Positions 1 through 32,717 of a stretch of 32,717 nucleotides of DNA are shown piece after piece. The position numbers and the translations under genes were made by a program. A model generated the notes under the pieces. That model ran no database searches. It was not told the origin of the DNA and worked only from the letters and a program-made list of their open reading frames with translations. The stretch comes from Candidatus Poseidoniaceae archaeon (GTDB taxonomy: Archaea > Thermoplasmatota > Poseidoniia > Poseidoniales > Poseidoniaceae), in the NCBI GenBank assembly GCA_030741455.1, contig JASLVI010000002.1, forward strand, positions 1-32,717, written 5' to 3'. Position 1 is the stretch's first letter; each line of letters begins with the position of its first letter.

Positions 1-3000
1 GTTTCATCGCTGTTATCGCTGAAATCCAATTCCATCCAACCCTGAGTAGGGGTTCCAATAATGACCCAACTGTGAGTGCCATCGATGTAGAGCATTCTGT
101 GCCCGAGGTTGAAGAGAATCCAAGTATCCGTGGCTTGCGAATTGCTGATGAAGACCGAATCGAGTGGTGTTGCATCATAATCAACTCCAGCTTGCATGCC
201 TTGAGCACCCCAGGAAGCGCTACCCGTGCCGTTCCATGTTGCAGTAGTCTCAGACCATCCTGTAGTGAGAACACGATGGACTGTCAGCGTCATGCCAGTA
301 GCACCACTACCGAAGTTCATGTCTTCAAGATACATGCTGTAGGTTACGTCATGAACGTTCATGCTTGGATTGAATGGAATTTGTCCAAAGTCAACGTCAA
401 CGAGCAAGCGGTACTCGTCTTGTGCAGCATCAACTCCAACAACGTTGGTGTTCCCATCAAGGTTGGTGTCGACAAGGCCACTGAAGATCGAAACATCTTG
501 GACGTTGGTATGTGCAAGTTCCTCAATTTCGTTACCAGTTTGGAATTGATACAACCAAATGTGACCATTATCATGGGTCGTTTGAGGATCTCCTATTCCG
601 ACGACCCAACGGGATGATGATGGCCCTGGAATCGATCCGTTAACGGCTTGCACCCACCATTCAAAGGTTGAACCTGGGGCAACATCGTTGGCAAATGTGA
701 AGCTTGTACCTGATATCTGGCTCGACGTTGCAGATTTGAACGTGTACTGTCCAGAAGCATTTCGAATCGTAACAATGTAACCAGTAGCACCTGCGACTGT
801 ATTCCATGTAAGAACAGGTTTATCCAACGTGTCGAGGAGATTATTTGTTGTGTCATAGAGCACAGATCCATCAAGTGGTGAAAGAAGGATTGGTTGTGCA
901 GGAGGTACTACGCCTGCAACGTTGTCGACATAATCAATTCGAAGTGTTGGTCGCCATGATTCTGTTGCGTGTTCTCCAGAGGCGAATGTGTGTAGGCTAG
1001 CGCCGCTACCAACCGCCTTGAGTTGGATGGTCATCGTTTGATTACCGTTTGCAATGTTGGATTGTGCTAACGAAGTAATATCCCATTCAAGCCAACCAGA
1101 TGGAGGCGTAACCGATAGCGTAGAACGCGTAATTTCAGTCGCACTGCACGTTGGAGGTTGCAGCGCAGTAACACTGGATTCTGTGAAGGTAGAACAAGCG
1201 TGAGCGCTCACAGTGAGTGGAGAGACACCTGCAACTTGCGTACGATATAGTTGCAGCATAGTCGAGGTTGGCGTCATCGCACTAGGCCATGGCATTTGTG
1301 AGAGGTCAAATTCAATGAAAATCTCATGATCACCAGAAGAACTTGCACCCAGTTTGAGCGTTGTACTACCGCCATAATTCGTGTTTAATGCGGAAGAGGC
1401 AGTATAGGTATCCGGAGCTGCAGGTAGTAATCCTGTGTCTGTAAAGATGGAGCCGCTTGAGAGATTCACCGTGTGATTACCTGCGCCATCATCATATCCT
1501 TGATCGCTTGGAATTCTAAGTCGATTTACTTGCGACCATTCACCCAAGCGTCCGTATTCACCAGCGATGACATCTTGGAATGAGTAGACTCGCCAATAGA
1601 TCCATTCATCACCTGCTGTTAGATTACCTGCAGTTAGCGTGGTTGTGGAGGCGTCCCACGTGACGTTCAATTCATTCATTCGATCTGTATCCGTTGTCGA
1701 TGTACATCGCACGTCGTAAATCATCCGTGCATCCGAAGCAGCACATATGACATAACCCGTATTGTTGGTATCTGCGCCAGTCCATGAATAGTTGATTTCA
1801 TCAACGCCAGATGGCCTTACTGCCGACAGATTCCATAATGTTGCGCCATCCAAAGGAGCCATGTTAGTCGGCGCGGACTCAACGTACGGGTTTGTCATTC
1901 GATATGTGAGATTTAAGGAAGGTCGAAGACTTGTTGAGACCTCATTGCTTGAGTAGAAATCTACTCGGCCGTTGACTTGGCCGAAGTCTTCCTCGGCTTG
2001 AATGAGAATATCAACTGTGGTTATTCCTGATGAGACGGCATTCTGTAGCAACTTGGTGAGTACACCTTCCATCCAGGTCCAACTTCCGTTGAGTTGCCAA
2101 GTTCCATCGAATGGTATGTCTGTATCCGTTGAGTGATAAGCACCTGGTGAGTTCCATTGTGTGGAATTTGTTGCATTGTTCCAATTAGCATCCGCATCGA
2201 AAGCTGTGTTAATCATAGATACGCTCGCATATACTTCGCCAGATCCTGTTGCAGGACCTTGAAGTGATAGATTCGCCTTCATGATTTCGTAATTACCGGA
2301 GATTGGCAACTTGGTGAGATCAATCGAAAGAATCATTGAAGAGCGTTGTGAAGACCCGGTTGTGTATCCTGATCGACCAACACTTATCCAACGGGAATTG
2401 ACCAGATTCGTGTTAGCCACGCCTGAGTCAAGGGTTGTATCCGTGATGAAACCTGATGGCTCATTGTATGCTGGTAGGAAACCGCCCTCTGAGACGTTGA
2501 TGTAGCCCCATGTGCTGTTAATTTCATGACCAACGTCGTGTGGAATGTGGAAGATCGAACTTGTCGAACGTGGACCAAGCATCTCATCGTTCACAGGTTG
2601 TACGAACCATCGGATGCTTTGATTTGTTGAAAGATCGTTTGCTGGTTGGAAAGACAGGTTCTGCAAATCGAACATTGCTGAATCAGTTCGTGAATCATAA
2701 ATTGTGAACCCTTGCATAATGTCTGTATCATCGTTCTGAATGAAGACCTTCCAATCGTCGATGTTGGCTGAATTGGAGTGTGTCCACGTCATGACAGGGC
2801 GAGTGGATGGTTCTGGAACGTGCGTGCTCAAGTCCCAAGCCATGTCGCCATCCACTGGAAGGGCATTGCTTGCAGCAACGGTTGGAATTGTTGCAGTTCC
2901 GTCCGTCCAGGTTAGGTTGAGCCAAGGTCGTTGGGTGGAGAGACCTTCCGTACTTGTGAACGTAATCAGTGCATCCGACGAATCACTGGTCATCAATGCG

Positions 3001-6000
3001 ATTGAAAGATAAGAATCGCCATTGGCCATAGCTGCCTGCACCAATTCGGTAACATCCCAATCCATCCAGTCTGCAGATGCAGAAGCACTCAGGTCGCTCA
3101 AGGATCCAACGTCTGTCCCAATCGCACGACCACCATCGGCACTCCAGTTGTTGGTTCCGTCATATGTCGAGTTGTTGAGGCCAGTCGTCCAGGTTTGTAG
3201 GACTGGACGCACTGCGACTTGTACGTTGGTATCCGAACCAGATTGCGCCCATAACGAGAGTTCTGCATTGGTGACCCGAGCATTGCTTGGCGTTGGAAGT
3301 TGATTGAGCGGTATCTTGAGCAGTGCGCTCGTATGATAACCGCTTCCCAATTCACCGACCTTGAGGGTCGTTGATGCTGAATGGTTTTGTTGACCTTCGA
3401 TGCCACCTTCGGCAACCCATGTATCGATGAAGTGTGGAAGTTGAAGATCTGGCATCGCTTCATGATGTCGAATCTCAACCGCTGCACTGGTCGAGGAGAG
3501 GTTCCACGTTACCAAAGAAGGTAGGTTGAAGTGGAAGGTTTGTGACCAATTTCCGAGTTGGTTGGTTGTCGAAATCGCACGAACTCGCCAGTACCATGTC
3601 TTACCATCATCGAGATCATTGGTCGGCGTGTATTCTTTGTTTGCAAGGTCAAATCCAGAATTTGACCATGAAGTAGCAATGCTCATATCGCTGCTATCGA
3701 ATGTGTCTGTTGTATCCATCTGAACAGCATATCCACTAACTGAAACGGCTGAAGAGTGTGTCCAATTCATCAATGGACGATAAACAGGTTCTGGATTAAC
3801 GCCTGGGGCGATGCTCCATGTTCCATTGAGCGGCAAGACTGGAACTGGTTCGATCGGCAGAGCGTTTGAACCAGGCACATAAACAAAGGTAAGTTCAGGC
3901 CGCTTTGCTTCAGCTGCCGTACCTGGATGGAACAGTACGTCACGGATTTGTCCGCTTCCTGCACCGACGATTCCAAGAATGAAATCCGCAGAGTGATTGT
4001 TTCGCATTGCGTTTTGAACTGCAAGCGTAACGTTCCAATTTACAGAGGAACTGGAGGTGTATCCCGTTCCAATACTGACTGAATCAAGGAGAGAGGAGCG
4101 TTCATTTCCTTTTGCACCGACACTGTTCCAGGTATTCGTACCATCGTAGGTCGCCCATGTCGCCCCATCTTCAGTCCAACCGTGCTGTGTGTTTTCCCAT
4201 GCCCCGACTACTGGCGTTCCAAATGGGAAATCGCTGAGATGGAATTCAAGATTTGCAGATTCCACTGCATAGCCTGATGGAAGGAATGTCGTAGAGAGAT
4301 CGCATCCAAACAACACTGTGGTTTCCGATGGAATCGTATTGTAGGAAACCTGTAGTTCAGTTTCAGAACCATAGTTTGAATTTGGCATACCCGAATCAAT
4401 GTAGGTATCGTCACAAGCAGGATGGAGACCATCTGAACTTGCATTACCTTGCTTGAGGCGGAATTCGTATCGATCACCACCAAGCCATGTTGAGTTTAGG
4501 GCGCTGATGAGGAAGGATGAGTACGACCATTCTCCATGACGCCCATCCGAATCAACATGCAACATTCGCCAGTTGTACATGTGGCCTGCTTCTAAACTGT
4601 CTGCTCCACTAAAACTCAATTCCCCATCGCTCGGAGCGAAGTCAGAATCGACACGTGTATCAATCCGAGCAACACGATCATGGAAGAGATTGTCCGTTGA
4701 AAGTTCAAAGATCATGTCATACGATGCAGATGTGGAAGATGACCACGTCAATGTCGGCGTGGTATTTCCAGTGAAATTATGACCTGTCTGATTCCACAAG
4801 GTTTCCCCATCATATGGTGAAGTGATGGCGGGAGCGACAGTGACCGGAGTAGACCAATCGTATTTGATGTAGAGTTTTGGCTTGTCGCCATCGTTGGTTG
4901 CATCAGAGGAATGGAAGGTTGCCGAATCGATACCGTTGTTGGCAGCATAAGCGCCGTTTTGAGAGCGAGCAGTTAGAGCAAAGTCAATCGAATCAGGCCC
5001 GCTGTTATCGAGATGTTGCTGTAGAACTGAGGTCAAATCAAAGGCAAAGTCATCGCTTGTTTGGGAGCCCATTACACCTGAATCTGAAGCGTAGCCAAGT
5101 TCTTCGCGACCTCCATCGTCCCACAATTGACTGGATGTTGGTCTTCGCCATGTGACCTCGTCTTCAATCCAAACGTCTACTGAGTCCATTTGATGCAATG
5201 CAAGGGATGGTGAACCACTTGATGTGGACCGGGTCAAATTGAGAGATGCATCGAGAATGGTTGCATTGGAATGCAGGCCGAGGTGATGGAAATTGATTCG
5301 GAAATGCGAAATCGATTCACGGTTTGAGGTGACTTGAGTCATGATGGTTGTCGATGCTCCATAATTGCTGTTCTTGTTGTCCTCATCCACATACGTATCC
5401 TCAATGAAGACAACATTGTCGGAGAGATCATCGATATCGACGGCTAGGGACGCTGTTCCGTCTGCATAGGTCGTAATATCGTGCGATGGCAACTGGAAAT
5501 GACCGCTTGTCCAATCGCTCAGGATTCCCGTTGAATCCATTGCGCGCATCCGATAGTGCATTTCCGTCCCATTATCGAACGCATCGGTTGAAGGGACGTC
5601 GAGTGCACCTGACGCACCCATCGTAAAGCTCGAGGATTGGGTGTCGGAGTTGTACAACCAGTTGTAATTGTCCTGATCGCTCTTGAAGCCATCATCCACT
5701 GAAAGTTGTACTTCAACGAGAATTCCTGAATATGAAGTCCAGGTCATACTCGGCGTTAGATCAGCGGAAAGTACGAAATCACCGCTCATCAATGGTGCAC
5801 CATCATCGACAAAGTTCGGTGTGATCGTTCCACCAGAACCTGCTGTTGAAGTTGAAGAATCGACGCGGAGGCTTGGACGGTCCCCCATGTTCATGGTTTC
5901 ATTCAAGGCACACTCGTATTGAGCATCGTGTGCAGAGATAAGAAGGTCAAGCGAGGATGCGCTGGAAGCAACTGCACGTTGAGCGAGGGCCGTCACATTG

Positions 6001-6539
6001 AGTTGAACGTTCGATGACCCGCCTGTCGGTCCAAGTGGGGCAGTGACGATTGGAGGCTCCCAGTCTGAACGGTCAGAGCCGTCATTGGCCCCGGTTTCAC
6101 CCCAGACAAGCGTGCCATCTCGAGTGTTCCATGTAGCATTCGCATCCCATGAAACAGAGGTTGATGCTGGATAAATCGCAAGTCCATCCGTTGGACCGCT
6201 GTTTGAACAAACAAGATCTAGGCGTGCAGAGTGAATCGTGTCAGTAGAGGCAAAATTGAGCGGGAACGAGATGAGGAGGCGTCCTTCACTCGAACCTGAA
6301 ACACCGAGAAGACCTGTATCTTCGCCAGCGTAGTTATCGGCTGGATTGTCCGAATCGATGTATGTGTCCAATCCAGGATTGATGGTTGAGATGACATGTT
6401 GAACGGCCGGCTCTTCTTCAAGCAGTTCGGGTGCAGGGAAGGCTGAAGGAACAAAAACATCAGCGAGAAGGAACATCAAAACCAATGTCATTGCTGTGAA
6501 GACGTTTCGATTTTTGGTACTGGTTGTCATGGCGCTCAT
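1..6539 (-). CDS. Giant secreted modular surface protein, 3'-partial (at least 2179 aa; the C-terminus lies beyond position 1). About seven tandem ~330-aa supermodules, each an Fn3-like beta-sandwich plus a DNRLRE/CBM96-like domain.
   Basis: Absent from the ORF track, which appears to list only ORFs closed by a stop inside the window. I translated the minus frame with codons at 3-5, 6-8 ... 6537-6539 and found no stop in all 2179 codons. The upstream in-frame stop is at 6606-6608. The first start is ATG 6539, with a second ATG at 6530. The N-terminus MSAMTTSTKNRNVFTAMTLVLMFLLADVFVPSAFPAPE looks like a Sec signal or anchor. The other five frames here give only ORFs of 181 aa or less. Recurrent motifs are listed in the findings. 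Confidence 0.85.
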   Translation of the reverse strand, partial: MSAMTTSTKNRNVFTAMTLVLMFLLADVFVPSAFPAPELLEEEPAVQHVISTINPGLDTYIDSDNPADNYAGEDTGLLGVSGSSEGRLLISFPLNFASTDTIHSARLDLVCSNSGPTDGLAIYPASTSVSWDANATWNTRDGTLVWGETGANDGSDRSDWEPPIVTAPLGPTGGSSNVQLNVTALAQRAVASSASSLDLLISAHDAQYECALNETMNMGDRPSLRVDSSTSTAGSGGTITPNFVDDGAPLMSGDFVLSADLTPSMTWTSYSGILVEVQLSVDDGFKSDQDNYNWLYNSDTQSSSFTMGASGALDVPSTDAFDNGTEMHYRMRAMDSTGILSDWTSGHFQLPSHDITTYADGTASLAVDIDDLSDNVVFIEDTYVDEDNKNSNYGASTTIMTQVTSNRESISHFRINFHHLGLHSNATILDASLNLTRSTSSGSPSLALHQMDSVDVWIEDEVTWRRPTSSQLWDDGGREELGYASDSGVMGSQTSDDFAFDLTSVLQQHLDNSGPDSIDFALTARSQNGAYAANNGIDSATFHSSDATNDGDKPKLYIKYDWSTPVTVAPAITSPYDGETLWNQTGHNFTGNTTPTLTWSSSTSASYDMIFELSTDNLFHDRVARIDTRVDSDFAPSDGELSFSGADSLEAGHMYNWRMLHVDSDGRHGEWSYSSFLISALNSTWLGGDRYEFRLKQGNASSDGLHPACDDTYIDSGMPNSNYGSETELQVSYNTIPSETTVLFGCDLSTTFLPSGYAVESANLEFHLSDFPFGTPVVGAWENTQHGWTEDGATWATYDGTNTWNSVGAKGNERSSLLDSVSIGTGYTSSSSVNWNVTLAVQNAMRNNHSADFILGIVGAGSGQIRDVLFHPGTAAEAKRPELTFVYVPGSNALPIEPVPVLPLNGTWSIAPGVNPEPVYRPLMNWTHSSAVSVSGYAVQMDTTDTFDSSDMSIATSWSNSGFDLANKEYTPTNDLDDGKTWYWRVRAISTTNQLGNWSQTFHFNLPSLVTWNLSSTSAAVEIRHHEAMPDLQLPHFIDTWVAEGGIEGQQNHSASTTLKVGELGSGYHTSALLKIPLNQLPTPSNARVTNAELSLWAQSGSDTNVQVAVRPVLQTWTTGLNNSTYDGTNNWSADGGRAIGTDVGSLSDLSASASADWMDWDVTELVQAAMANGDSYLSIALMTSDSSDALITFTSTEGLSTQRPWLNLTWTDGTATIPTVAASNALPVDGDMAWDLSTHVPEPSTRPVMTWTHSNSANIDDWKVFIQNDDTDIMQGFTIYDSRTDSAMFDLQNLSFQPANDLSTNQSIRWFVQPVNDEMLGPRSTSSIFHIPHDVGHEINSTWGYINVSEGGFLPAYNEPSGFITDTTLDSGVANTNLVNSRWISVGRSGYTTGSSQRSSMILSIDLTKLPISGNYEIMKANLSLQGPATGSGEVYASVSMINTAFDADANWNNATNSTQWNSPGAYHSTDTDIPFDGTWQLNGSWTWMEGVLTKLLQNAVSSGITTVDILIQAEEDFGQVNGRVDFYSSNEVSTSLRPSLNLTYRMTNPYVESAPTNMAPLDGATLWNLSAVRPSGVDEINYSWTGADTNNTGYVICAASDARMIYDVRCTSTTDTDRMNELNVTWDASTTTLTAGNLTAGDEWIYWRVYSFQDVIAGEYGRLGEWSQVNRLRIPSDQGYDDGAGNHTVNLSSGSIFTDTGLLPAAPDTYTASSALNTNYGGSTTLKLGASSSGDHEIFIEFDLSQMPWPSAMTPTSTMLQLYRTQVAGVSPLTVSAHACSTFTESSVTALQPPTCSATEITRSTLSVTPPSGWLEWDITSLAQSNIANGNQTMTIQLKAVGSGASLHTFASGEHATESWRPTLRIDYVDNVAGVVPPAQPILLSPLDGSVLYDTTNNLLDTLDKPVLTWNTVAGATGYIVTIRNASGQYTFKSATSSQISGTSFTFANDVAPGSTFEWWVQAVNGSIPGPSSSRWVVGIGDPQTTHDNGHIWLYQFQTGNEIEELAHTNVQDVSIFSGLVDTNLDGNTNVVGVDAAQDEYRLLVDVDFGQIPFNPSMNVHDVTYSMYLEDMNFGSGATGMTLTVHRVLTTGWSETTATWNGTGSASWGAQGMQAGVDYDATPLDSVFISNSQATDTWILFNLGHRMLYIDGTHSWVIIGTPTQGWMELDFSDNSDE

Positions 6540-6578
6540 TCGACCTAAGATGTGGAAGGTTATGACTGATTCGGCCTG

Positions 6579-6598
6579 CGCCCCCCTATAGGGGGGCG
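6579..6598. promoter_or_regulatory. Perfect 20-bp palindrome CGCCCCCC-TATA-GGGGGGCG in the divergent intergenic region between the giant gene and rfcS.
   Basis: Read directly: cgcccccctataggggggcg. It has 8-bp G/C arms around a central TATA. It lies 40 nt from ATG 6539 (minus strand) and 30 nt from ATG 6628 (plus strand). Confidence 0.5.
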
Positions 6599-6602
6599 GG
6601 AA

Positions 6603-6618
6603 TTCAATTCAAAAAATT
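6603..6618 (+). promoter_or_regulatory. Candidate TATA-like box (TTCAATTCAAAAAATT) for rfcS.
   Basis: Same TTCAAA-type motif as seen about 30 nt upstream of other starts in this window. Its position predicts a TSS near 6633-6638, downstream of ATG 6628, which favours ATG 6661 as the start. Confidence 0.35.
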
Positions 6619-6660
6619 CCGAACCGAATGTTGAAAGATGCTCGCCAATCTCTAGGGTTC

Positions 6661-7617
6661 ATGAGCGAACTTTGGGTGGAACGTCATCGCCCACAAAGTG
6701 TTGGTGAAATTCGAGGGCAAGCGTCCGTTGTGAGTCGATTGTCAGTCTATGCTGAACACAAAGAATTCCCACATCTTCTCTTCGCAGGACCGCCGGGCAC
6801 AGGAAAGACAACTGCTGCAATGGCACTGACCAAAGATGTCTTCGGTGAACATTATCGAGACAATCTCCTGGAAATGAACGCCTCGGACGAACGCGGTTTG
6901 GATAAAATCCGATCAAAAGTCAAACAATTCGCACGGACACAACCGTATGGTGGTGCAAAATTCAAGATTATCTTCCTCGATGAGTCCGATGCGTTAACCA
7001 ACGATGCGCAAGGCGCCCTGCGCCGAATCATGGAACAATACGCTGAAACCTGCCGATTTATCCTGTCGTGTAATTATTCATCAAAAGTGATTGAACCGAT
7101 TCAGTCGAGATGCGCAGTATTTCGGTTTCGACCATTGGCCGATTCAGAAGTTCTCGACCAGGTCAAACATGTTGCGAAGGAAGAAGGCGTGACGCTCGAA
7201 GATGATGCTGCAGAAGCGCTTGCAAAAATTGCTCAAGGTGACCTACGACGAGCGATTACTGCACTCCAGGTCTCTGCAGCAATCAGTGAGAAAATTACCC
7301 GTTCGATCGTCTATGAAACGTCAGCTACAGCACCTCCAGAGGCACTTCACCAGTACATCATGGCTTGCAAAGACGATGGATTCCATGTAGCAAGGCGCCG
7401 TTTGCAGGAATTACTCAACAAATACGGCCTTGCTGGCACCGATTTTGTCGGACAACTTCACAGGGAATTGTACAATGTTGATTTTATTTCAGAAATGGAC
7501 AAACTCGATCTTACTGAAATTATGGCCGAAGTTGATTACCGGCTTGTTGAAGGTGGAGGAGAACGTATTCAACTCGATGCAATGACGGCAAAACTCGTCG
7601 CCATGTTGAGAAGTTGA
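6661..7617 (+). CDS. rfcS: Replication factor C small subunit (clamp loader AAA+ ATPase).
   Basis: N-terminal ELWVERHRP box, Walker A GPPGTGKTT, Walker B IIFLDESDALT and the SRC motif QSRCAVFRF. Length is 318 aa from ATG 6661. An in-frame ATG at 6628 would add 11 atypical residues. Confidence 0.93.
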   Translation: MSELWVERHRPQSVGEIRGQASVVSRLSVYAEHKEFPHLLFAGPPGTGKTTAAMALTKDVFGEHYRDNLLEMNASDERGLDKIRSKVKQFARTQPYGGAKFKIIFLDESDALTNDAQGALRRIMEQYAETCRFILSCNYSSKVIEPIQSRCAVFRFRPLADSEVLDQVKHVAKEEGVTLEDDAAEALAKIAQGDLRRAITALQVSAAISEKITRSIVYETSATAPPEALHQYIMACKDDGFHVARRRLQELLNKYGLAGTDFVGQLHRELYNVDFISEMDKLDLTEIMAEVDYRLVEGGGERIQLDAMTAKLVAMLRS

Positions 7618-7683
7618 TTTTCACTTTCACTTTTCATACCGACCCATCAGCAAGAAGGTATTCGTGTGTCAGCACGAAGGTGC

Positions 7684-7860
7684 ATGAACAAACAATTTGA
7701 GATCATTCTCGACCTCCTATCATGGACTCCCTTAGCCCGCTTCATCCGAACCTATCGCCTTGAACAATTGCAACAACGGACGTTGGAATTACGGATGACA
7801 AAGAACATCGATTTGGTATTTGATGGAATCCTCAAACACCATTCAGATTTGCTGTCCTAA
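7684..7860 (+). CDS. Hypothetical small protein (58 aa from ATG 7684); may be non-coding.
   Basis: This is the only ORF in the 240-nt gap after rfcS. I recognise no motif. Its end overlaps the convergent downstream gene by 4 nt. Confidence 0.25.
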   Translation: MNKQFEIILDLLSWTPLARFIRTYRLEQLQQRTLELRMTKNIDLVFDGILKHHSDLLS

Positions 7861-8765
7861 GGTGCTGTTTCGCTTGATACCACTAGATTCCAGGTGTATT
7901 CCTGGATGTTTTTCCAAGGGTCGCCTTGCTCAGTAATTTTCACCCTGATTTCGTGTGTTCCTTCTTCAAGATCTGCCCCAAGATATATCGAGAAAGGTTG
8001 ATCTAAATCTCCGTGAGGAGTGAGATTTGGTGCAGATTTGTTGGACGTTGAAGTTCCGTTTGCAATTCGTTCAGCATTGTTTGTCCAGAAGGAAATGTTG
8101 TCTTCCCGAAGTGTTTCGTTCGCCTGGAATTCCCTCGTGACTTCAACGATTGCACCATCGGAATTGACATTGTCCATTAATCCGAAGAGCAACCAAGCAT
8201 CTCCTGCAAGAATCTCTGAGCCGTCGGTATACCAAGTTAGGGTCGAACCTGACGTCGCCATCGTGTGCGGATAGGCGATGTCCTCTCCATCATCGGTGAT
8301 GACCGTCCATTTGCTGGCAAGCTCTGGTGCTGCAATGTCACCAAAGGGTGGGTTAACAAGTAAAAACGAGAGTGCAAGGAACGAGAACGTATGCAGAAAA
8401 GCGGCCTTGAACCACGTCCCGCCTCCATAGTGCTCAACAAATCGTTCGGGCATGACAGTTCGATGAAGCGTAGGTATCAGGAAGATACAGGTAAGTGGAA
8501 GGATATAGAGGATTTTTGAATTCTCTGGATCGGTTGAATCCATCAGAACATAACGCATCAGAAGCGTGATGGTCAATGAAAAGGCAAGAACGAGCCACAT
8601 CGAAGCCGTATCTGCTTTCTCTTTTTGGACGTGTTTTACAGGATCAAATGCCTCAATTCCTAGGTTCCGACCGGTCCGACGTACCTTTTTTTCGCGGTCA
8701 TCACCTTGCATCCTCTGACGACGCTCGCCTTGAGCCGCAGTCATCGCCGTCGAGAGGTCGACCAT
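7857..8765 (-). CDS. Hypothetical membrane protein: basic cytoplasmic N-terminus, three TM helices and an extracellular beta-rich C-terminal domain.
   Basis: 302-aa ORF. Hydrophobic segments are MWLVLAFSLTITLLMRYVL, ILYILPLTCIFLIPTL and AAFLHTFSFLALSFLLV. The acidic, N-x-S/T-rich tail is typical of an exposed archaeal domain. I recognise no family. Confidence 0.7.
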   Translation of the reverse strand: MVDLSTAMTAAQGERRQRMQGDDREKKVRRTGRNLGIEAFDPVKHVQKEKADTASMWLVLAFSLTITLLMRYVLMDSTDPENSKILYILPLTCIFLIPTLHRTVMPERFVEHYGGGTWFKAAFLHTFSFLALSFLLVNPPFGDIAAPELASKWTVITDDGEDIAYPHTMATSGSTLTWYTDGSEILAGDAWLLFGLMDNVNSDGAIVEVTREFQANETLREDNISFWTNNAERIANGTSTSNKSAPNLTPHGDLDQPFSIYLGADLEEGTHEIRVKITEQGDPWKNIQEYTWNLVVSSETAP

Positions 8766-8830
8766 GCCCTTGCGGATGGCTGAGAGTGAATGAAGGATGC
8801 GGTCGGATTCTACTCAATGAACCCGCATTC

Positions 8831-8838
8831 TTCAAATG
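8831..8838 (+). promoter_or_regulatory. Candidate TATA-like box TTCAAATG for tRNA-Met.
   Basis: Starts 31 nt upstream of the mature tRNA 5' end (8862). The same motif at the same spacing precedes tRNA-Val. Confidence 0.5.
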
Positions 8839-8861
8839 GGGGTTTTCGCAGGCGGGAGCAG

Positions 8862-8992
8862 GCCGGGGTGGCGTAGTTGGTAGCGCGTCGGACTCATAGG
8901 GCAGCCTTCAAGGCGATCGTATGACGTGCAAAGCCCCTTGTGGTGTCTGAGACATCCGAAGGTCGCGGGTTCGAGCCCCGCTCCCGGCACCA
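8862..8992 (+). tRNA. tRNA with CAT anticodon, elongator Met type (or tRNA-Ile2 if C34 is agmatidinylated), interrupted by a 55-nt canonical 37/38 intron; CCA is encoded.
   Basis: Manual cloverleaf. Acceptor GCCGGGG/TCCCGGC (with G7-U66). D arm GCGT-AGTTGGTA-GCGC. Anticodon stem TCGGA/TCCGA with loop CTCATA[intron]A. Variable loop AGGTC. T arm GCGGG-TTCGAGC-CCCGC. Discriminator A, then CCA. It is not initiator-like: G1-C72 is present and there is no GGG/CCC in the anticodon stem. Confidence 0.92.
8899..8953 (+). other. tRNA intron with an hBHBh' splicing motif.
   Basis: The central 4-bp helix is CTCA (8893-8896) paired with TGAG (8948-8951). It is flanked by 3-nt bulges TAG (8897-8899) and ACA (8952-8954). 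The outer helix is GGCA (8900-8903) paired with TGTC (8944-8947). Both splice sites fall after the second bulge nucleotide. Confidence 0.8.
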
Positions 8993-9032
8993 CCATCGCA
9001 TTGTTGAAGGGCTGGAAACCATTCCAACCATC

Positions 9033-10379
9033 ATGGCACAAGGTCTTGAGGTAGGAAATCGGGTTCGTCTCAAACTTACAACACTTGATGGTGAGACCGA
9101 AATTGAAGGCGTCGTTTTACCATCTGCACTTCCAGATCATATCACGATCAAACTGGCAAATGGATACAACGTGAGTCATCCTCTCGAGTCCATTGAAGTT
9201 CTATCTTCAACCAAATCTGAGCCAACCGCGACATCCCCTTCTGTCAGTGACGCACCTCAGAACCAAGACCTTCCTACTGTTCGAATTATTCACACCGGCG
9301 GAACCATTGCATCGAAAGTGGATTACACAACTGGCGCAGTAACTGCACAATTTGAGCCATCAGAATTGGTTGAACATGTGCCTGAACTACTCAAAATCGC
9401 CAACCTTCAAGTTCACAAAATTGGCAACATGTTCAGCGAAGATATTCGACCTAACCACTGGAATCAAATTATTGAGGCGACCGAGCAAGCATTCGAAGAG
9501 GCGTGCGATGGTGTAGTCGTCACCCATGGCACGGACACACTTCACATCACAGCATCTGCAATCGCCTTTGCTTGGAGTGGCCAAGGCGGGAACCCACCAG
9601 GAAGAATCGCCTTTGTAGGATCTCAACGTTCGAGTGATAGAGCCTCATCAGATGCTGCTCAGAATCTCATATCCGCCGTAAAATGGGCTGCAGAAGGGCC
9701 ACAACCTACTGGAGAACTCAGCGATGCTGTCGTCGTATCCATGCATGAAACCAGTGACGATGGTGCATGTTCCATACACGCAGCGACGGGTGTTCGTAAA
9801 CTTCACTCAAGTCGCCGAGATGCATTCCGACCCGTCAATACAACACCTCTTGCAACCGTTCGAATTGAAAACAAACTCGTTGAACTTCAACTTGAAGGTC
9901 ACTATCAAGAGGCGAGAATGAATATTGTTCCACGAACGATAACAACAAAGGCAGATCGATACGATGAGACAATTGTCATTCGTCAAATGGTTGCAGGTCC
10001 ATGGCTGACAACACGTGAGGTTGAAGATGCAGTGGGATCCAATGTTGATGCTTTGGTCATTCATGGAACAGGATTAGGTCATTTGCCCATAGAAAATCCG
10101 AACGATGATGCACCTCAAAATATTGAATTACATCAAGCATTGGAACAACTATCTCTTCCGATATTAATCGTCAACCAATGCATACATGGACCCGTCAATA
10201 TGAACGTCTACTCGAAAGGACGGATTCAACAAAATATCGGTCTGCTCGGCCATGGCATCACGTCATCTCCAGAAGCTGCAGTCGTAAAGCTTCATTTCGC
10301 CTTATCACACCAATTGGATGTTCCTACAATTATGGGCCAAAACCTACTCGGAGAACAACAACAAACCATTCTGAACTAA
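9033..10379 (+). CDS. gatD: Glutamyl-tRNA(Gln) amidotransferase subunit D.
   Basis: Asparaginase-type motifs IIHTGGTIASKVDYTTGAV and VVTHGTDTL follow a GatD-type N-terminal beta domain. Length is 448 aa. The ORF-track GTG start at 8940 would read through the tRNA, so I chose ATG 9033. Confidence 0.9.
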   Translation: MAQGLEVGNRVRLKLTTLDGETEIEGVVLPSALPDHITIKLANGYNVSHPLESIEVLSSTKSEPTATSPSVSDAPQNQDLPTVRIIHTGGTIASKVDYTTGAVTAQFEPSELVEHVPELLKIANLQVHKIGNMFSEDIRPNHWNQIIEATEQAFEEACDGVVVTHGTDTLHITASAIAFAWSGQGGNPPGRIAFVGSQRSSDRASSDAAQNLISAVKWAAEGPQPTGELSDAVVVSMHETSDDGACSIHAATGVRKLHSSRRDAFRPVNTTPLATVRIENKLVELQLEGHYQEARMNIVPRTITTKADRYDETIVIRQMVAGPWLTTREVEDAVGSNVDALVIHGTGLGHLPIENPNDDAPQNIELHQALEQLSLPILIVNQCIHGPVNMNVYSKGRIQQNIGLLGHGITSSPEAAVVKLHFALSHQLDVPTIMGQNLLGEQQQTILN

Positions 10380-10387
10380 GCGATTCG

Positions 10388-11980
10388 ATGAAGAACCTTA
10401 TCGGCTCTGGTGAGAATATGGCAAGCCCACATGGTGACCCAATCACTGAACTTCGGTCACGACGTGAGCGTGCCCGATTCGGAGGTGGGCGCAAAGCGCT
10501 GGAAGCCATTCGCGCTACTGGCCGTGGAACTGCGAGGGACCGAATCGACCTTCTCCTCGATCCTGACTCCTTCGTCGAAGTTGACACCTTCGTAACCCAT
10601 CGAACCAAAGATCACAACATGTTCCTGCATCAAACGCTCGGCGATGGTGTCGTCACAGGACATGGTACAATCGATGGTCGACGAGTATACTGTTTTGCAC
10701 AAGATTTCAGCGTCCATGGAGGTTCGATGGGCGAAATGCATGCAAAGAAGATTGCCAAACTCGTAGAAATGGCTGAGCGTTCGAAAACACCCCTAGTCTG
10801 CGTCTGGGATGGTGGAGGCCAACGTGCCCACGATGGAATCGATGCACTGGCTGGAACGGGTGAATTGCTCGATCGTTTGGTCCAATGCAGTGGGCGTGTT
10901 CCTGTCATCAGTCTCGTCTTAGGCCCAGTTGTTGGCGTGTCTGCATTGGCAGCGAGTCTATCCGATTTTACAATTTTAGGCGAAGAACATGGCCAACTGT
11001 TCCTATCATCGCCTTTGGAAACACCTGAAGTTCAAGCTGGAGAAGTGGATGCTGCAGGACTTGGTGGTGCAAATCTCCATGCATCCCGTTCAGGAATTGC
11101 TTGCTTGGTTGCCGATGATGAAGATGATGCGTTCTTCCTTGTCCAAGAAATCCTTTCCTACCTTCCAGATCACAACGATGCTGAACCACCTTATGTTGCA
11201 ACAGAAGATCCAATCAATCGTATGAACGATGAATTGGAATCGCTTGTTCCCGACAATCCCAACCGCCCTTACAATATGGTGAGTGTTGTCGAAGAGGTTG
11301 TTGACGATGGTGAATTCCTCGAACTTTTCCCAAACTACGCAGAGAACATCATCATTGGTTTCGCTCGGCTTGATGGTCGAAGCATTGGCGTGGTTGGTAA
11401 TCAACCAAATGTACTCGCAGGATGCTTGGACATCGACGCATCCATCAAAGCAGCACGATTCATCCGACTTTGCGACGCCTTCAACATCCCTCTCGTCACC
11501 TTTGAAGATGTACCTGGATTCTTACCTGGTGTCGTTCAAGAATGGGGAGGAATTATTCGGCACGGTGCTAAATTGCTGTTCGCGTACGCTGAGGCGACGG
11601 TGCCGAAATTAACGCTCGTCACTCGAAAGGCTTACGGTGGCGCCTATCTTGCCATGTCATGCAAACACTTGCAGAGCGATTACAACGTTGCATGGCCTAC
11701 CGCTGAACTTGCCGTTATGGGAGCAGAAGGTGCGGTTAACATCATTCATCGACGAGAAATTAATGCTGTTGATGACGACAAAAAGGAAGAGGTTCGCCAA
11801 CAATTGGTCGCTGAATACAAGGCGAAATTTGGCGACCCGTACGTTGCAGCACGGAACGGTTGGCTTGACGATGTTATCGAACCGACTGAAAGCCGTCTAC
11901 GATTGTGCAGAGCCCTTGCAATCCTGCGATCAAAGCGTGAATGGAGCCCTCCGAAAAAGCACGGAAACATTCCACTATGA
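10388..11980 (+). CDS. Acyl-CoA carboxylase carboxyltransferase subunit (propionyl-CoA carboxylase beta / methylmalonyl-CoA decarboxylase alpha family).
   Basis: 530 aa with family-typical blocks: GTARDRIDLLLDPDSFVEVD, FAQDFSVHGGSMGE, GVVGNQP, ARFIRLCDAFNIPLVTFEDVPGFLPG and RKAYGGAYLAM. The track start at 10178 overlaps gatD in another frame, so I used ATG 10388, which follows the gatD stop by 8 nt. Confidence 0.88.
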   Translation: MKNLIGSGENMASPHGDPITELRSRRERARFGGGRKALEAIRATGRGTARDRIDLLLDPDSFVEVDTFVTHRTKDHNMFLHQTLGDGVVTGHGTIDGRRVYCFAQDFSVHGGSMGEMHAKKIAKLVEMAERSKTPLVCVWDGGGQRAHDGIDALAGTGELLDRLVQCSGRVPVISLVLGPVVGVSALAASLSDFTILGEEHGQLFLSSPLETPEVQAGEVDAAGLGGANLHASRSGIACLVADDEDDAFFLVQEILSYLPDHNDAEPPYVATEDPINRMNDELESLVPDNPNRPYNMVSVVEEVVDDGEFLELFPNYAENIIIGFARLDGRSIGVVGNQPNVLAGCLDIDASIKAARFIRLCDAFNIPLVTFEDVPGFLPGVVQEWGGIIRHGAKLLFAYAEATVPKLTLVTRKAYGGAYLAMSCKHLQSDYNVAWPTAELAVMGAEGAVNIIHRREINAVDDDKKEEVRQQLVAEYKAKFGDPYVAARNGWLDDVIEPTESRLRLCRALAILRSKREWSPPKKHGNIPL

Positions 11981-14650
11981 GTTGTTCATGTTCTCTACAC
12001 GGGCAAGTAATCCGCCACCAGATTGGGCCTGCTGAAGCGGTTCTCGCGGTGGTTTTCGGAATTGGAAGAGAAGCCATCCGACCATACCAAGCAATGGTAG
12101 AATGATGAGGGCTGCAACCATTGTACTTCCAGAACTTGATTCAGGATCATTGCCGACACTTGGCGTTGGTTGTTCATCTGGAACAAGATATTGTAGTCGA
12201 AGCGATACATCTGCAAACGAAGGATCGCGTGCGACGATGTCAATATTCAACGGCGCCCCTGCTTGCAATTCAACATCGAATCGTTCTTCGCAGGTTCCAT
12301 TGGAATCACAGGTGCGTTGTCCTACAACTTCAACGCCATCAAATCGAACAATGACATCCATGTCATCACCATCAGCATCACGCCATTCCCACTGGAGTAG
12401 AAGGAAGGAATCATCGCTTTGCTCAACCGATCCGTTTGAGAGCGTCGGTTTGTCGGGCGTGGGCTCAATGGTGATGTTCATTCGATTGGAAAATATCGTA
12501 TTACCATCGGTTACATTCAGCCACCACGCTTGATCAGCACCCCATTTATCGAGGAGTGCAGAAACGAGTAATTCCTGCCCTGAAAGTGCTAACATAACGT
12601 TTGATTCACCCACAGATTCCACAGACCATGTCAATGGATCGCCATCAACATCGGAGGCGAACTGGGATAGATCGATTAAGATGGTTTCTTCCTCATCCAT
12701 CGACAACGACCAAGCTGATTCATCGACAACGAACGCATCATCAACAGCTTCGATACGAAGTGGTACATCAGCCACCAGAGGTGGATTGAATCCATCCGAG
12801 ATCGTTAACTGAAGCACTTCAGCACCATTCGCATCTGGAAGAGGCGTGAATTGGATGAGAGGTAAATCAGTTGATACACTCCATGAGACCTTGTCACCGC
12901 TACCTTGTGACAAACCGTTAATCTGAACCATTAGAGGTTGTTGCTCAGGATCGAAGAAATAATTTTCATAATTCAAGAAGAGACTTTCTCCATCTTCAGT
13001 AAGGGTTTGTTGATCGATGGTAGAAATCCGAAGAATTTGGTCATTTACAGGAACAACGCGCCCATCAAGTGTCACATTCGTTTGGTCGAGGATATCTCCT
13101 GTTGCTTCTAGATCAAGTTCGATGCGTGTCGTCCCCTCCCATTCTTCATCGACTGAGTGATACAACGTAACTGACGAAGCATCGGGACTGATCACGACAA
13201 GGAAATGTGATTCATTGTCGAGGACGGTCGCATTGAGAATACGAATGGGCTGGCCATCGGGGTCTGTAGCAATATCTGATGCATACAACACCATCGAATC
13301 ACGTTGAGGGACAATGAATTCGGGAAGAGGTTCTGCAAGTTCAATCGGATCGTTGGTTCGGATGAAATCAAAGCTCGCAAAACCTGTTCCGCCTTCTACT
13401 GATACGACCAGCCGAAGTTCGTGTGGACCGGGTGCAATTCCTTGCATTGGGATTGTACACGAGACATTCTCTTGAACGATGGTCGCCTGATATGTAGTCA
13501 TATTGTTCAAGAGACAATGCGCTTCAATCGTCCACATCGAAGGTAGATCAGCATAAACGTCTCCATTTCGCATCGACCATAATGCTTCGAACTCTGCATC
13601 ATCTTGCGGCCCAAACACCGTACCATTGAGACTTGTAACGTTCGTGATTCGAATCAATTTCGCATCATCGAGCAACTCGTCGACATAGCCGTTTGAATCC
13701 GAGGAAGAATGCAAGTTATTCTCTCGATTGAATGCTTCTCTAAATTTGGAATGATCGCCACGTAATGTGACATCGAGATACGGGAGAATATGCTCCATTG
13801 CATGATCAATTTGTTCTTCTTGTGTTAACGAAGCGTCCCCATCATTAAAATCCTCAATAAACGATGATGTGTCTTGATATTGGTAATGATTTGCACCGAG
13901 TGAATGTAGAATTTGCCAAGCAAGACCGTCCACATTTTCCAAAACAGGAATCACGTTTTCTGTGGCAGGGGCGATTTCATCCGCACTTCCTGTGATATAG
14001 AGAGCCACATTTGGAACGGCACCACTGATGATAAGCGGATCTTGAACTTCATCGACTTGCATCGCCAATCCTACCAAGGCACGAGGTGGTTGAATCGATT
14101 CGTTATCTACGAAGTTCTCCCAGTTGATGTAAACGTTTGAAGCCCATGTTGCACCATAACCATGACCGATAAGCCCCCAATGGTTTTCATCGACCGCACC
14201 ATACATGCCTAAGACAACTTCATGGGTTTTGTTCGCTTCATGCATCCAGTCCCGAACATCGAGGATTGATTCAATGAGGCTTTGAAAATTTGGCGTGTTA
14301 TCCGTGGTTAATTCCGAATGGATGTAGACCATGGTGCCACGTTGAGCGATACGCGTTGAGATAAGCATGTAGTTGTCTGGCGATTCGTTCTCATCGATGA
14401 GAAGGAGAACCCATGGAAACGGCCCATTTCCAGCAACTTCTTGCTCTTCACCGCTGCTGAGTGCAGGATACACCAAACGGTGATCAGGCCCGAATGCACC
14501 TGAATCTGCATCAAAATCAACGAAGCCTACTGGGAAATTTTCACCATTGTGTGTTGGTTGGAAATGTTGATCCTCTTCTGGTACAGCCAACGTTGTTGAA
14601 AGAGTTGAAAGAAACAACAAACAAACGAGAACACATGCTCGCTGGCTCAT
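11975..14650 (-). CDS. Anchored surface protein: signal peptide, alpha/beta-hydrolase-like domain with a Gly at the nucleophile position, cadherin-like repeats and a C-terminal TM anchor.
   Basis: Signal MSQRACVLVCLLFLSTLSTTLAVPEE. Nucleophile elbow reads LIGHGYGA. Repeats carry DPDGQPI, DVDGDPLTW and VNDQ/VDDA motifs. C-terminal anchor MVAALIILPLLGMVGWLLFQFRKPPRE. ATG 14650 is preferred over 14674 because a CTCAAAT box sits 29 nt upstream of 14650. Confidence 0.85.
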   Translation of the reverse strand: MSQRACVLVCLLFLSTLSTTLAVPEEDQHFQPTHNGENFPVGFVDFDADSGAFGPDHRLVYPALSSGEEQEVAGNGPFPWVLLLIDENESPDNYMLISTRIAQRGTMVYIHSELTTDNTPNFQSLIESILDVRDWMHEANKTHEVVLGMYGAVDENHWGLIGHGYGATWASNVYINWENFVDNESIQPPRALVGLAMQVDEVQDPLIISGAVPNVALYITGSADEIAPATENVIPVLENVDGLAWQILHSLGANHYQYQDTSSFIEDFNDGDASLTQEEQIDHAMEHILPYLDVTLRGDHSKFREAFNRENNLHSSSDSNGYVDELLDDAKLIRITNVTSLNGTVFGPQDDAEFEALWSMRNGDVYADLPSMWTIEAHCLLNNMTTYQATIVQENVSCTIPMQGIAPGPHELRLVVSVEGGTGFASFDFIRTNDPIELAEPLPEFIVPQRDSMVLYASDIATDPDGQPIRILNATVLDNESHFLVVISPDASSVTLYHSVDEEWEGTTRIELDLEATGDILDQTNVTLDGRVVPVNDQILRISTIDQQTLTEDGESLFLNYENYFFDPEQQPLMVQINGLSQGSGDKVSWSVSTDLPLIQFTPLPDANGAEVLQLTISDGFNPPLVADVPLRIEAVDDAFVVDESAWSLSMDEEETILIDLSQFASDVDGDPLTWSVESVGESNVMLALSGQELLVSALLDKWGADQAWWLNVTDGNTIFSNRMNITIEPTPDKPTLSNGSVEQSDDSFLLLQWEWRDADGDDMDVIVRFDGVEVVGQRTCDSNGTCEERFDVELQAGAPLNIDIVARDPSFADVSLRLQYLVPDEQPTPSVGNDPESSSGSTMVAALIILPLLGMVGWLLFQFRKPPREPLQQAQSGGGLLARVENMNNS

Positions 14651-14672
14651 ATACACCTGTTCATGTCTGAAC

Positions 14673-14679
14673 ATTTGAG
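14673..14679 (-). promoter_or_regulatory. Candidate TATA-like box CTCAAAT for the 891-aa surface-protein gene.
   Basis: 29 nt upstream of ATG 14650 on the minus strand. It matches the recurring motif and spacing seen elsewhere in the window. Confidence 0.4.
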
Positions 14680-14696
14680 TCTTGCAGCCAAATGCT

Positions 14697-15683
14697 TCAA
14701 TTTTCGTTCAATTTATGCTCATAAAGCGCCATCCATGTCATCAATTCCTCAAGCAATGGAAGATGTTCACCCAACGAAGGCGTCCACAAACAACGCCATG
14801 ATTCAAGGTGTTGTGCAGCCAACATCCATCGGCCATCGATTTGATGATTCTTGATTGATAGACGCTCGAAACGCTGCTCTAACGTCCCATCCATTTCAGT
14901 GTATGTCGGATGAAGCAAAAACTTCGATTGTGGAATTTCTTCGAGTGTGCCTTCAGTATCGATGACAACATCAAATTCCGTATCTATTCGATGTTTGAAG
15001 TTGGCAAGTGTTGCCGGCAATTGCCTTCTTCCACCGAGGGAGGTAACACGGCCGCCCGCCTTTATCCAGGCTGAAGCAATCGAACGCGCAGCACCGCCTC
15101 CTCCATGAATACCAAGAATTGCTTCTTGACCAACATCAATTCCGAAATGATGGGCGACATGAACAACACCAAAACCATCTGTTGTGGCACAATACCATCC
15201 TTGGTCAGAGTAACGAAGTGTGTTTACTGACAGAATGTCCAACGATTCATCAATCTGCGTAAACACCATACTCTGAAGTTGGTGTTTCAAAGGCATGGTC
15301 AAATTCAACCACACTTCTTTGTCGGAAGTACGTGTCGGCAACTGCGAAATCCTGACGCTCCTCAATGGAGGTTGAAGAATGGGTGTCAATGAGGGATTAG
15401 AATCCATTTGGACAATCTCTGAACCCAGTGCATACAAATTCGGTTGAAATGATTTCAACCGTTGCTTTGCAGGTTGCCATGCAGGTTGATGAAGGTCATG
15501 TTCAATGTATGCCCAACCCAGTAACTCATCGATATGCGTCGTATCGATAATCGAGACTGAGGGATGACTCGGCGTTGAGAGAACACCCTTTGCTACGAGA
15601 TCGGACAAAACCAGATTGAACAAGATTGGTGAAAGAGAATGGTCGATAGGAGAACCGCCAACAGCGTATCTCAAATCGTCCAT
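14697..15683 (-). CDS. aroE: Shikimate dehydrogenase-like protein with a roughly 55-aa insertion in the N-terminal substrate domain.
   Basis: AroE motifs occur in order: GSPIDHSLSPILFN, NLTMPLK, SVNT...TTDGFG and the NAD(P) loop GIHGGGGAARS. At 328 aa it is longer than the usual ~270 aa. Confidence 0.7.
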   Translation of the reverse strand: MDDLRYAVGGSPIDHSLSPILFNLVLSDLVAKGVLSTPSHPSVSIIDTTHIDELLGWAYIEHDLHQPAWQPAKQRLKSFQPNLYALGSEIVQMDSNPSLTPILQPPLRSVRISQLPTRTSDKEVWLNLTMPLKHQLQSMVFTQIDESLDILSVNTLRYSDQGWYCATTDGFGVVHVAHHFGIDVGQEAILGIHGGGGAARSIASAWIKAGGRVTSLGGRRQLPATLANFKHRIDTEFDVVIDTEGTLEEIPQSKFLLHPTYTEMDGTLEQRFERLSIKNHQIDGRWMLAAQHLESWRCLWTPSLGEHLPLLEELMTWMALYEHKLNEN

Positions 15684-15761
15684 GAGTCGACTTCGCAGTC
15701 ATTGTTCATGAACGTCTGCTTTACGCATCTTGGTGAAAATGTGTCAAATGCAGGCCATGTA

Positions 15762-15770
15762 TTCAAAAAG
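15762..15770 (+). promoter_or_regulatory. Candidate TATA-like box TTCAAAAAG for the membrane/NfeD/flotillin operon.
   Basis: 29 nt upstream of ATG 15791, implying a leaderless transcript. It lies in the divergent region shared with aroE. Confidence 0.45.
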
Positions 15771-15790
15771 AAGGCCGTCTTCCTTTGTAC

Positions 15791-16099
15791 ATGGCCGTAG
15801 CAGAACGTGGGTCCTTTCTCTGGATGATGTTTGCGATTACTCAAATTTTTCTCTCGATCAAATTGATGGGTGAAGTCGAAGGCTGGATAACGACCCTTTT
15901 TGGTGGAGGTGGTGCTGCTGCAATTATGCTTGCACTGGTCATCTTCCGCCAAGAACAACGAGAACTCCTTCTTAATCCACTCAAAATGAGTCGTGAAGTT
16001 CATGACGATGCAATCAGAGGTCAAGGGAAAGGCGTTGGTTTCGGCGTGGGCGTATGGGTCGTAGCACTCATCTTCTTACTCTTTGCTGATTTTTCATAG
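15791..16099 (+). CDS. Small integral membrane protein (102 aa, about 3 TM helices); first gene of the flotillin operon.
   Basis: TM-like segments are FLWMMFAITQIFLSI, ITTLFGGGGAAAIMLALVIF and VGFGVGVWVVALIFLLFA. The antisense ORF 15671..16024 has an implausible Cys/His/Trp-rich composition. Confidence 0.6.
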   Translation: MAVAERGSFLWMMFAITQIFLSIKLMGEVEGWITTLFGGGGAAAIMLALVIFRQEQRELLLNPLKMSREVHDDAIRGQGKGVGFGVGVWVVALIFLLFADFS

Positions 16100-16108
16100 G
16101 CCGATAAA

Positions 16109-16360
16109 ATGATACCAGTCGACCCTGGAACAGCAACGACAATACGTGCTATTGACGAAGGCTCGGAAGAATTGTTTGGTGGCTTTTGGCCATTTATCCG
16201 TAGAACATTGATGCTTTTCCTACCGCTTTGGGTATGGCTTCTTTTGTGGGCTGCAGGCTTACCGAATATTATCTCAGCATTATTTTCAGGACTCTCTCTG
16301 TCTCTCGTTGTTGCGATAGAACAGTACAAACTTCGTCAGATTGCCAGAAAAGACAATTAA
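16109..16360 (+). CDS. Small integral membrane protein (83 aa, 2 TM helices).
   Basis: Begins at an ATG 9 nt after the previous stop. TM-like segments are TLMLFLPLWVWLLLWAAGL and IISALFSGLSLSLVVAI. It is in the same orientation as the rest of the operon. Confidence 0.55.
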   Translation: MIPVDPGTATTIRAIDEGSEELFGGFWPFIRRTLMLFLPLWVWLLLWAAGLPNIISALFSGLSLSLVVAIEQYKLRQIARKDN

Positions 16361-16382
16361 TGACGGCCTACTATCCTTAGGC

Positions 16383-16991
16383 ATGACCTTATTTGAGATG
16401 TTGACGGAATTTGTCGGAATCGAAGCTCCTTCCTTAATGGAAATCATATTCGTGAGTTGTGCAGTACTTGGCGGAATACTATTTTTCATCATGATGCTCC
16501 TCATGATGGTAGGTGATGTTCTTGGAGGAGTTACTGACGCAATCGGTTTGGATATCGATGCTGGTGGTGGAGCATTTGAGATTTTGAGTGTTCAGGGCCT
16601 TTCCGTTGCAGTCATGATGTTTGGCTTGACTGGAATGTTTGGCCTTTCAGCAACGGGAAATGATGTCGTCGCTGTTCTTGCAGGTGGAATAGGCGCAGCA
16701 GCCGGCATGTATGGCATGGGGAAAATGATGTATGGAATCAATCAACTCCAAGCAGATGGTACAATCAACTACAACGATGCAATCGGCCAACGCGGCCAAG
16801 TCTATTCTCGCATCAAGCCAAACGAAACTGGTGAGATTCAAGTCCCTGTGGACGGTACACTCAAGACATTGTTGGCCAGAGCGCAAGACAAGTCGATATT
16901 GATCCCATCTGGAGAATTTATCAGAGTGGTCGATATCATCGGATCGACAATGATTGTCGCCCCACTTGAAGACGGTTCTTCTGAAGAGTGA
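16383..16991 (+). CDS. NfeD-like membrane protein (N-terminal TM helices plus a C-terminal OB-fold domain).
   Basis: A multi-TM N-terminus is followed by GQRGQVYSRIKPNETGEIQVPVDGTLKTLLARAQDKSILIPSGEFIRVVDIIGSTMIVAPLE, which is typical of the NfeD C-terminal beta-barrel. It sits immediately upstream of a flotillin gene, the classic NfeD-SPFH pairing. A TTG at 16341 is an alternative start. Confidence 0.75.
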   Translation: MTLFEMLTEFVGIEAPSLMEIIFVSCAVLGGILFFIMMLLMMVGDVLGGVTDAIGLDIDAGGGAFEILSVQGLSVAVMMFGLTGMFGLSATGNDVVAVLAGGIGAAAGMYGMGKMMYGINQLQADGTINYNDAIGQRGQVYSRIKPNETGEIQVPVDGTLKTLLARAQDKSILIPSGEFIRVVDIIGSTMIVAPLEDGSSEE

Positions 16992-17051
16992 ATAGAAATT
17001 CAGTAAGACGTAGGCAAAGTGATTAATAACGAATATCGTTAGGTTAATGAC

Positions 17052-18440
17052 ATGGCGGACGCAGGTTTTTGGGCAGTTTTCATCGTTTTTGGCGTATTGG
17101 CTATCGCAGCCTTTGGAATAATTTTGGTCGCAACACGCTACAAGCGTTGTGCTTCTGACGAAATTCTCGTTGTCTATGGTCGTATTCGTGGAGGCAAAGC
17201 ATCGAGATGTATACACGGTGGTGCCGTAATGGTTTGGCCATTGATTCAGGAATACAAGAAAATCTCACTTATCCCGATGACAATTTCGATTCCTCTTGAC
17301 AATGCTCTTTCTTTGCAAAACATTCGTATCAATGTTCCATCGACATTCACTGTTGGTGTAAGCACAAACCCGCTCATCATGAATAATGCAGCAGAGCGTC
17401 TGCTTCACCTTACAAAGAATGATATCGAGGGAATGGCACAAGAGATTATTCTCGGTCAACTCCGTTTGACGGTTGCAAGTTTGACCATCGAACAAATCAA
17501 CCAAGATCGTGACGCATTCCTCGAACTCATTCGTGACAACGTTGGTGCTGAACTTCACAAGTTGGGGCTTTTCCTCATCAACGTCAACATCATCGATATT
17601 ACTGACGAGTCCAACTACATCAACAGCATCGGTAAGAAAGCTGCTGCAGGCGCAGTCAACAAGGCACTCGTCGATGTTGCAAACGCTGAGCGTGATGGTG
17701 CAATCGGTAAGGCAAACGCAGACCGAGACCGAGAAGTTCAGGTCGCTCAAAACGTTGCTGAATCCGAGAAAGGAAAGAAGGCTGCAGAAGTCGACCGACG
17801 TGTTTTCGTTCAACAACAAGAAGCAACTGGTGTACAGGGAGAAAACCTGTCTCGTGCTGAGATTGCTTCGTATCAGGCTGACCTTGAAGAAAAGGAAGCT
17901 GAAGCAATGCGACGTGCTGAAGTTGCTCGGCGTACTGCTGAAATGGAAGTCCAAAAAGCACAATACAATCTTGAACAAGAGCGTCTTCGTGCTGAAGAAA
18001 TCGTTCGTGAAGAGATTTCTAAGACACAGATTGAAATTGCTGCAGAAGCAGAAGCAGAGCGCCAACGCCGTATCGCTCAAGGTGAGGCAGATGCAGTTCT
18101 AGCTCGATACAACGCCGAAGCAGAAGGTACCAAGGCGGTCCTTGAAGCAAAGGCGAATGGTTACAAGCAACTTGTTGCAAGTGCTGGCGGTGATGTCAAA
18201 GCCGCTGCAACGCTCCTCATGGTCGAGAAGATCGAAGAGATTGTTGCACGACAAACCGAAGCAATTGCTAACCTCCAAATCGACAAGATTACCGTTTGGG
18301 ATTCAGGCAGCGGTGGCGAAGGTGGAAGCACTGCGAACTTCGTTTCGTCGTTGATTCGGTCATTGCCTCCTGTACATGATGTAGCCAAGATGGCTGGTGT
18401 TGATCTACCAGACTATCTCGGCTCGATGAAGGAAGAATGA
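17052..18440 (+). CDS. Flotillin-like SPFH/band-7 protein.
   Basis: N-terminal TM FWAVFIVFGVLAIAAFGIILV, an SPFH core (VWPLIQEYKKISLIPMTISIPL...), then a long Glu/Ala/Arg-rich coiled coil (flotillin repeats) and a C-terminal assembly region. 462 aa. Confidence 0.9.
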   Translation: MADAGFWAVFIVFGVLAIAAFGIILVATRYKRCASDEILVVYGRIRGGKASRCIHGGAVMVWPLIQEYKKISLIPMTISIPLDNALSLQNIRINVPSTFTVGVSTNPLIMNNAAERLLHLTKNDIEGMAQEIILGQLRLTVASLTIEQINQDRDAFLELIRDNVGAELHKLGLFLINVNIIDITDESNYINSIGKKAAAGAVNKALVDVANAERDGAIGKANADRDREVQVAQNVAESEKGKKAAEVDRRVFVQQQEATGVQGENLSRAEIASYQADLEEKEAEAMRRAEVARRTAEMEVQKAQYNLEQERLRAEEIVREEISKTQIEIAAEAEAERQRRIAQGEADAVLARYNAEAEGTKAVLEAKANGYKQLVASAGGDVKAAATLLMVEKIEEIVARQTEAIANLQIDKITVWDSGSGGEGGSTANFVSSLIRSLPPVHDVAKMAGVDLPDYLGSMKEE

Positions 18441-18528
18441 AACCGTCAAATCAAAACTCATCGCAAAACGATGCGTTCTGCCCTCTATGAGGGGTTGATT
18501 TGAAAGCCAAATGTGTATGCAGCGGTTT

Positions 18529-20244
18529 ATGGCTAGTGATTTAGATATTGCACGAAAGGCGCAATTGGAACCAATTGAAACCATTGCTTGGAAATTGGGA
18601 ATCCCTTCCGGTGAGTTGATTCCATACGGGCAACACATGGCCAAGTTAACATGGGATGGGATGAAACAACGCTTTGATTCTACAAAGGGTAACCTCATAC
18701 TTGTCACATCCGTGAATCCTACACCATTTGGTGAAGGAAAGACTGTGACGACGATTGGACTGACACAGGCATTATGCCATATTGGTAAGAATGCAACCTG
18801 TGTTATTCGAGAACCTTCGATGGGACCTGTGTTTGGAATTAAGGGAGGTGCTGCCGGAGGTGGTCAATCTCAAGTTCTTCCCATGGAAGAAATCAATCTT
18901 CACTTTACAGGTGATCTCCATGCAGTTACATCTGCACACAACCTTCTCTCATCTTTAATCGATAATCACATCAAACATGGAAACGATTGCAATATCGATG
19001 CGAATCGAGTCTTTTGGCCCCGTGTGGTTGATCTTAACGATCGATCTCTACGAGAGGTTGTCATCGGTCTCGGTGGGCCAGCCAATGGAAATGTTCGACA
19101 AGATCGTTTTGATATTACTGCTGCCTCTGAAATCATGGCCATTCTCGTATTGGCAAAAGACTATGCAGATTTGCGAAAGAGGCTTGGCGAGATTGTCATC
19201 GCTGAATCAATGGAGGGCCACCCTATCAAGGCAGAACATATTGAGGCTGCAGGAGCGATGGCCTTACTTCTTCGAAATGCATTTTTGCCCAATCTTGTGC
19301 AGACGCTCGAGGGAAATCCAGCCTTCATTCACGGGGGACCGTTTGCGAACATTGCACACGGGAATTCGTCCATTGTTGCTGATCGAATCGCATTGTCATG
19401 CGCTGATTACGTGATTACTGAAGCAGGATTTGGCAGCGACATGGGCGCTGAGAAATTTATGCATATCAAAGCAAACACATCCGGAAAAGCACCTGATTGT
19501 GTGGTCATGAACGTTACAGTTCGTTCAATGAAATTACACGGCAAGGCCTTTGGAGAACGTGGAGGTTACCGTCCTTCGAAAGAAGAACTTGAGACAGAAA
19601 ATGTTCAAGCAGTCGTAGCAGGGGCTTCATCAAACCTTGATCGCCACATCAAAAATATGGCACGATTTGGTATTCCTGTTGTTGTCTCAATCAATCAATT
19701 TGCTAGCGATACTGAAGCAGAACTTGATGCGATTGAAGCAGCAGCACGCACCAGTGGTGCTGTTCGGGTCTGTAGGACTGAAGTTCATGCCAAAGGAGGA
19801 GAAGGAGGTGCTGATCTTGCACATGCAGTTGTTGAAGCCATCCATGATCACGTTGCAGCAGGACGCCCGTTCCTTCCCCTCGTCGCTCCAAATGATTCTG
19901 TTGAAGACAAAGTCAAAGCAATTGCAACTCGGATGTATGGAGCAAGCAGTGTACAAATCGAGACCGCAGCAAAACGGCAACTCAAGAAAATCGTAGATTG
20001 GGGTTATGGACATCTTCCCGTTTGTATGGCGAAGACGCAGTACTCATTCTCACATGATGCTGGAATGCTTGGTGCTCCATCGGGCTTTGAGCTTCCAATT
20101 CGTGAATTCAGATTGAATGCTGGCGCAGGTTTTGTAGTCGCTATTCTTGGTTCAATGATGACCATGCCAGGACTGCCGAAGCGACCTGCTGCAAACGACA
20201 TGGACATGGATGATGACGGCCATCTCAAGGGTGTCTTTGGGTGA
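18529..20244 (+). CDS. fhs: Formate--tetrahydrofolate ligase.
   Basis: Full-length FTHFS pattern: MASDLDIARKAQLEPI, the P-loop PTPFGEGKTVTTIGL, GGGQSQVLPMEEINLHFTGD, GGPFANIAHG and the C-terminal AKTQYSFSHD block. 571 aa from ATG 18529. Confidence 0.93.
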   Translation: MASDLDIARKAQLEPIETIAWKLGIPSGELIPYGQHMAKLTWDGMKQRFDSTKGNLILVTSVNPTPFGEGKTVTTIGLTQALCHIGKNATCVIREPSMGPVFGIKGGAAGGGQSQVLPMEEINLHFTGDLHAVTSAHNLLSSLIDNHIKHGNDCNIDANRVFWPRVVDLNDRSLREVVIGLGGPANGNVRQDRFDITAASEIMAILVLAKDYADLRKRLGEIVIAESMEGHPIKAEHIEAAGAMALLLRNAFLPNLVQTLEGNPAFIHGGPFANIAHGNSSIVADRIALSCADYVITEAGFGSDMGAEKFMHIKANTSGKAPDCVVMNVTVRSMKLHGKAFGERGGYRPSKEELETENVQAVVAGASSNLDRHIKNMARFGIPVVVSINQFASDTEAELDAIEAAARTSGAVRVCRTEVHAKGGEGGADLAHAVVEAIHDHVAAGRPFLPLVAPNDSVEDKVKAIATRMYGASSVQIETAAKRQLKKIVDWGYGHLPVCMAKTQYSFSHDAGMLGAPSGFELPIREFRLNAGAGFVVAILGSMMTMPGLPKRPAANDMDMDDDGHLKGVFG

Positions 20245-20250
20245 AGGTCA

Positions 20251-21315
20251 ATGCAAATATTGCAACAAGGTGAGAACCTTTGGAAACTTCGGATTGAATC
20301 TGAAGAGGATTTGTGGGTTCTTGCCCGGCTTGCATCAAAAGGACGCAGCCTCGCCATGCTTGGTGAGCGCAGAGATAGCACGACAGCTGAATCAGGGTCA
20401 AGAGCAAAAGCGGCTGAGCGGAAGAAAATGTGGATTCAGTTGAAGGTCCTCAATACGGAATATAAGACGTATTCAGATATCCTTCGTATCCATGGTACAA
20501 TAGAACAAGCTCCCATTGATATTGGATCACATCATACACACTTGATTGAATCTGGTGATGAAATTGAATTGGAATCATCGACACCATTTCCTGATTTTGA
20601 CATTGCATTGCTCAGCGATGCTGTAGATTCATCCAACAAGAGCAATGTTTCACTCATCGTCGTCGAAAACGATGAAATCATCTTGTTTGAAATCACCTCA
20701 AGAGGATTACGTGAAGGAGCAACATGGACGATGCGCGGAGGAGGTAAACGCGGTGATGCCCGCAACAGTGAAGCGGTTTTCCAATCCTTTCAGAAACAAG
20801 TATGCAAAGAAATACTTGCAGCGACGAATGAAACGTTACCGATGATTCTATGCGGGCCGGGTCATGCTCGTGAGAAGTTGAGAACGGCGATTCTCGATAC
20901 GCAGCCAGAACGTGCGATTCGGATGATTGCAACATCCATGGCTGGGCGTGCTGGAGCGAATGAAGTCCTTCGTGAAGGCTTAGCAGACGAGTTCCTGGAA
21001 GATTATGCCATCCAAAAAGAAATGAAGTTGCTTGAAGAAGTATGGATGCGAATCAGTTCCAATGGCGCGGTCGCCTATGGAGAACAAGCCCTCATTCGAG
21101 CTATGACGGAAGGGGCTATCGAAACATTGCTGGTCGCAGTGGATGTATTGCGGGATCACGAAAGACAACTTGATGGCCAATTACTCAGCGAATGGGTACG
21201 TGGCTTGGACGCTATTGGAGGCCATCTCATTCAATGTTCAACAGATCACGATGGTGGCGAACAACTTCTTGGCTTAGGTGGAGTTGTAGCGCTTCTTCGA
21301 TACAAGATGGTGTAG
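20251..21315 (+). CDS. pelA: Pelota (Dom34) mRNA surveillance / ribosome rescue factor.
   Basis: The N-terminus MQILQQGENLWKLRIESEEDLWVLARL and LRIHGTI...SHHTH are Pelota hallmarks, followed by eRF1-like central and C-terminal domains. 354 aa. It starts 6 nt after the fhs stop. Confidence 0.9.
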   Translation: MQILQQGENLWKLRIESEEDLWVLARLASKGRSLAMLGERRDSTTAESGSRAKAAERKKMWIQLKVLNTEYKTYSDILRIHGTIEQAPIDIGSHHTHLIESGDEIELESSTPFPDFDIALLSDAVDSSNKSNVSLIVVENDEIILFEITSRGLREGATWTMRGGGKRGDARNSEAVFQSFQKQVCKEILAATNETLPMILCGPGHAREKLRTAILDTQPERAIRMIATSMAGRAGANEVLREGLADEFLEDYAIQKEMKLLEEVWMRISSNGAVAYGEQALIRAMTEGAIETLLVAVDVLRDHERQLDGQLLSEWVRGLDAIGGHLIQCSTDHDGGEQLLGLGGVVALLRYKMV

Positions 21316-21318
21316 CGT

Positions 21319-21624
21319 ATGAAGGTCGTTCGATTTTCAAATCTTGGCACAAATGTTCGCGAAGCAATGCAAGGTGCAAGATGGATTCTTCTTGACCAGC
21401 ATGATATCCAAAATGCATTATCTGCGCTTATGTTTGCAGAACTTGACGGGGTATTGGTAGCCGTCGATCATAGAAAATCAACACCTGACAACGGGCTTTG
21501 GCGACGAGCAGTACATCTGCTTCTCGTTTCTGGACAGGAAGATGCTGAAGAGATCCGCCAAAAAAGTGGTATTACGATGGTAATTTCAAGCGATGATGCC
21601 GCACTTGAGGATTACCTATGGTAA
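21319..21624 (+). CDS. Hypothetical 101-aa protein with an alternating beta/alpha (Rossmann- or flavodoxin-like) pattern.
   Basis: The ATG lies 3 nt after the pelota stop. The composition looks normal, with hydrophobic strands VVRF, WILLD, VLVAV, HLLLV and TMVIS. I recognise no family. Confidence 0.55.
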   Translation: MKVVRFSNLGTNVREAMQGARWILLDQHDIQNALSALMFAELDGVLVAVDHRKSTPDNGLWRRAVHLLLVSGQEDAEEIRQKSGITMVISSDDAALEDYLW

Positions 21625-21698
21625 TGGGTCCGGAGGGAATTGAACCCTCGATCTTCGCCTTGTAAGGGCGACGTCATAAACCCCTAGACCACAGACCC
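21625..21698 (-). tRNA. tRNA-Val (anticodon TAC), no intron, CCA not encoded.
   Basis: The reverse complement folds as acceptor GGGTCTG/CGGACCC, D arm GTCT-AGGGGTTTA-TGAC, anticodon arm TCGCC-CTTACAA-GGCGA, variable loop AGATC, T arm GAGGG-TTCAATT-CCCTC and discriminator A. 74 nt. Confidence 0.92.
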
Positions 21699-21719
21699 AA
21701 CCCTCCGTCGATGGAGTCG

Positions 21720-21728
21720 TATTTGAAA
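21720..21728 (-). promoter_or_regulatory. Candidate TATA-like box TTTCAAATA for tRNA-Val.
   Basis: On the minus strand it starts 30 nt upstream of the tRNA 5' end (21698). Motif and spacing match those of tRNA-Met. Confidence 0.5.
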
Positions 21729-21748
21729 CGCTTGGCTTTCCAATAACC

Positions 21749-21755
21749 TCAAAAT
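21749..21755 (+). promoter_or_regulatory. Candidate TATA-like box (C)TCAAAAT for the CinA-like gene.
   Basis: 30 nt upstream of ATG 21779, which supports that start over the TTG at 21758. Confidence 0.4.
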
Positions 21756-21778
21756 GGTTGCCAAACCACGAAGGTTCA

Positions 21779-22480
21779 ATGGACGAAGAGGCACAAGCCG
21801 CTGCGGCCCGTTTGGTACGCCGACTGAAAGATGGGTACACCATTACCATTGCAGAATCCTGTACTGGCGGCCTACTTGCGAGTACACTCACCGATATTGC
21901 AGGTGCAAGCAAGTGGTTTAATCAATCGTGGGTCACGTATTCGTATGATGCTAAGATTCGTGAATTGGATGTTGATCCAAAAACGCTTGAAAAGCGAGGA
22001 GCGGTTTCAGCAGAAGTTGCCATACAAATGGCCCAAGGAGCCCGAGAAAGAGCGAATGCTGATATTGCCCTTTCCATCACTGGAATCGCTGGTCCGAGCA
22101 ACGATGGTACAAACAAGAAGGTCGGCTTAGTCTACGTAGGTATTGCATCTCGAACTTGGGCGAACGCTGAAGCGACGCAAATAGGCGGTAATCGGCAGGA
22201 GAACAAGGAAGGATTCGTTCACTTCGCTTTGTTAACAGCTATCCGTCATTGGGACCAAGCGATGGAACTCGCTGAAAAGACGCTACAGGATGAAATGAAA
22301 CAAAGAGAAGAAGAAGCCAAATTGAAGGCTCTTGAAGAGATTGCACGCAACCAAAGAGCTGCTGCGGCTGCTCTTGACTCCGGTTGGCAGTCACAATCAT
22401 GGTCAGATTCAAATCGAGGTTCGAACAACGATAATCTTGGAACAGATGTTGAATGGGACAAAGATTCAGCAAACGAATGA
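21779..22480 (+). CDS. CinA C-terminal domain / PncC-like nicotinamide-nucleotide amidohydrolase family protein with a charged C-terminal extension.
   Basis: Core motif block TIAESCTGGLLASTLTDIAGASKWFNQSWVTYSYDAKIRELDV...GAVSAEVAIQMAQGA...ADIALSITGIAGP. About 70 additional coiled-coil or low-complexity residues follow at the C-terminus. Confidence 0.85.
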   Translation: MDEEAQAAAARLVRRLKDGYTITIAESCTGGLLASTLTDIAGASKWFNQSWVTYSYDAKIRELDVDPKTLEKRGAVSAEVAIQMAQGARERANADIALSITGIAGPSNDGTNKKVGLVYVGIASRTWANAEATQIGGNRQENKEGFVHFALLTAIRHWDQAMELAEKTLQDEMKQREEEAKLKALEEIARNQRAAAAALDSGWQSQSWSDSNRGSNNDNLGTDVEWDKDSANE

Positions 22481-22519
22481 ACATGAACCCTTTTGGAGGG
22501 TCGTCCCCCATTGACACAT

Positions 22520-24100
22520 ATGACTGCGGAATGGGGCTCAATTTCGCAGGAATTAATGAAACGAGGAATCCTCGTCACCACTGGTGTAAAAGAAAAATTG
22601 TTGAACCTAGAACATCCACTACGAGTTCTTGATCGAGGTCCTGAAATTGGGTTTTCTCGCGGAATGCTTACCATTGATCTTCTTGAGAAAATGATGGCTG
22701 CTACGACATCGGACGTTCCCGTTGAGGACGAGAAATTGAGTCAACCAATTGGACGAACAATCGCTCCAATTAAGGAGCCCGAACCTGTGAACATCCAGTT
22801 CCGAAACAACCTACCCGATTGGAGTGAAAAGGACTTTTCAGGTATTGCAACCGATGTTGATAACGATATTCTGATTCATTACGACATTACGGGAAATAGT
22901 ACGACAGAAGGAAAGATGAGCCATATTCAAGCATGCTTCAATGATCGTCTGGATAGCATTCGGAAAATGATTGTGAAAAATTCACGGTTACCCCGGAAGC
23001 CGCAAGAAATTGGTCGATTAAATGTCGAATATCGGCGATATCATGGCTATGAAAATCTAGCTGTCGCCATAGGACTCGTTAATGAACCTCGCCATACCAA
23101 GAATGGCCATCTGATGTTTGGCCTGGAGGATGAAACAGGAGAGATGAATTGTTTGTTGACCATTCGTAAGGGAGATGACCGGGATCGAATGCACGAGCAA
23201 GTAGTTGAAGCAGGATTGATGCCAGATGATGTTCTTGGTGTCAGTGGTTCTTTTTCGCAAACAGGTGACATATTCTATGTTGATGACTTGTTTTTCCCAA
23301 TGAAGGACAGACATGAGAAACAAAGTGCCGATATTGGAGTGAGTGTCGCATTCTTATCCGATATTCACGTCGGTTCGAAGACATTCCTTGAAGCACAATG
23401 GCATAAGATGGTTCGATGGTTTCATACAGATCCCCTTGCAAAGACGATCAAGTATCTGATTTTGAGTGGTGATTGCGTCGATGGAGTAGGAATTTATCCT
23501 GGACAGGATAAGGAACTTGCCATACCTGATTTATTTGGACAATATACTGAATTTGCTCGACTTTTGGAGTTATTACCTGATTGGGTCGAATGTGTCATGT
23601 TACCTGGAAATCATGATGCAGTTCGCCCAGCTGAACCTCAACCGACTTTTGAGAAGGATATTCAGCAGGATTACAACAAAACGACCTTTGTTGGAAATCC
23701 GTGTGATTTCTCATTGCATGATGTTCGTTTGCTTTCCTACCATGGAAAGTCAATCGATGATTTCGTTGCTGGTTTGCGAACAGTAACGTATTCAGAACCT
23801 GTTGAAGCGATGCGCCAAATGCTCAGAAGGAGACATTTAGCTCCACAATGGGGGGGTAAAACACCATTATCTCCAGAAATTGAAGATGGCTTAGTCATTC
23901 GGGAAGTACCTGATATCTTCGTTACTGGCCACGTGCATGGCCATGCGTGTCTCGATTTCAGAGGTACAACACTGGTTTGTTCTTCGACATGGCAGGATCA
24001 AACATCTTACCAGAAGATGCTAGGTTTCCAACCCAAACCATGTATGCTCACGATTGTGAATCTTCAATCACACAAGTCTACATCAATTCCCTTCGCTTGA
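22520..24100 (+). CDS. polD1: DNA polymerase II (PolD) small subunit DP1.
   Basis: An OB-fold region is followed by calcineurin-like phosphoesterase motifs FLSDIHVGS, LILSGDCVDGVGIYPGQ, LPGNHDA and TGHVHG. 526 aa from ATG 22520; a TTG at 22493 is an alternative start. Confidence 0.92.
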   Translation: MTAEWGSISQELMKRGILVTTGVKEKLLNLEHPLRVLDRGPEIGFSRGMLTIDLLEKMMAATTSDVPVEDEKLSQPIGRTIAPIKEPEPVNIQFRNNLPDWSEKDFSGIATDVDNDILIHYDITGNSTTEGKMSHIQACFNDRLDSIRKMIVKNSRLPRKPQEIGRLNVEYRRYHGYENLAVAIGLVNEPRHTKNGHLMFGLEDETGEMNCLLTIRKGDDRDRMHEQVVEAGLMPDDVLGVSGSFSQTGDIFYVDDLFFPMKDRHEKQSADIGVSVAFLSDIHVGSKTFLEAQWHKMVRWFHTDPLAKTIKYLILSGDCVDGVGIYPGQDKELAIPDLFGQYTEFARLLELLPDWVECVMLPGNHDAVRPAEPQPTFEKDIQQDYNKTTFVGNPCDFSLHDVRLLSYHGKSIDDFVAGLRTVTYSEPVEAMRQMLRRRHLAPQWGGKTPLSPEIEDGLVIREVPDIFVTGHVHGHACLDFRGTTLVCSSTWQDQTSYQKMLGFQPKPCMLTIVNLQSHKSTSIPFA

Positions 24101-24763
24101 GGGGAGTTGAATGTATTCGAGAATCTTTGAGAGATCTTTCTCAGTGACTACAGGAACCTCTGCATTGGTGAATGCATCAAATGATGAGGAACGACTTGGA
24201 TTGAATCCAATGAAATGACTTCCATCAATCATCATGGAAAGATCCATCTCTGAATCGCCGACTGAAACAATTTCATCTGGAGAAAAGCCATGCATCTCCA
24301 TCAGCCGATGGATAACTTTGCCTTTCCCGCTCGCATGGAGACGACAGATACCATCATCGCTAAGATATCCATCTGAATCGAATTCAAAACCATTCGCAAT
24401 CCAATCATCGACCTTCAACATCGCAGCAATGCTACTGACAAATAGGTCAACACCTGCACTCACAATAGCCACATAGACGCCAGCGTCCTGAAGATGCTTC
24501 ACCGTTTCACGAGTACCCTTCATCAAAGCGACTCCGGAGTACATCCGAAACAATTCATCCTTGTGAATGGGATCACGGATTGCTTTCCACATCGCAATAT
24601 CTGAACGCATGAATTCAACATCGGTTAATTCACCAGCAATGAATCTCATGAGATTCTTGCTGTTGTCCGTTCCGAAAGCATCGTGCAAGGTCTTCCATGA
24701 GCTTACTGAGTCAACGAGGACTCCATCGCAATCGAAGACTACACATCGACATGGGCTGGTCAT
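24083..24763 (-). CDS. HAD-superfamily hydrolase, phosphoserine-phosphatase-like (subfamily IB).
   Basis: Motif I VVFDCDGVLVD, motif II AIVSAGV, and motifs III/IV K...VGDSEMDLSMM. 226 aa. Its 3' end overlaps polD1 convergently by 18 nt. Confidence 0.8.
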   Translation of the reverse strand: MTSPCRCVVFDCDGVLVDSVSSWKTLHDAFGTDNSKNLMRFIAGELTDVEFMRSDIAMWKAIRDPIHKDELFRMYSGVALMKGTRETVKHLQDAGVYVAIVSAGVDLFVSSIAAMLKVDDWIANGFEFDSDGYLSDDGICRLHASGKGKVIHRLMEMHGFSPDEIVSVGDSEMDLSMMIDGSHFIGFNPSRSSSFDAFTNAEVPVVTEKDLSKILEYIQLPSSEGN

Positions 24764-24815
24764 GACCTGCCCTACTCATACATGCTTGAAAGCATTCGCT
24801 TCAGGCCAGAAGATT

Positions 24816-24842
24816 GGGCCGGTGGTTCAAGCCCACCGGCCC
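24816..24842. terminator. Perfect 10-bp GC-rich hairpin (GGGCCGGTGG-TTCAAGC-CCACCGGCCC) between the giant gene stop and the HAD gene start.
   Basis: Read directly. It begins 29 nt downstream of the giant-gene stop (24871) on the minus strand. No oligo-T tract follows, so a terminator role is only inferred. Confidence 0.45.
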
Positions 24843-24870
24843 ATCAACTGTTCTCAGTCGTTCCTTCGCT

Positions 24871-25404
24871 TCAAACAACCTTGTTGAATTCAAGGTCTTG
24901 GTATGCCTTGATGACAGATCCATCACCAGGTCCTGGCTGGTAGGTGATTCGGATGGTAGCATCCGTCAACGCCTGACCGTCAGGAGCGTGGGTTCGTACG
25001 AAGATTTGGTCACCGATTCCGAAGGTAGATTCCTTGAATGAACCTTCATTTTCGACCTTGTCAACGAATGATACGAACGCATCACTGTTTGATGGGTTAA
25101 ATCCATACACATTGCTCGTGTTTGAGAGCAATGTGGCATACGAAGTTCGAACACCATCTGTGTTGGTATAGAGAACCGTTACAGTAACGGCTGCAGTAGC
25201 CAACTCAGCTTCTGTTTGATCAACTGTGATTTGCCAGTATCCATCTACTGTACCAAGTTCCTTGTTCTCGATGTCAAAGGTGACTCGAGGAACACCCAAC
25301 TTGCCTGTCTCTGCGAGGGAAGAAGCCCAAACATAGATCACACCAGAGAGGACGACAGTGATTGCAACCATGAGGATGGTCGCAATAACTGGGCTGACTG
25401 CCAT
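24871..25404 (-). other. Archaeal type IV pilin-like module (class III signal peptide / Pilin_N, formerly DUF1628-type), 177 aa, in frame with the giant ORF; possibly a separate gene.
   Basis: Internal ATG at 25404, then AVSPVIATILMVAITVVLSGVIYVWASSL. This is the hallmark hydrophobic N-terminus of archaeal pilin-like proteins. A ~150-aa beta-rich domain follows, carrying AFVSFVD...FGIGDQIFV, which is typical of that family. Confidence 0.75.
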
Positions 25405-28400
25405 TTCATCTTCGACGATGCGTCGTGTTTCTTCTTCTTGCTCCTCTTCTTCACGGCGGCTTGACATTGCAAGAGCTGTGACGAAGAAGCCAGCGAGGGC
25501 TACTACAACGAGGCTTGGTGCGAACGATGGAACAGATCCAATACCGCCACCGAGTTGAACAACGGATGGGAGTTTGTCTCCGCTGCTGAGGAAGTCCTCA
25601 GCTGGCTTGTTCACGTGGTTACAGGTTGTTGGAACTCCAGCGTCACTGTCGATTGCGGAAGCATCCGAGAACATGACGTTGTTACACCAGTCGCTGTCTT
25701 GGAGCAATGGTCGACGAGTCGATTCAGTAACTCCATCGTCACCGTATGCACCAGGCTTGGACCATTGTTCACCGGTCATGCCGCCACCGTAGTTAACGTG
25801 GGCCCATGGTCCGTTGACTTGGTCATCCATCTGGAAGCGCTGTGCAGGAGCCTTTGCCATGTCACACTCTTCGTCCAAACATGTCAGAACGTCCATCTCA
25901 ACCCAAATGTATGGTGTGGATGTTCCGTCATCGACGATGTAGACGTACTCTTCGAAGGTCGATGTAGTACCCCACTCAGGTGGTGTGACATACATGACGT
26001 TCTCAGATTCACCATGTCCACCACTGGTGTGGAAGGTGATTGCAAGCATGTGATCGTAGGTGTATGGTCCTTGATCGCCACCAGCACCGACTACAACTTC
26101 AACAGGCACGTAGGTACCGGTTAGAACATCGGTAATGCCTTGGAAGTCGAATCCAACGACATCATCGAAGTAGTAGTCAGCAACGAGTTCACGTACGTTC
26201 TCGACTCGGACACCGATTTCTTGGGTTGCAACACCTTGCTGGTAGTTTGCAATTGCCATAACCGATGGGTCGTAGTTTGGTACGTAACTTGGTGCAGTAG
26301 CGGTGTCCTTGAGGACAAGACGGATCTGACAGAAGTCAGAGCCACTTGGTCCGATTTGGTGGATACCGTTGTCGTTCAAGTAGTCGATTTCCCAAGCGTT
26401 TGCTGTGGTTGTTGCATCAGGAACAAGTGTGAAGACGAGGTTGTCTCCAACAATCTCAGTGCTGAAGTAGTTCTCGTACGTACATTGGTCTGTTGATTCA
26501 ACGGTCCATGTCAAGTCAGCAGCGTTGTGGTCAACGTCGTACTTGACAGCAGACAAATCGTAGGTCAGGTTGTTCGCATTGGTGTCATCTTCCATGAGGC
26601 TGATGGACCATGGGGCAACTGGAGTAGATCCATTTGCTGCGGTAACAACTGCTCCTGTTGTAACATCCCAATCGAGGACAACTGGTGCATCGTTCACAGG
26701 GCTGACTGAGAAGTCAACTGTGAATGCGTCTGCATCTTGGTTCTCTGCACCATCATCACTGAGGGTGAGCGTAACCGTACAGGTTCCACCGAGTTCGTTA
26801 GCAGTGTTCTCGACGATGGTCAACTCATTGTTGGTGACCGATACACCGAATGCAACACATTCTGTTGGAACGGATGCATCCCATGTGTAGACCTGTCGAA
26901 GAGGGCTCTGCTCGTTGTCCATGTCACGGATGTACGACTTGCTCGCGTTCGAGATGTCACCAAGGAACTTGGAGACACTGCCGAATCCTTCAGGAACGAT
27001 GTTCGTGTAAGATCCGTCGTCAACGAAGACTGGCATACAGTCTGGACGCTCTGTGTTACAGATGACCGGCTTGTCGTTGATGTTGTTGACCGTCAAGGTC
27101 ATGTTCTTGGTATCGGTCAAGCCGTGGCTGTCCGTAACAATGAACTCAAACTCAACTGTTCCGAATTGGTCATCGAGAGGCGTGATCGTCACTGTGTGAC
27201 CATTCTTGTCCCAGTCGACCAAAACGTTGCTATGAGCAACGGTTGTTCCTTCAGTGACAGTCCATGTGAGAGTTGCCTCATCGTCTTGGACGTCATCAGC
27301 GAGGTTGGTCAAGGAGATGGTGTATGCACCACTGTCCTCATCAACAGATTCGTCAGCAAGAGCAGCCTGGATTTCAGGACATGCTCGCTTGATGTCAACG
27401 GTGAGCTCTTGGTTGGTTGCCATCGAAACAGCGTCAACAGTTGCCCAGTCGTAAACACAATCGGCCTTTGTCTTGATCATTACATCGTAGTCCTTTGCAG
27501 GTCCTGCGGTGGTCGTACCCTTGTAGGTTCGGTAAACCAAGACTTCATCGCTGATGCTTCCAGTTTCAAGATCGTCGTGAGTTGTCTCAATGGAGATGTA
27601 CTCACTGAGTGTCTGAACACCTGTGGAAACAGTCTGTGTTGGGTGAACGGTTTGGATGTTCGCTGAACCGTCTTGGACGACAGCGACGATGTTCACTGCA
27701 TCAGGTGTTCCACCAATTCGGCTGAATGGGATTGCGATTTCGAAGAAACCAGCGGTTGTTGTTCCCAAATCAGCGTCAACAGCATCTGTGGACAAGGAGC
27801 TTGCACCCCAGCCAAGGAATCCATTGGAGTAGAGGTCCATGTTGGAATCACTTGTAGCCCAGAAGAGATAGTCTGCTTGTACTGGTAGTGTGTGAGCACC
27901 ATTGAGGTTGTAACCTGTGTTGGAGCCACCAGCAACGACATCGAGATAGATCAAGAGGTCGTTGTTGGTAAGGTCTTCACCAGTCATACCGATGTAGAGT
28001 GCATCACCTTCACTGTATGTGACGTAGAAGTCGTTGGTTCCGTCACCGGAGACCATACCAGGCATAGCATCGTCAGATGGGTTCAATGGAGTACCACCAA
28101 TCCAATCCGAGTCATCACCGTCAACAGCCATGATATCAGGCTGGAAGGATGGTGATACGTATGCAGCACGGGTTCCGTCTGTGGAGACCAATGTCATACC
28201 AACAGCGGATGCAGCACCACTGAGGTGGGTTGCATCGAGACTGAAGAGGTTCGCTTCATCGATGGTTGCAGATGAGACAATGCTGATCTTCTGACTGTCG
28301 AGCGTGTTACCAATGCTGGTAACGTAGGCGTTCGAGCCAGCGTTGATTTGCGTTGTCGAAGCAGACCAGGTCAAGTTCTCGACCGATCCAACCGACTCGA

Positions 28401-31400
28401 CAGCGTGGATAGCTGTTGTCGCTGTTGAGGTACCGCCGTCCCATCGGAACTCAGTGTTCTCAGCGTAGACACCAACGTCACCTGCGGCATCGAGTGGGTA
28501 AATCCACGAGTAGTCACCATCGACCATGTAGAGGCCAGTACCTGTGCTTCCTCCATCAACAGATGCACCAATTGCGGTGACTGTTGCGTCGTCAGCGTAA
28601 ACACCAGCGGTGGATCCTGCGATGTCTGCGTCACCATGCATAGTGAGTGTTGCAGACTCGATGGAGACACCGTAAGCATATCCACCTACAGAGGTTCCGT
28701 CAAGTTCGATATCGTCACCCGAGTTGAGTGATGCAATACCGATACTCGATGCGACGTTGGTTCCAACGAAGGTTGAATCAACATCGGAAACATCACAGCC
28801 ATCAGTGATCATTGCATTGTCACCGATGGTTACTGTGTTGTCCTTACTCTGGATGGTAACCTTGTCACAGTCGTTGAAGTCAAATCCAACGGCGTTTGGT
28901 GCGGTACGTCCAGCACTGATTCCGATGGTGTTGTTCTCAACAACTGGTCCTGAGTATCCGCCAGCGGAAGTTCCGTAGTAAACTGCGATGTTTGCACCAC
29001 CGTCGCCCCAGGTGTCAGTAACCTTGAGAGTGTACTGACCCGCTGTGCTGTAGGATACTAGACGTGCGTATACGCTGTTCGAATTGAACGAACCAGCAGC
29101 CCAGTTGTCCTTTGTTCCGTCAGGCTTGGTAATTTCAAGACCGATTTCTCCGCCCCAGCTGTCCGATTCAAGATCGACGTAGGCTGTAACACCTGATGGG
29201 ATGGTGAAGGTACATGTGCTCTGCGTACGGTAAGCGTTGGATGCAATGGTACACAACGAGGTTGTTGGTGCAGGTGGGCTAGTAGCATCTTCCATGAAGA
29301 TACCGCCGTCAGCGTCCAACAATGTGTTGTTTGAGATTGTACCGTATCCAGCATCGGTTTCGATACCAGCTTCTCCAGCCTCTCCAGTTCCAATGATTTC
29401 ATTGTTATCGATGGTGTAGTCGAGGATTCCGTACATCTGGATCGCAGTTTGCGGTCCGTTGAAGTAGTTGTCAGTAACGCTGATTCGCTTGTTGTTTCCA
29501 CTGAATGCGGAGAATCCTTCTTCAGCAGATGTACTGTTAAACCAGTTTCCTGTAACAACCAAATCGTCGGTGTAAGAGTTTCCATAAACCCAAACGTCAG
29601 CAATCTCTCCACCATCGTTGAATTCGTTTCCTTCAATGGTGAGGTTGTCAGCTCCAAACTCGTTTGCATTGTGCGTGTACGAGTATGGGCTTCTTTGCGT
29701 CATAATTCCTGCACCACAATCGTTGAAGGTACTGTCCTTGATGTAGGATCCATCGGTACCAGTCATTTGAACACAGACGTCTGTAGATTGGATAGCGTTG
29801 TTCAATGGAGTGTATCCCTTGAAGTGCGTAACCGTAACGTTGTCCATGTACAAGAACTCTGATCGGTGATCGTAGTTATTCCATGTTGATTTGTAGGCCA
29901 TACCACTAGTAATGGATGCAACAGGATTCAAGGTTGTATCCTTGATCGAGATGTCCATTGCTTGGTAGATGTAACCCAATTCAAGACCGGTTTGTTGGCC
30001 AGTATCTGGGTTTGTCGCAACACCGAATACTTCAGAATCGTGCAAGTACAATTCAGGAGCGTTTGATCCTCCTTGTGCGTACCAACGCTGTGTGTCAGTG
30101 AAGAGATATGCTCCAGTAATAAGAACCAATGTGTTGTTCCAGTTGTGCTCATCATTGTCATCAAAGTACATGAAAGGAACGTCCATCATGATGGTCTTTC
30201 CAGACATATCCTCTGGTGTAGCAGCATAGTAACCGTATTCCTTAACGGTACCACCGTTACCATCAGCTAGGTTACGGTTGCCACCAGTGCTGAGGTAACT
30301 CGCACAGTTGGAAACCGTCTCGTATGAGGCACTGTTGAAACTGTAACAGACACGAGCATTGATTCGATCGGTGAGGGAAATGCTTCCACTGTTACCACTC
30401 GCATCATTCAATGAGAGGGATTGGAATGCATATCGGAAGTCACCCTTGGTCGAGGTGTAATCAATCATTGCAACTGTTACAGCTTCGTATCCGTTGAGAT
30501 CATCGCTGTTTGCTCCAGTTGAATCAACACGGACTGTACGGAACAAGATACCATCGGCATCACCGTTAGAGTCGGTTGTACCGGTTCCAGTAATCTTCTT
30601 GTCAGCGTTCATGAGAACGACGTTCGTATCCTGAACTGCGTTCGTGTCAGCCTGGACATTGATGGTTAGTTCGCGCATGCGTTCAAATCCACCAGTTCCT
30701 GTTACAGCAACCTTGTTGGTATCGATTGTTCCTTCGATAAAGTCAACTTCACTCGTTCCAGTGATCTTGACATCGCTCAGTGTATTGGCAAAGGTTGAAT
30801 CACTCACGGTGATGTCTCCTGAACCAGCGGTTTCGATACCAATGTTGTTACCTGAAACGGTCACACTACTGAAAGAAACATCCTTGTTGGTTTGCGAACC
30901 ATACTGATACGCAGCACCAGCACTGTTGGTGATTGTACCGGAGAGGTCGCCTCCAAAGTCCTTGACGTAGTAGATACCAGCGTTGTTTTGACCATCAAAG
31001 TCGATGTTGGTCATGTCCATTTGTCCTGAACCAGAACTGGAGACAAGCATACCGTAGTCACCGCCATCGACATCAATGTCGTTCATTGCTGCAGCGGTTG
31101 CTCCGACAACTTCGATTCCTTGATCGTTTGGTGATGTGATATCGATTCCGTCAAAGTTTCCAGAAGCGAAGTTACCACCGATTGCGATACCGGTATCTGC
31201 ACCAGTGATGGCACCGTTCTCGAAGGAAGCGGTACCACTGTCACGAGCGTAGTCACCGAGTGCACTTGGGTCGTTACCAGCACGGGCAACGAAGTCCAAG
31301 CGATCTTGATAGTTGTCAGCACGGTTGTGCAGAACGTCAACGTACATGGTTACCGCAGAAATCGAAGAATCAGAGATATCGACGATTGGGAAGGACATTC

Positions 31401-32717
31401 GAGCGCCTTCGCCTGGGTTCATGTAGTAACTGTAAGCGTAATCCAAACAGATGTTGTAGTAACCGCCGTATCCGTTGTAGCCTTCAGGTGGCTTGTAGAC
31501 ACCCTGTCCACCGTGATAGGAGTTGTAGTAGTAACCCCAGTAGTGGTATGGGTAGGATCCATAGGATGGGCTGGTGTCAGAGTCAATCTCACTCCAGCGG
31601 AATCCGAATTCATCAGGGTAGTAGTAGTAACCTGGGTAGGAGACGTACTGTGTTGGACCTTGAGGCCAATAGCGCCACATGTAGTACATGTATCCATCAA
31701 AGGATCCTGTGTATCCAGGACCATACGAATAACCGTAGTAGTTGCAGTGCCATGAAGCAACACCACCTTCACCACCAGCGTAGGTAGCAGCTCCGTTTCC
31801 GGACTTCGGATCGTCTGCTGCGTATGGGTAGTAACCCAACTTGTCTGGGGTAGTGATGTTCTCAGAGACTTCTCCAGAACCATCATCGTAGGTGACCTCG
31901 ATGTTCCATCGGTCGGTGAGCATGTAGTACTTGCTCGACGCGTAGTTGTAGGTAGGGTGAGCGTTACCTCCACCGTAGATGGAGTTCGCACCAACTTGCA
32001 AGTAGTCACCGGATCCGAGGAACGCAGTGAGATCGATTGCATAGGTGTGCCATCCAGTCGACTGTCCCGAGAGGGATGTCGAACGGTAGATGGTTGGTAG
32101 GCTCATTCCACCATAGACATCGACACCCACGGTGTTATCCGTCGATGTAAATCCGTCAATTTGTGGAGCACCGTTGTAGGATTGAATACCAACAGCAGCG
32201 TTCGAAACAGCAACGTTGCTGACCGACGCGCTTGATTGTTCAAGCCAAAGTGCAGTACCTGTGTTTCCGACGTTGATGATGCTCGAAGAGTCGATGTCAG
32301 CGGAGCCGCCATCGATCTTGACAGTTGCCATCTCATCCGAGGACGCAGAGGACCCGTAGACGGTTCCTGAGTTCTTCATGACGAGTGTAGCACCGTCGCC
32401 GACGTAGAGCGCAGCACCAGTTGTAGCGTCTTGAGCGACGTCACGAACGATACCGCCATCGATTTCGAGTGTTCCATCTTGGATGTCAATATGGAGCGGG
32501 TATGTCGAGGATACAGCCTGGAGAGAACCAGTTGCAACGCTTGACGTACCGACGAGCAACTTACCACCGTTGGACAATGTCAAAACAGGTGTGCTTGTTG
32601 CAGTCGACTTGACCTTCAATACAGCACCCATGAGCTTGATGACACAACCGTTGAGGTTGAGATCTTCAGTCAACGTCATTGGTGTTCCATCGAATTCGTA
32701 AATGGTGTGTCCTGATG
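24871..32717 (-). CDS. Giant beta-helix/cadherin-like surface adhesin, 5'-partial (more than 2614 aa), fused in frame to a C-terminal archaeal type IV pilin-like module.
   Basis: The 2602-aa ORF stays open upstream of its first ATG (32679) to the window edge; the in-frame codons read SGHTIYEFDGTP. Parallel beta-helix-type repeats (G/S/T/N/D-rich strands such as IDGGSADIDSSSIINVGNTG) span about aa 1-1500. A P-domain/PPC-like jelly roll (WGGEIGLEITKPDG...LKVTDTWGDGG) lies at about 28972-29259. A CBM9/DOMON-like domain (DGDDSDWIGG...LYIGMTG...LLIYLDV) lies at about 27664-28134. Cadherin-like repeats with NNINDKPV and VSPVNDAPV lie at about 26290-27357. The TM anchor is at 25465-25524. Confidence 0.9.
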   Translation of the reverse strand, partial: SGHTIYEFDGTPMTLTEDLNLNGCVIKLMGAVLKVKSTATSTPVLTLSNGGKLLVGTSSVATGSLQAVSSTYPLHIDIQDGTLEIDGGIVRDVAQDATTGAALYVGDGATLVMKNSGTVYGSSASSDEMATVKIDGGSADIDSSSIINVGNTGTALWLEQSSASVSNVAVSNAAVGIQSYNGAPQIDGFTSTDNTVGVDVYGGMSLPTIYRSTSLSGQSTGWHTYAIDLTAFLGSGDYLQVGANSIYGGGNAHPTYNYASSKYYMLTDRWNIEVTYDDGSGEVSENITTPDKLGYYPYAADDPKSGNGAATYAGGEGGVASWHCNYYGYSYGPGYTGSFDGYMYYMWRYWPQGPTQYVSYPGYYYYPDEFGFRWSEIDSDTSPSYGSYPYHYWGYYYNSYHGGQGVYKPPEGYNGYGGYYNICLDYAYSYYMNPGEGARMSFPIVDISDSSISAVTMYVDVLHNRADNYQDRLDFVARAGNDPSALGDYARDSGTASFENGAITGADTGIAIGGNFASGNFDGIDITSPNDQGIEVVGATAAAMNDIDVDGGDYGMLVSSSGSGQMDMTNIDFDGQNNAGIYYVKDFGGDLSGTITNSAGAAYQYGSQTNKDVSFSSVTVSGNNIGIETAGSGDITVSDSTFANTLSDVKITGTSEVDFIEGTIDTNKVAVTGTGGFERMRELTINVQADTNAVQDTNVVLMNADKKITGTGTTDSNGDADGILFRTVRVDSTGANSDDLNGYEAVTVAMIDYTSTKGDFRYAFQSLSLNDASGNSGSISLTDRINARVCYSFNSASYETVSNCASYLSTGGNRNLADGNGGTVKEYGYYAATPEDMSGKTIMMDVPFMYFDDNDEHNWNNTLVLITGAYLFTDTQRWYAQGGSNAPELYLHDSEVFGVATNPDTGQQTGLELGYIYQAMDISIKDTTLNPVASITSGMAYKSTWNNYDHRSEFLYMDNVTVTHFKGYTPLNNAIQSTDVCVQMTGTDGSYIKDSTFNDCGAGIMTQRSPYSYTHNANEFGADNLTIEGNEFNDGGEIADVWVYGNSYTDDLVVTGNWFNSTSAEEGFSAFSGNNKRISVTDNYFNGPQTAIQMYGILDYTIDNNEIIGTGEAGEAGIETDAGYGTISNNTLLDADGGIFMEDATSPPAPTTSLCTIASNAYRTQSTCTFTIPSGVTAYVDLESDSWGGEIGLEITKPDGTKDNWAAGSFNSNSVYARLVSYSTAGQYTLKVTDTWGDGGANIAVYYGTSAGGYSGPVVENNTIGISAGRTAPNAVGFDFNDCDKVTIQSKDNTVTIGDNAMITDGCDVSDVDSTFVGTNVASSIGIASLNSGDDIELDGTSVGGYAYGVSIESATLTMHGDADIAGSTAGVYADDATVTAIGASVDGGSTGTGLYMVDGDYSWIYPLDAAGDVGVYAENTEFRWDGGTSTATTAIHAVESVGSVENLTWSASTTQINAGSNAYVTSIGNTLDSQKISIVSSATIDEANLFSLDATHLSGAASAVGMTLVSTDGTRAAYVSPSFQPDIMAVDGDDSDWIGGTPLNPSDDAMPGMVSGDGTNDFYVTYSEGDALYIGMTGEDLTNNDLLIYLDVVAGGSNTGYNLNGAHTLPVQADYLFWATSDSNMDLYSNGFLGWGASSLSTDAVDADLGTTTAGFFEIAIPFSRIGGTPDAVNIVAVVQDGSANIQTVHPTQTVSTGVQTLSEYISIETTHDDLETGSISDEVLVYRTYKGTTTAGPAKDYDVMIKTKADCVYDWATVDAVSMATNQELTVDIKRACPEIQAALADESVDEDSGAYTISLTNLADDVQDDEATLTWTVTEGTTVAHSNVLVDWDKNGHTVTITPLDDQFGTVEFEFIVTDSHGLTDTKNMTLTVNNINDKPVICNTERPDCMPVFVDDGSYTNIVPEGFGSVSKFLGDISNASKSYIRDMDNEQSPLRQVYTWDASVPTECVAFGVSVTNNELTIVENTANELGGTCTVTLTLSDDGAENQDADAFTVDFSVSPVNDAPVVLDWDVTTGAVVTAANGSTPVAPWSISLMEDDTNANNLTYDLSAVKYDVDHNAADLTWTVESTDQCTYENYFSTEIVGDNLVFTLVPDATTTANAWEIDYLNDNGIHQIGPSGSDFCQIRLVLKDTATAPSYVPNYDPSVMAIANYQQGVATQEIGVRVENVRELVADYYFDDVVGFDFQGITDVLTGTYVPVEVVVGAGGDQGPYTYDHMLAITFHTSGGHGESENVMYVTPPEWGTTSTFEEYVYIVDDGTSTPYIWVEMDVLTCLDEECDMAKAPAQRFQMDDQVNGPWAHVNYGGGMTGEQWSKPGAYGDDGVTESTRRPLLQDSDWCNNVMFSDASAIDSDAGVPTTCNHVNKPAEDFLSSGDKLPSVVQLGGGIGSVPSFAPSLVVVALAGFFVTALAMSSRREEEEQEEETRRIVEDEMAVSPVIATILMVAITVVLSGVIYVWASSLAETGKLGVPRVTFDIENKELGTVDGYWQITVDQTEAELATAAVTVTVLYTNTDGVRTSYATLLSNTSNVYGFNPSNSDAFVSFVDKVENEGSFKESTFGIGDQIFVRTHAPDGQALTDATIRITYQPGPGDGSVIKAYQDLEFNKVV
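31405..31836 (-). repeat. Tyr/Gly/Pro/Trp-rich low-complexity insert (about 144 aa, about 25% Tyr) within the adhesin beta-helix region.
   Basis: Translation reads GYYPYAADD...NYYGYSYGPGYTGSFDGYMYYMWRYWPQGPTQYVSYPGYYYYPDEF...SYGSYPYHYWGYYYNSYHGGQGVYKPPEGYNGYGGYYNICLDYAYSYYM. On the plus strand the DNA shows repeated gtagtagtaacc strings. Confidence 0.8.

Follow-up and report, generated by a model that had tools for sequence, protein, structure and literature searches.

The window analysed here, a stretch of 32,717 nt from a Candidatus Poseidoniaceae archaeon, opens with the 5′ portion of a giant gene read on the minus strand (Table 1). From 6539 to 3, its 2179 codons are free of stops and the frame exits at the position 1 edge; an in-frame stop lies 24 codons 5′ of the ATG. 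For DNA of 48% GC, the chance of such a run can be estimated as approximately (61/64)^2179, or about e^-105. Re-translation found no in-frame stop and confirmed the original prediction of an open frame of at least 2179 aa running off the window; all the motifs quoted there are present in the translation. Its description as a hidden gene was not upheld, as the ORF track over the first 6.5 kb contains 72..617 (+) and 3098..3487 (-) alone because the ORF listing omits ORFs touching the contig end. In public MAGs the gene is already called and auto-named, with NCBI naming relatives "DNRLRE domain-containing protein". The C-terminus, which the prediction had proposed to recover, is available from orthologues with approximately 99% identity; judged from these, the full giant protein is 3056 aa long, with the remaining ~880 aa beyond the window edge. 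One such orthologue, P0002 (3056 aa), shows 99.4% identity to the window protein across 2176 aa.

Table 1. Features of the giant gene and its upstream region; positions are counted from the first nucleotide of the window.
Feature	Residues (aa)	Position (nt)	Strand	Basis or remark
Giant gene, 5′ 71%		1..6539	-	Open frame; 2179 codons; last codon ends at 3
DNRLRE/CBM96 domain 7	2015-2179	3..497	-	HMM; window edge removes last ~12 aa
Fn3-like module 6	1883-1998	546..893	-	HMM; Pfam fn3 sub-threshold
DNRLRE/CBM96 domain 6	1710-1865	945..1412	-	Top Pfam/NCBIfam stretch; highest conservation
Fn3-like module 5	1557-1692	1464..1871	-	HMM
DNRLRE/CBM96 domain 5	1367-1541	1917..2441	-	HMM; lowest conservation
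Fn3-like module 4	1223-1348	2496..2873	-	HMM
DNRLRE/CBM96 domain 4	1039-1206	2922..3425	-	HMM, AF2 model
Fn3-like module 3	898-1022	3474..3848	-	HMM, AF2 model; Ig_Rha78A_N sub-threshold
DNRLRE/CBM96 domain 3	711-882	3894..4409	-	HMM; in best-conserved group of head domains
Fn3-like module 2	570-691	4467..4832	-	HMM
DNRLRE/CBM96 domain 2	381-555	4875..5399	-	HMM
Fn3-like module 1	243-368	5436..5813	-	HMM
DNRLRE/CBM96 domain 1	58-223	5871..6368	-	HMM
N-terminus, probable start Met4 and Sec-type signal peptide		6432..6539	-	Hydropathy, orthologue N-termini
Divergent intergenic region, 88 bp		6540..6627	.	Between giant gene and RFC small-subunit gene
RFC small-subunit gene		6628-7617	+	Divergent neighbour of giant gene

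The true start is probably Met4 at 6530, since the strain L001 (99% identical) has no ATG at the position of the first ATG (6539). The N-terminus, where a signal peptide had been predicted, resembles one of the Sec type, with a basic n-region (KNR), a hydrophobic core at approximately aa 14-33 and the segment PSAFPAP; hydropathy windows exceed 1.8, and the orthologue N-termini share this layout. Both the giant gene and the divergent RFC gene presumably have their promoters inside the intergenic region, in which 6579-6598 form a perfect 20-bp palindrome. Among orthologue loci, adjacency to RFC is kept down to 32% identity, and a stalk-only paralogue (24% identity to the giant protein over 802 aa, E = 1.8e-17) usually comes directly after the giant gene, starting 8 bp downstream of it or overlapping it by 4 bp. 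The giant gene was found in every MGIIa genome examined, and MAG RS440, from a published MGII metatranscriptome study, also has it (L053). No giant gene adjoined RFC in the gene table of one MGIIb (Thalassarchaeaceae) MAG, a weak indication against its presence in that family.

An iterative HMM started from the protein's own sequence recovered seven DNRLRE-type domains with a period of 305-343 aa, separated by six modules of ~125 aa (Table 1), and in this way bore out the repeat signal expected from a self-comparison. Seven is also the exact number of DNRLRE domains in the full-length protein, in agreement with the heptameric count. However, the seven Fn3 + DNRLRE supermodules originally proposed stand only in part: the array opens with a DNRLRE domain, and the head therefore consists of seven DNRLRE domains and six Fn3-like modules. 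The mutual identity of the paralogous DNRLRE domains is 18-27%, which matches the strong divergence attributed to the repeats. Assignment of these domains to DNRLRE/CBM96 proved correct. The window protein matched NCBIfam DNRLRE_dom NF033679 in seven stretches (E = 9e-91, 302 bits, cut-off 34) and Pfam CBM96 PF24517 in five (E = 1e-59, 201 bits, cut-off 26), and the seven-domain profile matched the two solved CBM96 modules, 8wab and 7vbo, at E-values of 4.7e-11 and 2.9e-9. None of the six Fn3-like modules scanned reached the Pfam gathering score. Module F6 scored 21.7 bits against fn3 (PF00041; cut-off 25) and F3 20 bits against Ig_Rha78A_N (PF25788; cut-off 27.4), three of the remaining modules had no Pfam match, and F4 gave a spurious weak match only. 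Because these scores are sub-threshold, the modules are called Fn3-like by predicted fold only; the fold part of the original assignment was retained.

An AF2 model of one supermodule (Fn3-like module 3 and DNRLRE domain 4) reached a pLDDT of 74.5, with moderately confident inter-domain orientation (pTM 0.63) and poorly modelled loops. In Foldseek searches, the CBM half of the model retrieved 8wab (E = 1.4e-7, TMt 0.74) and 7vbo (E = 9e-7, TMt 0.69), and the similarity to CBM96 structures corresponded to a TM of about 0.69-0.75 on target. The Fn3-like half, with a pLDDT of 80-93 over most of the module, retrieved PTPRZ FN (TMt 0.73) and TRIM9 fn3 (0.65), as well as PTP-delta, integrin beta4, fibronectin and rhamnosidase N-terminal domains. 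The model thus predicts the beta-sandwich fold of 7VBO/8WAB for the DNRLRE domain and an FnIII-type beta-sandwich for the Fn3-like module; for the DNRLRE domain, the HMM and structure searches agree on this fold, where an unrelated one would have refuted the original assignment.

In the orthologues, the full-length order is a signal peptide, the distal 7+6 head, a proximal stalk with approximately eight Ig-like domains, a single TM helix (2923-2957) and a tail, and these segments cover the whole chain. The stalk domains fall within the last 880 aa of P0002 and gave Big_2, Invasin_D3 and Big_1-type matches. The conserved cytoplasmic tail of ~100 aa comprises an acidic run, a Pro-rich repeat and a Trp-rich beta-meander. 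A WW domain was considered for the Trp-rich part and rejected, since there was no Pfam match and the AF2 model (pLDDT >90) gave no WW matches; the best matches of the tail model were single beta-propeller blades and were non-significant. The abundance of N-x-S/T sequons noted previously corresponds to a real enrichment (42 observed versus ~30 expected in the window protein), found in all eight orthologues tested (z 2.5-8.2). In addition, K+R account for 3.5% of the giant protein, similar to other exported proteins of the window, whereas cytoplasmic ones contain 10-13%. Searches of the window protein and of the C-terminal 880 aa of P0002 gave no catalytic domain, and the precomputed Pfam lists for 69 relatives include none either. 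A hidden catalytic domain is absent from every part searched, and these modules are not CBMs in the CAZy sense, which implies attachment to a catalytic CAZyme.

All 66 full-length orthologues have exactly 7+6 modules, the domains pair with their same-position counterpart in 376 of 392 best hits, and domain lengths differ by just a few residues between orthologues. The dN/dS values of 0.036 and 0.067 are similar to those of GatD and the carboxyltransferase, and evolution is slower in the giant gene than in the Big_9 surface protein beside it. Considering the uniform 7+6 arrangement, the position-matched domains, the low dN/dS and the fixed RFC synteny, the architecture is ancient, fixed and strongly constrained, and not an expanding adhesin repeat; the gene is a conserved, vertically inherited core gene of Candidatus Poseidoniaceae (Marine Group II archaea). 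We reject a recent expansion of the repeats, or their concerted evolution, on the basis of position-matched orthology, and diversifying selection or antigenic variation on the basis of dN/dS. Conservation is even, at 0.43-0.65. Even conservation over the full length would fit a purely structural role equally well.

Giant Ig/Fn3 adhesins include proteins with intimin/invasin-type Big_1/Big_2 stalks and RTX-type proteins such as the ice-binding MpIBP and SiiE, and they typically carry near-identical extender repeats of variable copy number. The giant protein resembles them in its long beta-sandwich chain, which would hold putative binding modules off the cell. However, its repeats are old paralogues, fixed in position and number and under strong purifying selection, and the chain ends in a TM helix anchor and a conserved cytoplasmic domain. 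A variable giant repeat adhesin was rejected given the divergence of the paralogues and the lack of copy-number variation in the orthologues. With CBM96 (7VBO, 8WAB; NF033679/PF24517), the head domains share the sequence family, at scores far over the curated cut-offs, and the landmarks D-T-Y-x-D ... N-Y-G ... T-W-x-E..TW ... R-P-x-L can be aligned; a weak resemblance to the TGF-beta/activin prodomain is common to the giant-protein domains and the CBM96 paper (PMC9971899). In contrast to CBM96, there are seven copies per chain, no catalytic module was found and the anchor is an archaeal membrane one. Adindla et al. 2004 (PMC2447325) describe DNRLRE-domain cell-surface proteins in Methanosarcina and other archaea. 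As described there, they are likewise archaeal, secreted or surface-located and multi-domain, with a DNRLRE domain of ~200 aa, whereas the giant protein belongs to another phylum-level lineage (Poseidoniales) and adds the fixed 7+6 alternation, the Ig-like stalk, the type I TM segment and the tail. Faint matches to the disaggregatase-related repeat PF06848 are recorded for many orthologues.

The CBM96 founder TM6-N4 (alginate lyase Dp0100, 7VBO) binds alginate, and mutagenesis identified K10, K22, K25, K27, K31, R36 and Y159 as ligand residues (PMC9971899); the 8WAB CBM, from a chondroitinase, binds chondroitin sulfate (PMC12611786). In the 66 orthologues, other residues take the place of K10, K22, K27, K31, R36 and Y159 in every one of the seven domains; K25 survives only in D4 (K/R in 56/66) and partly in D6. 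Unlike the founder, with its alginate-binding Lys/Arg/Tyr, all seven domains are strongly acidic (net charge -6 to -16). The groove-equivalent columns were no better conserved than the other columns, and the position-specific K/R at the groove (position 34 in D2, 159 in D3 and D5, and 25 in D4) are too few to count as an enrichment of conserved basic residues. However, 8wab likewise lacks most of the TM6-N4 binding residues, so that these mark one specificity and not the family. With the TM6-N4 residues lost, the domains acidic and the groove not preferentially conserved, the sequence marks no ligand site. For the same reasons, the multivalent glycan adhesin of the original prediction, favoured by membership in the CBM96 fold family, can be regarded as a plausible, putative role. 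Its multivalency in the sense of equivalent sites is not supported, as the seven paralogues are of old divergence, non-equivalent and each kept in place.

We propose, with a probability of about 0.5, that the giant protein is a fibre of the envelope, constitutive and bearing lectin-like modules in its head, and not a variable, expandable adhesin. It would be a type I membrane glycoprotein and a core cell-surface component of Candidatus Poseidoniaceae, presumably N-glycosylated, and would extend outwards from the membrane as an elongated fibre whose length is fixed; extrapolating from the domain counts, ~21 beta-sandwich domains would measure roughly 80 nm in extended form. The modules of the head could present seven different surfaces that bind extracellular ligands, with distinct roles suggested over avidity by the low mutual identity of the domains and their individual conservation. 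Such ligands would most likely be glycans, either environmental polysaccharide or particles or the glycocalyx of the cell itself or of a neighbour, since the characterised members of the fold family all bind polysaccharides (alginate, chondroitin sulfate), although the binding mode may be unlike the basic-groove mechanism of characterised CBM96 modules. The stalk-only paralogue encoded downstream probably acts beside the giant protein in the membrane.

In a purely structural role, the giant protein together with its stalk-only paralogue would be what the MGIIa envelope is chiefly built from, as an S-layer substitute or a glycocalyx canopy such as in wall-less Thermoplasmatota, with CBM96-fold and Fn3 modules serving as rigid spacers or for contacts between proteins or with own glycans, and not as receptors for external ligands. 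To our knowledge, all known S-layer proteins are far smaller than 3056 aa, and the MGII literature searched makes no mention of the giant protein, and we judge this role rather unlikely. It does accommodate the fixed copy number and domain lengths, the position-specific and even conservation under strong purifying selection, the core synteny, the TM anchor with its conserved cytoplasmic mini-domain, the sequon enrichment and the non-conserved canonical groove, and the first descriptions of the DNRLRE domain came from archaeal surface/S-layer-type proteins (PMC2447325; PMC9971899). An extension of this idea, which we put forward as speculative and unlikely, holds that the two proteins are the main MGIIa envelope glycoproteins and form a fixed-length canopy, in which each CBM96-fold module has a dedicated partner, and that the cytoplasmic beta-meanders of several chains assemble under the membrane, e.g., as an oligomeric propeller, coupling the canopy to the interior. 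If true, it would define how the cell surface is built in the surface ocean's most abundant planktonic archaea.

Two further explanations were considered. Seven CBM96 modules might bind an algal polysaccharide of acidic character, resembling alginate or a GAG, via the canonical groove and gain avidity by repetition, as could be expected from the family membership by HMM and fold, from the acidic polysaccharides bound by both solved relatives and from the association of MGIIa with particles and phytoplankton blooms (PMC6461757). This is improbable in view of the replacement of the TM6-N4 residues (K25 excepted in D4 and partly in D6), the acidity of all domains, the lack of preferential groove conservation and of copy-number variation, and the divergence of individually conserved domains. 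Finally, a large, exposed, glycosylated and repetitive protein could be under diversifying selection as a variable antigen of the surface or as a receptor or decoy for viruses, as is common for giant repeat proteins of genomic islands; nevertheless, dN/dS like that of housekeeping neighbours, slower evolution than the Big_9 protein and a locus and architecture fixed in all orthologues leave this explanation with very little probability.

Nothing is overturned by these results, since its domain families had been described before and automatic annotation already covers the gene; their use lies in annotation and in a good experimental target, and the giant gene could serve as a convenient family marker. 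The published MGII, CBM96 and DNRLRE literature searched contained no paper describing the giant protein, and in the literature covered, MGII papers treat adhesion via archaella, thrombospondin-like proteins and flotillin only. The archaea of Marine Group II are abundant but uncultured, with an essentially uncharacterised cell surface. Found in all MGIIa genomes examined, kept in synteny, strongly constrained and rich in lectin folds, the giant protein is an obvious candidate for mediating the encounters of MGIIa cells with particles, polymers, neighbours or viruses.

Translation of the minus strand from position 6539 to position 1 gives 2179 codons free of stops, the nearest in-frame stop upstream of the ATG lying 24 codons away, and all of the aromatic and D-T-Y...N-Y-G motifs quoted in the original prediction are present in this translation. 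The gene had been described there as hidden, which is an artefact of listing and not biology: the mechanical ORF list, with just two short ORFs between 1 and 6539, omits ORFs touching an end, and this frame runs off the window. The likelier start of the gene is 6530 (Met4) rather than 6539, judging by the strain encoding the orthologue P0002, in which the first ATG of the window reads CCG and the gene call begins at the equivalent of Met4. The part of the giant protein encoded in the window contains 22% S + T and is very acidic (252 D + E versus 84 K + R). The abundance of N-x-S/T sequons, also anticipated, was borne out (42 observed, about 30 expected).

A search of 5.8 billion proteins returned 69 relatives, nearly all of 3000-3100 aa, several of which bear the NCBI name "DNRLRE domain-containing protein". 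The orthologues P0002-P0004 are 3056 aa long and 99% identical to the window protein, with 12 of 2176 residues differing in P0002. Past the window edge, P0002 completes DNRLRE domain 7 and continues with about eight Ig-like repeats (2196-2921; Big_2, Invasin_D3 and Big_1-type matches), a transmembrane (TM) helix (2923-2957) and a tail of ~100 aa; this tail contains an acidic run, a Pro-rich stretch of (GPxGPAP)n and, at its end, a Trp-rich motif. No catalytic domain was found in the window protein, the C-terminus of P0002 or the Pfam lists of the relatives. The neighbouring genes in the window are archaeal housekeeping genes, encoding the RFC small subunit, GatD, the PolD small subunit and a Pelota/eRF1-like protein. 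Species-representative genomes contain 194 loci encoding a relative of the giant, and the best 80 of these lie in Poseidoniales, Poseidoniaceae or Poseidonia MAGs, barring a few clearly mis-binned contigs. Three giant-carrying contigs (L020, L021 and L080) are filed as Rhodobiaceae, Salipiger bermudensis and Verrucomicrobiales MAGs, names that likely reflect binning contamination in public assemblies. When 1.84 billion representatives were searched exhaustively with a profile, about 16 clusters at 50% identity showed the full architecture; all other matches were shorter DNRLRE proteins or generic Fn3 arrays.

The window protein matches NCBIfam DNRLRE_dom (NF033679; E = 9e-91, seven stretches) and Pfam CBM96 (PF24517; E = 1e-59, five stretches). 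The divergent repeats proposed from the sequence were recovered by self-iterated HMMs as seven DNRLRE domains, with pairwise identities of 18-27%, and six intervening modules. A profile of the seven domains matched PDB 8wab, a "DNRLRE domain-containing protein" (E = 4.7e-11), and 7vbo, the alginate lyase module TM6-N4 that founded CBM96 (E = 2.9e-9), in addition to weak matches to activin prodomains. Fn3-like module 3 and DNRLRE domain 4 were modelled together by AlphaFold2 with 20 orthologous sequences; the mean pLDDT was 74.5 and the pTM 0.63, most of the domain cores scored 70-93, and several loops were of low confidence. Foldseek comparison of this model with the PDB retrieved 8wab, a chondroitin-sulfate-binding CBM (E = 1.4e-7, target TM 0.74), and 7vbo (E = 9e-7, TM 0.69), as well as many FnIII domains, alpha-L-rhamnosidase N-terminal domains, and pro-activin and BMP10 prodomains. 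Profile and predicted fold thus agree with the DNRLRE/CBM96-type assignment. The proposal of an Fn3-like beta-sandwich half fared differently: the predicted fold is consistent with it, but no module scanned singly against Pfam exceeded a cut-off (fn3, 21.7 bits against 25; Ig_Rha78A_N, at best 20 bits against 27.4), and the spacer modules are therefore described as Fn3-like by predicted fold and not by a curated threshold.

Features of the window and of the related public loci (L001, 99% strain; L002, L003 and L086, other loci)
Feature	Location	Strand	Remarks
DNRLRE/CBM96 domains D1-D7	starts aa 58, 381, 711, 1039, 1367, 1710, 2015	-	self-iterated HMM
Fn3-like modules F1-F6	six, ~125 aa each, between DNRLRE domains	-	second HMM
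Conserved cytoplasmic motif	last ~40 aa of full-length orthologues, e.g. P0002 aa 3016-3056		outside window
Stalk-only paralogue	L001:19180-21765; L002:19135-21753; L003:19222-21834; L086:19222-21837		beyond window position 1
GatD mechanical ORF	8940-10379	+	orthologue calls start at equivalent of about 9033
Carboxyltransferase mechanical ORF	10178-11980	+	orthologue calls start at equivalent of about 10388
Big_9/Cadherin_4-like exported protein, 899 aa	11975-14674	-	C-terminal TM helix; syntenic in all related loci
NfeD-like protein	16341-16991	+	weak Pfam match; directly 5' of SPFH/flotillin gene
SPFH/flotillin gene	17052-18440	+	with NfeD-like gene, classical NfeD-SPFH pair
tRNA-Val (anticodon TAC)	21624-21699	-	only tRNA of the window
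Second giant ORF, 2602 aa	24871-32679	-	Big_9/cadherin-like and tandem-95-type repeats

A stalk-only paralogue of ~870 aa is encoded 3' of the giant gene, with a gap of 8-47 bp or a 4-bp overlap. It consists of a signal peptide, Ig-like repeats, a TM helix, an acidic cytoplasmic tail and a related Trp-rich end motif, and shares 24% identity over 802 aa with the stalk, TM helix and tail of the giant (E = 1.8e-17). In contig PBUZ01000048 of MAG RS440 (L053), the giant spans 2232-11384 and the partner 11400-14000. L085, the most divergent lineage, lacks the partner, and its giant bears the partner-type tail motif. The conserved cytoplasmic motif at the end of the full-length orthologues, R-V-D-D-D-G-T-E-W...T-W-[WY]-Y-R...D-W-x-E-W, keeps six residues invariant in 32 tails and is predicted by AlphaFold2 as a small beta-meander (pLDDT above 90); it lacks both a Pfam family and a significant PDB match, single beta-propeller blades being the nearest. 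Ahead of this motif lie an acidic run in 60 of 66 orthologues and a GPxGP Pro-rich repeat in 52 of 66.

Other features of the window were also recorded. The 88-bp intergenic region between the divergent giant and RFC genes contains a perfect, TATA-centred 20-bp palindrome, CGCCCCCCTATAGGGGGGCG (6579-6598), a candidate bidirectional promoter or operator; it is also found in the 99% strain, the equivalent region of L002 has a different palindrome, CTCTCCCGTAGGGAGA, and that of L003 has no obvious one. In the second giant ORF, a motif typical of the N-terminus of archaeal type IV pilins and archaellins (Pfam Pilin_N, E = 2.9e-8; 25264-25401) is placed about 175 aa short of the C-terminus instead of at the N-terminus; the alternatives are a C-terminal anchor of an unusual kind and in-frame read-through of a small pilin gene. 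The 899-aa protein is the fastest-evolving of the neighbourhood, with 30-37% identity where the giant shows 41-47%. In the MGII literature, flotillin is highlighted for a possible part in aggregation or adhesion (PMC6461757). The ~200-bp overlap of the GatD and carboxyltransferase ORFs arises because the longest-ORF rule overshoots their starts.

The count of seven DNRLRE and six Fn3-like modules holds without exception in the 66 full-length orthologues, at near-identical coordinates, and the best cross-species match of a domain was the domain at the same position in 376 of 392 comparisons. It follows from this constancy that the array predates the radiation of the family and has kept its arrangement afterwards. 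Domain length is nearly constant (variation of a few residues), and conservation is spread evenly over the protein, at 0.43-0.65 per region; the TM helix and tail motif rank with its best-conserved parts. The dN/dS of the giant against the 99% strain was 0.036 (13 nonsynonymous and 105 synonymous differences), with comparable values for GatD (0.086) and the carboxyltransferase (0.038). Against the 88% relative it was 0.067, the comparators there being RFC (0.009) and a 302-aa neighbour (0.046), as GatD and the carboxyltransferase were not recovered on that contig. Among relatives of 71-83% identity, the neighbouring Big_9 surface protein had a higher dN than the giant, and at all loci examined, to identities as low as 32%, RFC is the divergent neighbour of the giant. 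These selection data and the synteny contradict a role as a variable antigen or virus receptor, which is very improbable.

The original prediction of a multivalent glycan adhesin is sustained as regards CBM96 fold membership, which stands, but not as regards canonical binding residues or equivalence of the modules. The solved CBM96 members (7vbo and 8wab) both bind acidic polysaccharides; binding by TM6-N4 relies on K10, K22, K25, K27, K31, R36 and Y159 (PMC9971899). Alignment of 7vbo to all 462 domains from the 66 orthologues showed these residues to be replaced at all seven positions, save K25 in D4 and partly in D6. Groove-equivalent columns were not more conserved within positions than the others (0.61 versus 0.68, p = 0.09), and no alternative ligand site was identifiable from the sequences of the seven domains in the 66 orthologues. 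The replacements and the lack of extra groove conservation indicate that the canonical alginate-type mechanism is not retained in the giant. The net charge per domain is -6 to -16; the low K + R content is common to the other exported proteins of the window, and is thus a property of the compartment and not of the domain. Both the missing binding residues and the non-equivalence of the modules speak against multivalent adhesion to acidic polysaccharide in the literal sense, which seems improbable. Glycan binding by analogy with CBM96 is only a lead, and the main rival, in which the giant would be a purely structural envelope or glycocalyx protein, is rather unlikely.

The best-supported reading, with a probability of about 0.5, is a constitutive envelope fibre whose seven lectin-fold modules bind extracellular ligands, probably glycans. 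This fibre would be N-glycosylated and of fixed length, its Ig-like stalk holding seven non-equivalent head modules off the membrane, and the heads may bind their ligands non-canonically. A report of 2004 described the DNRLRE domain in archaeal surface proteins (PMC2447325), and the domain became CBM96 in 2022 (PMC9971899); the giant gene is already auto-annotated in public MAGs. Literature searches on CBM96/DNRLRE, MGII adhesion and the Poseidoniales S-layer found no paper discussing it. What makes this putative fibre of the Poseidoniales unusual is its fixed architecture of seven plus six modules, its stalk-only partner and its conserved cytoplasmic mini-domain.

What the first reader, a model, noticed from the sequence alone, without database searches (positions are those of the whole stretch)
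24871..25524. A complete archaeal pilin-like module is fused in frame behind the membrane anchor of a >2600-aa adhesin
The adhesin ends the way archaeal anchored surface proteins normally do. It has a TM helix (FAPSLVVVALAGFFVTALAM) followed by a short charged tail (SSRREEEEQEEETRRIVEDE). Instead of a stop, the frame continues directly with M-AVSPVIATILMVAITVVLSGVIYVWASSL plus a ~150-aa beta domain. That sequence is a full-length archaeal type IV pilin-like protein with the class III signal-peptide core. Such proteins are, as far as I know, standalone 150-200-aa genes with leaders of a few to about a dozen residues. I see three possible readings. (1) It is a genuine polyprotein: a prepilin peptidase (PibD/FlaK/EppA-type) would cut at the cytoplasmic face near A|VSPV. 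That would release a pilin and leave the adhesin anchored by TM1, effectively a leader of more than 2400 aa. (2) It was two adjacent genes whose separating stop was lost. The codon just before the internal ATG is GAA (plus-strand ttc at 25405-25407), one substitution away from TAA. (3) The pilin-like product is made by internal initiation at ATG 25404. Any of these couples a giant adhesin physically or transcriptionally to a pilus-type subunit, and I cannot map that arrangement to a described system.
Basis: partly seen in the sequence, partly recalled or inferred. Interest (0 to 1): 0.8.

Follow-up and report, generated by a model that had tools for sequence, protein, structure and literature searches.

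The report
Pilin module ending giant archaeal adhesin
A roughly 4,500-residue surface protein of the abundant ocean archaea Poseidoniaceae (Marine Group II) ends, in every genome examined, with a membrane helix, a short cytoplasmic linker and then a complete type IV pilin with its cleavage-site motif still present, an arrangement I could not find described and that may tie a giant adhesin to the cell's pilus machinery.

Summary
On the minus strand, one ORF (24871..32717, open at the window edge) encodes ectodomain, VPSFAPS, TM1, a charged linker, then AVSPVIATILMVAITVVLSGVIYVWASSLA plus a beta-sandwich. The last 177 aa score above threshold for Pfam Pilin_N and TIGR02537.

It is neither an assembly error nor a lost stop. 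All 81 fetched loci, the best of at least 536 hits among species-representative genomes (nearly all labelled Poseidoniales or Poseidoniaceae), keep the same single frame. Full-length orthologs are 3,639-5,559 aa with N-terminal Sec-type signals. Met 25404 is not conserved. The pilin helix is invariant in protein while synonymous sites are scrambled. Positions -1 (A/G) and -3 to -5 (acidic) match the leaders of standalone Poseidoniaceae pilins that carry almost the same helix.

The same cassette also ends unrelated large proteins in other Thermoplasmatota. Poseidoniaceae additionally have a paralog in which both helices are absent.

Best reading: a conserved C-terminal cassette with prepilin topology, probably cut at A|V by the prepilin peptidase. 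Cleavage is inferred, not shown (about 50%). The main rival is an uncleaved two-helix anchor with a FlaF-like domain. I rate it a new variant of a known kind; I found no description in the literature searched.

The parts
25534..32717 (-). Extracellular body of the giant surface protein. Only the C-terminal ~2,390 aa lie in the window; the ORF is open at the window edge and about 1,930 N-terminal aa are missing.
   Evidence: There is no stop upstream of 32679. The ORF aligns at 54% identity to residues 1938-4593 of P0122 (4,595 aa) and at 89% to residues 1029-3639 of P0121. It hits Big_9 and Cadherin_5 (the latter just below its cutoff). Full-length orthologs start with Sec-type signal peptides.
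25513..25533 (-). Conserved VPSFAPS motif immediately outside TM1. General form [PS][SG]F[ALV]P[SG].
   Evidence: The motif is conserved in the Poseidoniaceae family and in the unrelated cassette-bearing proteins. It looks like a sorting signal, but no curated C-terminal sorting-signal model matches at threshold.
25465..25524 (-). TM1 (FAPSLVVVALAGFFVTALAM), a stop-transfer helix running from outside to inside.
   Evidence: Kyte-Doolittle peak of 2.2. AlphaFold2 predicts a helix at residues 27-57 of the 242-aa model. Its sequence is only moderately conserved.
25399..25464 (-). Cytoplasmic linker SSRREEEEQEEETRRIVEDEMA: a basic cluster (SRR), an acidic run, then the leader-like [ED]D[DE]-x-A.
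   Evidence: The linker has 4 K/R and 10 D/E. Across 82 sequences, -1 is Ala in all 82, -3 to -5 are acidic in nearly all, and -2 varies. This matches the leader consensus of 100 N-terminal pilins with the same helix.
25396..25401 (-). Predicted prepilin-peptidase (class III signal peptidase) site, Ala|Val.
   Evidence: This is the same A|VS site that FlaFind predicts for Haloferax volcanii PilA1-6 (DAVS/RAVS; PMC4371748). Cleavage here is inferred, not shown.
25312..25398 (-). Pilin hydrophobic H-domain (TM2), VSPVIATILMVAITVVLSGVIYVWASSLA, running from inside to outside.
   Evidence: It forms the core of the Pilin_N and TIGR02537 hits. The amino acids are essentially invariant in 82 sequences, yet there are 2-6 codons per site and only 54% pairwise identity at third codon positions.
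24874..25311 (-). Extracellular beta-sandwich domain of the pilin-like module (146 aa).
   Evidence: AlphaFold2 gives pLDDT of about 90 over the strands. The best Foldseek matches are FlaF 4p94, H. salinarum archaellin 9eq7 and Iho670 5kyh, at E about 1e-3 and TM 0.36-0.50, which is marginal. It is homologous (31% identity, E=3e-16) to the same domain in paralogs that lack both helices.
24871..24873 (-). Stop codon (TGA) of the whole ORF.

Best explanation
This is the conserved C-terminal cassette of one very large (about 4,500 aa) Sec-exported surface protein of Poseidoniaceae (Marine Group IIa).

Proposed topology:
- The N-terminal signal peptide sends the huge ectodomain out of the cell.
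- TM1, preceded by the VPSFAPS motif, stops transfer.
- About 22 charged residues stay in the cytoplasm.
- The pilin H-domain then re-inserts from inside to outside, which places the beta-sandwich outside, next to the base of the ectodomain.

That is exactly the topology of a prepilin, with everything upstream acting as a giant 'leader'.

I propose that the cell's class III signal (prepilin) peptidase cuts at EDEMA|VSPV on the cytoplasmic face. This would leave the adhesin anchored by TM1, and next to it, in 1:1 amounts, a mature pilin-like subunit. Its H-domain is nearly identical to that of the standalone Poseidoniaceae pilins. The subunit could therefore be handled by the same type IV filament machinery, and so couple the giant adhesin to a pilus-type structure.

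Shown here: the fusion is real, conserved and under strong selection; the cleavage-site features are retained; standalone pilins with a matching helix exist in the same family.

Inferred: the topology, the cleavage, the co-assembly, and any physical link between the two products.
For: The fusion is real:
- A 100%-identical independent contig exists (P0001).
- All 81 fetched loci are single-frame, most with the ORF open to the 10-kb flank limit. These are the best 80 of at least 536 hits among species-representative genomes, plus one syntenic locus.
- Complete proteins of 3,639-5,559 aa carry the module at their very end and Sec-type signals at the N-terminus.

The module is a pilin:
- It scores above cutoff for Pilin_N and TIGR02537.
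- Its family profile hits solved archaeal pilins.
- The predicted fold is a helix plus beta-sandwich, with best matches to archaellins and FlaF.

Selection on the helix:
- The H-domain is invariant in protein while third codon positions are only 54% identical.
- The flanking domains diverge to about 45% identity.

The cleavage site is retained:
- Position -1 is A in 82 of 82 sequences, and A or G in all 28 internal cassettes from several families. Positions -3 to -5 are acidic.
- The same pattern, [RK][NED][ED]x-A|VSPV, is seen in 100 pilins that carry this helix at the N-terminus behind 7-37-aa leaders.
- Some of those pilins are annotated as Ca. Poseidoniaceae type IV pilin or lie on Poseidoniaceae contigs.
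- H. volcanii PilA pilins use the same A|VS site, and their conserved H-domain is required for pilus assembly (PMC4371748).

The cassette is modular. Unrelated ectodomains in other Thermoplasmatota end with PSFAPS, TM, a basic linker and [DE][AG]|VSPVIAIILMVAITIVL. In these the -2 residue is charged, as the canonical rule requires.

The machinery exists. All MGIIa carry archaellum operons plus extra flaI, flaJ and tadC genes (PMC6461757; PMC6864105; PMC6336850).
Against: - Cleavage is untested.
- Position -2 is uncharged here (M), and is M, A, T, L, G or V in most Poseidoniaceae orthologs. A charged -2 is reported to be critical for archaeal prepilin peptidases (PMC4371748).
- No prepilin peptidase, ATPase or platform gene lies in the window or beside the gene. 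I did not verify a peptidase gene in these genomes myself.
- Poseidoniaceae paralogs lack both helices and keep the beta-sandwich covalently continuous with the membrane-proximal domain. The sandwich can therefore function without being a separate pilin.
- The best structural match includes FlaF, which from my own knowledge is a pilin-like protein thought to stay uncleaved in the membrane. The fold matches are marginal (E about 1e-3; TM 0.36-0.50 for the 177-aa model, 0.24-0.50 overall).
- The invariance of positions -1 to +8 and +11 to +19 in the 81 loci is partly forced by the peptide patterns used to find them. The phmmer-derived alignments show the same invariance, however.
Confidence: 0.5

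Rival explanations
1. Uncleaved two-helix hairpin anchor. TM1 and the pilin-derived helix stay joined and anchor the adhesin. The beta-sandwich acts as a fixed membrane-proximal domain, as in FlaF/ArlF-type proteins. The invariant helix would then be kept for contacts inside the membrane, for example with the archaellum or pilus platform, or for regulation of the kind seen with H. volcanii PilA H-domains.
For: - Paralogs without the hairpin keep the sandwich fused to the same membrane-proximal domain.
- The FlaF soluble domain is the top Foldseek match.
- Position -2 is uncharged in this gene, against the FlaFind rule.
- No peptidase or pilus genes lie nearby.
- In H. volcanii, membrane-resident pilins contribute to adhesion, and the conserved H-domain is functionally critical (PMC4371748).
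Against: - A plain anchor does not explain why -1 is restricted to A or G, or why -3 to -5 match the leaders of standalone pilins across several independent protein families.
- It does not explain why the full VSPV start of the mature pilin is invariant.
- It does not explain why a flexible 10-25-aa cytoplasmic linker is always kept.
- TM1 evolves like an ordinary anchor, whereas the second helix does not.
Confidence: 0.35
2. Internal translation or transcription start. The pilin-like protein is also made on its own, from Met 25404 (or from a Met at -7 in other clades). The locus would then behave as two overlapping genes.
For: - A Met lies within 14 residues upstream of the site in 75 of the 86 sequences examined (82 fused, 4 standalone), mostly at -2 or -7.
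- Gene callers often start fragments there (P0007, P0010, P0042).
- A DUF1628 gene had one of the strongest transcription start sites on MG-II contigs in a Red Sea metatranscriptome (PMC5069720). Which gene that was is unresolved.
Against: - The Met is not conserved. Eleven of the 86 sequences and the whole second family lack it, and close relatives of this very gene have T or V at -2.
- Positions -2 and -7 are generic hydrophobic positions.
- GAG codons, which would give SD-like GGAG, are rarer in the linker (0.24) than in the rest of the gene (0.38).
- A 2-aa leader (MA) is, from my own knowledge, shorter than archaeal prepilin peptidases are reported to accept.
- I saw no AT-rich TATA-like box upstream in the sequence (by eye).
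Confidence: 0.07
3. Artefact or recent accident: a mis-assembly, or two adjacent genes that lost the stop between them in this genome only.
For: Only this: the codon before the ATG is GAA, one substitution from TAA.
Against: - The same single frame is present in 81 of 81 loci from different species and assemblies.
- It is also present in an identical independent contig and in complete 3.6-5.6-kaa proteins.
- Selection on the junction residues is strong.
Confidence: 0.01

Closest known systems
Haloferax volcanii adhesion pilins PilA1-6 (Pilin_N/DUF1628 family; PibD substrates)
   Same: Same Pfam family. Same predicted processing site (D/R-A|V-S-P-V-I). A near-identical H-domain is shared among paralogs, and that H-domain is needed for pilus assembly. 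The genes are not linked to the assembly genes (PMC4371748).
   Different: PilA proteins are small, with the signal at the extreme N-terminus behind a leader of about 10 aa. Here the signal follows about 4,370 residues and a transmembrane helix, and -2 is uncharged.
Modular type IV pilins and pilus-tip adhesins in bacteria (Streptococcus sanguinis PilB; PilY1 with minor pilins)
   Same: They join a large adhesive module to a pilin so that a filament machine can display it (PMC8179133 and PMC5979040, abstracts listed). This is the closest analogue for what the cassette may achieve.
   Different: In modular pilins the extra module is C-terminal to the pilin and stays covalently attached. PilY1 is a separate protein. 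Here the adhesin is N-terminal to the pilin, is separated from it by a membrane helix, and would be severed from it by cleavage.
FlaF/ArlF and FlaG/ArlG (archaellum stator proteins)
   Same: An N-terminal archaellin-like helix plus a beta-sandwich that sits at the cell envelope. The FlaF soluble domain is the top structural match.
   Different: They are small proteins encoded in the archaellum operon, and from my own knowledge they lack a processing site. The cassette keeps the site and lies among housekeeping genes. The structural match is marginal.
Sulfolobus bindosome sugar-binding proteins (non-pilin proteins with class III signal peptides)
   Same: A precedent for large functional surface proteins that use a prepilin-type signal and PibD (mentioned in PMC4371748).
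   Different: The signal there is still N-terminal and is followed by the functional domain. Nothing lies upstream of it.
Archaeosortase/exosortase-type C-terminal sorting signals (PGF-CTERM and relatives)
   Same: TM1 has the three-part look of these signals: a short conserved motif (PSFAPS, or PGF in some variants), a helix, then a basic cluster.
   Different: It is not at the C-terminus. No curated model matches at threshold; the best was Heimdall-CTERM at 15.1 bits against a cutoff of 24, for one variant only.

Membership tests
Archaeal type IV pilin-like proteins (Pilin_N / class III signal peptide substrates) | Sequence match to the pilin N-terminal domain models | tested here: met
   PF07790 at 34.8 bits (cutoff 25.2) and TIGR02537 at 35.5 bits (cutoff 20). 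The family profile hits solved pilins 8fj5, 8gi2 and 9myg.
Archaeal type IV pilin-like proteins (Pilin_N / class III signal peptide substrates) | Small residue (G/A/S) at -1, directly before a hydrophobic stretch of about 20 residues or more | tested here: met
   Ala at -1 in 82 of 82 sequences. Kyte-Doolittle peak of 2.5 over the following helix.
Archaeal type IV pilin-like proteins (Pilin_N / class III signal peptide substrates) | Charged residue at -2 (FlaFind rule [KRDE][GA]) | tested here: not met
   Position -2 is Met in the window and mostly M, A or T in its orthologs. It is met in the second cassette family (D/E). Among 100 N-terminal pilins with the same helix it also varies: E, K, Q, D, S, A, T, M.
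Archaeal type IV pilin-like proteins (Pilin_N / class III signal peptide substrates) | Signal at the N-terminus of the precursor, behind a short leader | tested here: not met
   The site lies after residue 2,427 of the in-window ORF, which corresponds to about residue 4,400 of full-length orthologs. N-terminal pilins with the same helix have leaders of 7-37 aa.
Archaeal type IV pilin-like proteins (Pilin_N / class III signal peptide substrates) | Globular beta-rich domain after the helix | tested here: met
   The AlphaFold2 model shows a helix plus an 8-strand sandwich (pLDDT 80). The best PDB matches are archaellins, FlaF and Iho670, at marginal scores.
Archaeal type IV pilin-like proteins (Pilin_N / class III signal peptide substrates) | Cleavage by PibD/FlaK/EppA-type peptidase and assembly by an ATPase and platform | not testable with these tools
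   No such genes lie in the window or flanking the gene. Their presence in MGIIa rests on the literature on archaellum operons and extra flaI/flaJ/tadC genes.
FlaF/FlaG (ArlF/ArlG) membrane-anchored archaellin-like proteins | Encoded in the archaellum operon | tested here: not met
   The neighbours are a HAD hydrolase, CinA, the DNA polymerase small subunit, Pelota, FTHFS and flotillin, and this synteny is conserved.
FlaF/FlaG (ArlF/ArlG) membrane-anchored archaellin-like proteins | Beta-sandwich fold similar to the FlaF soluble domain | tested here: inconclusive
   4p94 and 4zbh are top Foldseek hits, but at E about 1e-3 and TM 0.36-0.50. Generic Ig-like folds score nearly as well.
Archaeosortase-type C-terminal sorting signals (PGF-CTERM and similar), considered for TM1 | Match to a curated sorting-signal model, and location at the extreme C-terminus | tested here: not met
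   No NCBIfam sorting-domain hit for the window's TM1. One distant variant gave sub-threshold hits only. The segment is followed by about 200 more residues.

The most novel reading that the evidence does not exclude
A true archaeal 'adhesin-pilin polyprotein'. The prepilin peptidase would cut an internal class III signal about 4,400 residues into a precursor, effectively the longest pilin leader known. A second cut at the conserved PSFAPS motif is possible. The released pilin, whose H-domain matches the cell's standalone pilins, would enter the same type IV filament or its platform. This would mount, or mechanically and regulatorily couple, a giant adhesin on a pilus-type machine in the most abundant planktonic archaea of the surface ocean. 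The cassette would be a portable 'plug' that other Thermoplasmatota reuse on unrelated surface proteins.
Probability: 0.35. Interest if true: 0.85.

Novelty: new variant of a known kind. Interest (0 to 1): 0.68.

Why it matters
Marine Group II archaea are uncultured and are among the most abundant archaea in surface seawater. How they attach to particles and algae is an open question, and the current answers rest on the presence of archaellum and 'adhesion' genes. This cassette sits on what is probably their largest surface protein. It is present in at least 536 species-level genomes and is under very strong selection.

If it is processed as a prepilin, several things follow:
- The known substrate range of class III signal peptidases would extend to internal sites behind a membrane helix.
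- It would give a concrete, testable physical link between a giant adhesin and type IV filament machinery.
- It would define a portable C-terminal module that can be searched for in other archaea.

There is also a practical consequence. Gene callers and annotation pipelines routinely label fragments of this gene as small 'type IV pilin' or 'flagellin-like protein'. That inflates pilin counts in MGII metagenomes.

Tried and rejected
- Lost stop or assembly error: rejected by 81 of 81 single-frame loci and by full-length proteins.
- Conserved internal start: rejected as the general mechanism. The Met is not conserved, and SD-like codons are not enriched.
- TM1 as a known archaeosortase signal (VPXXXP-, PGF- or PEF-CTERM): the NCBIfam scan of six TM1 variants at E<=10 gave nothing at threshold.
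- Pilus or peptidase genes near the gene: none in the window or in syntenic loci. The standalone pilins lie next to glycosyltransferases, not ATPases.
- The second giant gene in the window (3..6539): checked for the same cassette. Its ~3,056-aa orthologs lack it.
- Literature: no paper in the searchable library combines Marine Group II with class III signal peptides. The archaeal T4P census of 2016 and a 2026 preprint on archaeal type IV filament (TFF) machineries do not mention a C-terminal pilin cassette. The first search was uninformative.
- The supplement of the Red Sea transcription-start-site study: could not be used to tell which DUF1628 gene carried the strong start site.
- Taxon names for several divergent carriers: could not be obtained.
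Full report
**What is in the sequence**

The minus strand from 24871 to the window edge at 32717 is one open frame. There is no stop upstream of the first ATG at 32679, so the gene is cut by the window. Its C-terminal 242 residues read as follows:
- ...LPSVVQLGGGIGS
- VPSFAPS
- LVVVALAGFFVTALAM (TM1)
- SSRREEEEQEEETRRIVEDEM-A (linker)
- VSPVIATILMVAITVVLSGVIYVWASSLA (second helix)
- a 146-aa domain, then the stop

Hydropathy shows two clear membrane-helix peaks.

The last 177 aa score above the curated cutoffs of Pfam Pilin_N (34.8 vs 25.2 bits) and TIGR02537 (35.5 vs 20). A profile of the family finds solved archaeal pilins: 8fj5 at 6e-12, Natrinema PilA2 8gi2 and 9myg.

AlphaFold2 gives one long helix followed by an eight-strand sandwich (pLDDT 80). 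The best Foldseek matches are the FlaF soluble domain, Halobacterium and Methanocaldococcus archaellins and Iho670. Their scores are only marginal (E about 1e-3; TM 0.36-0.50 for the 177-aa model, 0.24-0.50 across both searches).

**It is not an accident of this assembly**

A 100%-identical 302-aa fragment exists on an independent contig (P0001). A scan of one genome per species found at least 536 genomes with a relative. Nearly all of the listed hits are labelled Poseidoniales, Poseidoniaceae or Poseidonia, and two are evident bin contaminants.

In all 80 best loci, plus one syntenic locus fetched separately, TM1, linker and pilin are in one frame. In most of them the frame stays open upstream to the 10-kb flank limit, which is more than 3,570 aa.

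An exhaustive profile search returned complete proteins of 3,639, 4,372, 4,539, 4,572, 4,595, 4,640 and 5,559 aa. All carry the module at the extreme C-terminus, and most have typical Sec-type signal peptides at the N-terminus. The window's ORF aligns to residues 1938-4593 of the 4,595-aa ortholog. The real protein is therefore about 4,500 aa.

The gene neighbourhood is conserved and contains no pilus genes. It comprises a HAD hydrolase, CinA, the DNA polymerase II small subunit, Pelota, formate-tetrahydrofolate ligase, flotillin and NfeD. The 'lost stop' reading is refuted.

**The internal Met**

The residue before the invariant Ala is M in 33 of 82 sequences. Otherwise it is A (30), T (8), L, G, V or R. 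Close relatives of this very gene have T or V there.

A Met does occur at -2 or -7 in most Poseidoniaceae sequences. However, it is absent from 11 of the 86 sequences examined and from the whole second cassette family. Both positions are generic hydrophobic sites. GAG codons, which would create SD-like GGAG, are rarer in the linker than in the rest of the gene (0.24 vs 0.38). Internal initiation cannot be excluded as a side route, but it is not what the conservation is about.

**What is conserved, and what that implies**

Across 82 sequences, positions -1 to +29 are essentially invariant in protein. Each site nevertheless uses 2-6 different codons, and third positions are only 54% identical pairwise. 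The adjoining beta domain and ectodomain have diverged to 40-55% identity.

Part of this invariance is built into the locus scan, which used the peptides AVSPVIATI and VAITVVLSG. The phmmer-derived alignments show the same invariance, however.

TM1, by contrast, varies like an ordinary anchor. Just before the helix, -1 is always Ala and -3 to -5 are always acidic.

I compared this with 100 proteins that carry nearly the same helix at their N-terminus behind leaders of 7-37 aa, typically M-K-N-E-N-R-N-E-E-A|VSPVIATILMVAITVVLAGVLYVWA (a few of these are mis-called fragments of the fused gene):
- -1 is A (90), G (6) or S (4).
- -3 is E or D in 90.
- -2 is variable: E, K, Q, D, S, A, T, M.

Some of these short pilins are annotated 'type IV pilin [Candidatus Poseidoniaceae archaeon]'. 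Others sit on contigs whose neighbouring genes cluster at >=90% identity with Poseidoniaceae proteins.

The same family of organisms therefore has ordinary small pilins and this giant protein, sharing one H-domain and one leader-end pattern. In Haloferax volcanii the six PilA pilins share an H-domain in the same way, use the same predicted A|VS site, and need that H-domain to build pili (PMC4371748).

**The cassette is portable**

Another group of large proteins (about 800-2,400 aa) is annotated from Thermoplasmatota. These share nothing with the window's protein except the last ~200 residues. Their ends read as follows:
- ...TPSFAPS
- a TM helix
- SRRKKKGRGKDDD-A|VSPVIAIILMVAITIVLAGVLWLWV..., or ...KKGYRRDRE-A|VSPV..., or ...KKDEDG|VSPV...

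In these the linker is short and basic, and -2 is D or E, which is the canonical FlaFind pattern. Across all internal cassettes, -1 is only ever A or G. A restriction to exactly the residues a prepilin peptidase accepts is hard to explain for a mere anchor.

**A natural deletion experiment**

Poseidoniaceae also encode ~575-aa paralogs (for example P0150, and P0296 annotated Ca. Poseidoniaceae). In these, the membrane-proximal 'MDVLTC.DE.CDM' segment and the beta-sandwich (31% identity, E=3e-16) are directly continuous. Both helices are missing. A different C-terminal anchor (SGLPSIG-TM-RREQEE) takes over.

This supports the topology, with the sandwich outside next to the stalk base. It also shows that the sandwich can work without being a free pilin, which is the main argument for the rival hairpin-anchor model.

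**Mechanism proposed**

*Shown:*
- a conserved single ORF
- an intact Pilin_N module with leader-end features retained
- standalone pilins with a matching helix in the same family
- a modular cassette reused on unrelated proteins

*From the literature:* all MGIIa carry archaellum operons, plus extra flaI, flaJ and tadC genes (PMC6461757; PMC6864105; PMC6336850). This implies a class III signal peptidase, although I did not verify one myself.

*Inferred:*
- TM1 stops transfer and the linker stays cytoplasmic.
- The H-domain re-inserts as a prepilin does.
- The peptidase cuts at A|V.
- The result is a TM1-anchored adhesin plus an adjacent mature pilin-like subunit that the pilus or archaellum machinery can recognise.

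I put about 50% on cleavage, about 35% on an uncleaved hairpin with a FlaF-like or regulatory role, about 7% on internal initiation contributing, and about 1% on artefact.

**Comparison with what is known**

It is a member of the Pilin_N sequence family. It fails two defining features of class III signal-peptide substrates as currently described: N-terminal position, and (in this gene) a charged -2.

It works most like modular pilins or PilY1-minor-pilin complexes, but with inverted order and a membrane helix in between. It resembles FlaF in fold, at marginal scores. TM1 looks like a sorting signal but matches no curated model.

I found no description of such a cassette in the searchable literature. 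Public annotation only tags these proteins as 'archaellin/type IV pilin N-terminal domain-containing' or 'flagellin-like'.

**Verdict**

This is a real, strongly conserved and apparently undescribed variant of the archaeal prepilin theme, in an ecologically dominant uncultured lineage. The biochemistry is unproven.

Noticed in passing
window 3..6539 (-): A second giant surface-protein gene. It has an N-terminal signal peptide and runs off the left edge of the window. Orthologs are about 3,056 aa, 'DNRLRE domain-containing protein' (PF24517), in Poseidoniaceae. They end in an acidic/Pro-rich tail and have no pilin cassette. The ORF listing does not show it because it runs off the end.
   Followed up: yes
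window 11978..14674 (-): An 899-aa surface protein with Big_9/Cadherin_4 domains, an N-terminal signal and a plain single C-terminal TM anchor. This shows that the pilin cassette is not the general anchor for surface proteins in this genome.
   Followed up: partly
P0150, P0296, P0304, P0345 (Poseidoniaceae proteins; L087:1731-3458): The paralogs lacking both helices, and many thrombospondin-type-3-repeat proteins, share a C-terminal 'SGLPSIG - TM - RRE(Q)EE' ending. This may be a lineage-specific sorting signal.
   Followed up: no
L088:10001-10525, L089, L090, L082:8548-9054: Standalone Poseidoniaceae pilins (~170-185 aa, leader MKNENRNEEA|VSPV...) occupy a conserved locus beside glycosyltransferase genes and far from any ATPase or platform gene. 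This hints at glycosylated pilins encoded away from the assembly genes, as in Haloferax.
   Followed up: partly
window 8862..8989 (+) and 21625..21698 (-): Two tRNA genes. The first spans 128 nt, so it probably carries an intron. It overlaps the spurious 5' extension of the GatD ORF (8940..10379). The carboxyltransferase ORF (10178..11980) likewise has an over-long called start.
   Followed up: no
L022 and L056: Contigs carrying this MGII gene are deposited in MAGs labelled Salipiger bermudensis and Verrucomicrobiales bacterium. This is evident binning contamination.
   Followed up: no
literature: PMC5069720: A DUF1628 'archaellin' gene had the seventh-strongest transcription start site on MG-II contigs in a Red Sea metatranscriptome. 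Whether that gene is a standalone pilin or the end of the giant gene could not be resolved from the supplements held.
   Followed up: partly
window 7860..8765 (-), 14700..15683 (-), 16341..16988 (+): Three conserved-looking ORFs (302, 328 and 216 aa) with no Pfam hit at E<=1e-4. The 216-aa one is membrane-rich and sits just upstream of the flotillin gene; its syntenic counterpart in L001 has a weak NfeD hit.
   Followed up: no
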